Source of the DNA: a virus | Taxonomy: Duplodnaviria; Caudoviricetes | IMG/VR virus record: IMGVR_UViG_3300023174_005626 | Location: 32,001 to 96,000 of that record | Length of the DNA: 64,000 bases | Strand: one strand, 5' to 3' | In this document: positions 1 to 64,000 of the stretch, piece by piece | Numbering within the stretch: position 1 is the stretch's first letter | How the letters are laid out: the number at the start of each line of letters is the position of its first letter | Program-made: the position numbers and the translations under genes | Notes under the pieces: generated by a model | The model's input: only the letters and a program-made list of their open reading frames with translations | Told to the model about the DNA's origin: nothing | Database searches by the model: none

Positions 1-1
1 T

Positions 2-1147
2 AAACCAAGAGTTACCGTCTCCTCTAATTATATTAAAATACTCTTGTAGGTATTCTTTATATGTTCTAATATTTGTTAAAGGTTCTACTTCAGCTTTTGT
101 AAATGAGTCTTGAATTATTTTTTCAAAATTTTCAAGTTTATTTACTAATTGCATTAACGTTATTTCAGGAAAATCTGGCTCAATTAATCCTCTTGATTTG
201 TACTCACCATAAACTTCAAGAATTTTTTGATATCCTTTATTTGATGTAACTTGAACTGTTAGGGCTTCTGTTCCTGATACATTATTTTTAACTTGTCCTA
301 CTTGTGTTTTTCCTTGAGCCTCAGCAGATTTGTTTGATTGTTGTGGACCAATTGGTGTGTCAGCAACATTATAGGTTTGACTATACATGTGTGGTAAAGC
401 CAATAAGTGTCCCATAGAAATTTCGTTCAAGATATTAAACTTGTATCCTTTAAATTCTAAACTAACTTGATAATTTCCACTAAACGAATTAAATCTTGCA
501 TTAAATTTTTCAAGGTTTAACACATATCTTACCGCCTGACCATAGTATCCTTTAAGTGTTAAATTGAATTGTGGATATGGTAAATTAAAAAAAGCTGCGT
601 ATGGTGAATTGTTTCCCAACTCAAACAAAGCCTTTCCTTGTACATCCTCCAACTCAATTCTAACCGTTGGGATAAATGAACTGTTTGTTTGTATGGTAAT
701 TTGTGTAATACCTAGTAATCCATTATCAACAATATTAGTTAAATCTGCTGGACTATCTACAACATAAGGTTTTGAACCATCTTTAGGTGCCTCAGTTTTA
801 GAAAACATCTGATTTTCCCCTTTGAATTTTGTTGAATTTTTTCCTGTTAGTTGGTCATAATAACCGCTACCCAAATAGGAATTTTTTGTTGGCTTTAAAA
901 AATTAATTTTGGCAACAGATATTGTCCTGATTCTGTCGTTTGGTGTTCCGCCTACAGCTAATTTAGTTCTCGGCAACATGTCCGCCTCTAAGTTAGCATA
1001 CATAACCAAATTTTCATGGTCAACTAATCTTTCTTGAATTTTTCCATTATTATCAATTGTTTTGTTTGGGTCAACCACAATGATATTGTTGTAATCAAAT
1101 TCAACATAGATGTCTCCGTTATTGTCCGCTCTAATGTTACCTGCCAT
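2..1147 (-). CDS. Baseplate hub-like structural protein, 5' part (runs off the window)
   Basis: Not in the ORF track. ATG at 1147 reads MAGNIRADNNGDIYVEFDYNN...GLLGITQITIQTNSSFIPTVRIELEDVQGKALFE...FFNLPYPQFNLTLKGYYG and appears open towards position 1. It follows the LysM-like wedge gene, as hub genes do in contractile-tail operons. Confidence 0.6.
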   Translation of the reverse strand, partial: MAGNIRADNNGDIYVEFDYNNIIVVDPNKTIDNNGKIQERLVDHENLVMYANLEADMLPRTKLAVGGTPNDRIRTISVAKINFLKPTKNSYLGSGYYDQLTGKNSTKFKGENQMFSKTEAPKDGSKPYVVDSPADLTNIVDNGLLGITQITIQTNSSFIPTVRIELEDVQGKALFELGNNSPYAAFFNLPYPQFNLTLKGYYGQAVRYVLNLEKFNARFNSFSGNYQVSLEFKGYKFNILNEISMGHLLALPHMYSQTYNVADTPIGPQQSNKSAEAQGKTQVGQVKNNVSGTEALTVQVTSNKGYQKILEVYGEYKSRGLIEPDFPEITLMQLVNKLENFEKIIQDSFTKAEVEPLTNIRTYKEYLQEYFNIIRGDGNSWF

Positions 1148-1460
1148 AATAATAAAAATGATTTTCTATTGCCGCCTTATAATCCTGTAGAGATGGTAGT
1201 AGCGGAAATGGAATAATCAATATTGCACCATCAATGATATTATTCTCAAGACCACCATATTGTGGATTTGTTTGTAATATTAACCAACCAAAATAAGGTG
1301 TACCGTAATATTCTTGAGAAACTCTATCTAATCTACTCTTAGCAACTTTATAGATATACGCTTTGTCCGTAGCCTTTTGAGGTAACTGCACAAAAGGAAC
1401 AACAGTTTGTTGTCCGTTGATTAAGAATTGACTATATCTGTTCCAATATTGAAATGCCAT
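1137..1460 (-). CDS. Baseplate wedge protein, LysM-like (T4 gp53 / P2 gpX type)
   Basis: RLDRVSQEYYGTPYFGWLILQTNP...LIIP matches the gp53/LysM-like pattern; position in the tail operon fits. Confidence 0.7.
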   Translation of the reverse strand: MAFQYWNRYSQFLINGQQTVVPFVQLPQKATDKAYIYKVAKSRLDRVSQEYYGTPYFGWLILQTNPQYGGLENNIIDGAILIIPFPLLPSLQDYKAAIENHFYYYGR

Positions 1461-4400
1461 TAGTTAAGTTTTGCCTTTGAAATATACGCACCTCCTACAT
1501 TTCCATTTAAATCATTCCATGTAGTTTTATTTGTGTTTTGGTTTGTTGAAGCACCTAATCCTTTAATCATATTCTTTTGCGATTCAACATTTAATGCTGA
1601 TGCAGCACTTTCAGTTGTATATTTCAACACTCTTTCTTTTTTATCATACGGAGTATATACCAAATATTTCTTCAATTTATCTTTCTCAAGATTTTCAATA
1701 AATTCTTTAGTGATATTATTTTCTGTAACAAATTGAGGTTTTGCCTTTGTCAACCAATAAGCATCAAATTGTTTTTCAATATCATCAAAACCCTTTCCAA
1801 TAATACCCGCATTACCAATTATATTACCAATTAATGCCTTTTTAAATGTTTCATATTTTTTAGTATCAATAACATCATTTGATAATATCATATATGCTCT
1901 TCTGAACGGCATATTATCGGCAAATTCTGGTGTGGTACTAAAAGGATTAAAAACGTTTTTTGTCTCAAGTTGATTTGAAATACCTTTAGGTGTTACATCA
2001 AACACAAATGGAGCAGTATATTTGGTGTTATTTGCCGTATAAGTAAATGTTGAATTACTATTAAGTATAGTATTAAACTCAACTAAATCAGTTCTTATTT
2101 TGGAAATGTCAGTAAGTATTCCACTTAGGGTATTTGGGACTTTATCGTCAGAAGTGTAATACGTTCTTACTGGTCCTGATTTGGCTTGTAATCCATCGGT
2201 ACCTGTATTAGGAACACCAGGAAAGGATATCATGTTCATTCTAGCAACCGTTTGAATATAAGATTGTTCAACAGTTGTTAAATCTTGTACTATTTTAAAG
2301 ATAGGTGTTAAGTAAGACGATTTCTTTTCTTTCAAGAAATTTTTATAGTTATTCTTTACGGTTTGAATTAATCTTGGGGAAAAGTTTTTCTGAGGGGTTG
2401 AAATGAATTGTATGAAGTTGTCTTCTCCCTGTGAAATATTAAGGGAAAGCGCTTCAAATATAGAATCAACCCTTTGTTGTATATTACTTGGTTTACCAAA
2501 CAACTGAACTGTTGTTCCGTCAATAATATTTCCACTAAAGTAATCTCTTGAAACCATCCACTCTTGTCTCATTGCATTATTGTACTGACTCAAGACCTCT
2601 TTGTTCTTGTTAATAACGTTTGTAAAATAAGTTTGTGTTTGTGTAATAACACCATTCATGAAATCAGTATACGATATTGTACCCGTTTCATTTGTTGCGG
2701 TTACATTACTTGTTAAAATTGAACCTACCGTAGAATTATTATTTTGACCATTGTTTGGTGCCGCTTGGTTAAGAGCTGGTGGTGCTGGTGGTGTAGATTG
2801 ACCCAAAAACTCTTTATCTAACACATCAAGGAATGTTTCCTTATCGGTTACATCCGCTCTGTCATCATAAACTTCTGTGTTGGCATAGTAATTAAATGTT
2901 AACGCGTTTTGTAATTTGTCAATTGATTCTTTTAACCCGCTACCTCCTACAAAGTTGAAACTCAAAGTTACATTTGCAATCATTGGTTGAACACCAATAC
3001 CTTCAGGATTCAAATCCAAATCTTCATATTGGAAGGATAAAGACGTTGGTATAATTTTAGTATTGTAAAAATCACCAACTCTTAAAATCAACACTGGTGG
3101 TGCACCGAACGCTGTGTTTGTTGCATTGTTATATTGCAATACAGGAGCACCTCCAATATCTTTAATAGTTGGAATTGTATCTCCAGGTCTCATACATTGT
3201 TGCAAGAATGTTAATCTTGTGTTTAATCCTTCTGGTGTCATTGAGTGGAAAGCTGGTTGAAAGAACTTAAGTTTTTCCTTAAGGTTATCAAACACCATTG
3301 GAGTTTGTTCCTTGATTGTTTCAAAATAATCACACTCAGATAAAAATTGTCTTAGCACAAATTTAGTGATGTTGTCTCTTGGTTTCCAAGTTCTTTCAAG
3401 TTCTTGAGTTTTAAATGTTTTTGTAACAATTTGGTCTGTAGTTACTGTTGTGTAATTAGGTGTTGGTTCTGTTGTTGGTTGTTTTAAAGTTGATGTTATT
3501 GATTTAATATACGCTCTTCTACACGCCATCGCACCAGCGGTAAAAATGTCTTTAGCACCAACTTCAGTATCTCCACCACTATTTTCCTCATCAGAACAAT
3601 CATAGTTGTTTTTTATAGTAAAAACTGAAGCATCATAAACACCGCTTTTAGCTGTTGCTGCTTTAGGTTGTGATTTAGCCACCTCACCTAAGGTTTTACC
3701 TGGTTGTACAATTAAAGTTTTTCCTATATATTTTTTCAAATCAGGGTTTGATGTAAAAAATTCAACCGCTGATTGAACTCTTCTTTCTGATAATGACAAA
3801 TTATATTGTTTACTAGCGGGTGCTGAACAACTTGCGTCAATAGTAATTGTAATAGTTCCATCACCATCTTTAGCCTGTGATAATTGTTTAATTAAATCAT
3901 TTGTTAATGATTTCATTATTTCATAGTTAGGTGTAACAACCGTGTTAAACATTTCGTTTACACCTGTTAAATCTGCAGGTTTTGCATGAGTATTATAATA
4001 TGTTACATTAGATGGTGCAGTATATCTTGTGTATTCGTTTTGATAAGCACTAACTTGTCCTTTCTTTGGGTAATCATTTCCAAAATAAAAACCCCATTCA
4101 ACATATTTTGCAAAAGGATTTTGTCCTGAACTACCTTGGTTTGATTGAGCAATTGAATCAGCACCTCCATTCGGTGAATTATACCCTGTTTGGATTGTTT
4201 GTTTTGTTGTTATTAATTGTTCTCTTGTTAAATCTTTTGATGTTATTGCCGTTTGAAGAAGATACAAATCATTTGGATTAATTGTATAATATTTCTTAGC
4301 CAATTCATAGATATCATATTTTCTACATCCCGCAAAGAATGAATCCAAAATAGAATTAACTCTTGTCTTGTTTGTTTCGTTACCCAAAACTTTATCAACA

Positions 4401-6517
4401 ATTGTGTTTAAAATTGATGGATGGTCAACAACTATTTTCCATTGTAATGTTCCACCTCTTGATGTGTTTTTGTAAGTATATATTGGTTCTGGCCTTCCCA
4501 AGAAATCACTCTGATTCCAGTTGGCTGAAACGTTCTCACTAAATGTTAGACCATATGGAGGGAACCACATAACTCTACCACCATTAGGACCTCTTTCACA
4601 AAGAGCCAAATCATTTGTTGAAAATCCCCTTGCACTATTTGAAGTTCTCCAAGCTAAATTTTCAATTGAGAACATGTACTTTTTAGCATAACCAACATTT
4701 GTACTTAACCCACCAGGTCCGTTAATCAAGTTAGTTGAACTTTGTCCACCCTCTTGTTTGTTGGGATAAATGTTTAAGTTATATGTGTTATCCAATACTG
4801 AATTAGAAAATCTTCTACCGTTTACAGTAATACCATCAACTTTTTGTAAGTCGTTGTATTGTAAGTAAGGAATGTCTTTTGCAAAAACTCTACAATATTC
4901 CGTACCAACTTCTTGACCAATTTCACCCGTGTATTTAATAACTCTTGAACCCTTAGTCATTTCTTTATATCCGTCATTGAATACTTTACTAACTTGGTCA
5001 ATCGCATTACCCGCGTGTTGTAGTCTCTTTCCTCCTTGTGGTTGACTATCAATAATTCTTTGAGTATCGTTCAAGATTGAACCATCTCTGAATTGAAAGT
5101 TTGTTGATTCTGTTGAATTATATGATGAAGGTTTAAAGTCTTGGTTTTGATTAACAATTTCCCCGCCAATTCCAACGGTAAACCCTGCATTGTTTTTATA
5201 CTTAGGTGATACCCAAGTCATTCCACCCTCAATCCCACCACCATTGCTATATGTTGGACCGTTAGCCCCAAGTCTAATTTCTCTACTTGGTCCTTCATAA
5301 AGTTGTGCCAACTCTGTTGGTCCATATACTGGTGATTGTTGTTCAACACCATATGAGTTTGCAGGTATTGCTCCTGCTGGTGAAAATACTCTTGATGGGT
5401 CAGAGGATAATGAACCAACATAATAGTTCGCGTTGTCCGTTGTTGAACCTACAATAGCCCCACCTAATCTATCAAATAAAGTTCTATCAAAACTTGGCTT
5501 ATATTTGTTATAATCAAGGTTACCGAACAATCTTGATTTTTGTCCACCACCCATGTTGTTATACATGATTTGTGAACCTGTTTGTCCACCACCTAATAAT
5601 CTATTAAAGAATCTACCAACAGTGCTTTGTCTGAAAGCATTATTCATCTGTTGGATTGTTGTAGGTTGTTTTAAAGACGTGTTAGGGTCAAAATAAGAAC
5701 CTGGTATTGGTGATACAGGTAAAATACTACCAGCTAGTCTAAGAGCGAAATCTGTAGCTGCTAATATGGGGTTGGTAGGTACTGTGATTGTGTAGTTAGG
5801 TTCAATCAATGGTACTCTACCTGTAACTAAATTAAGAATGTCAGTTCCACTTCTTACATTGAATACGTTAGCTCTTCCAATCGTATTTCTTTTGATTTCA
5901 GACGCAATTCTATTTTCAAATTCTTTTTTTAGAACTTGAGCACCTAAACGGGCAATATATGAATCGGAACTTAATAAACCGTTACTACCTTGTGGGTCTG
6001 GCGATAATAAAATCCCAATTGGTCCATAACTTGATGGATTAAACGTTGTTGGATATGGTTGGTTATTATATAACTGTAATGATGCGGTAATACCACCTTG
6101 ATTTTGATTTGTAATGAACTCACCTGCATCTAAAACTCCTTGCCCACCATTTGAATACGCATTAACTTTTTTCCAATTCTTGGCTTCAGCAATACCTTGG
6201 TCGAGTATGTGAGCATCTTGTTGACCTGGTCCGTATTCCCCTTGGTTAGATATGGTATTTAAAAGACCATTAGGGTCGGGAACTTGTCTATATCCACCTT
6301 CAGCACCCCACTCGTTTAATGGATATAATTTGTTTGCAAATGAAGGTTCGTCAATTAATACATCAGGACTATCTGTAACAGATGCATCAGATTGAATATA
6401 CTCGTAGTTAGTTGGGGGCGTAGGTCTATTAGGTGCTTTCGCATAAGGTACCAGATTCTTAACAATTAGTTTTTTCCTAAAAGCTTCTGAGTTAACTAAA
6501 TCTAACGGACTTGGCAT
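1460..6517 (-). CDS. Large baseplate/tail-tube initiator protein with an inserted OmpA-like domain (1685 aa)
   Basis: Tube-initiator-like motifs FPPYGLTFSENVSANW..FLGRPEPIYTY and FGAPPVLILRVGDFYNTKII..PMIANVTLSF; OmpA-like IDASCS..YNLSLSERRVQSAVEFF; lies directly after the tape measure gene. Confidence 0.6.
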   Translation of the reverse strand: MPSPLDLVNSEAFRKKLIVKNLVPYAKAPNRPTPPTNYEYIQSDASVTDSPDVLIDEPSFANKLYPLNEWGAEGGYRQVPDPNGLLNTISNQGEYGPGQQDAHILDQGIAEAKNWKKVNAYSNGGQGVLDAGEFITNQNQGGITASLQLYNNQPYPTTFNPSSYGPIGILLSPDPQGSNGLLSSDSYIARLGAQVLKKEFENRIASEIKRNTIGRANVFNVRSGTDILNLVTGRVPLIEPNYTITVPTNPILAATDFALRLAGSILPVSPIPGSYFDPNTSLKQPTTIQQMNNAFRQSTVGRFFNRLLGGGQTGSQIMYNNMGGGQKSRLFGNLDYNKYKPSFDRTLFDRLGGAIVGSTTDNANYYVGSLSSDPSRVFSPAGAIPANSYGVEQQSPVYGPTELAQLYEGPSREIRLGANGPTYSNGGGIEGGMTWVSPKYKNNAGFTVGIGGEIVNQNQDFKPSSYNSTESTNFQFRDGSILNDTQRIIDSQPQGGKRLQHAGNAIDQVSKVFNDGYKEMTKGSRVIKYTGEIGQEVGTEYCRVFAKDIPYLQYNDLQKVDGITVNGRRFSNSVLDNTYNLNIYPNKQEGGQSSTNLINGPGGLSTNVGYAKKYMFSIENLAWRTSNSARGFSTNDLALCERGPNGGRVMWFPPYGLTFSENVSANWNQSDFLGRPEPIYTYKNTSRGGTLQWKIVVDHPSILNTIVDKVLGNETNKTRVNSILDSFFAGCRKYDIYELAKKYYTINPNDLYLLQTAITSKDLTREQLITTKQTIQTGYNSPNGGADSIAQSNQGSSGQNPFAKYVEWGFYFGNDYPKKGQVSAYQNEYTRYTAPSNVTYYNTHAKPADLTGVNEMFNTVVTPNYEIMKSLTNDLIKQLSQAKDGDGTITITIDASCSAPASKQYNLSLSERRVQSAVEFFTSNPDLKKYIGKTLIVQPGKTLGEVAKSQPKAATAKSGVYDASVFTIKNNYDCSDEENSGGDTEVGAKDIFTAGAMACRRAYIKSITSTLKQPTTEPTPNYTTVTTDQIVTKTFKTQELERTWKPRDNITKFVLRQFLSECDYFETIKEQTPMVFDNLKEKLKFFQPAFHSMTPEGLNTRLTFLQQCMRPGDTIPTIKDIGGAPVLQYNNATNTAFGAPPVLILRVGDFYNTKIIPTSLSFQYEDLDLNPEGIGVQPMIANVTLSFNFVGGSGLKESIDKLQNALTFNYYANTEVYDDRADVTDKETFLDVLDKEFLGQSTPPAPPALNQAAPNNGQNNNSTVGSILTSNVTATNETGTISYTDFMNGVITQTQTYFTNVINKNKEVLSQYNNAMRQEWMVSRDYFSGNIIDGTTVQLFGKPSNIQQRVDSIFEALSLNISQGEDNFIQFISTPQKNFSPRLIQTVKNNYKNFLKEKKSSYLTPIFKIVQDLTTVEQSYIQTVARMNMISFPGVPNTGTDGLQAKSGPVRTYYTSDDKVPNTLSGILTDISKIRTDLVEFNTILNSNSTFTYTANNTKYTAPFVFDVTPKGISNQLETKNVFNPFSTTPEFADNMPFRRAYMILSNDVIDTKKYETFKKALIGNIIGNAGIIGKGFDDIEKQFDAYWLTKAKPQFVTENNITKEFIENLEKDKLKKYLVYTPYDKKERVLKYTTESAASALNVESQKNMIKGLGASTNQNTNKTTWNDLNGNVGGAYISKAKLN

Positions 6518-6531
6518 TAATTTCTTTTTAT

Positions 6532-6538
6532 ATAAATA
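6532..6538 (-). promoter_or_regulatory. Putative late promoter TATTTAT
   Basis: Sense-strand TATTTATA about 15 nt upstream of the ATG at 6517; the motif recurs before many structural genes. Confidence 0.6.
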
Positions 6539-6555
6539 GGTAATTTATATTTTTT

Positions 6556-8475
6556 TTATCCCCATACAGGTCCTGATGATGATGGTGTTACCGCCTTATA
6601 ATCACCAACTACAGGGGTTCCTTTCATTGGGTTGTTTGGTTGACTATATGATGACAACATAGCTTGTGTGTTAAGTTGTTCAAAATTATTTGTAAGAGCC
6701 TTAGACAACGCCTCATTAACTGTTTTGGTAAGCATTGCACCATCTATTTTTGAAGCTCCACTACCATCAACAGTAATTTTGAGTGGTGTTGTAAAATCTA
6801 TTTGAACTTTTGTTGTATTATTTGTTGGAGTAAGACCTTTACTGCCTAAATTGATTGGGTCTGATTTACCCATTAATCCACTATAGGTCGAGTATTTTCC
6901 ACCATCAACATTCGGTCTTCTATCATCACCTAATAATTTATCAATTAAGGTTTTTCCACCCTTTTCTGTTGCTGATTTGTCAGTACTAAGTTTATCACTC
7001 ATTTGATTGAGAGCTTTCAAGACACCTTCTTTAAATTCTGAACCAAATTTTTGTGATTGTTTATCTGCAGTTTCTAATAAAGTGGCACTAGCCTCTGCAA
7101 GACCTTTATTAGGGTCATTCATATCCTTGAAAAATTGTTTGAAGTCAGCGATTGCCGTTGTTGCCATTTGTCTTCCACTGGTTGTTTTTCCGTAAAAATC
7201 AGAAAGAGTACCTGTAATTGCATCAGTTAATCTTCTTCCACCCTCAACCTCTTTATTGATTGTTTGATTACTAGCAAATCCATACATAAATCCGTGGTAA
7301 ATTGCTCTTACATCACCAGCAACCATTTGACTATAGTCTAATTGAGACCTAGCAATTTCTTCTAATGATTTCGGCCCTTCTTTTTGTTCCTTAAGTGTTG
7401 CTTCTAATTGTTGTTGATTTACGTTTGTAAGTTTCTCCCATCGTCTTTCTCCTGAAACACTATCTTTAATACTAATCTCATATTCACCACCATCACCCAT
7501 TCTTGAAATGTTGGAAAGTAATTGTTTGTCTTCCTCTTTAACATTCAATCCAACAGCACTAATTGCTGAAAGTCTATAATCAGCTTCTTTAGCTGCTAAT
7601 CCAAGTTTTGTCATTTCTGTCGCGCTTACCTGTGTTTGGTCTTCAAGTTCTTTGAGTCTTATAACCCCTTCAGGTGTGATTTTAAACGTTTTTGTTTTTT
7701 CATCTAAATAAGTAAATTGTTTTGCTACGTTGACTAAACTATCTTGTATACCTTGTGGATTATTAATTGAATCATTCATCAATCTGAATGGGTCCGCTAA
7801 ATCACCTACCGCCAATCCCAATCTTTGGAATGCGGATGCAACCTCAATCGCTCTTTCAGGTTTATATAAATTATCCGCCAATCTGAATGTTGTATTCATA
7901 TCAAACCTTAACATTGACGCTTGTGCCGCCATTTTTGTTAAACCTTGCACCCCACCCTCAAACTGATAACGGTTTAGTTGGTCCATGTTTTGGGTTACAA
8001 CTTTATAAACCTCTTTTGTATTACCACCAATACTTTGAATATAATTTATTGAATCCTCAATTTGTTTTGACATTTGAGCAACTCCAACACCCACATCAGC
8101 AAAACCACTTACTAAAGTTTTAATACTTTGTTCAGTTACTCTAGACGCGGCGTAAAGTTTTTCTGTTTGTTCTGTTGTAGCAATAATGTTTCTTCTACTT
8201 TCAACCGCAATGTCAGAAATTGCTTTTTGAGCATCAATAAGACTACCACCAAGTCTATCAATACGAGGGGTGGCATCCGCTAACGCGGTTTTAATATCAC
8301 CAATCCTTTGTCTTGTTTCACCGAAAACTCTATTGATTTCACCACCATAAACATCTAAGTCAGTAATAGCTCTGCCGATATCAGTAAAGAACGCAGTTAA
8401 AGAATTCTTACGGTACTCCTCAATCTTGTCGGTGAGTTCTTTGAAATAATCAAGAGGATTTTGTTCGTTAGCCAT
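6556..8475 (-). CDS. Tail tape measure protein
   Basis: 639 aa, helical and A/Q/K-rich; sits between the tail chaperone and tube initiator genes. Confidence 0.65.
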   Translation of the reverse strand: MANEQNPLDYFKELTDKIEEYRKNSLTAFFTDIGRAITDLDVYGGEINRVFGETRQRIGDIKTALADATPRIDRLGGSLIDAQKAISDIAVESRRNIIATTEQTEKLYAASRVTEQSIKTLVSGFADVGVGVAQMSKQIEDSINYIQSIGGNTKEVYKVVTQNMDQLNRYQFEGGVQGLTKMAAQASMLRFDMNTTFRLADNLYKPERAIEVASAFQRLGLAVGDLADPFRLMNDSINNPQGIQDSLVNVAKQFTYLDEKTKTFKITPEGVIRLKELEDQTQVSATEMTKLGLAAKEADYRLSAISAVGLNVKEEDKQLLSNISRMGDGGEYEISIKDSVSGERRWEKLTNVNQQQLEATLKEQKEGPKSLEEIARSQLDYSQMVAGDVRAIYHGFMYGFASNQTINKEVEGGRRLTDAITGTLSDFYGKTTSGRQMATTAIADFKQFFKDMNDPNKGLAEASATLLETADKQSQKFGSEFKEGVLKALNQMSDKLSTDKSATEKGGKTLIDKLLGDDRRPNVDGGKYSTYSGLMGKSDPINLGSKGLTPTNNTTKVQIDFTTPLKITVDGSGASKIDGAMLTKTVNEALSKALTNNFEQLNTQAMLSSYSQPNNPMKGTPVVGDYKAVTPSSSGPVWG

Positions 8476-8490
8476 ATATTAACTTTTCTT

Positions 8491-8497
8491 ATAAATA
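8491..8497 (-). promoter_or_regulatory. Putative late promoter TATTTAT for the tape measure gene
   Basis: GTATTTAT directly after a terminator hairpin, about 15 nt before the ATG at 8475. Confidence 0.6.
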
Positions 8498-8498
8498 C

Positions 8499-8522
8499 AA
8501 AAAGACTGAAAATTCAGTCTTT
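8499..8522 (-). terminator. Intrinsic terminator after the chaperone extension
   Basis: AAAGACTGAA/TTCAGTCTTT inverted repeat followed by a T run on the minus strand. Confidence 0.65.
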
Positions 8523-8667
8523 ATTATTTTCTTCAATCCATTTATCTAACAAATATTTTCTTGCGAAAATCGGCATTTGTAAAAAATCATTGTAAGAAAC
8601 ATTCAATAACTTACTTAGATAGTAAAATTCGTCTAGTTGACTTTTCCTATAATCAGAAGAAAGGGCG
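8514..8667 (-). CDS. Frameshifted C-terminal extension of the tail assembly chaperone (G-T type)
   Basis: The +1 frame after GAC-TTT-TTT-CGC reads ALSSDYRKSQLDEFYYLSKLLNVSYNDFLQMPIFARKYLLDKWIEENNKD*. There is no ATG at its start, and it lies between the chaperone and tape measure genes. Confidence 0.65.
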
Positions 8668-9396
8668 AAAAAAGTCCACCCCAAAACCAACGTTAACCGT
8701 TAGCAATTCTCCTGATGGGGTTGTTACTGTTTTCTTCATATCTAATTTTGGTTCATTTTCATCCATAAACTTTTTCAAGAATTTGGAATCAGCAATCGGC
8801 ATTTGTTCAATAAATTTAACAATTTCACCTTTGTCTGTTGAACCATTTAATTCAACAATTTGTTTTGTAAGTCTCCAAGTAACTTTTGGTGCCACTCTAC
8901 CTTGTGGATATGTGTCAGCCATTTTTTCAATTTCCATAATTTCACCATATGATAATGGTTTTACTTTAATTGAAGTTTGTGACTTTGGTAACATTAGTGA
9001 AAAAGTACCGTCTTCATTTGGTTTTTGACCTTCAACAATGTTTAACACACTTAAATCAACTCTTGTTTGGAATGGTTTTCTTGTTGCTGGGTCAGTTAAG
9101 TTTACAACCATTTCAGTACCAAAAGAAGTATTTCTTAAGAAGATTAAAATAGCTTCAATGTCTCCTTCCAATAAATCTTCAATTCTTGTATCTGGTTCGT
9201 AAACTTTTGCTCTTAATAAGTTAACTGCCAAGTCGGCAACCCCACCCATTAAGATATTCTCATCAGCAGCGGTTAAATAACCTACCTTTAATGATTTCTT
9301 TTTATTTTTGTAGAACACTCCACCTGATGGTAAAGGAACCACGTCATGTGGAAGTGAAAAGTCTTTCTGTCCGTATTCTCTTGATTGGTCTTGCAT
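8653..9396 (-). CDS. Tail/baseplate assembly chaperone (T4 gp26-like)
   Basis: VPLPSGGVFY..LTAADENIL..LLEGDIEAILIFLRNTSFG..DFFRPFF; located between the tube and tape measure genes. Confidence 0.75.
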   Translation of the reverse strand: MQDQSREYGQKDFSLPHDVVPLPSGGVFYKNKKKSLKVGYLTAADENILMGGVADLAVNLLRAKVYEPDTRIEDLLEGDIEAILIFLRNTSFGTEMVVNLTDPATRKPFQTRVDLSVLNIVEGQKPNEDGTFSLMLPKSQTSIKVKPLSYGEIMEIEKMADTYPQGRVAPKVTWRLTKQIVELNGSTDKGEIVKFIEQMPIADSKFLKKFMDENEPKLDMKKTVTTPSGELLTVNVGFGVDFFRPFF

Positions 9397-9397
9397 A

Positions 9398-9436
9398 TAA
9401 AAAAATTAACCGTATAGTTTATGTCTATACGGTTAA
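9398..9436 (-). terminator. Intrinsic terminator after the tail tube gene
   Basis: 12-bp perfect stem TTAACCGTATAG/CTATACGGTTAA followed by a T run on the minus strand. Confidence 0.75.
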
Positions 9437-9468
9437 ATATAAGGGTAAATAAATTTTTATAAAGAGTA

Positions 9469-9957
9469 TTAGTATACTAACACACATCTGTCCATTCTCA
9501 ATGTAGCAGCAATTGTAGCTAAACCATCTTGGTTGTAAGCTAACTGATTGAAGTTAACATCTGTCATAAATGTACCATACAAAATCCATTTTTCAACCAC
9601 AACTCCTGTTGGGTCTAACATTTCAATGTCAATATCTTTTTTGTATCCTGCGGCATATCCCATACGACCTGTAACTGATTCCGCACATAGACGAACCCAC
9701 TCCATAAGAGCTTGAGCCGCTGATGGTCCGATTGGGTCTCTGAACACCACGTTAATGGTTTGCCAGTTGAATCTTCCTGCAACAAATGTTGATGTATTAA
9801 GGAACGGTATTTCAGTAGCGTTAATTGTAATGTGAGGTCTTGCAGCACTTTCCACAAACCACTCATTAATTCCTAAACTTGACGGGAATCTTAAAATAAA
9901 ACGATTCTGACGTTTCGGTTCATAAGGAAGAGGCATTTTCATTAGTAAATCAGCCAT
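9469..9957 (-). CDS. gp19: Tail tube protein (T4 gp19-like)
   Basis: YEPKRQNRFIL..AGRFNWQTINVVFRDPI..GYKKDIDIEMLDPTGVVVEKWILYGTF; 162 aa, downstream of the sheath. Confidence 0.9.
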   Translation of the reverse strand: MADLLMKMPLPYEPKRQNRFILRFPSSLGINEWFVESAARPHITINATEIPFLNTSTFVAGRFNWQTINVVFRDPIGPSAAQALMEWVRLCAESVTGRMGYAAGYKKDIDIEMLDPTGVVVEKWILYGTFMTDVNFNQLAYNQDGLATIAATLRMDRCVLVY

Positions 9958-9990
9958 ATTATTAAATTTTTGTTTCTTTGTTTATAATTG

Positions 9991-9997
9991 ATAAATA
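9991..9997 (-). promoter_or_regulatory. Putative late promoter TATTTAT for the tail tube gene
   Basis: Sense-strand TATTTAT upstream of the ATG at 9957. Confidence 0.55.
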
Positions 9998-10050
9998 TAG
10001 TCGTGTTGAAAAATTTTTTCCCTTTACTTTGTTTTTTAAAAAGAATATCC

Positions 10051-10881
10051 TTATTTAACTTCCTTCTTAATTCCTCCAGCAGTAGAATAAGTTTTAACTA
10101 TATTATCTGGTTTATCTTTAAAATGTTTTTTCATTACTTCTATGTTTTTAGGGTCATCATCTGAAAACCCTATAGAAGGCATCTCTGGTATAAACTTATT
10201 ACCTATATCATTTTTTAGAAATGCTCTTTTATTAAGTACTGCAGCCATACCTTTTATATAGTCCACAAACTCATCCATTGCACGAACCTTCGCCTCTTCA
10301 GGATTAGTTGCACCTGTTTCGTCTCCAAAAGAAACGGGGTGGTATTTGTTGAGAGCTAAATAAGTTTTAATTAACTCATTATCAGACATCTCTTCTTCTC
10401 CCGCAAATGTTCTATATTTCTTTAAGTTTTTAACTAACTCATCTTTACTGATTCCGTTGAAATCATTGATGATATAATTGTAAATTGCTTGCTTTAATGT
10501 GTTGGGGTTGTGACCTCTCGCAGTAATGATTGAAAAAATTGAACCACTATTAATTGCTTCTCTAAAGTCATCAAACGCAGGTCCTTCTTTGGCTTTCATC
10601 GCATCTATTACAAAATCTTTATCACCTGATGTTCTAAAGTTTCTGAATGGGTCTTCAGCAAATCCAACAATTGTGTGACCCTTATAATTAAAATTTTCTT
10701 TGCCAATATGTTGTCTATGTTCCGCAAAGTCATCGGTACTCATACCTATTTCTTCACCATCTTCGTCCTTTACAATTATTTTTGTTGGCATGTGAACAAT
10801 ATTATCATCCCAATCAAAGGCATAATATTTTAAATCTGGTGTTTTTTCATTTTTAAATCCTTCTATTATTCTCGTTCTCAT
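10051..10881 (-). CDS. HAD-superfamily phosphatase-like protein
   Basis: Motif I YAFDWDDN, motif II IITARG, motif IV GFSDDD. Confidence 0.7.
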   Translation of the reverse strand: MRTRIIEGFKNEKTPDLKYYAFDWDDNIVHMPTKIIVKDEDGEEIGMSTDDFAEHRQHIGKENFNYKGHTIVGFAEDPFRNFRTSGDKDFVIDAMKAKEGPAFDDFREAINSGSIFSIITARGHNPNTLKQAIYNYIINDFNGISKDELVKNLKKYRTFAGEEEMSDNELIKTYLALNKYHPVSFGDETGATNPEEAKVRAMDEFVDYIKGMAAVLNKRAFLKNDIGNKFIPEMPSIGFSDDDPKNIEVMKKHFKDKPDNIVKTYSTAGGIKKEVK

Positions 10882-10889
10882 TGTTGGCT

Positions 10890-10917
10890 AAAAAATGGGG
10901 GAGATAAACTCCCCCTT
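10890..10917 (-). terminator. Intrinsic terminator after the sheath gene
   Basis: GGGGGAG/CTCCCCC stem followed by TTTTT on the minus strand. Confidence 0.75.
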
Positions 10918-10924
10918 ATTTTTA

Positions 10925-13900
10925 TTAGATATTTTCAAATGAAGCTCCTGTTGGTGTGATAAAGAATTCAATATCAATAAATTCAAGAGCTTTAGTTGGT
11001 TTAAGATAAATTTTACCTGTTAAAGTGTTTCTATCTAAGTCTTCAGGTGAAGAAGATACTGTTACACGGAAGTCATAAAGACCTCTATCTCTTCTAATAC
11101 CATCTAAGATTGGGTTAACACTATCCAAAAACTGTTGTCTTACAACTTGGTCGTTTTGTTCAAATAACAATCTAACCGCTACAGCTGAAATTAACTTACG
11201 AGCTTGTAACAACAATCTTCTAACGTTTAATCTGTTAAGAGCTGTGTCAGCAACTTGAAGTGTCTTGTTACCCCAAATTACAGTTCCAACGTCAGCAAAT
11301 GTTGCGATTGGGTTGATTCTACCTTGATAAAGAGTATCTCTATCTTCTTGAGTCAACTTAACTCTCGCTTTGATTGAATTTACAAGACCTCTTGTGTAAC
11401 CCGCTGATGCGAACCAAGGGAATGCAATATTATCTGTTAAAGCTAAGTTTCTACAAACCTCGCCAGTTGCTGGTAAATAGATTTGTGTATTATTAACAGT
11501 ATCTCTTGTTAAAATCCAAGGATAATAAGTAGCCGTATAGTTTGAATCAATTCCTGTATTATCTAAATTATCAACAGCCTCTTGTGGATAGATAATCGCT
11601 TGAGGGTCAGTTGCATCAGGAAGATACATGTTATAGTCAGGAGTTGTTACAATATACACGGAATCAGCTCTTTGGAATTGAATCATGTTGATAGCCGCTT
11701 CACACAAATTAGAATTAAATACATAATCAATACTTGCAGTTGCAAATACGTTTATGTTTGTTGCTTCAGGATTTGCAAAGGTTAAGATACCAAGTAAGTA
11801 AGCGTAGTAGTCAGTGTTTGCGAAATCTTGAGTATTGTTTTGTACAACAATTCTCTTGAACATACCGTCACCTGTTGCTGTAGGGTATCTTGAAGAAGGA
11901 TAAGCTCCTGCTAAATAACCTGACGCACCTAATTGGAATCTATCTGTATTTGTTCTTGATTCTTCATAAATATCCCAACCATCAAATCCACCAGCAAAAC
12001 ATACTGTATACTTTCTTGAGTAGATATAGTAGTAAGGGTTTTCTTGAGTTTCTGGGTCCATTCTAAAATCTGCAACCCCACACTCAAATGCTGTTTGACC
12101 GCTTGTCTCATATATGTTACCGATAGTAACAACAGTTGCTCCTGAGTCCATATGGAATCCTTTTGAAAGTACATTCCAAGGAATAGAATCTGTTGCAACT
12201 TCCCAACCTGATTGAGGATTTTGTTTACCTTTATAAGTTAAGAATGATTCGTCAATACCATATTCTGTTGAGAATCCTAAGTAACTTCTTCTTACAATGT
12301 TACCTGGAGATTCAACAGCGTTGGTACCACCGAAAGGACTATTAAATGGAGGGTTAGCAATTACTTCACCAGGATAATAATACTTTGTTTTGAATTTAGG
12401 ATATGGTGATGGGTTATTAGGACTAGCGTATTCTCTTTGTGTGTAACCGTAGAACCCACAAGGTAATGCATCAATAGGATACTCGTCAGCTAATTCAATC
12501 ATAATATATTTTGAAATAAGAGCAAACTCCCCGTTAGATGAACCAATTTTTTTAGCAACAAAATTATTTGATGCTGGGTCCATGTTACAGTTTGTAAATT
12601 TCTCAATAACCACAGGATTTGCATCTGTATCAAAGAAGTTTCTAACTAAAACATCAAAACTCATATTATTGAATGATAAGTTAGCAATTGAAACTTTAAT
12701 CTCAACATTCGCGGAATCTCCGTCAGAAATTGAAATAAATTTAAATAATCTATAAACTCTATTACCTCTTAATTCTGAAACTAAGAATGGTGTTTCAGGT
12801 GATTGATATTTTTCTAAATTCCAAGCAATTGAAGAAGCACTTCTACTTCTAGCACCTGGTAATGCAACTAACTCACAATTTAAACCTTTAATATAACCTT
12901 GGTTGTATGCATAATTTAAAGTACCAGGATAAATCTCCTCAACAAATATCGGTGTTTCAAATCTTGATTTACCAAAATTATCTAAACCTAATACCTTTGT
13001 AATATATTTTGAAGATGCTGCAGATAAAGAAGATTCTAGTTGGAATGCATTACCATCTTTAGTAATACCTGACAATAAGAATTGTTCGTATGGTGACTGA
13101 GTAACTCCTGAATACTGACCTGTACAAACCATAGTTAAATCAGTTAAACCACTAACCTCATAAATTGGTCCATGGTCATCACTACTAGCGCTATTGGCAT
13201 AAAGTGAAATACCTCTTGAACGAAGTGTTGCGATTACCATGTTATTAAACTCAGAGTATGCAGTTCCTGAAAAAGTATAAACATTACCTTCAATTGTACC
13301 TGTATAATTTCCTGCCGCTCCCGTTACTAAGTTTGTTACTGAATAATAGAAAGAGTAACCTGAATAATCATTACCTGAATAATTGTCAAAGTTAGCATAA
13401 AACCAAGCATCGTTATTATTAGAACTTAAATCGTTTGTCTCTAAGTTATTAGTATCACAAAGATACTCATTGATTTGATTACTATATTGTGTAACAACTG
13501 GCCAATAATCAGAACCTGGTATTGCACCATAGAATGCAACTGTTGTTGCAGATAATGATGGTTGTTGTGCTATACTATTAATCTCGGTTGAGAAATCAGC
13601 AAATAAGTTAGATGTACTTCCATCGCTCATTCTATATTGAACATAAAGATTTGGTGTGATATAACTATCAAACACCGCATCAGGTGTTGTAAAATTAAAC
13701 GTATCACCTGTAGAATTTCCACTGAAATCTATAGAGAAAGCTTGACCAACATTTGTTTCTAATCCAATTGTTGTTGGGTCAACATTAGCTGTTGTTCTAA
13801 TACTCCATGATGGACCCGCATCATAACCCGAAAGACCCAATACTCTCGTAACAAACAATTGGTTAGATTGTTGTAAATAAGATTTTGCGATATACGCAGC

Positions 13901-14137
13901 CTCATATTGTGGGATTTGTGTATTCACAAACTTGACAGGTTCTGTACCACCGAAGTAGGCTTGGAATTCGTCATAGTTTGTTATAAAGACAGGTTCAAAA
14001 GCGGGACCCTTTATAGTCTCACCTACTAAACCTAATGTTGTAACACCCACGCTCTGAGCCACGAACGATAAGTCCGTTTCAGATGTATAAACACCTGGGG
14101 ATACAAATACTTTTTGATTAACTTGTGCTGTTGCCAT
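10925..14137 (-). CDS. gp18: Contractile tail sheath protein (1070 aa, enlarged)
   Basis: N-terminal VSPGVYTSETDLS..GETIKGPAFEP; C-terminal PWFASAGYTRG, INPIATF, IWGNKTL, NVRRLL, IYLKPTKALEFI. Confidence 0.95.
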   Translation of the reverse strand: MATAQVNQKVFVSPGVYTSETDLSFVAQSVGVTTLGLVGETIKGPAFEPVFITNYDEFQAYFGGTEPVKFVNTQIPQYEAAYIAKSYLQQSNQLFVTRVLGLSGYDAGPSWSIRTTANVDPTTIGLETNVGQAFSIDFSGNSTGDTFNFTTPDAVFDSYITPNLYVQYRMSDGSTSNLFADFSTEINSIAQQPSLSATTVAFYGAIPGSDYWPVVTQYSNQINEYLCDTNNLETNDLSSNNNDAWFYANFDNYSGNDYSGYSFYYSVTNLVTGAAGNYTGTIEGNVYTFSGTAYSEFNNMVIATLRSRGISLYANSASSDDHGPIYEVSGLTDLTMVCTGQYSGVTQSPYEQFLLSGITKDGNAFQLESSLSAASSKYITKVLGLDNFGKSRFETPIFVEEIYPGTLNYAYNQGYIKGLNCELVALPGARSRSASSIAWNLEKYQSPETPFLVSELRGNRVYRLFKFISISDGDSANVEIKVSIANLSFNNMSFDVLVRNFFDTDANPVVIEKFTNCNMDPASNNFVAKKIGSSNGEFALISKYIMIELADEYPIDALPCGFYGYTQREYASPNNPSPYPKFKTKYYYPGEVIANPPFNSPFGGTNAVESPGNIVRRSYLGFSTEYGIDESFLTYKGKQNPQSGWEVATDSIPWNVLSKGFHMDSGATVVTIGNIYETSGQTAFECGVADFRMDPETQENPYYYIYSRKYTVCFAGGFDGWDIYEESRTNTDRFQLGASGYLAGAYPSSRYPTATGDGMFKRIVVQNNTQDFANTDYYAYLLGILTFANPEATNINVFATASIDYVFNSNLCEAAINMIQFQRADSVYIVTTPDYNMYLPDATDPQAIIYPQEAVDNLDNTGIDSNYTATYYPWILTRDTVNNTQIYLPATGEVCRNLALTDNIAFPWFASAGYTRGLVNSIKARVKLTQEDRDTLYQGRINPIATFADVGTVIWGNKTLQVADTALNRLNVRRLLLQARKLISAVAVRLLFEQNDQVVRQQFLDSVNPILDGIRRDRGLYDFRVTVSSSPEDLDRNTLTGKIYLKPTKALEFIDIEFFITPTGASFENI

Positions 14138-14170
14138 TATTAAATTATTCTTTGCAGATTTATTTTAATG

Positions 14171-14177
14171 ATAAATA
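14171..14177 (-). promoter_or_regulatory. Putative late promoter TATTTAT for the sheath gene
   Basis: Sense-strand TATTTAT upstream of the ATG at 14137. Confidence 0.55.
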
Positions 14178-14255
14178 TTCAATACTAACACAAAAAACTT
14201 GACTTTTGGATATGTATTTGTAAACGGTGAGAATAAATTCTGCCTTTTTTCTACC

Positions 14256-14417
14256 ATGAAAACAAAGAAAGAAATAAAGAACATAAAAATATCCCCTGAA
14301 TCACATGAGGTACTGAAAAAGTATTGTGATAAGAGAGGTATTAAAATTTATAAATTCCTTGAGAATTTAATAATTGAAAAGTGTAAAGAGAAGAAAGATA
14401 TCTACGGAGAAAATTAA
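14256..14417 (+). CDS. Small ribbon-helix-helix-like DNA-binding protein
   Basis: ATG at 14256; KNIKISPESHEVLKKYCDKRGIKIYKFLENLI fits a beta-helix-helix pattern. Confidence 0.55.
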   Translation: MKTKKEIKNIKISPESHEVLKKYCDKRGIKIYKFLENLIIEKCKEKKDIYGEN

Positions 14418-15457
14418 ACCAACTTACTATCAAACTGAATCGCGGCTTCGTTTGATGTGTTTTCTTTAGTAACCTCAATTCTCAAAACGTCATTAGTTGT
14501 TATTTGAATTTTTTGAACATCTGTTCCATAATAGTCGTCATTGATATAAACATCGTATGACGATATGTTACTTGATTTAACAAATTCCATATTTGCGGTA
14601 AAATCAATTCTTTCAACCAACATATCATTACCAACCACATATAAAAAATTAGTTAAGAATTCATCTGGATTTTCAGGAAACTGATTTTTTTTCTTTTTTA
14701 ATGTTGACGTGTCAATTTCAAATACTTGAAGGACTCTGGCAATTGCGGGCTTAACTTCAAACTCGGCTTCATCAATAAGATAACCCAACATTGTGAAATC
14801 ATAGTTTTGAATATAATATTTTCTATTCTCAATTTGCATTTGAGACTCATCAGAAATATTGGTTGAAATGATTGGAACATATTGACCTTTAATAAAGGTG
14901 TATGCTTGTCTTGATGAAAACTTTTGCATTACAACTTTATTTAGCTCGTTAAGTTCCCTCATTCTATTACAAATAATTTTAACACTATAGTTAATATCAA
15001 CGGGAACTGGCTGCGGAATTGTATAAATGTCCATACCTTGTTCATTACCATTCCAAGTCGGAACTGAGGCATAATAAAATTGTTTTCTATTTGGAATTGT
15101 ATATTGAAGTGATGGATTTGTACCATACTTAACTTCGGGACTTCTAACAACAGTTATGAATGGTGGAGATGGGTTATTATCTAAATCAACAAATTGAGAT
15201 GTTTCAACATATTGAGACCAGTTCTGAGTGGTAACAATAATATCAACCATTGGAACAATTTTTCCTGCCGTAACAACTTTCAAATCTTCTTTTACAAAAT
15301 CTAACATACCTCTATCTAAATCAGCATGTAAAACTGATTTAGGTAAATAAGTTCCATCTTTGTTGATATATTCCAACAACTGCTCTCTTCTAGAATAAAG
15401 AGTCTTTTGTGGAACCAAAGGTAATGTAGGTTTAACTTGTGTTTTAGGTAATGGCAT
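14414..15457 (-). CDS. Tail terminator/completion protein (gp15-like)
   Basis: PFITVVR..IPQPVPVDINYSVKI..LNELN; lies next to the neck gene and upstream of the sheath. Confidence 0.55.
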   Translation of the reverse strand: MPLPKTQVKPTLPLVPQKTLYSRREQLLEYINKDGTYLPKSVLHADLDRGMLDFVKEDLKVVTAGKIVPMVDIIVTTQNWSQYVETSQFVDLDNNPSPPFITVVRSPEVKYGTNPSLQYTIPNRKQFYYASVPTWNGNEQGMDIYTIPQPVPVDINYSVKIICNRMRELNELNKVVMQKFSSRQAYTFIKGQYVPIISTNISDESQMQIENRKYYIQNYDFTMLGYLIDEAEFEVKPAIARVLQVFEIDTSTLKKKKNQFPENPDEFLTNFLYVVGNDMLVERIDFTANMEFVKSSNISSYDVYINDDYYGTDVQKIQITTNDVLRIEVTKENTSNEAAIQFDSKLV

Positions 15458-15969
15458 TATATTCCTCTAAATTCATTTTCACTTACCCAAGTAGCTGTAA
15501 CCGTTCTATAGAATGGTTTATACCCACCATAAGTGTGTTTATTATCTGACTTAACAAGTCCGTCGTCAATAACTGTATAATATCTAACTCTATCCTCCGT
15601 TTCATAATATCCAAGGTAATCACCCATAAAAATATTAACATCCATGTCATCAAGAGTTTTTTGGTAAATAGAAAATTTCATATTACCTGGCTCATCTTGT
15701 TTAATCTTTGAATTACCAAGAAGTTTGTTCTGTGGTGCCATAACCTGAACCAATCCCTTAAGTTCAACAGGGGCCATGAATTGAATCCCATCTTCCAATA
15801 CCTCACCATACACGCTATCAGTTTTAGTCTTGTATCTATCAATTCTATAAAGAATAACTGTGAAGTTCATATCACCCAACAACCACTCTTCACCCATACC
15901 AATATCCAAGGCGTAGTCTTCCCCACCAAAGAATTTTCCTAAACGTGTAATTGGTACTAACTTTTGCAT
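15457..15969 (-). CDS. Neck/head-closure protein (gp14-like)
   Basis: VILYRID..TDSVYGE..F.APVEL pattern; synteny with tail genes. Confidence 0.6.
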   Translation of the reverse strand: MQKLVPITRLGKFFGGEDYALDIGMGEEWLLGDMNFTVILYRIDRYKTKTDSVYGEVLEDGIQFMAPVELKGLVQVMAPQNKLLGNSKIKQDEPGNMKFSIYQKTLDDMDVNIFMGDYLGYYETEDRVRYYTVIDDGLVKSDNKHTYGGYKPFYRTVTATWVSENEFRGI

Positions 15970-16010
15970 ATATTGATAAATACTTAAAGAGTTATTATAT
16001 TTCTAACAAA

Positions 16011-16415
16011 ATGATTATGAGATTAGACGCACCGAGTAAAATTTATGTTGACAACAGTCCGATACATGGGTTAGGTGTTTTCGCAAAAGAAAAAATATTA
16101 GTTGACGAAATATTTGAAATTTGTCCTGTAATTGATATGGGAATGAAGTTTGGTGAATCTAGTCACATATTAGTTGACTATAGATTTAATTGGCCACAAG
16201 GTGGTGGTGAATGGACAAAACAAGTTGTAACTGCTGGTTTTGGTATGTTATATAATCATAGTAATAATGCTAATGCAAATTGGAGGTCTAACTTTGATAC
16301 AAACTCTTTTGAGTTTTATGCAACTAAAGACATTAACCCTGGCGATGAAATCTTTGTTTGGTATGGTGATATGAGTTATTGGAATGATGGTAGAAATCAT
16401 ACGAATATTATTTAA
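16011..16415 (+). CDS. SET-domain protein (putative lysine methyltransferase)
   Basis: SPIHGLGVFA, LYNHS..NA and YATKDINPGDEIFVWYG are SET signature motifs. Confidence 0.9.
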   Translation: MIMRLDAPSKIYVDNSPIHGLGVFAKEKILVDEIFEICPVIDMGMKFGESSHILVDYRFNWPQGGGEWTKQVVTAGFGMLYNHSNNANANWRSNFDTNSFEFYATKDINPGDEIFVWYGDMSYWNDGRNHTNII

Positions 16416-16420
16416 TTGAA

Positions 16421-18172
16421 ATGGAAATTAGTTTAGAATCTAAAGCATTAACATTGTTGGAAACTTACGAGGGGGCAAACAATTATATATTGGAGCTCAA
16501 AAGAAAATCCCAAGTTAATAGAAAGTTTTACCCAACAAGAAGTCAATCTGAATACATTATTAATAACCACGATAAACAACCAAAGGTTGCTAAGAAGTGG
16601 GTTATACTTGATGCTTATTTTGCACAGAAACTTGCCGATGATAGACTGATGACTGAAATACCTGAAAAGGTTTGGGTTGAGAAATTATTGGCAGACAAAG
16701 AAAAAGCATTTCATATTTGGGGTAAAATAACTGAATCTCAAGAACTACATGACTTTTGGTTACCTAAAGCCTCAATAATTAAAGACAACACAGTTAAAGA
16801 TGTTGTTATTAATTATGAAAAATATTCTAATCGTCCTCCACTTACACATCAAAAGGAAGCAATTCAAAAGTTAGTTGAGAATAAGAAATTTATCTTAGCT
16901 GATGATATGGGTCTTGGTAAAACCACATCTACGATTATTGCTGCTCTTGAAGCTGGCGCTAAAAAAATATTAATCATTTGTCCAGCAACTTTAAAAATTA
17001 ACTGGAAGAGGGAAATTGAAAACTACTCGGACAGGTCAACATATATTGCTGAAGGAAAAAACTTTTCAACCGAACACGACTTTGTTATCATAAACTATGA
17101 CATTATAAAAAATTTCCATGACCCTAAGAAAAAAGATGATTCGCAAATTCTTAGAGCCGATTTTGATTTGGTCATCATTGATGAGGCACACTATATCAAA
17201 AATGCTCAAGCCCAAAGAACAAAACTAATTAATGATTTAGTAAAGAAAGTTGACCGATTATGGTTACTAACGGGAACACCTATGACTTCTCGCCCGATTG
17301 ACTATTATAATTTATTAAGTCTAATAGATTCGCCTGTTGCCAAGAATTGGATGGCTTATGTTATAAGATACTGTCAAGGATACCAATTTAAAGTTGGCCC
17401 AAGAAAGGTGTGGAATGTTATGGGAGCTTCCAATTTGGAAGAACTAAGAGACAGGACTGTAGGGTTAACACTAAGAAGATTAAAAGAAGATGTTTTAGAT
17501 TTACCCGATAAAATTATCACACCCGTTTATCTTAGATTAAAATCTAAATTATATGAAGAAGTAATGGGTGATTACTATAATTGGTACGAAAAAAATCCTG
17601 AGGAATCAAAATCTTTAACGGTTCAATTTACAAAACTTACCAAAGTAAGACAAATTATTGCCGATGAAAAGATTGCCCAAACAATTGAATTAGCCGAAAA
17701 TATTATTGAGCAAGATAAAAAAGTTATTATATTCTGTAACTTTACAGATTCACTTAACAAAATTTGTGAACACTTTGGAAAAGTGGCAGTCAAACTTGAT
17801 GGTTCAATGTCAAAAGGTGAAAGACAATTGTCTGTTGACCAATTCCAAGAAAATCAAAAAGTGAAAGTATTTGTTGGTAACATTAAAGCGGCTGGTGTTG
17901 GTTTAACCTTAACAGCGGCTGAAGCGGTTATCATGAATGATTTATCCTTTTTACCATCCGACCACTCACAAGCTGAGGACAGAGCTTATAGATTTGGTCA
18001 AAAAAATAATGTATTAGTTTACTACCCAATATTTGAAAACACTATAGAAGGAATTATCTACGACATATTAGCAAATAAAAAACAGGTTATATCTACAATC
18101 TTAGGTGATAACCAAAACAGTCCTGATGCGGCTGAAGAAATCTTAAAAAGAATTAATGAAATGCGTCGTTAA
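16421..18172 (+). CDS. SNF2-family (HARP/SMARCAL1-like) helicase
   Basis: LADDMGLGKT, DEAH, LTGTP, AAGVGLTL, QAEDRAYRFGQ. Confidence 0.92.
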   Translation: MEISLESKALTLLETYEGANNYILELKRKSQVNRKFYPTRSQSEYIINNHDKQPKVAKKWVILDAYFAQKLADDRLMTEIPEKVWVEKLLADKEKAFHIWGKITESQELHDFWLPKASIIKDNTVKDVVINYEKYSNRPPLTHQKEAIQKLVENKKFILADDMGLGKTTSTIIAALEAGAKKILIICPATLKINWKREIENYSDRSTYIAEGKNFSTEHDFVIINYDIIKNFHDPKKKDDSQILRADFDLVIIDEAHYIKNAQAQRTKLINDLVKKVDRLWLLTGTPMTSRPIDYYNLLSLIDSPVAKNWMAYVIRYCQGYQFKVGPRKVWNVMGASNLEELRDRTVGLTLRRLKEDVLDLPDKIITPVYLRLKSKLYEEVMGDYYNWYEKNPEESKSLTVQFTKLTKVRQIIADEKIAQTIELAENIIEQDKKVIIFCNFTDSLNKICEHFGKVAVKLDGSMSKGERQLSVDQFQENQKVKVFVGNIKAAGVGLTLTAAEAVIMNDLSFLPSDHSQAEDRAYRFGQKNNVLVYYPIFENTIEGIIYDILANKKQVISTILGDNQNSPDAAEEILKRINEMRR

Positions 18173-18212
18173 ATAATTATTGGATTATTTATTATATGGA
18201 TAATCCAAACAT

Positions 18213-19751
18213 ATGAAGAAATTAGAAGAAAAGGTACAACAACTGGAAACCCAAATACTTGAAAACCACGTTAACAAAGAAAAAGAACAGTTGCTTACCG
18301 AAATGAAGAAAATTGGAATAGAGAAATTACCTTATTCCTACTCAGCCCTTAAACCGTTCATTGACCCCGAGACAATGGACTTTCATTATAACAAACATTA
18401 TAAAGGGTACGTGGATAAATTGAATGACGCTCTCTCAAAGAAAAAAAACGGGGATGTAGAGTTAGAGCAAATAATCAAAAACATAAGTCGTTACGACAAA
18501 TCAATCAGAAATAATGCAGGTGGAGCATTCAATCACGCATTATTTTGGAACATGTTGACACCTAATCCAAAAAAACTTGAAGGGGAACTTTATAAAAAAA
18601 TTGTAAAACAATTTGGTAGTTTCACAGCGTTCAAGAAAAAATTTGAGGCGGTTGCCAAAGATAGATTTGGTTCGGGATGGGTGTGGTTAGTTTTAACTGC
18701 GAAGAACACATTAAAAATAATGTCTACACCAAACCAAGATAATCCATTGATGAATGTGATTGAAGGTGGTGGTTTCCCATTATTGGGGTTAGACTTATGG
18801 GAACACGCGTATTATTTAAAATACAGAAACAAAAGAGACGAATATATTGTAAACTTTTGGAAAGTTATTAATTGGGATTTTGTTACAAAAATGTATGAAA
18901 TGAAAACCCAAACAAAGTTAATGGAGTCTGTTGAGTTAGGTAAAATTATTACTGAATCAGCAGATGCGAAATTCTGTGACGCAAAAGAAATTTTATTTTT
19001 TAAAGATTTAATTAACAATTCTAAAATTAAAAGAAGATACCAAGATGGAGTAACTGACGTATTAAGAACAGTATTCCATGATTTTTGGGTTGAGAGTACA
19101 ACAAAAGAAATGTCAGGATTCTACGGAGTTGAATCTAAAGAAGGTAGGTCAATTCTTAATAACCTTAACACCAACTTCAACGCGTTTTGTTTATTGGTTA
19201 AAGCGGTTAACAGACAAATTGAAAATATTGGTAGAACTGATAAGATTTTTAATTTTAGTTTCAAAGAAAATAGAACACTGAAAGAAGTAGAAAGATTTCT
19301 TAATGCTTTAGACCATTTCAAAAAACAAATTTTTACAAAAAATAATGAAGACTTTATTAACATTATTAAAGTTTTAAAAAAGTTATGGGACAGAGGACAA
19401 AAATCTGAAGATAACGTTCAAAAGAAACTTGAAGATTATTTTGAAGGTGACGCAAAAGTTGAAAAAATTGGAGGTCACGGACAAAAAAGAGACGCCTTTA
19501 AAGGTGTTGATATGGTTATTGAAAAGGATGGTAAAACACATACCGCTCAAGTAAAACCATACTCAACAACAACAATTGACGGTGACAAAGTTGCTTTATC
19601 CGATACAGGTAATGTCAAACCTTACAACGTGAACTGGTTGATTTTTATTCAACCTAAAACTAATAAGATATTAATATTTGATAATCATCCATTACAAAAC
19701 GAAAATCAATATATATTTAAGTTAAGTTCACTTCTTCACGAAATAGAATAA
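18213..19751 (+). CDS. sod: Fe/Mn superoxide dismutase fused to a C-terminal PD-(D/E)XK-like domain
   Basis: HYNKH, GGAFNHALFW, FGSGWVWL, NQD, DLWEHAYY; an extra ~270 aa contains GVDMVI..TAQVK. Confidence 0.85.
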   Translation: MKKLEEKVQQLETQILENHVNKEKEQLLTEMKKIGIEKLPYSYSALKPFIDPETMDFHYNKHYKGYVDKLNDALSKKKNGDVELEQIIKNISRYDKSIRNNAGGAFNHALFWNMLTPNPKKLEGELYKKIVKQFGSFTAFKKKFEAVAKDRFGSGWVWLVLTAKNTLKIMSTPNQDNPLMNVIEGGGFPLLGLDLWEHAYYLKYRNKRDEYIVNFWKVINWDFVTKMYEMKTQTKLMESVELGKIITESADAKFCDAKEILFFKDLINNSKIKRRYQDGVTDVLRTVFHDFWVESTTKEMSGFYGVESKEGRSILNNLNTNFNAFCLLVKAVNRQIENIGRTDKIFNFSFKENRTLKEVERFLNALDHFKKQIFTKNNEDFINIIKVLKKLWDRGQKSEDNVQKKLEDYFEGDAKVEKIGGHGQKRDAFKGVDMVIEKDGKTHTAQVKPYSTTTIDGDKVALSDTGNVKPYNVNWLIFIQPKTNKILIFDNHPLQNENQYIFKLSSLLHEIE

Positions 19752-19769
19752 TAAAGATATTTATTTGAT

Positions 19770-20894
19770 ATGGCAGCAATACCAGAACCAGAAAGGTCAA
19801 AAATTTATACGAGAATTAAACACCAATTAGGTGCGCCCTTAAGAAGTGTAGAACTTGAGGACGAAATGTTAGACTCATTGATGGAATTAGCAATTGGGGA
19901 TTATGAAGAATATATCCTACAATGGTTAATTGATTCTCAATGGGTTAACCTTGTTAATTTAAACATGAATGAAAGGTCTGTTGCGAGAGCCCTTGTTACA
20001 AGAACAATGGATTTTGAACAACAATTTTCATATTCATATTCTAAAATTGTGGGTCTTCAAACTGAAGGTCCTTGGGTTTTAAAGAAAGATTATTTTATTC
20101 TTGAAAAGAATGTTCAAACATACGAAATTCCTGCTGGTAGAGAAGTAAACGAATTATTATGGTTTTCAGACCAAGCTTGGACTGCATTTGGAATTGGTGG
20201 TATGGGTGGATTTGGTGGTGGTATTGGATTAGGTGCAGACCAACCTGGATTTGCTCAGATGGGTAATACGGGTTCTTATTTTATGATGTCAGGTTTTGAT
20301 TATCTAATTAGAATGCAAGAAGCCAATATTCTTAGTAGAATCTTAGGTGGTTCGTTAACATATAGAATAACAGGACTACCTGACGGTAAAAAATTAATTC
20401 ACTTGATGAATACTCCTGGTGGTAAATTTAACTGGTCAAGTTATAGTCAATACGTGGGTAAAGCTGTTTGGTATTGGTATTACGATGTAGAACCTGATAG
20501 TAGAGCCGATTGTTTGAAAAACAATCCCGACATTATTAAATTACCAACAGATGTACCTATTGAGGAATTGACTTGGACTGATTTAAATGTTCCTGGTCAA
20601 CAATGGGTTAGAAGATGGTTCACCGCTTACTGTAAAGAAACTTTAGCAAGAGTTAGAGGAAAATACAGTGGTAACCTTAAAACGCCTGATTCTGAAATTG
20701 TTATGGATTACCAAAGTTTATTAACCGAGGCTAAAGATGAAAAGTCAAAACTTATTGAAGAATTAACAGGTGCTGAAGGTTGGTTAACCAGAATGAGACC
20801 TGACAAAGTTATGGAAAGAGAAGCATTAATTGCTGAAAACCTAAATAAACAAATGAAGTTCAGAGCAATGCCTCGTCAAATTTACGTAATATAA
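19770..20894 (+). CDS. Neck/head-tail adaptor protein (gp13-like)
   Basis: RIKHQLGAPLRSVELEDEML; C-terminal WVRRWFTAYCKETLARVRGKYSG..EAKDEK..L. Confidence 0.8.
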   Translation: MAAIPEPERSKIYTRIKHQLGAPLRSVELEDEMLDSLMELAIGDYEEYILQWLIDSQWVNLVNLNMNERSVARALVTRTMDFEQQFSYSYSKIVGLQTEGPWVLKKDYFILEKNVQTYEIPAGREVNELLWFSDQAWTAFGIGGMGGFGGGIGLGADQPGFAQMGNTGSYFMMSGFDYLIRMQEANILSRILGGSLTYRITGLPDGKKLIHLMNTPGGKFNWSSYSQYVGKAVWYWYYDVEPDSRADCLKNNPDIIKLPTDVPIEELTWTDLNVPGQQWVRRWFTAYCKETLARVRGKYSGNLKTPDSEIVMDYQSLLTEAKDEKSKLIEELTGAEGWLTRMRPDKVMEREALIAENLNKQMKFRAMPRQIYVI

Positions 20895-21229
20895 TGGCAA
20901 TAATTAAGACAGTACCAGTAAGAAAATTTATCAATGGTCATCAAATAGAAACATCTGAAATTACATTAGTTTCAGAATTAGATTATCGTACCAATGGTGA
21001 AGACTGTTGTATCATTAGAGGTGTTGTACAATCATTCGTAACATTAGATTCAAGAACATCTGACCACATTACCGTAAAGGCAATGACTCACCTAACAATC
21101 AGACCTGATGTTGGAAAGATTGATGAAGAATACGATGAGATTGTTGCAGACAAATTCGCTTGTATTGAATTCAGATTTGTTGGTGGAAACTGGTATATCT
21201 TATCTTCAGACGGTCTGAAGCAATCCTAA
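20894..21229 (+). CDS. Small virion-associated protein
   Basis: 111 aa, beta-rich, ending FVGGNWYILSS; coupled to the neck gene. Confidence 0.5.
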   Translation: MAIIKTVPVRKFINGHQIETSEITLVSELDYRTNGEDCCIIRGVVQSFVTLDSRTSDHITVKAMTHLTIRPDVGKIDEEYDEIVADKFACIEFRFVGGNWYILSSDGLKQS

Positions 21230-23995
21230 CTTTTCCTTCCAATTTTCTTCTGCTAAATCATACATATAATCAGCCTTAAGACCACGTCTTTCCCAATAAT
21301 TTAATTCTTGTTCGGTAATATCCAAAACATCTTTTTGTAAATCATCTTGGTCACCTTCACCTAACGGATGTCCATTAATTAATTCACACTGAGCTGTTGT
21401 AAAGATTCCCCTTTGTTCAGGGTCAGCAACAATTAACCCATTTCTAACTTCGTCTTGGAACACAACCATCAAAGGTTCAATTCTTTTATTGAATGTTGAT
21501 ACCGCTCTTGGTACATTATAGTCACCCGTTAAATCAGGGTCGTTCTCTAAAATATCTTTATCCAACATATAACAGTTAACCATAACCCCATCTGTAATTG
21601 GTTTTGCCTTAGGGTTATTAAATATGTTCACTGCGTTCGTATCTTTAATTTGTTTAACTGTCATCTTTTGGACATCCCCTTGTGATGCCTTTGTTCCGTT
21701 ATTAACATACATGATTACATCACCCAAGTTAACACTCAAACCGTCTTGTATTGCAAGTTCCATATGAGCCATACGAGACATACTATTACCCGATTTAGTC
21801 TTAGTTGTTAATCTTTTCTTATATTCATCAAGAGTTAGTTTAACCTTCGCTCTTTGTGCAATCTTACTTAATGGAACCTTCTTATCAAATATTTTTTGTA
21901 GATACTCGTAGTAATATTCAACAAACGCCTTACCATCGCCTTGTAATAACATCTTAATTCCTTTATCCAAGAATTCCTCAATATATAATGGTAACTTTTT
22001 AGACTTAATAGAATTGCCAGTCAACTTTATCTTTCCTTTGGCATCCATTACAGCGTAATTTTTTCTGGCAAGATTTATACATGACGGCCAAACCCCATCG
22101 GTATCAAGTGCCATTTCTCCTCTCATGAATATATCATTGTATTCTGCCACGTCAGCCTCAGGTCCATAATACTCCTTACCTTCTTTAACCTTCCAATTCA
22201 AACCACGACCAACATACACACGGTCTTTTGCTTCAGGTGGGGTTGAGAAGTTCACACCATCCGTATCCATAACCAATGGAACATATCCTTTTGTCATAAA
22301 GAATCTAATCATCTGACGAAGATATTGTCTACCTGTACAGGTGATTTGTTCTCCCATATACATGTCACCCCAAGCATAAACCTGAGGAGCTGACAACGCA
22401 CCGAACATTGAGTTAATGAAAATCTTAATCGGTAATTGTTTGTTACCATATGTTGCAGACTTCTTTGGGTCGGTTGTATAAAATTTTTCAGCGAGTTCTT
22501 TGTATTTGATACGGGTATTACGGAAATAACTTAACATTCCTTTCATTGCACCTGTAACATCACAGTCGGGGAATACATCGTGAACCAATTGAATAGATGG
22601 ATATAGTGAACTAAAGTCCAACTTAAGTACGTCCTTGGAATATCCAACCTTCAATAATCTTGATAATCCACCAACGAAATCAGTCTTGGCTTCTTTTGCA
22701 GGAATTGCTAACCCATGTTTGTATGACCAAGCCAACATCAACATCTTCCATAATGTTGCGGTACCCATTGTGGACACTCTCTCATATGTTGTTGGAATCA
22801 TTGCTGCAAGTAGAAATGAACCTTGGTTAAACTCCGTATCAACCTTTAATGTTTCATCCAAGTCATCGTCAAGATATCTCTCAACAAGGTTATCGCCAGT
22901 AGTTTTTATATATACTCCAGGAAACTTAACATCTAAGTCTTGGTATTCTGACGCCTTCTTATATTTTCCATTCTGAACATTTAACCAATACTCCTCTTTG
23001 TTAATATACATTTTGCCAATACTCTCATGGTCAATGTAAACACGGTCAGGAGCTTCAGCATTAATAAACTTGGTAATATATTTCAAACCCGCAGCTTTAA
23101 TACTTGAGTTAATTGCCTGTGCTCTACGAACAGCATGAATAATATCAATTACATTGTAACCCCAAATAGATGTCTGAACATATTCTTCCACCTCATTTGC
23201 AAGTTTTAACATACTGTCCTTTCTTGTGAATGAATGTTGGGGGTGTAATGAACGACAAGCCTTTTTTGGGTCAACACCTAAAATTTTACATCTTTCAAAT
23301 ATCCAATGCCAGTCAAAGTTTGCTGAATTATATCCACCAATAATACTTGGTTTGAGGTCATCTATAACTTTAAAGAACTCAATGATAGAATTCTTCTCCT
23401 GAGACTCATCAAGACACTCAATGACTCTGTGGTATCCTTTATTAGTCTTTATTCCAATCATGAAAATACGACCATCTTTAGGGTCAAGAGCAGTAGTTTC
23501 CAAGTCAAATACAAGTCGGGTGACTTGTTCGTAGTCTTCAAAACCTTTAAATAATCTTTTTTCTTTTGAAATTAAGTATTGTTCTACAGGAGGTAGAATC
23601 ATTATCTTATCCTTTGACTTATCTCCCCAAGGGTCACAACCACCATCTCTAAAGAACTGAATAAGTTCTCTATAACCTTTAAGTGATTTAACCATATATG
23701 TAAGACCTTTTTCAAGTCTTTCATTATCTTTTGTTTCTAATTTATCAATCATGATTCCGTACTTAGTCATAGCCTCTTTTTGTGCGGCTTTGGAATCACC
23801 ATAAAACTTTAATCCGCGCAAATCACCGACCCACGCAAACGGAATAAACGTATCCTTACGGATTTCTTTTCCTTTACCAGGTGCTTCTTTAATTTTGTAA
23901 ATTGAGTTGGATGCGTAGTCAAATTCTATTGCGACTATAAATTCTTCAGGGTCGTTACCATGTAGGAACGATTCTATCTCTTCGTTAGATATCAT
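21206..23995 (-). CDS. polB: Family B DNA polymerase
   Basis: Exonuclease motifs FDLETT and GYNSANFDW; polymerase motifs LDFSSLYPS, KIFINSMFG, MDTDG. Confidence 0.95.
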   Translation of the reverse strand: MISNEEIESFLHGNDPEEFIVAIEFDYASNSIYKIKEAPGKGKEIRKDTFIPFAWVGDLRGLKFYGDSKAAQKEAMTKYGIMIDKLETKDNERLEKGLTYMVKSLKGYRELIQFFRDGGCDPWGDKSKDKIMILPPVEQYLISKEKRLFKGFEDYEQVTRLVFDLETTALDPKDGRIFMIGIKTNKGYHRVIECLDESQEKNSIIEFFKVIDDLKPSIIGGYNSANFDWHWIFERCKILGVDPKKACRSLHPQHSFTRKDSMLKLANEVEEYVQTSIWGYNVIDIIHAVRRAQAINSSIKAAGLKYITKFINAEAPDRVYIDHESIGKMYINKEEYWLNVQNGKYKKASEYQDLDVKFPGVYIKTTGDNLVERYLDDDLDETLKVDTEFNQGSFLLAAMIPTTYERVSTMGTATLWKMLMLAWSYKHGLAIPAKEAKTDFVGGLSRLLKVGYSKDVLKLDFSSLYPSIQLVHDVFPDCDVTGAMKGMLSYFRNTRIKYKELAEKFYTTDPKKSATYGNKQLPIKIFINSMFGALSAPQVYAWGDMYMGEQITCTGRQYLRQMIRFFMTKGYVPLVMDTDGVNFSTPPEAKDRVYVGRGLNWKVKEGKEYYGPEADVAEYNDIFMRGEMALDTDGVWPSCINLARKNYAVMDAKGKIKLTGNSIKSKKLPLYIEEFLDKGIKMLLQGDGKAFVEYYYEYLQKIFDKKVPLSKIAQRAKVKLTLDEYKKRLTTKTKSGNSMSRMAHMELAIQDGLSVNLGDVIMYVNNGTKASQGDVQKMTVKQIKDTNAVNIFNNPKAKPITDGVMVNCYMLDKDILENDPDLTGDYNVPRAVSTFNKRIEPLMVVFQDEVRNGLIVADPEQRGIFTTAQCELINGHPLGEGDQDDLQKDVLDITEQELNYWERRGLKADYMYDLAEENWKEKLGLLQTV

Positions 23996-24006
23996 AATAT
24001 ATTTTT

Positions 24007-24060
24007 TAGAGTGGTCTATTAGCTTTCACAATATGTGAAATTTACCTTCCTCTATAAATA
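24007..24060 (-). promoter_or_regulatory. Structured 5' leader of the DNA polymerase gene with an upstream TATTTAT
   Basis: Nested inverted repeats TAGAG/CTCTA, GGT/ACC and TTTCACA/TGTGAAA; TATTTAT at 24054-24060. Confidence 0.45.
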
Positions 24061-24085
24061 TAAAAAATCTTGTGAATTAATCAAA

Positions 24086-24463
24086 TTAACAACAAGCAGT
24101 TTCAGAAATAAAACTATCTTGAATATTAACATAAAGTTCTTCTCTGATTGGTAAAATTAAATTTCCCTCGTCATTCTTAATTAAAAATTGACCTTGGTAT
24201 CTACCAACAGTATCCGTATCGTATTTTGTAAATTTAAAATAGATATAATATTCTGTGGATGCGCCTTCAGGTAAAATTAAACTAACAATTTCACATGGAG
24301 CAGAAACTATCTTAGGTATACCTGTTTCTACGTTAATCATAGAAAAATAAATTGAGGACACTTCAAGTGCCTGCATCAACTCAAGATACCCAGCTCTACC
24401 GTCTTTAACAACCTGCATTTTTAAAACAGGTAACGTTGCATTCTTTTTGATAAAAAATTCCAT
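24086..24463 (-). CDS. BppU-like Ig-fold virion protein
   Basis: MEFFIKKNATLP..YFKFTKYDTDTVGRYQGQF..LPIREELYVNI; start reassigned to the ATG at 24463, behind a TATTTAT. Confidence 0.55.
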   Translation of the reverse strand: MEFFIKKNATLPVLKMQVVKDGRAGYLELMQALEVSSIYFSMINVETGIPKIVSAPCEIVSLILPEGASTEYYIYFKFTKYDTDTVGRYQGQFLIKNDEGNLILPIREELYVNIQDSFISETACC

Positions 24464-24479
24464 AACAATAAATATATTG

Positions 24480-26156
24480 TTATGACTCTTTACGAAGGTC
24501 TCCGCTATAATGTTCAAATCTATTATGCTCAGTTGGTGTTGCCAACAATAAACCAGGATAAAGTTCATCCTTTTTTATTAGCTGATACATATGACTCATC
24601 CAAGTTTGTTCAAACGGATGTGCCCATGTTACGTCTAAGAACATTTTTTTATTTCCTGGTCTGCTAACAAGTTGAGGCCAGTTACAATAATAAACATCAC
24701 CCATAGTATATGGTAATCCTTTATGACTTAAAACATGAGTATATACTGATTTTGGTGCATTTGGGTCTAATCCTTGGACAGGTAATCTATTTTTACCAGG
24801 CCAAAATTGTTCTCTAATGTGTTGAGGTACATTATACCAAGCCCATTGAGTTCCATTATCCCCATAAAATTCTGAATAATTAAGTTTTAAGAAATCAAAA
24901 TTTTCTTTCTTCATAACTTCTAACGACTTAGTATAAAGATTTGGAATATATCTATTAAACCCATTTCTGCAAACAGCTCCTTCATTTGGAAAAAAGAACA
25001 TGTCATCTTCAAAAAATAAGTAATAATCTAATTCAGTTGCGTCAAAATGTTCTGCAATAAACTGTCTTCCTCCACATATCCCTAAATTATCTTTCTTTAT
25101 ATGTGTAAAATTATGTTGATTACAAAGTGAGGCATATTCATCAAAAGTTGATTCGTCAGAAGAGTTATCTAATAAAAACTTTTCAGTCTTAAGTAAGTAA
25201 TCTTTGTCGTATTCAGTCATTGATTTAATCAACGTTCTGAATTGATTTGGACTATTAAAAGTAATAACATACAATCCAACTTTAGATGTGTCTAAATTAT
25301 TAACAGATTCAACTACTTTAGCCTCGTTCTTTAGTTTTAAATTATCGTTTTTTAAGTCCTCAAAGAATTTTCCAACTAATCCATTACCCTCAATTTCAAA
25401 ATAATTTATTAAATCAGAATGTTTATAACACATAATACTGAAAATAGATTCTTCAGTACCCATATAACCTTCTTCTAATGTTGTTTTTAATAATGAATAA
25501 TAAATTCCATTAATATCACCAATAGAGTCTTTAGGTCCACCAAAAAACCCACCTCTAGCAACTTTAGTTACTTTATCTCCAGCAATTGAATTTAACTTAT
25601 TATATTCAAAACCATGAATTTCGGTTTCAGCCGCATAAGGAAAACAAATAAATGAAAACTTAGAAATGTATTTTGGTAACTTATCTAAAACTTTATCGTG
25701 TGTAAAATAACCAGGATGAACAGTATTTGTTAATCCACCATCAATCCAAAAAAGATATTCTGAATTAAATTGGTCCATAATCTTAGCGTCATTTAATAAA
25801 AACACTTTAGACATAACCAATGGATTATAGTTTTCTAATCTTGCTTGTGTTGAATCTTTTAACCAACCAGATAAATTAGACCAACTTTCGTTGTTTCTAA
25901 TCTTCTGAATCATGTCAAAAAATTCGTTTTCTCTGAACCAACTCAAAGGTCTCGTAATAAACTGAGTATTATCTTTTGACCTTCTTTCAAAAACAAAATC
26001 TTTAAGTTCTTCATCACCAAAAATAATCATATTGGCATCAACACCTAATAATGAACTAAATTTGTCCAAATAATGTTGATAAGTTCTTGACCATCCTTCA
26101 GTTAGTTCATCTCTACCAATGTTCCATATCCCTGTTACTAATGTTATCTTACTCAT
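24480..26156 (-). CDS. HtrL/YibB (WlaTC)-like glycosyltransferase fused to a GT-A domain
   Basis: ITLVTGIWNIGR, YLFWIDGG, ARGGFFGG, TEESIF; the second domain has GICGGRQ..FFEDD. Confidence 0.65.
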   Translation of the reverse strand: MSKITLVTGIWNIGRDELTEGWSRTYQHYLDKFSSLLGVDANMIIFGDEELKDFVFERRSKDNTQFITRPLSWFRENEFFDMIQKIRNNESWSNLSGWLKDSTQARLENYNPLVMSKVFLLNDAKIMDQFNSEYLFWIDGGLTNTVHPGYFTHDKVLDKLPKYISKFSFICFPYAAETEIHGFEYNKLNSIAGDKVTKVARGGFFGGPKDSIGDINGIYYSLLKTTLEEGYMGTEESIFSIMCYKHSDLINYFEIEGNGLVGKFFEDLKNDNLKLKNEAKVVESVNNLDTSKVGLYVITFNSPNQFRTLIKSMTEYDKDYLLKTEKFLLDNSSDESTFDEYASLCNQHNFTHIKKDNLGICGGRQFIAEHFDATELDYYLFFEDDMFFFPNEGAVCRNGFNRYIPNLYTKSLEVMKKENFDFLKLNYSEFYGDNGTQWAWYNVPQHIREQFWPGKNRLPVQGLDPNAPKSVYTHVLSHKGLPYTMGDVYYCNWPQLVSRPGNKKMFLDVTWAHPFEQTWMSHMYQLIKKDELYPGLLLATPTEHNRFEHYSGDLRKES

Positions 26157-27033
26157 AAATTCTATTAAATTCTTCTAATATTTTAAAAAAGCTTTTATTT
26201 TTTTGGAACAACTCATCTGATGTTCCTTGAGGTGCATTATCTCTACACCACCATATATCAAAATGTTTTCTATAAAATAAATCTTGGTGGTTAAAATACA
26301 TCAAAGTCATAATTTGTTCCTCATGAGGTAACCCATTATCATTACCCAAAACACTTTGGGCATAATTTTCAAAAGTTGTTACTACGTTATCCCATTTATC
26401 TCTATGACCTCCAAACATTCCACCTATGATATGAATACTTCTATCATAGTTAACATACCATTTCGGGTCTACAGTTCCTGACCAATAATTTCTATCATTT
26501 TCTTTACCAAATAACAAAAATTTATCTCCAGTGTCTTCAATAACATTTTTTAAGAAATTATTATTAAAAAGATTACTTTCGTAAAACCTTTTCATTGAAT
26601 GGTGTTGTTCGTCAAGATATTTTAAAGGAATAAGTCCACAATGGGATAATCCCGCATCAACCCAATAATAGTTGTCATAAGATTTATCTTCATTCCACCA
26701 CCAACTAAATTTAGAATATTGAATTTCAATACATCTATCTCCTCTTTTAATGTCCTCAACATTCTTTCTTGAATTGATTAAATCTTTAAATTTACAATTC
26801 TCAAGGTCAAAAACTTGGAATTTTAATTGATTCTCAGATATATTATTTTGGGAATAAAAAAATTCTTTTAAGGATTCAATTTCTCTGTCTGATGTATAAC
26901 AAAGAAAATCCGCATCAGTCATTTTAAGTAATGAAAGAAGACTATATCTATAATGTGAACCTCTGTTAGGTCTTCCACCTAATTCGGTTCCATTTAAATC
27001 ACTATAAATTGCGGTAATTATTTTAGTTGACAT
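26149..27033 (-). CDS. HtrL-like glycosyltransferase
   Basis: IITAIY, YYWVDAGL, IIGGMFGG, EEQIMT; paralogous to the N-terminal half of the neighbouring gene. Confidence 0.6.
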   Translation of the reverse strand: MSTKIITAIYSDLNGTELGGRPNRGSHYRYSLLSLLKMTDADFLCYTSDREIESLKEFFYSQNNISENQLKFQVFDLENCKFKDLINSRKNVEDIKRGDRCIEIQYSKFSWWWNEDKSYDNYYWVDAGLSHCGLIPLKYLDEQHHSMKRFYESNLFNNNFLKNVIEDTGDKFLLFGKENDRNYWSGTVDPKWYVNYDRSIHIIGGMFGGHRDKWDNVVTTFENYAQSVLGNDNGLPHEEQIMTLMYFNHQDLFYRKHFDIWWCRDNAPQGTSDELFQKNKSFFKILEEFNRIYE

Positions 27034-27766
27034 TATATGGTAAGTGTTGTTTTTGAATTTTTATTTTTTTGTTTTCACTTTCATTTAAATATTGTCCAGG
27101 AATTTTAATTGGAGAATACTGATTCCAATTATATGTTTGAGTATAGAAATTATTGTACATACCATGAGACACGTCAGAATAAGAATTTTTTTGTGGAGCA
27201 ATTGGTAATACAGGTGCAAAACATTGTACAACAGGGTAAACATGTTTAACCAATTGTTCATCAATAGGAAGAACATAATCTCCACTTTGGAAAGCATATT
27301 CTTTAATATTTTCTACAAGTTGGAATGATGACACATCATAGATAAGAATATTTGTTGCAAATGTTTCAGTTAATCTATCATGTGGTTTTGGTGGTAAATT
27401 AGTTAAGTCTAACAACATGTTATACTTTTCACTAATATTCATTGGTCTGTTTAAAGTTGGTGCCAAATTCATAACACCAAACTCAATACCATCAATTTGT
27501 TTTTCCAAATCTTCAATAAATGATTTTGAATATGGCATCACATCACAATCATCTTCTATAACCATTACACGTTTATACCCTCTTTCTTTAGCAATATTTA
27601 TAATTCCTAAATGAGAAAGGGTACAACCCATATAACTATTCCTATTAACAGCACTGAATACCTCGTAATCCCAACCAATATAATCCAATTCAAATTTAAT
27701 ATCCTCTAATCTATCTGGTCTTGTTTCTAAGTTGACTACAAACTTTGGTAATTCATTAAATTTCAT
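27023..27766 (-). CDS. Glycosyltransferase family 25
   Basis: FVVNLETRPDR, GCTLSH, VMVIEDD, PIDE. Confidence 0.85.
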   Translation of the reverse strand: MKFNELPKFVVNLETRPDRLEDIKFELDYIGWDYEVFSAVNRNSYMGCTLSHLGIINIAKERGYKRVMVIEDDCDVMPYSKSFIEDLEKQIDGIEFGVMNLAPTLNRPMNISEKYNMLLDLTNLPPKPHDRLTETFATNILIYDVSSFQLVENIKEYAFQSGDYVLPIDEQLVKHVYPVVQCFAPVLPIAPQKNSYSDVSHGMYNNFYTQTYNWNQYSPIKIPGQYLNESENKKIKIQKQHLPYNVN

Positions 27767-29034
27767 TAACTAACAACATTATGATTTAGTTGACCTGTTA
27801 ATCTATCACACCAACCTTTTGATTCTGAGTGTGGCCAAACAACCCAGTATGATGGTAATTCTGTTGTTTGGAACTCTCTCCAAACTTTACAATAACCATC
27901 AGGGTCTCTCATGAAACCAGCAATTTCGTTTTTATCTGCATCCTTTCTAAATAAAGTCTCATCTTTTGCATTATGGAATGCCACAACCCAAAAGTCATAA
28001 TCTTTTTCGGGAACACTTGAATAACCAACATCAATACAATGTTTGTATATTGTTGCAAAACTATCCATCCATTCTTCTTCTGTTTCAAAGTTATATGGAC
28101 TTGGTGGATATTGTTTGTCTAAACAATGTTTGTCAATTGCTCTTCTTTCAAACAATAAGCCAGAATATTTTTCATAATCTCTTAAAGTTCTAACAGTGCC
28201 AAATCCAAATGGTCCATCATGACCTTCTTGAACTTCACCATCCATACCAAATAATTTTCTATTAGTTAAATGAGAAACTCTATTTTTTTCTCCCCAAGTC
28301 TTATCATCATCCCATTGTTTTGTTCTACCCTTACGAGTGTACTCATGGTAAACTACAGGAACATGTGGGTGGAATAAATCATAACCCCATGTATAAGCTC
28401 TTGCCGCAATTGAAATCTCTTCTCCGTGGAAATAGTATTCAGGGTTGTGTTGAACTTCTACTGAAAACTCACCTAATGTAAAACAGAAGTGAGCAGAATA
28501 AAATCTTGCTGTTACAGGTTTTGTCATTTCTCTCCAACCTGGAATTGTTTCAGGTAAGAAGAATACAGCACCTTCAGGAATAAATCTATCAAATGCCATT
28601 CTCCAAGCATCTTGTGCTCTACCTGCAGGGTCATTGTCAGGGTCAAAAGATGGGACATAACCCGTAAGTAGAGGTTTCTTGTACCCATCCTTTTGTAACC
28701 CCTTTATCATTTTGATAAGAACATCATCCCAATCTTTAATGAATCTCATGTGAGAATCAATTTGAAGGGTATATGTTTCACCATCATAAAGTTGTTGTGT
28801 TAGGTTTCTGGCCCAACAAACTCCTTTGGCGTCTTGATATGGGATATCTAAGATTTTAAATCTTTTATCGGTTCTGAATTCATCTAAGTTATCAAAACCA
28901 TCTGTTTCGCTAAATTGTCTTGCGATTGCAAAAACCAAATTTTTAGGTTTCTTAGCGTTGGCAATCATATCTTTTAACGTTGGGATTAATTGTGGGTCCC
29001 TGTAGGATGCGATTTGAATAAAAATTTTGCTCAT
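27766..29034 (-). CDS. GT60-type polypeptide/hydroxyproline N-acetylglucosaminyltransferase
   Basis: IFIQIASYRDP, AKGVCWAR, LQIDSHMRF (DxH), YFHGEEISIAARAYTWGYDLFHP, VYHEY. Confidence 0.85.
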   Translation of the reverse strand: MSKIFIQIASYRDPQLIPTLKDMIANAKKPKNLVFAIARQFSETDGFDNLDEFRTDKRFKILDIPYQDAKGVCWARNLTQQLYDGETYTLQIDSHMRFIKDWDDVLIKMIKGLQKDGYKKPLLTGYVPSFDPDNDPAGRAQDAWRMAFDRFIPEGAVFFLPETIPGWREMTKPVTARFYSAHFCFTLGEFSVEVQHNPEYYFHGEEISIAARAYTWGYDLFHPHVPVVYHEYTRKGRTKQWDDDKTWGEKNRVSHLTNRKLFGMDGEVQEGHDGPFGFGTVRTLRDYEKYSGLLFERRAIDKHCLDKQYPPSPYNFETEEEWMDSFATIYKHCIDVGYSSVPEKDYDFWVVAFHNAKDETLFRKDADKNEIAGFMRDPDGYCKVWREFQTTELPSYWVVWPHSESKGWCDRLTGQLNHNVVS

Positions 29035-29051
29035 TTATAGTATTTTGTCTT

Positions 29052-29086
29052 AAAAATAAAAAACCCTCCACAAAAGTAGAGGGTTT
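29052..29086 (-). terminator. Intrinsic terminator between the mucin-like genes and GT60
   Basis: AAACCCTC/GAGGGTTT stem followed by a T run on the minus strand. Confidence 0.65.
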
Positions 29087-29109
29087 CTGAATATAATAAA
29101 TTATTATTT

Positions 29110-30186
29110 TTAACAACCTGATGGGTCGACAGCCGTAATCTGTCCAGAACCACCTGTAACTTCAAACACCGCAGTTCCATTTGAGTAGAAACCATTCATA
29201 ACTGGGGTAGTTAAACTTGAGTTGTAGTATAAGAATTCTGCAATGTTTGGACCAATTCCTCCTGCAACAGTTCCGTAGATTGTATTAGGAGCCCCACTGA
29301 AATCAATACAAGCTAAGTTTGCTGTACTACCTGTACCTAAAATATAGGTGTAATAACCAAATGTTGGTGTAGGAGATGGTGTGTTAGTTGGTGTCTTAGT
29401 CATTGTTGGTGTCATTGTTGGAGTTGGAGTTAACGTTACACATATTGTAACTGAACCTACAACATTTCCATTAGTATCTAATTGTGAAACATATCCACCA
29501 TTTTGAATAAATCCTGTCATATTAATTGTCGCATCTCCTGTTGAAATATTAGAGAATTGAGTACTTAAATCAAATTGTGAATTATTTCCGTAAACAGTTA
29601 CTGTTGGGTTATATCGTCCACAAGCTTCGTCATGAGTTGTTCCTGAGTAAACAGTAAATGCAACTTTAGAACGTGTTGGTGTTGGTGTTTGTGTTGGTGT
29701 GCACGTTGGTGTCACAGCAGCAGTTCCTGTTGGAGTGTTAGTTGGTGTTTGTGTTGTTGTGCACGTTGGTGTCACAGCAGCAGTTCCTGTTGGAGTGTTA
29801 GTTGGTGTTTTTGTGTTAGTTGGTGTCGGTGTCACAGCAGCAGTTCCTGTTGGAGTGTTAGTTGGTGTTCCTGTGTTAGTTGGTGTTTGAGTTTGAGTTG
29901 GTGTTTGAGTTTGAGTTACGCTTGGTGTTGGTGTATTTGTTGGTGTTAGTGTCGGTGTTGGAGTCGGAGTTGCAGTAGCATTTAATGGAGGGAAAGGTCC
30001 TTGATTAACTAAAAGTATCACATTTGAAAATGCAGTACTGTATGAGTTATTTATCAACCAAATGTTTTTAGTTTCACTTGGGTCCAAAGGAACTTGGTAT
30101 TCCCACATATTGTCATCACATCTTCTATAACTAAAATTTGCTATTGAAGTTCCTGTGTTCGTTAAAGTATATTTGCTACATGCCAT
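29110..30186 (-). CDS. Mucin-like (Thr-Pro repeat) modular virion protein
   Basis: About 100-aa TPT stalk plus a second TP linker separating three small Cys-containing beta domains; TATTTAT upstream at 30206-30212. Confidence 0.7.
29701..29880. repeat. Three tandem 60-bp repeats encoding [14 protein letters not shown]
   Basis: GGTGTCACAGCAGCAGTTCCTGTTGGAGTGTTAGTTGGTGTT recurs at an exact 60-nt period. Confidence 0.9.
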
Positions 30187-30267
30187 CTTATTTCTTATTT
30201 ATCTAATAAATACTAAGATTTTGGCTAATTTATTCAAGAAGAATAAAAAAATATTTTTTGTTAAAAG

Positions 30268-31632
30268 TTAAATATCTTCAATTAGAATATATGATGTTTC
30301 AGTATTCAATAATGGTTGACCTGGATTTGCCATAAAAATACTAAAATAACCTGATGAATCTAAATTACCTGTAAATATAATACCTCCATTAACATAGGTT
30401 GTAACTTTACAAGTTCCGTCTGATTGAATCAAACAATAAACTGAAGGACTTTGTGTTGAGTGGTTTCCATAATATGTTTGTCCTGAACTTACAGGTGTTG
30501 AACCCACTTCGTCAGTTAAAGTAAATGGAACCCCTCCATTAGAAGAAAAACTGTCAAGAGATGAACCTTTAGTTGACCTATTTACTACAATCGTATTTCT
30601 TGATATTGTTGGTGTTGGTGTTTTGGTCGGTGTTTCAGTTGGAGTTTCAGTCATCGTTGGTGTTAAACCAATTGTAACTGATGGCGTTGGAGTTTGTGTT
30701 GGGGTTGATGTATTTGTTGGTGTTTGAGTATTTGTTGGAGTTTGACTTGGTGTTGGTGTTTGTGTAACACATAACGAACCAAATCCAACAACCTCACCTT
30801 GTGAATCCAACTCAACAACATAATTATTAATATAGTCTTGAATAAACCCTGTCATATCAATTGTTGATGGTCCATTAAGTACATTCCAAAATTCTGATGA
30901 TAAATCAAATTCAGGATTGTTTCCATATACAGTTACAGTATTAGTTTGCCAACAAGCATCGTCATTTGTTAATCCTGAATAAACCAAGAAATAATATCTT
31001 GTGTTTGTTGGAGTTGGAGTTTGCGTTGGAGTTTCGGTTGGAGTTTGCGTTGGTGTTTCTGAAGATGTCTGAGTTGGAGTTTGCGTTGGTGTTTCAGTTG
31101 GTGTTGATGTTAAAGTTTCAGTCGGTGTAGGAGTTACTGTGTTTGTTGGTGTTTCAGTTGGTGTTGATGTTAAAGTTTCGGTTGGAGTTGGCGTTTGTGT
31201 TGAAGTTTTAGTTGGAGTTGGTGTAGGTGTTTCTGTTGAGGTAGGTGTTACAGTATTAGTTGGAGTTGGTGTTATGGTTGGAGTAACAGTTTGACTTGCG
31301 GTTTGAGTTGGTGTAATACCCGAAGTAACTGACGGTGTTGGTGTTGAGGTAATCGTTGGCGTTACAGTAGATGTAGGTGTTTCTGATGGTGTTTTTGTTT
31401 GTGTTATAGTTGGTGTTGGTGTTGGTGATGGACACGGAACTTCAACAACATAAGAATAAGCATATGTTGAAACATAACAATCATAAGTTCCATACCAATA
31501 ATCAGTCACATACGTAAACGGAAAAACTTGGTCACCCAAACTAATTGTTCCACCTGTACAAGGAAAGAAAGTAACGTTGGCCGTTTGACCACTTAAGTTA
31601 TCACTAAAAATTGAAACTCCACAATATGACAT
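30268..31632 (-). CDS. Mucin-like (Thr-Pro repeat) modular virion protein
   Basis: About 145-aa and 55-aa TPT tracts; the middle domain is paralogous to that of 29110-30186; TATTTAT at 31638-31644. Confidence 0.7.
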   Translation of the reverse strand: MSYCGVSIFSDNLSGQTANVTFFPCTGGTISLGDQVFPFTYVTDYWYGTYDCYVSTYAYSYVVEVPCPSPTPTPTITQTKTPSETPTSTVTPTITSTPTPSVTSGITPTQTASQTVTPTITPTPTNTVTPTSTETPTPTPTKTSTQTPTPTETLTSTPTETPTNTVTPTPTETLTSTPTETPTQTPTQTSSETPTQTPTETPTQTPTPTNTRYYFLVYSGLTNDDACWQTNTVTVYGNNPEFDLSSEFWNVLNGPSTIDMTGFIQDYINNYVVELDSQGEVVGFGSLCVTQTPTPSQTPTNTQTPTNTSTPTQTPTPSVTIGLTPTMTETPTETPTKTPTPTISRNTIVVNRSTKGSSLDSFSSNGGVPFTLTDEVGSTPVSSGQTYYGNHSTQSPSVYCLIQSDGTCKVTTYVNGGIIFTGNLDSSGYFSIFMANPGQPLLNTETSYILIEDI

Positions 31633-31662
31633 AATATATAAATACTTTAAAAAAATATTTTA

Positions 31663-32211
31663 TTAAAAACAAATACCGATATCTAAAACTTGTCCGTTGG
31701 CAATATTAAATTGTGCCCATCTTGCACCATCAGAAACTATGTTACCAACGAAGACAGGTGGAATTGTACAAGAAGGATTTCCATATACATAATCACCAAT
31801 TTGTAGAGCTTCAAATGGAATTGCACTATAAATTGCAACATTTGTTGGACCATATCCCGCATCACCACAAGCATCCTCAAAATATCCAGCACCCCACAAA
31901 TTATATACAGGAATAAACGTTTGAGTAATACTTGGTGTTGGAGTATGAGTTGGCGTTTGAGTAATACTTGGTGTTCGTGTTGGTGTTATTGTTGGAGTTG
32001 GAGTTATGAAAGAACATATTCCTATGAATACAACAGTCAAGGGGGCTCCACAATCTTGAGCATATAAATCAGACGCACATACATAATGAGAATCTAATGG
32101 GTCAATTGGTGTAACACTAACAATACCAGTACAACCTGTCCAAGCATAATATCCTTGTTGAACGGTGTTATAGTTTGTTATCTTAAAGTAGTTACAGTCT
32201 GTTGTATACAT
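31663..32211 (-). CDS. Short mucin-like modular virion protein
   Basis: Cys-containing N-domain, TPTPTITPT linker, and a C-domain bounded by DAC...C. Confidence 0.65.
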   Translation of the reverse strand: MYTTDCNYFKITNYNTVQQGYYAWTGCTGIVSVTPIDPLDSHYVCASDLYAQDCGAPLTVVFIGICSFITPTPTITPTRTPSITQTPTHTPTPSITQTFIPVYNLWGAGYFEDACGDAGYGPTNVAIYSAIPFEALQIGDYVYGNPSCTIPPVFVGNIVSDGARWAQFNIANGQVLDIGICF

Positions 32212-32222
32212 TTATATTAAAT

Positions 32223-34229
32223 TTAACTTGGGGTTATTGTAGGTGTTATTGTTGGTGTCGGTGTTAGACAGTTATACATTTCATATCCCAAATCATTACA
32301 AGGTAGTGATAGGTATGTTAAATCAGGACAAAGTAATATTGTTGGTACTAGGTCATTACTAGGTATCACAATTCTACAGTTAGGACAATCAGGGTCTAAT
32401 AATCCGTATCTATTCTTCAGAATTCTGAAGTTATGTTTAATCTGAGAAGCGTTGAGTGGTTCAAGATACATTCTAAATGCACTTACATCCCCAATTAAAC
32501 TACCACCAAAAATCTCTTCAAGTTTTATATGTGTTGTTAATCCTGAATAAATTGTGTTATCTAAATCATTTGTCGTCAAACATTCAGGGTCTTGTTGGTA
32601 TACAATATCATCAACGGTTTCAGGGCAACCTCCCGAAAAAGTTAGGTTGTCATGTAAACCTTGTGTACCACCACCAACTGAAATGTTATAACCTACACCA
32701 ATTTGTCTTTCTTTTGGTGTGTTTAATAACCTTGGTATAATCTCTTCAAAATCTTCTGCAACCATGAATAGTCTACCGTTAACGTAAAACTTCAATGTAC
32801 CCAATCTGTATTTTTCTTCTTCGGTCCACATGTCATTGAACTTAACAACTTCTGTTGTTGCTGGGTCGTAAGGCTGTTCGTGAGTCAATGGAGGTTCAAT
32901 AAGACTCACACTATTATTCGCTGGTGTTGCCGTGAAAATTGTGTTAACAATTAATCCTAATCCACCTTTTTCATATAGGTCACAAGTATCTAACCATTGG
33001 TTTCTTTGGAATACCGCGTCAATCTGAACCCAATGTTCAACGTTTGGATATGTTGTTTGAATACAATCATGGAAAATACCTCTTGTTGAACACCACTCAC
33101 TTATTGTGACTCCCGTTTGATAAGTAAGACCTGTAAGACAAGTTCCCGAATGTTCACAGTGACCAGTGATTCTATAGGTTTTGACACATAATCTTGGGTT
33201 TCCTGTGTCACCACTTAATCTCAATGAAAGGGCATTTGACACACCATCATATAATGGGTCAGTTTCAGGATACTTTACGGTTACGGTACAATTACAAGGA
33301 CATCCGCAATTGCAATTTGTTGATGTTCCTCCTGATTGTTGGTAAACATGTATACAACTATGTTCCGCGGTTTTACCTGTTTGTTCACATTCACAAGTGT
33401 GCATACAAGTCAAACCTGAAGTTACTCTTGTATATCCTGTATCTTGTTTTGGACTTCCGTCAGGATAGTGGTAGAATTTATTCTCAGCTCTTGCTCCCAT
33501 ATAAAAGAAGGTACCTTTATTATTCGGATATCTTTTATTTAATCCTGTGTCAGTATTTCCTGTCCATCTATATTTCAACATGAATTCTGCAGTCCAACCT
33601 AATGAAACTCTTTGAGGAAAAACTTGATAATCATATCCTGGTATTTTATAAAACCCTTGGAAGAATCCTCCATCAAGTCTAGCGAAATAACCAACAGAAT
33701 CTCCATTTGTTTCATAATTTAAATCATATGTATACGAATCATCATTCCATAATCTATTACTTGAGGTTGTGAATCCTGTGATAGGATGCATTTTCATTCT
33801 CCTATCGTATTTGTATCTATTGTAAGTGTCTGCTGAGGTTGTATATAACCCTGTTGTAATTTCAATGGTTTCACCAGACATTTTTTTAGTCAATCCGTTA
33901 TCAATACCTGTCAAACCAACATCACACAATTCAGTTACAACAGGACAAAAATTAGGGTCAACATAGTCTGGATTCCAATAATTTTCAGAAACAATAACAT
34001 CATTATCAAAACTACAAGAATTGGTTTGACAAATTGTTGTTGCAGAATTATTGAAGTCAAATTTGAATGGCATTCTATTCCCATCATCTTCACCAATTAA
34101 AAGTGGTGAGAATACAACCTCTTGGTCATAATCTTTTTCGTCTGATGCAAGGCAAATGTCCGTTATTTCATTGAACGGAATTAGTCCCCATCTCCTAAAA
34201 TTATATTGATTAATGTTTTGGTATGCCAT
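32223..34229 (-). CDS. Cys-rich LamG/ConA-like virion protein with a TP tail
   Basis: GWTAEF, LKFYVNGRL and FRMYLEPLNASQIKHNF are LamG-like; CNCGCPCNC insert; ends in TPTPTITPTITPS. Confidence 0.6.
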   Translation of the reverse strand: MAYQNINQYNFRRWGLIPFNEITDICLASDEKDYDQEVVFSPLLIGEDDGNRMPFKFDFNNSATTICQTNSCSFDNDVIVSENYWNPDYVDPNFCPVVTELCDVGLTGIDNGLTKKMSGETIEITTGLYTTSADTYNRYKYDRRMKMHPITGFTTSSNRLWNDDSYTYDLNYETNGDSVGYFARLDGGFFQGFYKIPGYDYQVFPQRVSLGWTAEFMLKYRWTGNTDTGLNKRYPNNKGTFFYMGARAENKFYHYPDGSPKQDTGYTRVTSGLTCMHTCECEQTGKTAEHSCIHVYQQSGGTSTNCNCGCPCNCTVTVKYPETDPLYDGVSNALSLRLSGDTGNPRLCVKTYRITGHCEHSGTCLTGLTYQTGVTISEWCSTRGIFHDCIQTTYPNVEHWVQIDAVFQRNQWLDTCDLYEKGGLGLIVNTIFTATPANNSVSLIEPPLTHEQPYDPATTEVVKFNDMWTEEEKYRLGTLKFYVNGRLFMVAEDFEEIIPRLLNTPKERQIGVGYNISVGGGTQGLHDNLTFSGGCPETVDDIVYQQDPECLTTNDLDNTIYSGLTTHIKLEEIFGGSLIGDVSAFRMYLEPLNASQIKHNFRILKNRYGLLDPDCPNCRIVIPSNDLVPTILLCPDLTYLSLPCNDLGYEMYNCLTPTPTITPTITPS

Positions 34230-34238
34230 AAACTAATG

Positions 34239-34265
34239 ATAAATACCTTGTATCAGAGTATTTAT
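34239..34265. promoter_or_regulatory. Back-to-back divergent TATTTAT late promoters
   Basis: ATAAATA at 34239-34245 serves the minus-strand gene at 34229; TATTTAT at 34259-34265 serves the plus-strand gene at 34282. Confidence 0.65.
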
Positions 34266-34281
34266 AGATTAAAAAGAAGAG

Positions 34282-35106
34282 ATGATTACCACAGATAAAG
34301 AATTTTATTCATCACCATATTATTTTTTCCTTAGAGATAAGGGAAAAGATTATTCTTTATACTTCTCGGTTGAAGAAACTTTAACTGAAGCAAGAAAAAA
34401 AGATGAGATGATTAAAGTACCAAAAGATAAGGTTAAACATGTTAAAGCATATTTGGAAAAGTTATTAAAGGGAAAAAAGAAAAAATCAACAAAAGATGTT
34501 TCAGGTGAGTTAGAAGAACTTGTTAACTTGGATGGTGCGATATCAAATAGTAAAATTCCAATCCTTGACCCTAAGCTTCATCCAAGAAAAACTATGGACC
34601 AAACTGTTGCAGCGGCAAGAATTACAAACGACCCAATATCTCGTGGATATAGAACATATTATGGTGAGTCAGTAGAAGAAGAAGTTAGTGAAATAGATAT
34701 GTCAAAAGCATTTGGTTACGAAGAAACTGAAGATATGGATGGTAAAGAAACTTTTGACTACATGGTTGATGAATTAGAAATGGAACCTGAAGAGGCAATA
34801 GATAGAACTGAACAACAAGGTAAAGACCCATCAGGAAAGAAAGATAAAAAGTCAGAATATTACCACGACAAGAATTTTATTACAAGAGCAACATTATCTG
34901 AGATTCAAAAACAAAAAGCAATCAAAATGGTTGAGGATTTGTTAATGAAGAAAAAAAATACAGATAACTCTGAGGTTGGTAAAAAAGAGTCTAGCTCTAA
35001 AGAAGCGTCAAATATTCTAAAAAAGAATCTTAAGTCTCTTCTTAAACAGATGGATAAAGAAGGATTATCAAGAAAAGATATTCTTAAACTATTAGACGGT
35101 GAATAA
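34282..35106 (+). CDS. Hypothetical late (probably head-associated) protein
   Basis: 274 aa, highly charged, late motif upstream, with LTE/VSE/LSE sites. Confidence 0.5.
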   Translation: MITTDKEFYSSPYYFFLRDKGKDYSLYFSVEETLTEARKKDEMIKVPKDKVKHVKAYLEKLLKGKKKKSTKDVSGELEELVNLDGAISNSKIPILDPKLHPRKTMDQTVAAARITNDPISRGYRTYYGESVEEEVSEIDMSKAFGYEETEDMDGKETFDYMVDELEMEPEEAIDRTEQQGKDPSGKKDKKSEYYHDKNFITRATLSEIQKQKAIKMVEDLLMKKKNTDNSEVGKKESSSKEASNILKKNLKSLLKQMDKEGLSRKDILKLLDGE

Positions 35107-35575
35107 AGATTTATATAACTCGGCCAAAGGTGAGATAGAATTTCCTCAAGACAAACAGGAACATATGAGAGTATGTTTCCATATGGTAAAAAATGCCGAT
35201 GAAAACACCGAGGGATATAACAGAAATAAAGAACTTCAAGTACAATCGTTCATTGATTACAAACAATTAAAAAGAATTAAAAACTTTTTTGATAATTTCA
35301 AAGGAAGTGAAAAGCATCCATCGTTTATTTTGAACGGAGGTGTGGTTATTAAAAACTGGGTTAATGATGAACTTAGAAAAATGAGAGACTACACTAAAAT
35401 GACAAAAAGAAATAAAATGGATACAGGGATGCAAAATCAATTTTTGGACCCTCATCAAAAGAAAGATTTTAATAATGTAAGACCATCTCAAGAACATTCA
35501 AAAACTGTGGATAAATACAATGCGGCAGTCACTGAAAGTTTAAAGAGAATAAATGAATTAATATCAAAAATATAA
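35099..35575 (+). CDS. Hypothetical protein
   Basis: 158-aa ORF overlapping the upstream gene; ends in VTESLKRINELI. Confidence 0.55.
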   Translation: MNKDLYNSAKGEIEFPQDKQEHMRVCFHMVKNADENTEGYNRNKELQVQSFIDYKQLKRIKNFFDNFKGSEKHPSFILNGGVVIKNWVNDELRKMRDYTKMTKRNKMDTGMQNQFLDPHQKKDFNNVRPSQEHSKTVDKYNAAVTESLKRINELISKI

Positions 35576-35579
35576 AAAC

Positions 35580-35873
35580 ATGGCACTAGAAATCGCAGTT
35601 GATTTAACACAAAATGAACCAAACGCACTAACAGCTGTTGCTGATATGGAAAGAGCTAAATTAATCCCAAGAAATGATTACAACGAAGTTGGTAATCAAT
35701 ATTCCGTAGTAAACCGTGACGCTTTGGCTGACGGGGATGCTAAAGGAAGAGGTACTGGTATTTTTTTAGATGTTTATAATGCAAATGCTGGAACAATTAC
35801 TGATGTAGTTGAAAGAAAAAATGAAATTAAAATAAACAATTACAATTCTTCAAAACCATATCCTAATTTCTAA
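35580..35873 (+). CDS. Hypothetical protein
   Basis: 97-aa ORF within the operon. Confidence 0.55.
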   Translation: MALEIAVDLTQNEPNALTAVADMERAKLIPRNDYNEVGNQYSVVNRDALADGDAKGRGTGIFLDVYNANAGTITDVVERKNEIKINNYNSSKPYPNF

Positions 35874-36283
35874 TGAAATTAACTGAATCACTTAAAGGTT
35901 TAATATGCGAAATTGCGGCAATTGATGACATAATTAATGCCATCAAAAATAAGCATAAAGTAGTAATTTACTATGATGGTGATGAACCAGGTGGTAGAGG
36001 CATTAGAGAGATTGAGCCAGTGTGTTTAGGTATGAGTAAAGCGGGAAATAAGGTATTAAGAGCTTGGGATATGGAGGGTTCTTCTCACACTGATTATACA
36101 GGTGAACAACCTTTACCAGGATGGAGACTTTTTAGGTTAGATAAAATTTTGTCTCACAAACCAACTGGTGAAGTTTACTATGAACCTAAACCAGGTTATA
36201 ATTTTAATGGTGACAAAAGCATGGTTAACGTAATAATAAATGCAAAATTCGGAAACGAAGGTCCACAACAAAACTTAGCTTAA
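35873..36283 (+). CDS. Stand-alone WYL-domain protein
   Basis: VVIYY..REIEPVCLG..LRAWD..WRLFRLDKI. Confidence 0.8.
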   Translation: MKLTESLKGLICEIAAIDDIINAIKNKHKVVIYYDGDEPGGRGIREIEPVCLGMSKAGNKVLRAWDMEGSSHTDYTGEQPLPGWRLFRLDKILSHKPTGEVYYEPKPGYNFNGDKSMVNVIINAKFGNEGPQQNLA

Positions 36284-36287
36284 TATT

Positions 36288-36920
36288 ATGAATGAAAACG
36301 ATTTAATGAGTAGATTGGTAGCGTCAAAGGCTATTATGGATAATCCAAAATTTACTAAAAGCAGAAATACAATGAATGACGGATTACCTCCAACATCTTT
36401 ACAAGATTTTGACGTACCTAATGCAAAATATAATATTCCTCAGGAATTCTTACAAGAATCTCCATCAATGAGTCAACCTTATTTATCTGAACTTCCTAAA
36501 GTTAATACAAAACCAGTTGGTGTACCAAGTGTTGATGCAATAAAAAGTTCTAAATTACCTGATGAGATTAAAAGATTAATGATTGAACACCCAATTGCAC
36601 AAGCACAACAACAAGGAGGAGGAGCGACATTATCTGATGATTTAATTGAGAGAGCATCAAGACTAATGAAAAATGAAAATTCAAACAACTATATTCCTGA
36701 GTCTATTAAACCCAAAGCACAACAACAACCTCAAACACAACCTACATCACAAATTGATTATAAGTTAATTAAAAAAATGATTAGAGAAGCTGTTGATGAA
36801 GCATTACAAGAAAATGGATTAATGGTTGAGAGTAGTGAAAAGGCTAACGAGATGTTAAGTTTTAAAGTTGGAAAACACCTTTTTGAAGGTAAAGTAACAA
36901 AAATCAAAAAATTACTTTAA
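36288..36920 (+). CDS. Hypothetical protein
   Basis: 210 aa with a Q/P-rich linker; SKLPDEIKRLMIEHPI and IKKMIREAVDEAL. Confidence 0.55.
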   Translation: MNENDLMSRLVASKAIMDNPKFTKSRNTMNDGLPPTSLQDFDVPNAKYNIPQEFLQESPSMSQPYLSELPKVNTKPVGVPSVDAIKSSKLPDEIKRLMIEHPIAQAQQQGGGATLSDDLIERASRLMKNENSNNYIPESIKPKAQQQPQTQPTSQIDYKLIKKMIREAVDEALQENGLMVESSEKANEMLSFKVGKHLFEGKVTKIKKLL

Positions 36921-36975
36921 GGCATTTTCTTATTGGATATAAATTATTATATTTCTTTAAATATATTAATAATTT

Positions 36976-38187
36976 ATGTCTAAAATCAATGTACTAGTCG
37001 TACCCTCCGATAGAACTGGAGTTGGTAAATTTAGGTCTATAGACCCTCACATTTTTCTTCAAAACTTATATCCTGAAGATTTCCATATAGACATCATATA
37101 TGATGTCGCATATGACGATTTGGAATTCTTTAAAAAGTATCAAATAGTTTCTTTTCATAGAAGTATTGGTCCTGATTTTGAAAGAGCTAATCAGTTAATT
37201 CTCAAATTAAATGAACTTGGTATTGCCACTGTTGGTGATATTGATGATTATTGGATGCCAGGTAAAGAACATCCAATTCACGATGTTATCAGATTTAATA
37301 AAATCAATGAAAAAATTGTTGCAAACTTAAAAATTGCAAAATATGTTTCAACTACAACATCATTATTTGCTGATGAAATAATGAAAATGAATAAAAATGT
37401 TGTGGTGTTTCCTAACGCAGTTAACCCAAAAGAATCTCAATTTAAAGAACCAACACCTGAATCAGATAGATTAAGGATTGGATGGTTAGGTGGTTCGTCT
37501 CACTTACATGATTTGCAATTATTAGACCAATCATTTAGTAAGTTAGGTTCAATTAGTGATAAATTACAATATGTCCTTTGTGGATTTGATACAAGAGGAA
37601 CTGTTACTGAAATTAATTCTCAAACAGGAGAACATGTTAAAAGAAATATCACACCTGAAGAAACTGTATGGGCATCATACGAAAAAATATTTACTCAAAA
37701 CTATTCAACTATTTCTGAAGACTATAAAAAGTTTTTAGAAAAATACGTACAAGAATCTTACCCTAACGAAAATGATGAGGCATATGTTAGAGTTTGGACT
37801 AGACCTGTACAATCATATGCTAAGAATTATTCAAAATTTGATGTATCTTTGGCACCAATCAAAAACCACATGTTCAATAGAATGAAATCTCAATTAAAAG
37901 TTATTGAAGCTGGTTTCTATAAAAAAGCAATTATTGCATCAAATGTTGGTCCATATACTTTAGACTTAAAACATTGTTTAGACCATGGTAATTTTGTTGA
38001 TGGGAACGCATTATTAGTTGATGAAAATAGAAATCACTCTGATTGGGCTAAATTCATTGATAAATTGGTAAAAAACCCAAACATGGTAAAAGATATGGGC
38101 GAAAGATTATATGAGACTGTAAAAGACACATATGATTTAAATGTTGTAACAAAAGCAAGAGCAGAATTTTATAAATCAATCGTATGA
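36976..38187 (+). CDS. GT-B (GT4-like) glycosyltransferase
   Basis: DIDDYW, IGWLGGSSHLHDL, DVSLAPI..FNRMKSQLKVIEAG..IASNVGPY. Confidence 0.85.
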   Translation: MSKINVLVVPSDRTGVGKFRSIDPHIFLQNLYPEDFHIDIIYDVAYDDLEFFKKYQIVSFHRSIGPDFERANQLILKLNELGIATVGDIDDYWMPGKEHPIHDVIRFNKINEKIVANLKIAKYVSTTTSLFADEIMKMNKNVVVFPNAVNPKESQFKEPTPESDRLRIGWLGGSSHLHDLQLLDQSFSKLGSISDKLQYVLCGFDTRGTVTEINSQTGEHVKRNITPEETVWASYEKIFTQNYSTISEDYKKFLEKYVQESYPNENDEAYVRVWTRPVQSYAKNYSKFDVSLAPIKNHMFNRMKSQLKVIEAGFYKKAIIASNVGPYTLDLKHCLDHGNFVDGNALLVDENRNHSDWAKFIDKLVKNPNMVKDMGERLYETVKDTYDLNVVTKARAEFYKSIV

Positions 38188-38888
38188 TAAATAATATACC
38201 ATTAAACAAATTTTTATTCTTAGATATTGAAACAGTTGGATGCGAATCTAATTGGGAAAACTTTAAGAAAAATAAAAAAGAACTTTCATTTCAATTTGAA
38301 CACATTCAAGATAATCTTAGAAAAAGATTTCCTGAGGAATCTGATACACCTATTGAACAATTGTTTGTAAATAGGGCTGCTTTAGTTCCTGAATTTTTAA
38401 AGATAGTTTGTGTTAGTGTTGCATTTGTTATGGATGATGGAACAGTTAAACTACAATCTTTTCATAGTGAAGATGAAGGTAAACTACTTCAAGATGTGCA
38501 AAAATTATTAAATCGTACAGGTGATTTAGGATTCTACTTGTGTGGCCATAATGTTAAGGGATTTGATATTCCAACACTGGCTAAACGTATGATGATGTAC
38601 GGATTAGAACCACCAAAATTATTACCAAGTTATGATACAAAACCTTGGGAAGTTAAAGCGATTGACACTAAAGACATATGGCAATATGGTGGATATGGTC
38701 AATTTGCATCTCTTGAACTAATGTGTGTTTGTATGGGTGTTGAGTCATCTAAAAATACAGAAGTAACAGGGAATAGAGTTCATGAGGCGTATTGGATAGA
38801 TAAAAACATTGAGGGTATTGTAAAATATTGTGAGAAAGATGTTGAAGTTTTGATAGATATAATTAAAAAATTAAAACAATTAAAATGA
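38184..38888 (+). CDS. 3'-5' exonuclease (PolB-exo/DEDD family)
   Basis: FLDIET, GHNVKGFDIP, YCEKDV. Confidence 0.85.
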   Translation: MINNIPLNKFLFLDIETVGCESNWENFKKNKKELSFQFEHIQDNLRKRFPEESDTPIEQLFVNRAALVPEFLKIVCVSVAFVMDDGTVKLQSFHSEDEGKLLQDVQKLLNRTGDLGFYLCGHNVKGFDIPTLAKRMMMYGLEPPKLLPSYDTKPWEVKAIDTKDIWQYGGYGQFASLELMCVCMGVESSKNTEVTGNRVHEAYWIDKNIEGIVKYCEKDVEVLIDIIKKLKQLK

Positions 38889-39514
38889 TGCAAGAAACTA
38901 ATAGAGAAGAAGAATCTGATTTATGGAAACAGGTTCAAGAACAATTTGAAAAATTAAAATTACAAACAGGTATTGAATCTGACGAGGCTTACCAAAAAGA
39001 ACTTGATGAAATACTTGGATTAACCGATGAAGATTTTAAAGAAATGGATGAAAGTACAACGTTACTATTATCAAGAAAAAATGTTCAAGTTCAATTGTTG
39101 GACAATCTCGCAGTTTATCCAAAATATGCTTACCCAACAGATTCTGGTTTTGATTTACATTCTACAATAGAATACACTTTACCATCTCTTGGTAGAGCCA
39201 TAATTCCAACAGGAATTAAAGTATCTTTTGATGAAGGTTTGGAATTACAAATTAGACCCAAGAGTGGTTTAGCAATCAATCAAGGAATTACCGTTTTAAA
39301 CACACCTGGTACTGTAGATGCAGGATATACAGGAGAACTCAAAGTAATTGTTTTTAACACAAACAAGAATGATTTTACAATTACAAAAGGTATGAAGATT
39401 GCTCAAGCGGTTTTTGCACCTGTAATAAACGGTAGACACATTAACTTTCAAACGGTTAGTGAAGTAGAAAAAAAAGATAGAGGTAATAATGGTTTTGGTA
39501 GTACAGGTATTTAA
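38885..39514 (+). CDS. dut: Trimeric dUTPase with an acidic N-terminal extension
   Basis: SGFDL, RPKSGLA, PGTVDAGYTGE, KIAQ, RGNNGFGSTG. Confidence 0.93.
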   Translation: MMQETNREEESDLWKQVQEQFEKLKLQTGIESDEAYQKELDEILGLTDEDFKEMDESTTLLLSRKNVQVQLLDNLAVYPKYAYPTDSGFDLHSTIEYTLPSLGRAIIPTGIKVSFDEGLELQIRPKSGLAINQGITVLNTPGTVDAGYTGELKVIVFNTNKNDFTITKGMKIAQAVFAPVINGRHINFQTVSEVEKKDRGNNGFGSTGI

Positions 39515-39528
39515 GTTAAGCTTATTTT

Positions 39529-39699
39529 ATGGGAAAGTATTACGAAAATTTATCAACCTTAATAGAACTTATAAATAAATTAGATAAAAAAAATATTTTA
39601 GCAGAATTTATTTTGGACTGTATTGTCATGGCAAAAGACGCTCCTGACAAATCACCACATGAAATAATAAAAGAGGCGAAGAAAAAAAGACTCAAATAA
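39529..39699 (+). CDS. Small hypothetical protein (56 aa)
   Basis: Not in the ORF track; MGKYYENLSTLIELINKLDKKNILAEFILDC...KKRLK* fills the gap and its stop overlaps the next ATG. Confidence 0.5.
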   Translation: MGKYYENLSTLIELINKLDKKNILAEFILDCIVMAKDAPDKSPHEIIKEAKKKRLK

Positions 39700-41327
39700 T
39701 GTTAACAGTAGCATATTCAACAAGAGAACACAAACCAGAATTTATTGAATACCTGAAAAAAAGTTCAGGATTTAAAAAAATTGAAGTTATTGAAAAAGTT
39801 AATAATGGTGAAAAATCTTTATCTCAAGTATATAATGAAATTTTGTCTGAATCAAAAACTGACATAATTGTTTTTTGTCATGACGACATTTATTTTGATA
39901 CGACAGGTTGGTATCATAAATTAATGAAACATTTTGATAAATCAGATTATGGTATTATCGGAATGGCAGGTACAACTGATATGCCATCAAGTGGTAAATG
40001 GTGGGAAGATAGAAAAAAAATGATTGGAATTGTTAACCACGAAAATGGTGGAAAAAAATGGGAATCAAAATATTCCGAATCATTAAACAACAATATTGGT
40101 CAAACAATAATTGTTGATGGTTTATTTATTGCAATTGATAGAAGAAAAATTAAAAAAAGTTTTAACGAAGAATTTGAAGGGTTTCATTTTTATGACATCC
40201 CTTTTTGTTTTGAAAACCATTTAGAAGGTGTCAAAATTGGCGTAATAACAAATATTAGAATCACTCATAAATCTATTGGTCAAACCAACGAACAATGGGA
40301 AAAAAATAGACAGTTATTTGAAAAAAAATATAAGAACAACCTTCCATTAAAACTTCCTTTTGACCCAAAAAAAAGGCTTAAGGTTTTAATCTCTTGTTTA
40401 TTTTTTAGAACATTCACAGGCTCTGAATTATATGTTTATGAATTAGCCAAAGGTTTACAAAAAGAAAATTGTGATGTTACGGTTATGTCACAAATAGGTG
40501 GACCATTGACCGACATGGCAAAAAAAGCGGGTATTAAATGCATAACATTTGAACAAGCACCAGGTTTTAAACTTGGAGATGGTGTGTGGACTTTTGACGC
40601 TGGAAATGGTGTACAAACTTCAACACCAAATATGATGTATAGAATCTCGGATGTTAATTTTGATTTGATACATATGCAACACAAACCAGTTGCTGAAAGA
40701 ATGATTCAGTTTTATCCTGAAATTGACAAAATATATTCAATTCATTCTGAGGTTATAGAATTAGAAGACCCAATCACACATAAATCAATTAAAAAATATA
40801 TTGCAATTAGACCTGAGATTAAAAACTATATGATTAATAATTTTGAAATCCCTGAAAAAGATATTGAAGTTATTTATAATCCTGTAGACAACGAAAAATT
40901 CAAATCAAAACCTTCAAAAGTTCAAAACGCTGTTTTATTTGTTGGTACGATAGATTATCTGAGAAGAGAAACAATTATGGATTTAATTGAATATACAAAA
41001 GATAATGATAAAGAACTTTGGTTAATGGGAGAAGACAAACAAAATTATTTGTCAACAATTTTAACACAATCTCACGTCAAACATTTTAACCCAAATTGGA
41101 ATGTTGAAAAACTAATTAATGAGTGTGATGAAACAGCAGGAATACAATTAGGAAGAACTACAATTGAAAGTTGGTTATGTGGGAAACCAAGTTGGATTTA
41201 TAAAGTAAATTCATTTGGAAATATTGAGTCTAAAGAAAAATTTGACCCACCTACTGATTTAGAAAAATACCATGTAAATAATGTTGTTAAACAAATCAAA
41301 GAACAATATTTAAAGATTCTCTCATGA
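39699..41327 (+). CDS. Bifunctional GT2-like + GT4-like glycosyltransferase
   Basis: N-domain FCHDDI, DGLFIA, FHFYD; C-domain FTGSELYVYELAKGL, IYNPVD, GRTTIE. Confidence 0.8.
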   Translation: MLTVAYSTREHKPEFIEYLKKSSGFKKIEVIEKVNNGEKSLSQVYNEILSESKTDIIVFCHDDIYFDTTGWYHKLMKHFDKSDYGIIGMAGTTDMPSSGKWWEDRKKMIGIVNHENGGKKWESKYSESLNNNIGQTIIVDGLFIAIDRRKIKKSFNEEFEGFHFYDIPFCFENHLEGVKIGVITNIRITHKSIGQTNEQWEKNRQLFEKKYKNNLPLKLPFDPKKRLKVLISCLFFRTFTGSELYVYELAKGLQKENCDVTVMSQIGGPLTDMAKKAGIKCITFEQAPGFKLGDGVWTFDAGNGVQTSTPNMMYRISDVNFDLIHMQHKPVAERMIQFYPEIDKIYSIHSEVIELEDPITHKSIKKYIAIRPEIKNYMINNFEIPEKDIEVIYNPVDNEKFKSKPSKVQNAVLFVGTIDYLRRETIMDLIEYTKDNDKELWLMGEDKQNYLSTILTQSHVKHFNPNWNVEKLINECDETAGIQLGRTTIESWLCGKPSWIYKVNSFGNIESKEKFDPPTDLEKYHVNNVVKQIKEQYLKILS

Positions 41328-42034
41328 TTATTTTAACAACAACATATAATTGTGCTCCGTATGTTGAAAGGAGTCTACTGAGTATTATGTCTCAGAGATT
41401 TAAAGATTTCACTTGTTACATACTTGATGATGTGTCTACTGACAACACAATAGAAATTGTAAAAAAAACAATAGAAGGTGATTCAAGATTTATACTTGTT
41501 GAAAATCACACCAAGTTTTACCAACCAGGAAATTATAACCAAGTAATAAATTGGAGAGCGATACCTGGTGATGAAATTTGTGTTGAGGTTGATGGTGATG
41601 ATTGGTTACCAAACTCAAATGTTTTTGATTTAATTAATGAAACATACAAAGACCCTGAAGTTTGGATGACAAGTGGTTCATTTAAATATCACGATGGAAG
41701 ACCAGGGTTTGCGAATCCTCCTACTCACTTCACAAATGTTAGAAAACAAGCGTTTACCCTTTCTCATCTTAGAACTTGGAAATCTTGGTTATGGAAAAAA
41801 ATTAAAGAAGAGGATTTAAGAGATGAAAATGGTAATTATTGGAGCGTTGCTGGTGACTTATCATTTATGTTTCCAATGTTTGAAATGTCAGGTCAAGAAC
41901 ATTATAGATTTTTACCAAACATAAATTACATTTATAACGAATCTAACCCAATCAATGACCATAAAGTCAACATGTCTAATGTTACTCAAACGGTAAATAA
42001 AATAAGAAATAAAACACCATACACAAAATTATGA
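41324..42034 (+). CDS. Glycosyltransferase family 2
   Basis: TTYNC..SIMSQ, DDVSTD, VDGDDWL. Confidence 0.88.
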   Translation: MIILTTTYNCAPYVERSLLSIMSQRFKDFTCYILDDVSTDNTIEIVKKTIEGDSRFILVENHTKFYQPGNYNQVINWRAIPGDEICVEVDGDDWLPNSNVFDLINETYKDPEVWMTSGSFKYHDGRPGFANPPTHFTNVRKQAFTLSHLRTWKSWLWKKIKEEDLRDENGNYWSVAGDLSFMFPMFEMSGQEHYRFLPNINYIYNESNPINDHKVNMSNVTQTVNKIRNKTPYTKL

Positions 42035-42678
42035 GTTTTGACACAAGTATTGAGAACATTATTTTAGAACTCAATGAAACAAAAAAAATTGATAACATAC
42101 TTCATATTGGAGCGTGTTTAGGTGAAGAAATATCATTCTACCAAAGACTACAACCTAAAAACATTTATTGGTTTGAACCTAACCCAAAATTGGTTAAACA
42201 ACTTAACGAAAATGTTACTAAACAAGACTTTATAAGTATTGTATTTCCTTATGCCGTTAGTAGTAAAAAAGGTACCGCTGAATTTAACATTATTGAAAAT
42301 ACAACTAAAACAAATCCTGGATGCTCTTCATTACAGAATTTAAAAATTCATGCAGAATTATATACAGACATTACAAAAGTTGACACTTGCATTGTTGAGA
42401 CAATTAACATTGATGAATTTCTTCGTGAAAATAACTTAGAATCAAATTTTGATTTAGTTAGTTTAGATACACAAGGTCATGATTTTGAAATATTAAATTC
42501 AAGTGACATTATTTTTAACGCAAAAGTAATTGTAATTGAAACTGCAAAAGTAGAACTTTACGAAGGACAAAAAGTTGATACAGAAATTGACGCTCTTTTA
42601 GAATCTAAAGGATACTATAAAAACTACTATCATCAATTCCATAATGTTTGGGGTGATAGTTTATACTTAAAAAAATAA
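42031..42678 (+). CDS. FkbM-family methyltransferase
   Basis: LHIGACLGEE, FEPNP, LDTQGHDFEIL, ELYEGQ. Confidence 0.85.
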   Translation: MSFDTSIENIILELNETKKIDNILHIGACLGEEISFYQRLQPKNIYWFEPNPKLVKQLNENVTKQDFISIVFPYAVSSKKGTAEFNIIENTTKTNPGCSSLQNLKIHAELYTDITKVDTCIVETINIDEFLRENNLESNFDLVSLDTQGHDFEILNSSDIIFNAKVIVIETAKVELYEGQKVDTEIDALLESKGYYKNYYHQFHNVWGDSLYLKK

Positions 42679-42682
42679 AACT

Positions 42683-43297
42683 ATGTCAGTAAAAACTGAA
42701 GTTGATAAGTGGATTGCCGATAAATGTAATGAAAGGTTAATAGCTAATTACCCGTTAGACGAAAACTCTTGGGTAATTGATTTGGGTGGTTATTTTGGTG
42801 CGGCAACACAAAAAGTTGTTTCAAAATATAACTGTAATGTTTTAGTGATAGAACCCGTAGAAGATTTTTACAATATTATTATTGAAAAGTTCAAGGATAA
42901 TTCCAAAGTTATTGTTGAAAATAATGGAATTTCCACAGAAGAAAAAGAAGTTGTTTTGGATTACAACTACGATGGAACATCTTCATATACAAACACAAGT
43001 GAAATAAAAATAAATGTCAAATGTTATCCAATAGATTATTATCTGAAAAAATATAATATTGATAGAATTGATTTATTGATGGTCAACATTGAGGGTGAAG
43101 AATTTCCTCTTTTTGAAAAATGGATTAAAACTGATTTTTTGAATAAAGTTAATTATCTTGAAATACAATTTCATCCTTGGATTGATGATTCGGTTGAAAG
43201 AAAAAACAAAATTGAAAATGGTTTTGTAAATCTTGGATTTGAAAACCTATGGGATTATCAATTCGCATTTACATCTTGGAAAAATAAAAATTATTAA
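42683..43297 (+). CDS. FkbM-family methyltransferase
   Basis: VIDLGGY, IEPV, VNIEGEEF, IQFH. Confidence 0.8.
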   Translation: MSVKTEVDKWIADKCNERLIANYPLDENSWVIDLGGYFGAATQKVVSKYNCNVLVIEPVEDFYNIIIEKFKDNSKVIVENNGISTEEKEVVLDYNYDGTSSYTNTSEIKINVKCYPIDYYLKKYNIDRIDLLMVNIEGEEFPLFEKWIKTDFLNKVNYLEIQFHPWIDDSVERKNKIENGFVNLGFENLWDYQFAFTSWKNKNY

Positions 43298-43298
43298 T

Positions 43299-44126
43299 AT
43301 GGGAAATTTAATCACAGCCAACTTAATGGGTGGTTTAGGTAATCAATTATTTGAAGCCGCCCACGCACTATCACAAGGTTGGAAACACAATAGAGAAACA
43401 GTATTCCTTCCACATTCTTGGACACCTGGTCAAGGTAGAGGTGCCGAAAATTATATTAACAATGTATTCAGAAATTTAAAGTTTATTGAAAGAGTTGAAG
43501 ACACGACTACAGTAAACGAAGGACCTTTTGAATATTCAGAAGTTAATCCAGTAGAAGGAGATACCGCATTTCACGGATACTTTCAATCAACAAAAAATTG
43601 GTTTGGATTTGACGAAAAGATTAGAGAAATATTCCAACCACCTGTAGAACTTGTAGAAGAGTTCATGGGAAAATATCCCCAACTGTCTCAACCAAATACA
43701 TTATCACTTCACGTTAGAAGAAGTGAGTATCTTCAGTTCCCTGAAATACACCCAACAATTAGTATTGAATACATCCAAGAAGCTTTAAAAGTTATTGGTG
43801 AATATTCTACTGTGTTTGTATTCAGTGACGACCACGACTTTGTAAAAGAGAATTTAAATTTCCCTTCAGTTATTTTTGTTAACGAACCTGAAGATTATAG
43901 AGAATTATGGTTGATGGGATTATGTCAAAATCATATTATGTCAAACTCTACATTCTCATGGTGGGGAGCTTTCTTAAATAAAAAAATAAACAAAAAAATT
44001 GTTGCCCCATCTCGTTGGTTTGGTCCAAGAGGTCCTGAAGCAAAAGATATCTACGAACCATACTGGAATGTAATTCCTTGTGATTGGGTTGAGGGCGGTA
44101 AATTAATGCCGATTAAAAATGATTAA
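43299..44126 (+). CDS. GT11 alpha-1,2-fucosyltransferase-like
   Basis: GGLGNQLF, GYFQS, LHVRRSEY, FSDD, IMSNSTFSWWGA. Confidence 0.9.
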   Translation: MGNLITANLMGGLGNQLFEAAHALSQGWKHNRETVFLPHSWTPGQGRGAENYINNVFRNLKFIERVEDTTTVNEGPFEYSEVNPVEGDTAFHGYFQSTKNWFGFDEKIREIFQPPVELVEEFMGKYPQLSQPNTLSLHVRRSEYLQFPEIHPTISIEYIQEALKVIGEYSTVFVFSDDHDFVKENLNFPSVIFVNEPEDYRELWLMGLCQNHIMSNSTFSWWGAFLNKKINKKIVAPSRWFGPRGPEAKDIYEPYWNVIPCDWVEGGKLMPIKND

Positions 44127-44745
44127 TACAAATCCTAACAACAAAACATGTGAAATATCTCACATCCAATATACCGTAAAAACTAACAATTATAACTTGA
44201 TTGGTGACGTTATTGAATTTGGAACTTTTACGGGAGGGAGCACAAAAACCTTATCATCATTATTTCCTGATAAAACAATATTCACAATTGACCATTTTCA
44301 AGGGTTAGAACAAACCAACAAGAACGTACCAAGTGACAGTGATTGGATTGAAAGAGCATTCGCATTAGATAATCCATTATATGTTAATAACCATAATGTA
44401 CCTAAATCTATTGATGAAGTTAGAGAAAGATTTGTAGGATTTAATAATATCAAAATGATTATCTCTGATGTTCACGAATTAACAGAACCATCTGATTATG
44501 GTATTGGTAAAATTGCTATTTGTAATTTAGATGTTGATATCTACGAACCAGCAGTGTCAGCGTTAGAGTTCTTAACTAAATGTGAATGGTCAGAAGTATT
44601 CATCAGATTTGACGATTGGCACGGTGGTGAAAAAGAATATGACCAACATGAAAGATTGGCATTTACAGAATGGATTGAAAAATATAACTATAAATTTAAC
44701 ATCACTCATGGAGGATATATTGGTGGTGTATATGTAAAACGATAA
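44119..44745 (+). CDS. TylF/MycF-like O-methyltransferase (paralog 1)
   Basis: GDVIEFGT, DHFQGL, LDVDIYEP, FDDW. Confidence 0.8.
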   Translation: MINTNPNNKTCEISHIQYTVKTNNYNLIGDVIEFGTFTGGSTKTLSSLFPDKTIFTIDHFQGLEQTNKNVPSDSDWIERAFALDNPLYVNNHNVPKSIDEVRERFVGFNNIKMIISDVHELTEPSDYGIGKIAICNLDVDIYEPAVSALEFLTKCEWSEVFIRFDDWHGGEKEYDQHERLAFTEWIEKYNYKFNITHGGYIGGVYVKR

Positions 44746-45303
44746 AATGATTAACACAAATCCAAACATAGATTCTTGTACATTAGAAACTCTCTGTTCT
44801 GTTATCCAAAACTATAATTTAGTTGGGGATGTTTTAGAATTTGGAACATGTACTTGTCAAAGTGCAATTCAATTAGCAACCTCATTACCTGAAAAAACTA
44901 TTTTTACAATAGACCATTTTAAAGGGTTAGAAAAAACTAATAAACCTTTACCATTCACAAGTGACTGGAGTGAAGGGTCTTTCGCTTTAGGTGCTTGGAA
45001 TGCAATAGGAGAAGATTTTCCAAGAACAATAGAAGAAGCGAAACGTAAATTATCCACAAGACCAAACATTACACTTATCTTGTCTGACATTCATAAACTA
45101 ACCGAACCTGCAGATTATAATATTAAAAAGATTGCAATTTGTAATGTGGATGTGGATATCTATGAACCAACCGTATCATCATTAGAATTTTTAACTAAAT
45201 GTGAATGGTCAGAAGTATTTATCAGATTTGACGATTGGCACGGTGGTGAATCAGAATATGACCAACATGAAAGATTGGCATTCACAGAATGGATTGAAAA
45301 ATA
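44572..45303 (+). repeat. 113-bp near-identical direct repeat (44572-44684 and 45191-45303)
   Basis: TTAACTAAATGTGAATGGTCAGAAGT...GAAAAATA; 4 mismatches by manual alignment. Confidence 0.85.
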
Positions 45304-45364
45304 CAATTACCAATATGAAGTCGTATATGGCGGATTATATGGAGGAGCAATAATAAAACGATAA
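44747..45364 (+). CDS. TylF/MycF-like O-methyltransferase (paralog 2)
   Basis: GDVLEFGT, DHFKGL, VDVDIYEP, FDDW; tandem duplicate of paralog 1. Confidence 0.8.
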   Translation: MINTNPNIDSCTLETLCSVIQNYNLVGDVLEFGTCTCQSAIQLATSLPEKTIFTIDHFKGLEKTNKPLPFTSDWSEGSFALGAWNAIGEDFPRTIEEAKRKLSTRPNITLILSDIHKLTEPADYNIKKIAICNVDVDIYEPTVSSLEFLTKCEWSEVFIRFDDWHGGESEYDQHERLAFTEWIEKYNYQYEVVYGGLYGGAIIKR

Positions 45365-45366
45365 AA

Positions 45367-46200
45367 ATGGAAAAAAAATTAATTAGAAAAGTATCTGATT
45401 GGTGGGGTGAATATGATTGTTCATCAAACCGTAACATGCCAAAACACATTCAATGGCTATCAAGAGACACCGAAACACCACACGAAGTGAGTGTTTATGT
45501 TGATAACTACATCAAAGATTGGGGATTCAATGACCCAAAAAGAGATAAGATTGGGTGGTTATTAGAATCACCTCAAATGAATGAAGGTACCATCAAATAT
45601 CTCGTTGACAACATTGATATGACAAGAGAACATTTCAAATGGATTTTCACTTGTATGGATAGTCTTATTGAATTAGGAGCTCCATTTGTATATAACATTT
45701 CAAATGCAGTTCCTTGGATTTGGGAAAAAAACAGAGCAATTCATCCTAAAACTAAATTGGTATCAATGATTGCATCTAACAAAGGATGGTTACGTGGACA
45801 CCAAAATAGATTACAGTGGGTTGAAAGATTGAAAGATAAAGTTGACTTATTTGGTTCAGGAAGACCAAATCAATTAAACGATAAAGAAGATGGGTTAAGA
45901 GATTATATGTTTTCAGTAGCAATTGAAAATGATGACTCAGACACTTATTTCACAGAAAAATTAACTGACTGTTTTGCCATGGGTACTGTACCAGTATATT
46001 ATGGTTCAAGAAAAGTTGTTGAAAAATACTTTGACCCAACTGGTGTTATTTTCTTAGAAGATGATGCTGACTTGTCAACATTGACACCAGAAAAATATCA
46101 ATCATTAATGCCAGCAATTGAAAGAAATTTTGTTGCAGCAAATAATCTACCTGTATCTGAAGACTACATGTGGGAAAATTATCTAAAAAATTTATTTTAA
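45367..46200 (+). CDS. GT10 alpha-1,3/4-fucosyltransferase-like
   Basis: WLLESP, VSMIASNK, YMFSVAIEN..YFTEKLTDCFAMGTVPVYYG. Confidence 0.85.
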   Translation: MEKKLIRKVSDWWGEYDCSSNRNMPKHIQWLSRDTETPHEVSVYVDNYIKDWGFNDPKRDKIGWLLESPQMNEGTIKYLVDNIDMTREHFKWIFTCMDSLIELGAPFVYNISNAVPWIWEKNRAIHPKTKLVSMIASNKGWLRGHQNRLQWVERLKDKVDLFGSGRPNQLNDKEDGLRDYMFSVAIENDDSDTYFTEKLTDCFAMGTVPVYYGSRKVVEKYFDPTGVIFLEDDADLSTLTPEKYQSLMPAIERNFVAANNLPVSEDYMWENYLKNLF

Positions 46201-46201
46201 T

Positions 46202-47017
46202 ATGAAATATCTAGTACTTGGCTCATCAGGGCAAATTGGAGCAGAACTTTGTAAATTTTTAAAGAAAGAAGGTCACGAAGTTTTAACATTTGATATAGAA
46301 AACGATTCTATACAAGATTTAAGAATTAAAGGAATTGTTGATTCACACATTAACGAAGCAGATTTTGTGATGTTTTTAGCGTTTGATGTTGGTGGTTCAA
46401 GATATTTGAAAAAATATCAAAACACTTATGACTTTATTGATAATAATGCTAAACTTATGGTTCATACATTTAACTCGTTGAAATCATACAGAAAACCATT
46501 TATTTTTGCATCATCTCAGATGTCCAACATGTCATATTCCCCATACGGGATTGCAAAGGCTTTAGGTGAATCTTACACAAGAGCGTTAGGAGGTATCACA
46601 GTTAAGTTTTGGAATGTTTATGGTCCTGAACACAATTTAGAAAAATCTCACGTAATTACTGACTTTATCTTAAAGGCAAACAATTATGGACACATTACCA
46701 TGATGACCGATGGAACCGAACAAAGACAATTCTTACACGCTGAAGATTGTTCAAATGCATTGATGATTCTTTCTCAAAAATATAATGAAATAGATAGAGA
46801 CAAAGAATTACACATTACAAATTTTAAGTGGGAGTCTATTCTTGAAGTTGCATTAATTATTAGCGAAGAAATACCTTGTAGAATTACTCCAGGGAAAGAT
46901 ACTGATACAGTTCAACTCAATAAAAGAAATGAACCAGACCCTTATGTTTTGAATTTTTGGGAACCAAAGATTTCATTAAGAGAGGGTATAAAAAGAATAA
47001 TTAATGAAATGATATGA
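46202..47017 (+). CDS. NAD-dependent nucleotide-sugar epimerase/dehydratase
   Basis: VLGSSGQIG, ASS, YGIAK, NVYGP, GTEQRQFLH. Confidence 0.85.
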   Translation: MKYLVLGSSGQIGAELCKFLKKEGHEVLTFDIENDSIQDLRIKGIVDSHINEADFVMFLAFDVGGSRYLKKYQNTYDFIDNNAKLMVHTFNSLKSYRKPFIFASSQMSNMSYSPYGIAKALGESYTRALGGITVKFWNVYGPEHNLEKSHVITDFILKANNYGHITMMTDGTEQRQFLHAEDCSNALMILSQKYNEIDRDKELHITNFKWESILEVALIISEEIPCRITPGKDTDTVQLNKRNEPDPYVLNFWEPKISLREGIKRIINEMI

Positions 47018-48108
47018 AAAAAATAGTAGTATTAGGTGGAGGTGGATTCATCGGAGGACACCTTGCAAAAAGATTAAAAGAAGAAGGTAATCACGTTAGA
47101 ATCTGTGATATTAAAAAACACGAATACTTCTTTCAAGATGAAATATGTAACGAGTTTATTTTAGGGGATTTAACAGACCCTAAGGTCGTAGATTTAGTCA
47201 TTGAAGAGGGAGTTGATGAAGTATATCAATTAGCTGCTGACATGGGTGGAGCTCTTTATATCTTTACTGGTGAGAACGACGCAAATCTTATGCACAACTC
47301 AGCAACCATCAACCTAAACGTATCAAGAGAATGTGTTAAGAAAAAAGTTGGAAAAGTATTTTATTCTTCTTCGGCTTGTATGTATCCTGAACACAACCAA
47401 CTTGACCCATTAAATCCAAACTGTGAAGAAAGTTCCGCATATCCTGCGAACCCAGATTCAGAATACGGATGGGAAAAATTATTCTCTGAAAGAGTATTTT
47501 TGGCATACCATAGAAACTACGGATTAAATGTAAGAATTGCAAGATTCCATAACATATTTGGGCCGCAAGGTACTTGGAAAGGTGGTCGAGAAAAATCGCC
47601 AGCAGCAATGTGTAGAAAAGTCGCTGAAGCTAAAGACGGAGATATTATTGAAGTGTGGGGTAACGGTATGCAAACACGTTCATTCTTATATGTTGAGGAA
47701 TGTGTTGAGGCAGTTCTAAGATTAATGAACAGTGACTTCACTGGACCTGTTAATATTGGTAGTGAAGAAATGGTAACAATCAACCAACTTGCTGGAATGG
47801 CAATTGCAATTTCTGAAAAGAATTTAGAAATCAAAAACATTGATGGAGAAGAATTTGTTCAAAAATATGGATTCAAATGTCCATTAGGTGTTAAAGGTAG
47901 AAATTCAGATAATAAACTTTACCGAGAAAAAATTGGATGGGAAGTTAGTCAACCACTTTCAATTGGGCTAAAAAAGACTTATAATTGGATTAAGTCACAA
48001 GTTGACCATGTAGAACTTAACACTCCTTGGATTTATGAAAGTCCTGATGGTGGTAATTCAATCTACAGAAGAGAACCAGGTAGTTTAGAAAAACAAAAAA
48101 TTAAATAA
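47014..48108 (+). CDS. GDP-mannose 3,5-epimerase-like SDR
   Basis: GGGGFIG, LAADMGG, SSSACMYP, YGWEK, RFHNIFGP.GTWKGGREK.PAA.CRK, GVKGRNSDN. Confidence 0.88.
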   Translation: MKKIVVLGGGGFIGGHLAKRLKEEGNHVRICDIKKHEYFFQDEICNEFILGDLTDPKVVDLVIEEGVDEVYQLAADMGGALYIFTGENDANLMHNSATINLNVSRECVKKKVGKVFYSSSACMYPEHNQLDPLNPNCEESSAYPANPDSEYGWEKLFSERVFLAYHRNYGLNVRIARFHNIFGPQGTWKGGREKSPAAMCRKVAEAKDGDIIEVWGNGMQTRSFLYVEECVEAVLRLMNSDFTGPVNIGSEEMVTINQLAGMAIAISEKNLEIKNIDGEEFVQKYGFKCPLGVKGRNSDNKLYREKIGWEVSQPLSIGLKKTYNWIKSQVDHVELNTPWIYESPDGGNSIYRREPGSLEKQKIK

Positions 48109-48109
48109 A

Positions 48110-48490
48110 ATGGTAACAGTTCCTGTTAGTGTTGGAGAAATGATTGATAAGTTATCAATCCTCCAAGTAAAAAAGAATAATGTAAAAGATGAAAACAAAT
48201 TAGTCTTCATCAACAAAGAGTTTGAATTACTTTATAATTTTTCTTCAGAGTATCTTAGTAATTTAGAAACAGAATCAATTTATCACAGATTGGTTGAAGT
48301 CAATTCTAATCTTTGGGAGGTTGAAGACAAATTAAGAATCATGGAAAAAGAACAAAGATTTGATGATGAATTTATATCCTTAGCAAGGAAAGTATATTTT
48401 ACGAATGATGAAAGATTTACATTAAAAAATGAAATTAATCTAATAACGGATTCAGAAATCCGAGAGATTAAAGATTATGTAAAGTATTAA
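48110..48490 (+). CDS. Conserved hypothetical protein (DUF6165-like)
   Basis: VPVSVGEMIDKLSILQVK..LWEVED..LARKVYFTNDER..K.EIN; family assigned from memory. Confidence 0.7.
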   Translation: MVTVPVSVGEMIDKLSILQVKKNNVKDENKLVFINKEFELLYNFSSEYLSNLETESIYHRLVEVNSNLWEVEDKLRIMEKEQRFDDEFISLARKVYFTNDERFTLKNEINLITDSEIREIKDYVKY

Positions 48491-48507
48491 ATAATAAAAA
48501 AATATTA

Positions 48508-49242
48508 ATGGGTAAAACAACCAGAAGACAACCGACTCAAACTCCCACTCAAGAAGAGGGAATCGTCAAAACAAAAAAACAATTAATTTGTTCAATTGTA
48601 AAAAAGAAAACTAAACAAAAATTTTTATCTGAAAGTCAAAGAATTTATTACGAAACATTATTATCAAACCAAATAACAATTTGTTCAGGCCCAGCAGGTG
48701 TTGGTAAAAGTTATATTGCAATGAAATGTGCTGTAGACTTATTAGTTGACCCTGAAACACCATTTGAAAAAATTATTATTGTTAGACCAGCAGTTGAAGC
48801 AGAAGAAAAACTTGGAAGTTTGCCTGGCGGTGTTGAAGAAAAATTAGACCCTTATATATTCCCATCATATTATCTTTTAAATAAAATAATTGGTAAAGAA
48901 TCAAGAGAAAAATTGAAAGATATTGAAGCGATTGAGGTTTTTGCGTTAGCTTACATGAGAGGAATGAATATAGATAATTCAATTCTTATTTTTGAAGAGG
49001 CACAAAACTCAACTCCAAGTCAAATGAAACTCTTATTAACAAGGATTGGTTTCAATTCAAAATTTTTTATATCAGGTGATTTAGAACAATTTGATAGGCA
49101 CAAAGATAAAACACAAACAGGATTGTGGGACGCATTGAAAAAATTCCAAAACATGAACGATATTGGTGTTTTTGAATTTAGTCCTGAGGACATTGTTAGA
49201 AATCCGTTGATTTCAGACATATTAAAAAGATACGAAGAATGA
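48508..49242 (+). CDS. phoH: PhoH-family ATPase
   Basis: GPAGVGKS, RPAVEAEEKLGSLPG, YMRG, EEAQN, LTRIG, GDLEQ.D, DIVRNP. Confidence 0.93.
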   Translation: MGKTTRRQPTQTPTQEEGIVKTKKQLICSIVKKKTKQKFLSESQRIYYETLLSNQITICSGPAGVGKSYIAMKCAVDLLVDPETPFEKIIIVRPAVEAEEKLGSLPGGVEEKLDPYIFPSYYLLNKIIGKESREKLKDIEAIEVFALAYMRGMNIDNSILIFEEAQNSTPSQMKLLLTRIGFNSKFFISGDLEQFDRHKDKTQTGLWDALKKFQNMNDIGVFEFSPEDIVRNPLISDILKRYEE

Positions 49243-49850
49243 AAATAGGAATAGAAATTAATGGAGTACTAAGAGACACTCTGAAAAAAGTTCAACAAGA
49301 GTATGAAAAGTGGTACCTCAATGAAAATTTGAAGGAACTGAAACTAATTGAGGATGACCCGACCATTGAAAGAAAGATAATATCAGATGTTACTTCATTA
49401 GAATTAACCAAACATTTATCATTTAAAGATGAAAACGAAGTTTATAATTTTCTATACAAAGAACATACCATGGAAATTTTTGGTCATGCAGGTTCTGTTG
49501 AGTATAATGGGATGAGTGATTTAAATGATTTTTATTTTGATATGAGAGATTCTCACGAAATCATTATTGTTTCTGATGAAATTGGAAAATCAAAACCAGC
49601 ATCTCTATTCTTTTTAGCTAAGTTTGGTTGTTTAGTTGAAAACATTAAATTTTATAGTGAAATTACAATTAATTCATTATGGGATTCAATAGACATTTTA
49701 CTTACAGCAAATCCTAATCTATTATTAAATCACCCAACAAATAAACGAGTAATAAAATTTAATACTGATTACAACTCCAACATTAAAGTTGAGAATGAAA
49801 TATCAAGTATGAAAGAACTCAAAACAAAAATAGAACAAATATATGCTTAA
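49239..49850 (+). CDS. 5'(3')-deoxyribonucleotidase-like HAD protein, degenerate
   Basis: IGIEINGVLRD where DxDGV is expected; C-terminal FNTDYN. Confidence 0.55.
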   Translation: MKIGIEINGVLRDTLKKVQQEYEKWYLNENLKELKLIEDDPTIERKIISDVTSLELTKHLSFKDENEVYNFLYKEHTMEIFGHAGSVEYNGMSDLNDFYFDMRDSHEIIIVSDEIGKSKPASLFFLAKFGCLVENIKFYSEITINSLWDSIDILLTANPNLLLNHPTNKRVIKFNTDYNSNIKVENEISSMKELKTKIEQIYA

Positions 49851-50124
49851 TGTTTTAGGAGAAAATTATTATGTAGATTTAGATGCCATTGAAGAGTATC
49901 TTGATATGACTGATGAAGTATCTATCGAACCAACAAGTGGTACAACAGAAATGAGAATTAATATCATAAAATTTGAAATGGTTAAAATGATGTTAGAAAC
50001 TGTATTATCAGAACACGACGATGTTGATGAGAGTTTAGGTATAAAATCATCTACAAAAACAAGTATCCCTTTCAAAATTGCATTTAACAGTTTATTAAAT
50101 AAAAACCTTATCAATCATTATTAA
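49843..50124 (+). CDS. Hypothetical protein
   Basis: 93-aa ORF coupled within the operon. Confidence 0.55.
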   Translation: MLNVLGENYYVDLDAIEEYLDMTDEVSIEPTSGTTEMRINIIKFEMVKMMLETVLSEHDDVDESLGIKSSTKTSIPFKIAFNSLLNKNLINHY

Positions 50125-50125
50125 T

Positions 50126-51178
50126 ATGGAAAATACATTAAAAGAAAAAGTACTTAAATCCATTGAAGTATTAAAAAACAAACAAGCAAGAATTTATTTC
50201 CTAACACAAGATACAAAAGGAAATGCAAAAGCTTCTGTTAGATTTATATACCAAGTAGCAAAAACACTAAAAGATGCAGGATTCAATCCAATCATCTTAC
50301 ACGAAAAAAACGACTATGCTGGTGTTGCAAAATGGCTTGGCGAAGAATATATGAATATTCCTCACAGAGTTATTGAAGGTCAAAATTTAGAAATATCTCC
50401 TGAAGATTTTTTAATTATTCCTGAAATTTTTGGTTTCATGATGGAACAAGTTAAACAATTGCCTTGTGCTAAGGTTGTTTTGGCACAGTCTTACGCTTAC
50501 ATTGTTGAAACTCTACAACCAGGTCAAAACTGGGCACAATATGGTTTCTTTAAATGTTTAACAACAACAAATAATCAAAAGGACTATATTGAAAGGGTAA
50601 TGAGACAATCAACGTGTGATGTTATCAAACCTTATATCTCAGAAAACTTCCACCCTAAATCACAACCACCAATGCCAATTGTTGGTGTTCATACTAAAGA
50701 ACAAAGTGACGCAATTAACATTATTAAAACATTTTATTTAAAATTCCCTCAATATAGATGGTTTACATTTAGAGATTTGAGAGGACTTACAGAAGTTGAG
50801 TTTTCTAATTCACTAAGAGATTGTTTTGTTAGTGTTTGGATTGATGACGAAAGTGGATTTGGTACATTCCCATTAGAATCTATGAAATCTAATGTTCCTG
50901 TAATTGGAAAAGTTCCAAACTTGCCAGCAGAGTGGATGACTGAAGAAAATGGTATTTGGATTACAGACAAAACTTTATTCGCAGATGTAATTGCAGACTT
51001 TATTCAAAATTGGTTAGAAGATAATATCAAACCTGAAATGTATGAAGAAATGAAAAAGACATCAGACAAATACTCAAATAAACAAGAATTTGAAAGTTCT
51101 GTGACAACTTTATTCTCAAAGTTTTTAAGTAACAGAGCAGATTCATTTGAAGAACAAATCATTAAAACAGAAGAATAA
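50126..51178 (+). CDS. GT-B-fold glycosyltransferase
   Basis: LIIPEIF; SGFGTFPLESMKSNVPVIG resembles the GT4 EgFg.p.lEam motif. Confidence 0.7.
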   Translation: MENTLKEKVLKSIEVLKNKQARIYFLTQDTKGNAKASVRFIYQVAKTLKDAGFNPIILHEKNDYAGVAKWLGEEYMNIPHRVIEGQNLEISPEDFLIIPEIFGFMMEQVKQLPCAKVVLAQSYAYIVETLQPGQNWAQYGFFKCLTTTNNQKDYIERVMRQSTCDVIKPYISENFHPKSQPPMPIVGVHTKEQSDAINIIKTFYLKFPQYRWFTFRDLRGLTEVEFSNSLRDCFVSVWIDDESGFGTFPLESMKSNVPVIGKVPNLPAEWMTEENGIWITDKTLFADVIADFIQNWLEDNIKPEMYEEMKKTSDKYSNKQEFESSVTTLFSKFLSNRADSFEEQIIKTEE

Positions 51179-51179
51179 T

Positions 51180-51986
51180 ATGGAAAATAAATTATCATTA
51201 TCAGTTATACTACCAATTAAGTCAGCAAAAGCAAAAGACTTTGACGAACTTTTTGGAAAAGCAATTAATTCTTTAAAAGAACAAAAAGTTGATTTTGAAG
51301 AATTAGTAATCGTCCATACTCAAGAAGAAACTTTAATTAGTGTTTTAGATAACTATGACTTTGGAAATATAAATGTTACCAAAGTATTATGGGATAAAGA
51401 ACCAAACTATGCATCACAAGTAAATTATGGTATTGAAAAAGCAAAAGGTACTTGGGTTTCACTATTTGAATTTGATGATGAATACTCATCAATTTGGTTT
51501 AAAAATATAAAAAAATATTCAGAATCATATCCCGATGTTCAAATGTTCTTACCTGTAGTTGTTGAGGTTGATGAAAAAGGGATGTTTGCAGGATTCACTA
51601 ATGAGGCAACTTTTGCGGCAAATTTTAGTCAAGAAATGGGATTCTTAACTAATGAAACTTTACAAGATTATCAAAACTTTCAAACCGCAGGTTCTGTTTT
51701 TAAGAAATCTGTGATTGAAGATTTTGGTGGGTTTAAATCATCAATAAAATTAACCTTTGTTTACGAATTTTTATTAAGATTATCTTATAATTCTGTATCA
51801 ATCATGACAATACCTAAGTTAGGATATAAACATGTTAACATGAGAGAAGGTTCAATATTTTGGACATATAAGAACGGAGAAAACAAAATGATTGAGGACG
51901 AAGTTAAGTTTTGGATTCAAACTGCAAAGAAAGAATATTTTTTTACTGACGATAGAGTCATAAAATACCAATCAGAAAATGCATAA
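51180..51986 (+). CDS. GT2-like glycosyltransferase
   Basis: LSVILP, NYGIEKAKGTWVSLFEFDD, FGGF, YEFLLR. Confidence 0.75.
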   Translation: MENKLSLSVILPIKSAKAKDFDELFGKAINSLKEQKVDFEELVIVHTQEETLISVLDNYDFGNINVTKVLWDKEPNYASQVNYGIEKAKGTWVSLFEFDDEYSSIWFKNIKKYSESYPDVQMFLPVVVEVDEKGMFAGFTNEATFAANFSQEMGFLTNETLQDYQNFQTAGSVFKKSVIEDFGGFKSSIKLTFVYEFLLRLSYNSVSIMTIPKLGYKHVNMREGSIFWTYKNGENKMIEDEVKFWIQTAKKEYFFTDDRVIKYQSENA

Positions 51987-52733
51987 ATGCAAGAAACTCT
52001 ATCTGCACAAACAGAAGATGTTTCATCCAAAAAAAGAGGTAGAAAGGCAGTCAAAGAAAATTATTTTGATGTAAGAGAAGAAACCGCAGTTAGAAAATTT
52101 TTAATTGCTGAAACCTCATACGAAAAAAACAAAATATATAATGAATTCTTAAGAGCTCCTCTTGATAAGATGATTTCATCAATTATAAGACGTTACAAAT
52201 TGTATCGTAAAGATATGGATTTTATTGAAATTCATACAGACACACATTCTTTTTTGATGACTAAGGTTGATAAATTCAAACCAGACAAAAACAAAAAAGC
52301 ATATTCATATTTTGGAACGATTTGTAAAAATTATTTAATGGGTCAAATCATTAAAGACCAAAAAGAAACAAATCGTAAAATTTCATATGAAGACATTTCT
52401 TCAAGTATTGAAGAGAGACCTGACATGATTTATCGTATAGACGACGATATTGTTGAAACTGATGTTATAATAACTCAATACCTTAAAGAACTCAAAGATT
52501 TCATTGAAACTGAATCATTGAACGATAATGAAAAAAAATTAGGTTACGCATTAATTGATTTATTTGACAATTACGAAACTATATTTTCAGGTGCAGATAA
52601 TAACAAATTCAATAAAAATGTCATACTACTTTCATTAAGAGAAATGACAAATCTTAGTACAAAAGAGATAAGAAGTTCAATAAAAAGATTCAAAAAACTT
52701 TATTTAGTTATTCAACATAAAATGAAAAACTAA
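51987..52733 (+). CDS. gp55: Phage late sigma factor (T4 gp55-like)
   Basis: KFKPDKNKKAYSYFGTICKNYL resembles sigma region 2 of gp55-type proteins. Confidence 0.7.
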   Translation: MQETLSAQTEDVSSKKRGRKAVKENYFDVREETAVRKFLIAETSYEKNKIYNEFLRAPLDKMISSIIRRYKLYRKDMDFIEIHTDTHSFLMTKVDKFKPDKNKKAYSYFGTICKNYLMGQIIKDQKETNRKISYEDISSSIEERPDMIYRIDDDIVETDVIITQYLKELKDFIETESLNDNEKKLGYALIDLFDNYETIFSGADNNKFNKNVILLSLREMTNLSTKEIRSSIKRFKKLYLVIQHKMKN

Positions 52734-52740
52734 TTAAAAC

Positions 52741-52747
52741 TATTTAT
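52741..52747 (+). promoter_or_regulatory. Putative late promoter TATTTAT
   Basis: TATTTATAGGT immediately before the ATG at 52752. Confidence 0.6.
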
Positions 52748-52751
52748 AGGT

Positions 52752-53117
52752 ATGCCAAGACCACAAAGAAAAGAAATTAATTTTACTAAAGATTCTATTT
52801 TAGCTCTTATGCAAGAAATTTATAATGAACTTGTAGAACAAAGACAAACCGCGATAAGAATCCAAAATAAAATGTTATCTATGTTAAAGGACCCAGAGGA
52901 TATGACAACTATCGGGCCAGTTATTGAAAAACAACAAAAAATTGTCAACGAATGTGTTGAAAAGAAAATTAGTCTTTCAAAACTTCAATCAGGCATTTGG
53001 GAAAAATCAAACAATAATACTGAATCATTTTCTCTTGCCGATTTAGATGATGATTTAATTCAAAATCTTATAGAGAAAGATATTTCCAATGATGAGGAAA
53101 CTTATAAAATGAGATAA
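52752..53117 (+). CDS. Hypothetical coiled-coil protein
   Basis: 121-aa helical ORF with a late motif upstream. Confidence 0.55.
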   Translation: MPRPQRKEINFTKDSILALMQEIYNELVEQRQTAIRIQNKMLSMLKDPEDMTTIGPVIEKQQKIVNECVEKKISLSKLQSGIWEKSNNNTESFSLADLDDDLIQNLIEKDISNDEETYKMR

Positions 53118-53120
53118 GAT

Positions 53121-55241
53121 ATGCAAGCAGCACCAGATTTAAATTCTTTAGGACTAGATATATCTTCAAAGATTACTGCAATTAAAACTGCAGTAGATAC
53201 CTTAAAGCAAGAAAAAACTTTAAAAAAGTCTGTTGCTAATTCATCATCTTCTGCCGTCTCACAAATAACCTCTCAGTTAGATAAAATTAAAGATTTACAA
53301 AAAAGATACCAAAGAGAACCTCCAACCTCTTTGGATAAACTATTAGATTTTTTATCACAAACTAGAGGAAATGGTGACAATACTATAAAGTATTTAAGAA
53401 AAAAAATTTTAGAGGTGTCAGTAAAGATTGAACCTGAAGTGGTCAATATTCTTAAGGAGCAATCTATGAAAGCTTTAGGTTGTTCACAAGAACAAAGTTA
53501 TAAAGGAGTTAGCCCACAAAGTCTACAACTACAACCATTACCTTTAATACCACAAGGACCAAATGATGGTTCAATATACATTCCTGTTCAATCGGTTGAT
53601 TTTTTTTCTAACTTAAAACAATCACCAACGACAAACTTTGGAAAAGTATATTATGAAAAGCCAGAGCCATCTGCAGACACAACTTTCAAACCTTTTGGTG
53701 GAGAGACTAACTTTCCAATGAATAAACAATTATATCAACTAACTAACGAAACTGGCAGGTCTTTATCTCAAATTTTAGGTACAAATTATAAAGGTAAATC
53801 AGGTCAAAATTTGTTTGATGTCCAATATACAAAAACAAATGGATATGGAGTAACTGGTGATTATTTTAGAGTTATATTAATTGATAGGTTAAATAATAAC
53901 GGAGCAAGTTTAAATAATAAGGTTGGTGAGTTTATTAGTGATTATTATAGTACAATAAATTTGGTCGACCCTGTTGATATTGGTGCCCAAATAGTTAATG
54001 TAATTTCAGGGGCAATGAACATTAGTGCAAAAATCGGAATTGGAGAACTTCAAAACCAATCAAAATTTGCATTAGTTGTTCAAAGAATATTAGGGTTATG
54101 TTTTGATGACCGTACTGAGATTGATGTAAGTGGTATTGCCAAAGTAGCAGAACTTGATGGAGTTGATGATACTTTTTTTGAATTGAACGAAATTGATTTA
54201 AGAAACATTGACCAGAACATTTCAAATGTTCAAAACGGGGTAATGGAATTTGAAGAATGTGATAATGTAAAAGTACCTGTTGATTCAGAATCTCTTGTTG
54301 ACCAACTTATCTTATTTAGAGATAAATTAAGTGGACAAACAACTGAAGAAAAAGTTAAAACGTTAGAAACTATAATTGATTCAATTTCTCAAAATCCTGA
54401 GTGGAAGTCAAAACTTCCTTCAAGTTTTAATGCAAACATATCAATTGATAAGAATATTCTAAAGAAAATAGCTTTATCTGTTGTCGCAGGTATATTAACT
54501 CCAAAGAATTTATTACCCGTATTTTCGTTGTTATATGTTATACAATCAGGAGCAACATATACCTACAATCAAGCGGTAACAAGCGGAAACACATTAGTTA
54601 GTTCAGGGAACACGTTAATTAATTCAGGAACCACATTATTATCACAAACAAGTAATATTATTACTGACGGTAAAGACTTCTTACAAAAGTGGAGAACATT
54701 TTCAATAGAAATGATTACCAAAATTAATGTAATCTTTTTAGAGACATTATTTCAAATATTGAAAAGGGATTTGTTACTTTTAATTGGGGAAATTGTCATA
54801 GATATTGAGTCAAATAAAATCATGAGAAAGTATCAAAAAATTTTAGCATTAATTGCAGTTGCGTATGGGATTACACAACTATTGAAAGATGATTACAGGA
54901 AATGTAAACCTTTGCTACAAGACATCTTAGCAATATTGAATGTTGTTGAAAGCGCAGGTAAAGTTCTTGGTATTTTCAAAAAGGACATTCCATTATCACT
55001 ATTAGCATTTTCAGATGGATTACCAGGGTATTCTCCTGAAAGAGCTTTTATTAATGTGATTGAAGGTCTTCAAAAGATTGGGGTTCCTACAGGTGTTTTA
55101 CCTGATGGGTCTCCTAATTTAATGTTGTTATATAATAAAATTACCCAAGACGGCATTGGTAAAGAAAAAAAGAATGAAAAAATTGAAGCCTTTGGTGTTG
55201 GTGTTACAGGTATGGTTAAAGTTTATGGAGTTCCAGTATGA
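53121..55241 (+). CDS. Putative virion structural protein (706 aa)
   Basis: In a late operon upstream of the spike gene; carries an SGxT cluster. Confidence 0.5.
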   Translation: MQAAPDLNSLGLDISSKITAIKTAVDTLKQEKTLKKSVANSSSSAVSQITSQLDKIKDLQKRYQREPPTSLDKLLDFLSQTRGNGDNTIKYLRKKILEVSVKIEPEVVNILKEQSMKALGCSQEQSYKGVSPQSLQLQPLPLIPQGPNDGSIYIPVQSVDFFSNLKQSPTTNFGKVYYEKPEPSADTTFKPFGGETNFPMNKQLYQLTNETGRSLSQILGTNYKGKSGQNLFDVQYTKTNGYGVTGDYFRVILIDRLNNNGASLNNKVGEFISDYYSTINLVDPVDIGAQIVNVISGAMNISAKIGIGELQNQSKFALVVQRILGLCFDDRTEIDVSGIAKVAELDGVDDTFFELNEIDLRNIDQNISNVQNGVMEFEECDNVKVPVDSESLVDQLILFRDKLSGQTTEEKVKTLETIIDSISQNPEWKSKLPSSFNANISIDKNILKKIALSVVAGILTPKNLLPVFSLLYVIQSGATYTYNQAVTSGNTLVSSGNTLINSGTTLLSQTSNIITDGKDFLQKWRTFSIEMITKINVIFLETLFQILKRDLLLLIGEIVIDIESNKIMRKYQKILALIAVAYGITQLLKDDYRKCKPLLQDILAILNVVESAGKVLGIFKKDIPLSLLAFSDGLPGYSPERAFINVIEGLQKIGVPTGVLPDGSPNLMLLYNKITQDGIGKEKKNEKIEAFGVGVTGMVKVYGVPV

Positions 55242-55444
55242 TAAAAGAAGACTTTGAAAATATAATTAACGAGCAATCAAATTTAAAAAATTTGCCAAAT
55301 ACAACTTTAGCAAATTTTATGGATTTATTATCTACTGATTTTGAAATAACAAAAGATAATATTATAAAACAAACAATTTATTTAGATAAATTAGAAGAAT
55401 TGTATAATAACATTTTAAAAATATATCAAGAAAGAAATGGGTAA
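55238..55444 (+). CDS. Small hypothetical protein
   Basis: 68 aa; overlaps both neighbours. Confidence 0.5.
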   Translation: MIKEDFENIINEQSNLKNLPNTTLANFMDLLSTDFEITKDNIIKQTIYLDKLEELYNNILKIYQERNG

Positions 55445-56978
55445 GGTAGACGATAATTCAATATTATTTCAGGCACAGGTTTTAAACTCTGATGACCCAA
55501 TGATGCTTGGTAGAGTTCGCGCGATTAGATTAATTGACAATCTTGACGATATATTAAGAAGTGTTACCGACCCACCATGGAATGAAGAAAAAGATATATG
55601 GACAAGTAGAGACCCATTAATATTCACACCATTATTACCGTATTTTATTTATCAAGTTCCAAAGAAAGATGAATTAATTCAAATAATGTATCTTAATAAA
55701 GATTACAGATTTCAGAATCAATTCTACATACAAGCATCTGCGTTTTCATCCCCAACAACAACTTTAAAAGAATATTGGTATGGTGGTAATAAATGGTCAG
55801 GGAATGGAACTCAAATTGTAAATCCCAATCCTTTAAAAAATCAAAACGGAACTTATAAAGATGGTGCAATACATGCTGGGGTATTCCCACAACCTGGTGA
55901 TAATGCCATATTAGGAAGAGGCAGTGCTGACTTAGTTGTTAAGCAAGATGAAGTTTTATTAAGAGCGGGTAAATTTGCAGAAGAGAATTTACAACCAAAT
56001 ATATTACCTGTTGCAAATCCAAAAAGAGCCTTTTTACAATTATCAAGATTTCAAACAACTAAAGAAGTACTTCCACCAAAAACTTATTTTGAGTTCAAAG
56101 AAGAAGTTGTATTAGTAAAATACCTTATTGAATGGGTTATTGTAAATCCTGAAAACACTAAAGATATTTTTACGGGAGATATATACCTATACCAATTAAA
56201 ATCTGACCCGTCAACTAACTCTAAAAACTTAACTGTTGGTAGTGCGGTTGCTTCAAATCTTAAAACAATTGTTTTTAAACAAGAAATTAAAGGTAATACA
56301 TTAGATATTATTGAACAAATTAATTCTTTTATTAGAGCATGTAACAACACTAATTTTTATAATGGAAACCAACTTTTTCCTGATAACCAAGACAGTACAA
56401 AGTTCCCTATATTCTATAGACCAACAAATGAAGTTTATACTAAAATAAATCCAAGTACTCCTTCAGGTCAAACAAATACAATAATCATTAATAATCTTTC
56501 AAAGATTTATAAAGGAATTAAAATAAATCCAAGTATTAAAGGTGGATATGGTTTAATTTACACAAAAAATAATGTTGGTATTGTCGGAGCATACGTTAAG
56601 AAAACAGCAGCTCAATCAAAATTTATCACCCAACAAGCAACCTACAGTACTTTAGGTGGTGATAAAGTATTTTTATTATCTCACAATTCTGTAATACCTG
56701 GTAAAGGTGGTCCGATAAATTTTGACAACACTTTATACGGCATAACACCTCAACAGTATGGTGATGAAATTATGCCAAAGACATCAAGTATGGTAAGGGG
56801 AGAAGAGTTAATGGAATTGATTAATTTAATTGTTCAATTCTTAATTACACATACTCACGCTTATCCTGGGTTAGCTCCAGTCCCTGTGACTGAGAGTGGA
56901 GTTAATGTAACATCACTTACTTCAGAACTACAAAATGCCGTTAATAAAATTCTTAACAGAAATATCAGACTTAATTGA
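55437..56978 (+). CDS. Baseplate central spike (gp5/VgrG/gpV-like)
   Basis: OB-fold DDPMMLGRVRA..QVPKKDELI; ILGRGSADL; C-terminal VRGEELMEL..THTH apex motif. Confidence 0.7.
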   Translation: MGKVDDNSILFQAQVLNSDDPMMLGRVRAIRLIDNLDDILRSVTDPPWNEEKDIWTSRDPLIFTPLLPYFIYQVPKKDELIQIMYLNKDYRFQNQFYIQASAFSSPTTTLKEYWYGGNKWSGNGTQIVNPNPLKNQNGTYKDGAIHAGVFPQPGDNAILGRGSADLVVKQDEVLLRAGKFAEENLQPNILPVANPKRAFLQLSRFQTTKEVLPPKTYFEFKEEVVLVKYLIEWVIVNPENTKDIFTGDIYLYQLKSDPSTNSKNLTVGSAVASNLKTIVFKQEIKGNTLDIIEQINSFIRACNNTNFYNGNQLFPDNQDSTKFPIFYRPTNEVYTKINPSTPSGQTNTIIINNLSKIYKGIKINPSIKGGYGLIYTKNNVGIVGAYVKKTAAQSKFITQQATYSTLGGDKVFLLSHNSVIPGKGGPINFDNTLYGITPQQYGDEIMPKTSSMVRGEELMELINLIVQFLITHTHAYPGLAPVPVTESGVNVTSLTSELQNAVNKILNRNIRLN

Positions 56979-56997
56979 TATTTATTGAAAAAGATAG

Positions 56998-58506
56998 ATG
57001 TCAATTTTAAGGTCATACATAGATAAAAATAATACAATCACATCAAATTCATACGTAAACACGGCAAGAAATCCTGTTGTTGAGTTGAATTTTGGTGCTT
57101 CGGATTATGTTATTCCAAACTACGGATACACAAGATATATCTTTGATTTAGACTTAGTGTTACTTAGAGAAGATATTGTAACAGGAGTTATCTCAACAGG
57201 ATGTACTTCAGCAATGACTCACACACTAAAGATGACAAATACATCTTCATTTGATAATGAATTACTTAATTCATTTATGTCAAATGAAAGAAGAAGAGCA
57301 ACATCATTTGATTTAATTTTATTCAGAATCCCTAAGACTTCAGGTGCCACTGGTAACCCACAATATTGGGATGAGGGTGTTGGATATGATTATAACGACT
57401 TTAACATTGCAAAAAATAGTGCAATAGGTGGTTCATCCCCACTTACATACGTAGATAGCAGAGCCTTTTCAACAAGACCTTCAAACTGGTACCAAACCAC
57501 AACATTAGATACATGGTCTCAACCTGGTATCTATAACAACAAAAATGAAGGTACAGTTAACTTCTCAGGACTTACAATTGTAGCAAGACAACATTTCCAA
57601 TTAGGTAATGAAGACCTTGATATGGATATGACGGATGAAATTAACGGAATATTACACGGAACAATAACAGGTGTTACAGGGTGGGGTTTGGCTTACTTAC
57701 CTCAAATTGAAAACATTACAGGACTTACAGACAGTTACAGTGTAGCCTTTTTCTCAAAGGATACTCAAACATTCTATCAACCTTTTTTATTAACAGATTA
57801 TGACGATTTAATTAAAGACGACAGAAATCAATTCTTAAAAAACCAAGAAAACAAATTGTATCTTTACGTTTATCAAAATGGTGATTTAGTTAATTTAGAT
57901 TCAGACCCATTTGTTAGAATTGAAGATAGACTTGGAGATGCTGTTTCAGGAATGTCATCTTTAAACACTTGTTTAAGAACAAAAGGAGTATATGAAGTTA
58001 TTGTACCAAATGGATTTACAGGTTCGCCAACACCTTGTCAATATTTTGATATTTGGTCGGGGTTAACAATTAACGGACAATGTATCCCAAATGTTAAAAA
58101 CCAATTTATACTTCAACCATATAGTGCGGGAATTCAAATTGGACCAATATCAAAAGAACCTCAAATCTACGGATTTGATTTCTACGGTATATTACAAAAT
58201 GAACAAATTTTAAATTCTGATATTAGAAAGGTTGGGGTTACAATTAAGAAAGCCTATACAGGTCAACAAGTTCTTTTGAACGTTTCTGCATCATATAGAG
58301 TATATGTTATGGAAGGAACTACTGAGGTGTTAGTTCAGGATTGGACACCAGTTAATAGAACACCTAATGAATATTATTTCATTTTTGATATGAGAGATAA
58401 AATACCAAATCAATATTATGTTGATATTCAAGTGAGCACTTCGGGTGAGAAAGATACTTATAAAAGACAATTAACGTTTAATATCGTAAATACAAAACAA
58501 TCATGA
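56998..58506 (+). CDS. Virion structural protein
   Basis: TATTTAT at 56979-56985; beta-rich, with WDEGVGY and many SGxT/TGxT sites. Confidence 0.55.
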   Translation: MSILRSYIDKNNTITSNSYVNTARNPVVELNFGASDYVIPNYGYTRYIFDLDLVLLREDIVTGVISTGCTSAMTHTLKMTNTSSFDNELLNSFMSNERRRATSFDLILFRIPKTSGATGNPQYWDEGVGYDYNDFNIAKNSAIGGSSPLTYVDSRAFSTRPSNWYQTTTLDTWSQPGIYNNKNEGTVNFSGLTIVARQHFQLGNEDLDMDMTDEINGILHGTITGVTGWGLAYLPQIENITGLTDSYSVAFFSKDTQTFYQPFLLTDYDDLIKDDRNQFLKNQENKLYLYVYQNGDLVNLDSDPFVRIEDRLGDAVSGMSSLNTCLRTKGVYEVIVPNGFTGSPTPCQYFDIWSGLTINGQCIPNVKNQFILQPYSAGIQIGPISKEPQIYGFDFYGILQNEQILNSDIRKVGVTIKKAYTGQQVLLNVSASYRVYVMEGTTEVLVQDWTPVNRTPNEYYFIFDMRDKIPNQYYVDIQVSTSGEKDTYKRQLTFNIVNTKQS

Positions 58507-58973
58507 GTAAGATAGTAAAATTAACCGAATCAGATTTAAGTAATCTTGTTAAGAGAATTCTTGACGAGCAAATGGAAGAACCTTCAAACTACATGTTCTT
58601 CAGTAATTTAGAACAAATTAAAAGACAATGTGAAAGATTATTAGAACTTGACCCTCACATGATTGATGATATTTTAAATAATGGTCACGATTGGGCTGAT
58701 GACCATGTAACTGAAGCCAAAACAAATATGGACCAGGTTTTTGATTTCTTAATGAACGAAACAAAAAAACAACGTCAATACGTTGATTATGAAGATATTC
58801 ATGAAGGTAGAAAAAAAACAGGTACAAAACTTTGTGCAAGAGGAAAAGCAGCCGCCAAAGCAAAATTCAAGGTTTATCCAAGTGCTTATGCAAACGGTTA
58901 TGCAGTTCAAGTTTGTAAGGGAAGAATGCCAGGTACAGACGGTAAAAAACATTGTTCAGGTACCTATTGTTAA
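58503..58973 (+). CDS. Basic protein with a YPSAYA motif (DUF5872-like) and a leader peptide
   Basis: KLTESDLSNLVKRILDE leader; AKAKFKVYPSAYANG. Family assigned from memory. Confidence 0.55.
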   Translation: MSKIVKLTESDLSNLVKRILDEQMEEPSNYMFFSNLEQIKRQCERLLELDPHMIDDILNNGHDWADDHVTEAKTNMDQVFDFLMNETKKQRQYVDYEDIHEGRKKTGTKLCARGKAAAKAKFKVYPSAYANGYAVQVCKGRMPGTDGKKHCSGTYC

Positions 58974-58997
58974 TTCCTAAAATTATCCTTATCTTTG
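58967..58997 (+). promoter_or_regulatory. Bacteroidota-type housekeeping promoter
   Basis: TTG (58967-69), N20, TATCTTTG (58990-97), just before the ATG at 59002. Confidence 0.5.
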
Positions 58998-59001
58998 GAA
59001 A

Positions 59002-59412
59002 ATGGAAAACAAAGTGGTGGGATATATCCCACGTTTATTATTCAAAATATATTTGAGTCTTAAAGAAAGATTTGACCCTACCCCTCCTATACCTGAAGAG
59101 GAAAGAATCACCGTAGAAATTTGTAAAAAATTAATTAATGACCCTGATTCAGAATTAACCTACGCACCAATTTCCGCAAAAAGATTTATTAAGAACGAAA
59201 GTAAAAGTATGTTTGTTGTTATTGAACATCACACAATTAACTTAATAAATCACGTATATAGTTATTCGGTTTATCTTTCAAAAAACTCAGACTACAATGA
59301 AATTATTGGAGGTTTTGATAAAATCTTAGAAATTAAGAGACAGTCTTTAGAAGATGAAATTACAAGTAATATTCAACATTCTTTACAGACTATTTTGAAG
59401 AAACTTGATTAG
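59002..59412 (+). CDS. Hypothetical protein
   Basis: 136-aa ORF with its own host-type promoter. Confidence 0.6.
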   Translation: MENKVVGYIPRLLFKIYLSLKERFDPTPPIPEEERITVEICKKLINDPDSELTYAPISAKRFIKNESKSMFVVIEHHTINLINHVYSYSVYLSKNSDYNEIIGGFDKILEIKRQSLEDEITSNIQHSLQTILKKLD

Positions 59413-60088
59413 TATTTTCTCTAATCACCCTTCTTATAATTGTGGACAATTCTTCATTTTTTGGTTCATAATGAGTCATCTTAGGTTTATTGCCTGTACC
59501 TGATTTTGAATGTGTTTTTTCTGCTTTTCTTTTTTGTTGACATGCAGATTTTTTTTGTGATGCAGACATTTTAGATGCGACTCCCGCGGCTCTACATTTT
59601 GGATAACCCTTATCACTTGCCTCAGGTCTTCCACAAGGTGGATGTTTACCATCAACTTTTCTACATATATTAACCCAAGGTCCCTTAGGTTGTTTACTAC
59701 CCTTTGGTTTCTTTTTTGTACCAAACCAAACTGCCAAATCTTCTTTAAGTGGCCCTACTGCTTTTTGTATTAATTTTTCAGGTAATTCTAAATCTCCAAT
59801 ATTGCTCCCTTCATCATCATTTTGACCAGTGTAAAATTGTTTTAAATATCTATCAATTTCTGCAACCCTATCTGTTCTTGCCTCAATTTTTTTTCTTTCT
59901 TCAGGTGACTCTTTAAAATCACCATCCGCTTCTTCATACGCCAATTCAGCATTCTTATAATGATAAACAGGTTCAGTATAAGGACCAAGTTCTTTATTTT
60001 TCCAAAGTTGCGGTGCTAATACAATAGGAACTTTAAATTTTCCTGAACTTGATGCACCAGTTGCTTCATTTATTGGTCTTTTTTTCAT
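59390..60088 (-). CDS. Basic Cys-containing late protein
   Basis: EDLAVWF..WVNIC..PCGR..YPKCR; TATTTAT at 60097-60103. Confidence 0.6.
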   Translation of the reverse strand: MKKRPINEATGASSSGKFKVPIVLAPQLWKNKELGPYTEPVYHYKNAELAYEEADGDFKESPEERKKIEARTDRVAEIDRYLKQFYTGQNDDEGSNIGDLELPEKLIQKAVGPLKEDLAVWFGTKKKPKGSKQPKGPWVNICRKVDGKHPPCGRPEASDKGYPKCRAAGVASKMSASQKKSACQQKRKAEKTHSKSGTGNKPKMTHYEPKNEELSTIIRRVIRENTNQVSSK

Positions 60089-60117
60089 ATATTACAATAA
60101 ATATCATTAAAATTATT

Positions 60118-60345
60118 ATGGAGAACGAAAAAATACCAACAAAACTTTTATTTGGAAGCATTGCTGTTTATAAAACAGAAGATGTTGATTTAATCATTGA
60201 CACAATGAATTTTGAACAATCTTTTTTTTATGTTATGCAAGCAATTCAATATGGACATAATTCAAACCTTTTCACACTACAAGAAAGTGAATTAATATCA
60301 AAAGCATTAAGAATATTAAATAAAGGATTAAATTCTGAAGAATAA
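60118..60345 (+). CDS. Small hypothetical protein
   Basis: ATG at 60118, MENEKIPTKLLFGS..FTLQESELISKALR; terminator downstream. Confidence 0.55.
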   Translation: MENEKIPTKLLFGSIAVYKTEDVDLIIDTMNFEQSFFYVMQAIQYGHNSNLFTLQESELISKALRILNKGLNSEE

Positions 60346-60371
60346 AAAAAGGACCTCACGGGGTCCTTTTT
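60346..60371. terminator. Bidirectional intrinsic terminator
   Basis: AAAAAGGACC..GGTCCTTTTT between convergent genes. Confidence 0.8.
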
Positions 60372-60374
60372 CAT

Positions 60375-61211
60375 TTATAGTTTGTTTCCACAAGACGGAC
60401 AGAATTTGTAATTCTTTTTTGTCTTGGTCCCACACTCAGTACAATATTGTCTAATTTCTTCAACATTAATATTTTTTGTACTCAAAGGTTGAATCTTAAA
60501 GTTAATTATATGTAACGTATAATAATTGAATTGTTCATATGAATTGGTGAAGTCTTGATTAGATTGCTCACCTTTTTCAACTCTACCTGTTTCAATTGAT
60601 TTATTGTTTTTCTTACTTGGTTTTGATGACCTCAACAATGTATTTGATACATCAAATTTACTTTTTGAAGTGGTTGGTGTAACAGAACTTGTAAAAATCG
60701 CATTTGAAGTATTGTAACTTGTTGTAGTTGTATTATATCCCACTCCTCCTGTGGTACTAATTGTTGTTCCAAATTGTGGAGTATAATCATTAGTACGACT
60801 TCCGTAGACTACACCACTCCCATACATAGCTCTGTTAGAAATAAGAAAATTATTATTAATTTCTTGTTCATCATAGAACTCAATTAATACATCCCCATTT
60901 AAATCAATTGCAGACCTATTTTCAGACGTATCTTTTACATTGTAGGTACTGAACTCAAACTTGTTATTAGAGTCAAGGAAACGTTCTAAAAACACTCTCT
61001 GACCTGGTCTTAATACAACACCACTCGTGGAAATGTATTCACCATTTAATTTAATCTTACAGAGAACCGATTTTTGTTTAGGATTGTGAATTTCAAATTC
61101 AAAATTGTCTTTATCATTTAAGAAGACAATGTGGCCATTATAGACCTTTAAACGTGACTTTTTCTTTGTGATGTGCGCAGTCGGTTTGCCCACTTGTGTT
61201 GCGTAATTCAT
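60375..61211 (-). CDS. Hypothetical protein with a C-terminal zinc ribbon
   Basis: YCTECG..FCPSCG; beta-sandwich-like N-domain and an S/T-rich linker. Confidence 0.65.
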   Translation of the reverse strand: MNYATQVGKPTAHITKKKSRLKVYNGHIVFLNDKDNFEFEIHNPKQKSVLCKIKLNGEYISTSGVVLRPGQRVFLERFLDSNNKFEFSTYNVKDTSENRSAIDLNGDVLIEFYDEQEINNNFLISNRAMYGSGVVYGSRTNDYTPQFGTTISTTGGVGYNTTTTSYNTSNAIFTSSVTPTTSKSKFDVSNTLLRSSKPSKKNNKSIETGRVEKGEQSNQDFTNSYEQFNYYTLHIINFKIQPLSTKNINVEEIRQYCTECGTKTKKNYKFCPSCGNKL

Positions 61212-61336
61212 GTTTTTTTAATTTTATATTAGCTTATGACTACGTTACCAATACCTTTGTATCCGTGAATACTCTACAGTCGTTAAGACTGGGGACTGAT
61301 AAACTAAAATCTATTAATAATTATACAAAAAATTAT

Positions 61337-61367
61337 TTTGATGAAAACAATAAATTACATATCTTTG
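61337..61367 (+). promoter_or_regulatory. Bacteroidota-type housekeeping promoter (-33 TTTG / -7 TAnnTTTG)
   Basis: TTTG (61337-40), N19, TATCTTTG (61360-67), ATG at 61373. Confidence 0.7.
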
Positions 61368-61372
61368 TATCT

Positions 61373-61723
61373 ATGAAAAAAATATTATTTCTTTTTTTGA
61401 TAATTATATCGTCAGTTTCTTTTGGACAAAAGAAAACCGAAGGCAGTCCCTTAGTTAACTATGTTTCAAAAAAAATAAATCAAGACGTAACTTTTGTCGT
61501 TTGGGAAGAAAAAAAAGACTCATTTAGAGTCCATGAAATAACTTATTATGATTTCAAAAAAGAAGATTATATTACTTTGAATGAATCAAACATTAAAATA
61601 AAATATCCAGAACTGTTAGATTGGTTTACAATTAAAGTAAATTTTCCATTGCGTCGTACCAACAGGACAAACGTTAATAACCTTAAGATTATCAATACCG
61701 TCAACCTTAGGAATTGGCCCTAA
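61373..61723 (+). CDS. Small secreted protein with a Sec signal peptide
   Basis: MKKILFLFLIIISSVSFG|Q is a typical Bacteroidota-style signal peptide. Confidence 0.6.
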   Translation: MKKILFLFLIIISSVSFGQKKTEGSPLVNYVSKKINQDVTFVVWEEKKDSFRVHEITYYDFKKEDYITLNESNIKIKYPELLDWFTIKVNFPLRRTNRTNVNNLKIINTVNLRNWP

Positions 61724-62845
61724 ATTTTTAACAATATTGGCACCAATATTTGACGTTATTATACCCCAAGGAAAATTTGGTCCTAATTTTCTTAAAAGTT
61801 TTCCTTTCCGACCATCACCGTCAAATTCTTTAAAGGCATCCATATATTCAAAATTACTTAAAGGGGCACCATATGAAAAAGTATTTTTAAAACTATCATT
61901 TAGACTCCAATCCCTCATTGCAGGTAAAGCTTTGTCCAATCTTGGGTCATCCATACTTATTCTTTCGTAAGTTGTAGTACCGTATTGAACAGGCAATTCC
62001 CCTCCTCCATATTTTGCCATCAAAGCAGTCCCTAAAAATATTCTATACTCATCTGAAGAATCTCCTCTAAACATGGCATCTCCATATGTCTTTCCATTAT
62101 ACTCAAAGTATATTATGTCAGGTTGAAAATAGGTTTCAAATGTAATATAAACGTTACCCTCGCCAGCCCCTAATGTTTTGTCGTATATTTTTGTATAATT
62201 ATTTTTATGTAATAGGTATCCTCCTCCAGCATTTAAAGGGGATGTATTACAAAGTAATTTTGTTTTTGTAGTTGTTACACTTTTAGTACCTTCACCAGTA
62301 ATATCAAAATTTACAAATTGTTCTTCGGAATACTCTTTGGCATATTTTTTTTTGAATGACTGCGATTGTAATTTATCATAAGGTGTTTTACCTATTACTA
62401 CATCGGAAGTACTTTTAGGTGCATTTATAACTAGTGTACCTTGTTTTATTAACTCTGGAAATAACTCTTCAAAATATCTTTTTACACTATTGGCTCTAGC
62501 AAATGCTAAGCTACCCTTTTCTTCAAAACCTTTTGGATTTGTTACTTGAGATTCTCCCGCACTGATGTTGACTATAAATTTTGAAGAATCCGAATCTTTA
62601 ATAAACTTTTCTATTTGAGGTTTTAAATCAGATAATGATTTTTTAACTACATCAGATTCATATTTACCAAATTCAAATTTATTCCCAAGATTTGTTTTTG
62701 GAAAATTTTTATTTTCAGTTTTAGTTTCGGTACCAACAACAACAGATGTTTGTTCTGACAAATATAAATTTTTTGTAGCTGTTTCATGAATATTTAATAT
62801 TCTATATTTTTCTTCACTACTAATATTCCAACTTTGTTTAATCAT
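61616..62845 (-). CDS. Late protein with an OmpA-like domain
   Basis: FEFGKY..IVNISAGESQVTN..SLAFARANSVKRYF; two TATTTAT motifs upstream (62850-56, 62861-67). Confidence 0.55.
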   Translation of the reverse strand: MIKQSWNISSEEKYRILNIHETATKNLYLSEQTSVVVGTETKTENKNFPKTNLGNKFEFGKYESDVVKKSLSDLKPQIEKFIKDSDSSKFIVNISAGESQVTNPKGFEEKGSLAFARANSVKRYFEELFPELIKQGTLVINAPKSTSDVVIGKTPYDKLQSQSFKKKYAKEYSEEQFVNFDITGEGTKSVTTTKTKLLCNTSPLNAGGGYLLHKNNYTKIYDKTLGAGEGNVYITFETYFQPDIIYFEYNGKTYGDAMFRGDSSDEYRIFLGTALMAKYGGGELPVQYGTTTYERISMDDPRLDKALPAMRDWSLNDSFKNTFSYGAPLSNFEYMDAFKEFDGDGRKGKLLRKLGPNFPWGIITSNIGANIVKNLGPIPKVDGIDNLKVINVCPVGTTQWKIYFNCKPI

Positions 62846-62865
62846 GTTTATAAATATCTTATAAA

Positions 62866-62895
62866 TAAAAAAAGGGTCCCTTGTGAGGACCCTTT
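62866..62895 (-). terminator. Intrinsic terminator after the major capsid gene
   Basis: AAAGGGTCC/GGACCCTTT stem followed by a T run on the minus strand. Confidence 0.8.
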
Positions 62896-62917
62896 CGTAT
62901 AATTGGTTTGGACCAGA

Positions 62918-64000
62918 TTATCTTAACTCTTTTAAGTCAAATGTTCTAACTCCATCAACTGTGATTCTACCATAGAATCTGTTGTTCACCATTTTCTTAG
63001 CGTATCTAGTCATGATACCTTTGATTGGTGTGAAGTTAAATGGATTGTACATAGTTGGAGTAAGTTGTAAAGGTACATATGGTGCGTAAATGTAACCAGT
63101 GTCTAATAAAGACGTACCTTTATGTCCAATCAACACTTGGTTTGGTGGGAAGTAAGGGTCTCTATAAACTTGGTATCTACCAGCTAAAGTACCTACTCTC
63201 TCAATACCCATGTTGTATTGGTCTTGCTCTGGAGCCGCATTTGATACGTGGAAATATTCCAAATCATCAAAAATTGCACTGATTTCAGAAGAAACCACAA
63301 TCCAGTTAGCACCACCTCTTAAGGTAGACTTGTGAATTTGTGCAGATAATTGGTTGATTGCAGTAATCAATGTTTGGTTCCAGTCTTTTTGTGTGTAAGG
63401 TTGAGCGTTACCGCCTAATCTCTTCCAACCGTTGTAATCCCATCTTAAGTTCCAAGCCGCACCTTTTCTAAGGTCTCTCAAGATTTCTCTATCAATTTCA
63501 GCTGCAACTTGCTCAGATAATAAAGCTGTTAATTCAGCTTCAGCATCAATGTTGTGGAATGCTGCAACGTCTTGTGCCATTTCTGGAGACCATTGAGCTC
63601 TTAATTTTCTTTCAGTTACAGAAACTGTTACTGACATAAGGTCAAACGAAACCTCACCGATTCTATCTTCAAATTCTAAGTTCTTATAGATTCTATAAGT
63701 CGCTGAGAATGCGTTATTATTTGCAGTTGAAGAAGAGAATGTTGAACCTGTATAACCGTCCATAGAACCACCACAAGTGATACATACTGGAACTTGTAAA
63801 TCAACTTCTAAATAAATTTGACCGTTTACATCACAAATGTTATCATATTGACCACCATCTGTTAATGAGTTAGGGAAAACTGCAGTTTGGTTGTTGTTAC
63901 CATATTGAACAATACCTTTACCATATCTTTGAGTTACAACTCTGAATAAGTAAGGACCACCACCTGCGGTTGTTGTGTTTGTAGAAACACCATTGATTGT
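62918..64000 (-). CDS. gp23: Major capsid protein (T4 gp23-like), 3' part
   Basis: RKLRAQWSPEMAQDVAAFHNIDAEAELTALLSEQVAAEIDREI, GYIYAPYVPL, GIMTRYA; the frame is open to the window edge. Confidence 0.95.
   Translation of the reverse strand, partial: TINGVSTNTTTAGGGPYLFRVVTQRYGKGIVQYGNNNQTAVFPNSLTDGGQYDNICDVNGQIYLEVDLQVPVCITCGGSMDGYTGSTFSSSTANNNAFSATYRIYKNLEFEDRIGEVSFDLMSVTVSVTERKLRAQWSPEMAQDVAAFHNIDAEAELTALLSEQVAAEIDREILRDLRKGAAWNLRWDYNGWKRLGGNAQPYTQKDWNQTLITAINQLSAQIHKSTLRGGANWIVVSSEISAIFDDLEYFHVSNAAPEQDQYNMGIERVGTLAGRYQVYRDPYFPPNQVLIGHKGTSLLDTGYIYAPYVPLQLTPTMYNPFNFTPIKGIMTRYAKKMVNNRFYGRITVDGVRTFDLKELR

Follow-up and report, generated by a model that had tools for sequence, protein, structure and literature searches.

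A putative O-glycosylation acceptor motif is over-represented in unrelated proteins of a jumbo-phage relative and accompanies a divergent phage glycosyltransferase

Inspection of a tailed-phage fragment (IMG/VR record IMGVR_UViG_3300023174_005626) revealed a four-residue pattern, [ST]G.T (the dot denoting any residue), that is sharply defined and over-represented in several unrelated proteins. Among the genomes compared, its surplus appears only in phages that also carry a divergent, probable GT-B glycosyltransferase, encoded here at 36976–38187. We lean towards reading the motif, in the refined form [ST]-[GA]-x-T with x not Pro, as a putative O-glycosylation acceptor tag recognized by this transferase. 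The record comprises 109,482 bases, is a fragment (35% complete according to CheckV) and yielded 93 counted ORFs; all coordinates refer to the window, i.e. the whole 64,000-nt stretch analysed (positions 32,001 to 96,000 of the record).

A sharply defined motif in several unrelated proteins

The highest motif number occurred in P0001, a 668-aa protein:

32223..34229, minus strand: P0001 gene (668 aa), with 11 [ST]G.T and 2 [ST]A.T sites
33105..33878, minus strand: motif-dense P0001 stretch (residues 118–375), holding 10 of the 11 [ST]G.T sites

The plus-strand frame of 32223–34229 is stop-rich and the minus-strand product is P0001. Its [ST]G.T sites (residues 118, 151, 223, 264, 271, 284, 299, 339, 366, 372 and 562) exactly match the 11 copies listed in a first-pass annotation made from the sequence alone, which had anticipated about one copy in a protein of this size; the composition of P0001 predicts 0.93. 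None of 2000 whole-protein shuffles reached 11 (mean 0.91), nor did any of 2000 in which residues were shuffled within 20-aa (mean 1.26) or 40-aa blocks (mean 1.04). Enrichment over shuffled sequences, a check that the annotation had proposed, persists after correction for both overall and local composition.

Over the whole record, 65 [ST]G.T sites were found compared to 25.7 expected, the maximum in 2000 shuffles being 47. Seven motif-rich proteins, mutually devoid of BLASTP similarity at E<0.01, hold 45 sites vs. 5.6 expected, an 8-fold excess that is inflated by this set having been picked for enrichment; the remaining 86 ORFs hold 13 vs. 15.8 expected. Apart from P0001, enriched products include the following:

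10925..14137, minus strand: tail sheath (1070 aa; PHROG tail sheath, residues 820–1068), 6 [ST]G.T sites vs. 1.1 expected
12092..13711, minus strand: sheath part outside the conserved core (residues 143–682), holding all 6 sheath sites
53121..55241, plus strand: 706-aa protein without Pfam or PHROG match, 5 [ST]G.T sites vs. 0.43 expected
56998..58506, plus strand: 502-aa protein kept in all related phages, 6 sites vs. 0.53 expected

The sheath sites (143, 329, 343, 356, 665 and 679) thus lie outside the conserved core at residues 820–1068, and the 53121–55241 protein contains the run SGNT-LVS-SGNT-LIN-SGTT. All counts previously given for other proteins (sheath 6, 56998–58506 6, 53121–55241 5, among others) were reproduced. 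As a list of enriched proteins, that earlier tally holds for these three and fails for two Thr-rich products, 30268–31632 (5 sites vs. 2.5 expected) and 29110–30186 (2 vs. 2.2), which show no enrichment after composition correction. Single [ST]G.T sites occur in 31663–32211, 10051–10881 and the capsid (1 vs. 0.48 expected). The tail tube has none, and the reported absence from the polymerase, the helicase and the 1685-aa protein was borne out on recount (0 each).

Within the seven motif-rich proteins, variants of the pattern were counted as well. Ser at the fourth position carries no excess ([ST]G.S, 6 vs. 5.6 expected, 1.07-fold), the reversed T.G[ST] is absent (0 vs. 5.6), and barring Ser/Thr from either end gave 38 vs. 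29.0 for [^ST]G.T and 60 vs. 57.6 for [ST]G.[^ST]. As Ala at the second position is also over-represented ([ST]A.T, 13 vs. 3.7, 3.5-fold), [ST]-[GA]-x-T describes the motif more accurately. In an unbiased scan through the 8000 a-b-x-c patterns, S-G-x-T took first place among those not arising from Thr-Pro tracts (37 vs. 11.1 expected, spread over 15 proteins). The flanks show no extended or periodic pattern, and Pro occupies x in only 1 of 225 motif instances. At the DNA level, the 45 sites comprise 42 distinct 12-mers; codons vary without a DNA repeat, as had been noted before, and the pattern therefore resides at the protein level. A repeat-based, DNA-level explanation was rejected on the same count.

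Predicted structure of P0001

P0001 has a conserved body of ~650 aa that contains a probable ConA-like jelly-roll core, together with a Cys-rich insert and, at the C-terminus, a Thr-Pro linker. A single-sequence structure prediction (mean pLDDT 28.5) was discarded in favour of an AlphaFold2 model built from alignment A3 (mean pLDDT 83.3). Foldseek searches with this model returned weak matches (best E 2.8e-3, TM 0.19/0.34), every one of them to a lectin-like jelly roll, and some P0001 homologs bear PF13385 in C-terminal extensions. P0001 itself had no match in Pfam or PHROG, nor by tblastn against deposited phage genomes. As PHROG and Pfam provide no match, the earlier designation of this protein as structural is putative. 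In a DSSP analysis of the model, one of the 11 sites falls inside a strand and the other 10 are in loops or at the ends of strands.

Conservation of the motif and its concerted loss in one clade

Across 100 members of the P0001 family (27–76% identity), 914 sites were counted vs. 128 expected, a 7-fold excess. Of the 13 [ST][GA].T sites of P0001, 9 are kept in at least 88% of 58 distinct close homologs, with Ser/Thr swaps at position 1, Gly/Ala swaps at position 2 and an almost invariant Thr at position 4. Motif positions differ between lineages, and the excess persists. Homologs with 0–1 sites, which belong to one clade of related jumbo phages, keep the Gly; position 1 is occupied by Asn, Asp, Tyr or Glu, and position 4 by varied residues.

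This divergence extends to entire proteomes. Five transferase-bearing phages have proteome-wide observed/expected ratios of 2.49, 2.95 (2.22 without one repeat fibre), 2.34, 2.40 and 2.0, as opposed to 1.03, 1.21 and 1.36 in three transferase-less phages; six control patterns range from 0.78 to 1.69 in all genomes compared. Over 19 orthologous proteins of at least 300 aa, the ratio is 3.1–3.4 with the transferase and 0.9–1.3 without it. Orthologs of the 56998–58506 protein carry 2, 0 and 1 sites in three jumbo phages with the transferase and no site in three without it. The transferase-less genome with the ratio of 1.36 encodes a 393-aa protein with 6 sites vs. 0.86 expected.

The motif might alternatively mark a structural turn at β-strand ends or a β-helical fibre repeat, its link to the transferase being a phylogenetic coincidence in which one clade uses other residues. 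Most sites in the P0001 model do fall at loop/strand junctions, Gly is retained even in the motif-losing clade, and the co-variation (see below) is a single event. Moreover, the 2060-aa fibre of one relative is built on a hexapeptide repeat, [IV]-[ST]-G-x-T-x, with 83 sites, in which the motif could be purely structural. We nevertheless regard this reading as improbable: orthologs fold with other residues in place of the Ser/Thr of position 1 or the Thr of position 4, motif positions change between lineages while the excess stays, the excess is found in unrelated folds, and the flanks lack a periodic hydrophobic pattern. A generic turn would neither exclude Ser at position 4 (1.07-fold) nor vanish across the proteomes of a sister clade. 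The sequence comparison supports the view that the motif is not a generic β-turn habit of the P0001 family, because sister-clade orthologs keep Gly and lose the flanking Ser/Thr and Thr, and because the whole proteomes of the motif-losing clade lack the excess.

A divergent glycosyltransferase gene co-varies with the motif

The candidate enzyme lies close to the P0001 gene:

36976..38187, plus strand: divergent, probable GT-B glycosyltransferase (403 aa), candidate motif reader (phrog_7162 'glycosyltransferase', E 1.3e-44)

Its match to Pfam Glyco_trans_1_4 remains under the cut-off (21.4 bits vs. 27), and NCBIfam gave weak C-terminal matches alone. Sequence and profile searches of the PDB found no relative (best profile match E 0.067, a GT group 1 protein), and in the Atlas the closest clusters consist of virus-only 'RfaG-like' glycosyltransferases.

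In counts that represent one evolutionary loss and carry no phylogenetically corrected statistic, a transferase homolog was found within 10 kb of the P0001 homolog at 61 of the 72 close loci, at 35 of the 58 distant loci with motifs and at none of the 19 loci with 0–1 motifs. Whole-record searches of the 19 records with 0–1 sites likewise revealed no transferase (0/19), three of them being 100% complete and five more 60–77% complete. Of the 23 motif-bearing records without a copy within 10 kb, 13 hold one elsewhere, including all seven that are at least 90% complete; the other ten are each at most 61% complete. Across lineages whose proteins have diverged to ~30% identity, the transferase stays within ~4 kb of the most motif-rich gene.

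Among the 93 ORFs of the record, the transferase alone was present in 3/3 transferase-bearing and 0/3 transferase-less jumbo genomes. Viewed from the relatives, 6 of the 102 families common to four transferase-bearing jumbo genomes are missing from three transferase-less genomes: two BACON-domain proteins, an AAA ATPase, a 385-aa and a 209-aa unknown, and the transferase. The BACON domains are, separately, a weak hint of a Bacteroidota host.

The protein tree (18 rows, support 100) and a six-marker core tree both group the phages lacking the transferase into a single clade, so the co-variation is a single event; a tree-aware test gave 1 independent pair. A second independent loss, sought in viral and metagenome collections via the motif-free homologs P0155 and P0174, was not found, as these collections contain neither the contigs of the two homologs nor close relatives. 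The nearest match to P0155 showed 53% identity, and every relative of this kind has both motif and transferase; P0174 gave no match. Bacterial transferase homologs from Bacteroidota genomes (25–31% identity) have flanks without motif excess, although these are mostly small non-structural genes, too distant to inform.

The first-pass annotation had proposed the motif as a site for one of the many phage glycosyltransferases and suggested asking which of them co-varies with it. The excess indeed tracks one such gene, 36976–38187, with a perfect match of presence and absence; this attribution is qualified by resting on a single loss, that is, one independent event, and by five other families co-varying.

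Neighbouring genes and other glycosylation genes

Further genes in the region bear on the transferase and its possible partners:

36288..36920, plus strand: 210-aa protein without Pfam or PHROG match, just upstream of the transferase, with a weak homolog that co-varies with it among jumbo relatives
34282..35106, plus strand: 274-aa protein without Pfam or NCBIfam match, conserved divergent neighbour of the P0001 gene
27766..29034, minus strand: homolog of GT60-type polypeptide GlcNAc-transferases (PF11397, E 2.6e-64; PHROG, E 8.6e-164)
39699..48108, plus strand: glycan-building genes (Pfam)

The co-varying 209-aa protein, present only in transferase-bearing genomes, matches 36288–36920 at E 1e-4; the latter is also weakly matched (2e-4) in one transferase-less genome and is therefore ambiguous. 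In most related loci with enough upstream DNA, a 34282–35106 homolog separates the transferase gene from that of the P0001 homolog. DNA-metabolism genes (exonuclease, dUTPase) surround the transferase.

The GT60 homolog scores far above threshold (218 bits vs. a PF11397 cut-off of 21), but was rejected as the co-varying enzyme, as it turned up only in loci from the lineage of the window itself; Thr-Pro tracts would be its likelier targets. Genes at 39699–48108 encode a GT2+GT4 fusion, a GT2, two FkbM and two TylF methyltransferases, GT11 and GT10 fucosyltransferase-like proteins, an epimerase and a GDP-mannose dehydratase-like protein. Among jumbo relatives these genes show no co-variation with the motif, and their products may be glycan extenders. 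The fucose and methyl-sugar genes presumably resemble the glycosylation gene set of chlorovirus PBCV-1. No Pfam family for hydroxymethyl-pyrimidine synthesis was found on the record, leaving a DNA target without a visible substrate route here.

This last result matters for another explanation, in which the motif is a site for some other trans-acting factor (one of the five co-varying families, a gene off the fragment or a host enzyme, acting through another modification or as a chaperone or assembly contact), and the transferase has another substrate, such as DNA, a lipid-linked glycan or the host surface. It is a reading that draws on the five further families that co-vary, on the record being 35% complete, so that other candidates may be off the fragment, and on the exonuclease and dUTPase genes flanking the transferase; phage transferases are also widely assumed to target DNA or host surfaces (PMC10202952, PMC12619734). 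We judge it unlikely, given that the co-varying BACON proteins, AAA ATPase and unknowns have no known hydroxyl-side-chain chemistry, that the transferase remains ~4 kb or less from the most motif-rich gene across diverged lineages, and that the record lacks a Pfam route to hydroxymethylated bases.

An artefact of chance or composition (Thr-, Gly- and Ser-rich proteins, a motif chosen post hoc, crude ORF calling) would account for the two Thr-rich listed proteins and could exploit the after-the-fact selection of the seven-protein set, but is scarcely credible as 0 of 2000 shuffles, 20-aa blocks included, reach the observed count, the unbiased scan recovers the motif, and the 7-fold excess recurs in 100 family members, with an excess in four further genomes as well.

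A proposed phage-encoded sequon and its relation to known systems

To our knowledge, glycosylation of the phage particle is established for very few tailed phages. In the reading we favour, the phage's own soluble GT-B transferase (36976–38187) would read [ST]-[GA]-x-T in the host cytoplasm and place a sugar on one of two hydroxyl residues, the Ser/Thr at position 1 or the Thr at position 4. Further soluble transferases encoded on the record, along with its methyltransferases, may build on this sugar, and the resulting coat could serve the free particle, e.g. in stability, masking or adhesion. Whether this amounts to a true genetically encoded O-glycosylation sequon, read by a virus-only cytoplasmic GT-B on many folded particle proteins, we consider an even call.

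In the Asn-x-Ser/Thr sequon of N-glycosylation, likewise a short tag, the middle residue may be anything but Pro and the spacing to a hydroxyl residue is fixed. The present motif similarly shuns Pro at x (1/225), and in both cases sites move between lineages with their number kept; acceptor chemistry, compartment and enzyme differ (a membrane oligosaccharyltransferase there, a soluble GT-B here). Cytoplasmic O-glycosylation of many Ser/Thr residues on β-rich surface proteins is carried out by the autotransporter heptosyltransferases TibC and Aah (GT9). The candidate enzyme here belongs to another GT-B family, and a GT9 heptosyltransferase was rejected as the enzyme because Glyco_transf_9 (PF01075) had no match in the 11 records searched (the source record and 10 related ones; 0/11), while four control genomes scored. 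The general O-glycosylation system of Bacteroidota, a periplasmic host system, also uses a short Ser/Thr-centred tag, D-(S/T)-(A/I/L/V/M/T). This tag is unenriched in the seven motif-rich proteins (20 vs. 20.9 expected), in agreement with the annotation's distinction between the two motifs, and was rejected as an explanation.

Within tailed phages, the closest parallel is the O-glycosylation of mycobacteriophage virions by phage glycosyltransferases (Freeman et al. 2023, as cited in PMC12619734), where a tailed phage's soluble transferases modify the phage's own particle proteins within the host cell, as would be the case here. According to the same citation, mycobacteriophage glycans sit at the C-termini of capsid and tail-tube subunits. 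By comparison with that account, the sites described here are internal and distributed among the outer domains of the sheath, fibre-type proteins and a protein with a probable lectin fold, the capsid is unenriched (1 vs. 0.48) and the tube has 0 sites; a four-residue motif is implied, and the host is not an actinobacterium. Chlorovirus PBCV-1 offers a second parallel in that, according to PMC7019647, virus-encoded cytoplasmic enzymes glycosylate the capsid at non-canonical sites, a virus-encoded route on particle proteins without ER or membrane parts. That system, as described there, is N-linked on Asn in a eukaryotic algal virus, unlike the candidate Ser/Thr acceptors of a tailed phage considered here.

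Significance

In the literature covered, we found no sequence tag for tailed-phage particle glycosylation. If true, our reading would give tailed phages their first defined pairing of sequon and enzyme, one shared across a large family of uncultured jumbo phages from aquatic and gut sources. With a tag of four residues and a named candidate enzyme, the many orphan glycosyltransferases of phages become directly testable, and a soluble enzyme with so compact a tag would lend itself to glyco-engineering. Sugar coats on uncultured phages would become predictable from sequence alone, which bears on how stable particles are, how they adhere to mucus or polysaccharides and how hosts and grazers recognize them, and also on phage engineering.

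Gene and record

The gene under study is encoded on the minus strand and specifies the 668-aa protein P0001; the plus-strand frame of the same interval contains many stops. It belongs to a single virus record of 109,482 bases (G+C 32.7%), of which the window spans bases 32001–96000. Because CheckV places its completeness at 35%, the record probably represents only part of a jumbo phage genome. Among its products are the sheath, tube, baseplate hub and wedge proteins of a contractile tail, along with a major head protein, a portal, a terminase and a prohead protease. The record is also rich in soluble glycan genes: a GT60-type PF11397 enzyme, GT25, an HtrL/YibB-like protein, GT2 and GT4-like enzymes, GT11- and GT10-like fucosyltransferases, FkbM and TylF methyltransferases, an epimerase and a GDP-mannose-dehydratase-like enzyme.

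Features of the window
16011–16415: small phage protein with a SET (lysine methyltransferase) domain (Pfam E 4e-13)
18213–19751: 512-aa protein; N-terminal half a complete Fe/Mn superoxide dismutase (both Pfam domains), then ~280 extra residues of unknown family
27766–29034: GT60-type polypeptide GlcNAc-transferase homolog (PF11397, E 2.6e-64)
29110–31632: two paralogous Thr-rich proteins with Thr-Pro tracts, adjoining the GT60-type gene
31663–32211: separate 182-aa ORF, beginning 12 bases downstream of P0001
32223–34229, minus strand: P0001
36976–38187: candidate GT-B glycosyltransferase, hereafter the transferase

The GT60-type gene and its Thr-rich neighbours may constitute a second, mucin-like glycosylation system, apart from the motif described here.

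Excess of the [ST]G.T motif

The first-pass annotation had proposed a recurring [ST]-G-x-T as a candidate glycosylation sequon. All 11 sites it listed in P0001 were found (0.93 expected from composition), and its counts for other proteins were reproduced on a separate, crude ORF set (95 ORFs with ATG starts, together spanning 95% of the record), ORF calling and composition-based expectations being simple. The P0001 excess survives composition correction: none of 2000 shuffles attained 11 sites, be it over the whole protein or within blocks of 20 or 40 residues. Across the record, 65 sites were counted versus 25.7 expected, no shuffle exceeding 47, and in an unbiased whole-record scan of all 8000 single-residue a-b-x-c patterns S-G-x-T topped those outside Thr-Pro linkers (37 vs. 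11.1, in 15 proteins). Enrichment of the two Thr-rich proteins, on the other hand, disappeared after correction (30268–31632, 5 vs. 2.5 expected; 29110–30186, 2 vs. 2.2).

The excess resides in seven proteins, namely P0001, the sheath, 53121–55241, 56998–58506 and three outside the window, downstream of baseplate wedge genes (record positions 2080–5094, 7964–9379 and 9654–14606); the other 86 ORFs hold 13 sites versus 15.8 expected. BLASTP among the enriched proteins revealed no mutual similarity at E<0.01.

Patterns in the seven enriched proteins (observed / expected; the 8-fold figure for the motif is inflated, as the proteins were chosen for being enriched)
[ST]G.T: 45 / 5.6
[ST]G.S: 6 / 5.6
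[^ST]G.T: 38 / 29.0
[ST]G.[^ST]: 60 / 57.6
T.G[ST] (reversed): 0 / 5.6
[ST]GT: 9 / 5.6
[ST]A.T: 13 / 3.7
D[ST][AILVMT] (host type): 20 / 20.9

As previously suggested, the motif thus differs from the host D-(S/T)-x type, which is not enriched, and is no DNA repeat, with codons following general usage and 42 distinct 12-mers among the 45 sites. Across 225 instances, drawn from four genomes and 31 enriched proteins, the flanks showed a mild Ile/Val/Met preference at –1/–2 and nothing more, and proline occupied the x position once. The excess is confirmed as real, being neither a composition nor a turn artefact.

The two largest proteins (2581 and 1685 aa; record 25402–33147, reaching window position 1147, and window 1460–6517) lack the motif, although 4.0 sites would be expected between them. 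The avoidance is not consistent, since the orthologs of both in one relative have 6 sites apiece.

Conservation and predicted structure of P0001

The P0001 family is uncharacterised and very large, with 1872 hits in one library and 684 representatives after clustering at 50%. Nine of its 13 [ST][GA].T sites are kept in at least 88% of 58 distinct homologs (65–96% identity), in which position 1 swaps Ser and Thr (e.g. T38/S20), position 2 swaps Gly and Ala (G42/A15, A37/G20) and the Thr at position 4 is nearly fixed. Over 100 family members (27–76% identity), 914 sites were counted versus 128 expected.

Every Foldseek match of an AlphaFold2 model built from 81 aligned relatives (mean pLDDT 83.3) was weak (best E 2.8e-3) and involved a lectin-like jelly-roll module, which we regard as a resemblance of the predicted fold only. 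DSSP placed 10 of the 11 sites in loops or strand ends and one inside a strand. A Cys-rich insert (CMHTCECE … CNCGCPCNC, residues ~274–320, window 33270–33410) is modelled with lower confidence than the remainder and may form a metal or disulfide knot.

The family C-terminus past the Thr-Pro linker is hypervariable (homologs of 633 to 1785 aa). P0001 stops right after this linker (…TPTPTITPTITPS, window 32223–32260), and in relatives the P0001-type ORF reads on through C-terminal modules that are hypervariable, for a total length of up to 1785 aa. By analogy with receptor-binding proteins, the family appears to join a conserved body to a swappable tip.

That the motif is instead a structural element is unlikely. 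In its favour, a 2060-aa fibre of one relative (G029:C1:186456–192638, L226–L227), with no ortholog found in the other genomes, consists largely of the hexapeptide repeat [IV]-[ST]-G-x-T-x (83 sites), and there a structural role is inseparable from that of a tag. However, P0001 homologs with 0 or 1 sites retain Gly at the aligned positions, with position 1 occupied by Asn, Asp, Tyr or Glu and position 4 by a mixture of residues; the fold therefore needs neither hydroxyl residue.

A transferase gene accompanying the motif

The transferase matches PHROG phrog_7162 'glycosyltransferase' (E 1.3e-44) and Pfam Glyco_trans_1_4 below cut-off only; in the Atlas it lies closest to virus-only clusters of 'RfaG-like' transferases, and neither sequence nor profile searches returned a related solved structure. 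No membrane segment appears in the alignment, so it would act in the cytoplasm. Different lineages share 38–50% identity in the transferase (E about 1e-90 to 1e-117), as compared to about 30% for P0001 homologs, so that its sequence is far better conserved than that of its presumed substrate. The gene overlaps the next by 4 bases (38184–38187), a PolB-exonuclease-like 3′-5′ exonuclease followed by a dUTPase, and is thus embedded in an operon including DNA-metabolism genes.

Surroundings of 78 close and 78 distant P0001 homologs were fetched and their ORFs searched with the record's glycan genes. A transferase homolog lay within 10 kb in 61 of 72 close loci and, among distant loci, in 35 of 58 whose P0001 homolog has two or more sites, 0 of 2 with one site and 0 of 17 with none. 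Extending the search to whole records recovered it in none of 19 with 0–1 sites (three 100% complete, five 60–77%). Of 23 motif-bearing records without a nearby copy, 13 have a homolog elsewhere, among them every one of the 7 with a completeness of 90% or more; the remaining 10 are at most 61% complete, and three have near-duplicate records that carry it.

The proteome-wide comparison covered six complete jumbo relatives, of which three carry the transferase and three lack it, and a seventh whose transferase is only 38% identical.

[ST]G.T observed/expected ratios per proteome
This record: 2.49
Four relatives with transferase: 2.95 (2.22 once one repeat fibre is removed), 2.34, 2.40, 2.0
Three relatives without transferase: 1.03, 1.21, 1.36

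Six control patterns ranged from 0.78 to 1.69 in all genomes, except for [ST]A.T (3.18 and 1.88 in two transferase-bearing genomes). Proteins with at least 3 sites and Poisson p<1e-3 numbered 6/93, 3/419, 7/424 and 6/446 in transferase-bearing and 0/433, 0/405 and 1/456 in transferase-less genomes. The same held for 19 proteins of at least 300 aa common to seven genomes (35/11.3, 29/8.6, 32/9.9 and 28/8.7 observed/expected with the transferase; 10/7.5, 7/8.2 and 10/8.3 without). In one transferase-less genome, a 393-aa protein (G008:C1:31114–32295, L199) has 6 sites versus 0.86 expected, and could be a recently acquired module or due to chance.

Co-varying genes and evolutionary history

Which glycosyltransferase co-varies with the motif could be narrowed to one candidate: 36976–38187 is the sole ORF of the record's 93 found in 3/3 transferase-bearing and 0/3 transferase-less jumbo genomes. 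The two other transferases shared with the jumbo relatives (50126–51178 and 51180–51986) occur in all six and therefore cannot explain the motif difference. A GT9-type enzyme is absent, with matches in 0 of 11 records.

The reverse comparison started with a complete relative: of its 446 ORFs, 102 are matched in each of the three other transferase-bearing jumbo genomes. The 3/3 transferase-less genomes share 80 of these, and six families occur in none of them: the transferase, a 209-aa protein (weakly matching 36288–36920, the ORF directly upstream of the transferase), two BACON-domain proteins, a 385-aa unknown and an AAA ATPase. Although the transferase is consequently not the only gene to co-vary, no other co-varying enzyme has a chemistry that fits. 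Another trans-acting factor behind the motif, for which the five further families speak, is an unlikely rival, about on a par with the structural one.

The BACON-domain proteins (L180:17600–19003 and L190:5898–8729 in relative G038) occur only in transferase-bearing jumbo relatives. Together with binned-contig titles (Flavobacteriaceae, Paludibacteraceae, Bacteroidales) they hint at Bacteroidota hosts, against which stand Aquiluna, Methanobacterium and Bacilli titles.

Transferase-less phages group as a single clade in the protein tree (18 rows, support 100), where a tree-aware co-variation test yields 1 independent pair, and again in a six-marker core tree. In the latter this record sits alone on a long branch, and one transferase-bearing genome, a transferase-bearing clade and the transferase-less clade show no resolved branching. 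The simplest history would be one transferase loss followed by motif decay at many sites in several proteins, a suggestive pattern that counts as one event; a search via the motif-free homologs P0155 and P0174 found no second loss.

Literature searches found no account of the motif as a glycosylation tag, the matches listed being, by title or abstract start, on other subjects. The nearest precedents among the sources consulted are virion glycosylation in mycobacteriophages (as cited in PMC12619734) and the glycosylation of chlorovirus capsids, in which cytoplasmic enzymes encoded by the virus act on non-canonical sites (PMC7019647). The most likely reading, with somewhat more speaking for it than against it, is that the transferase at 36976–38187 recognises the motif as a phage-encoded tag for O-glycosylation.
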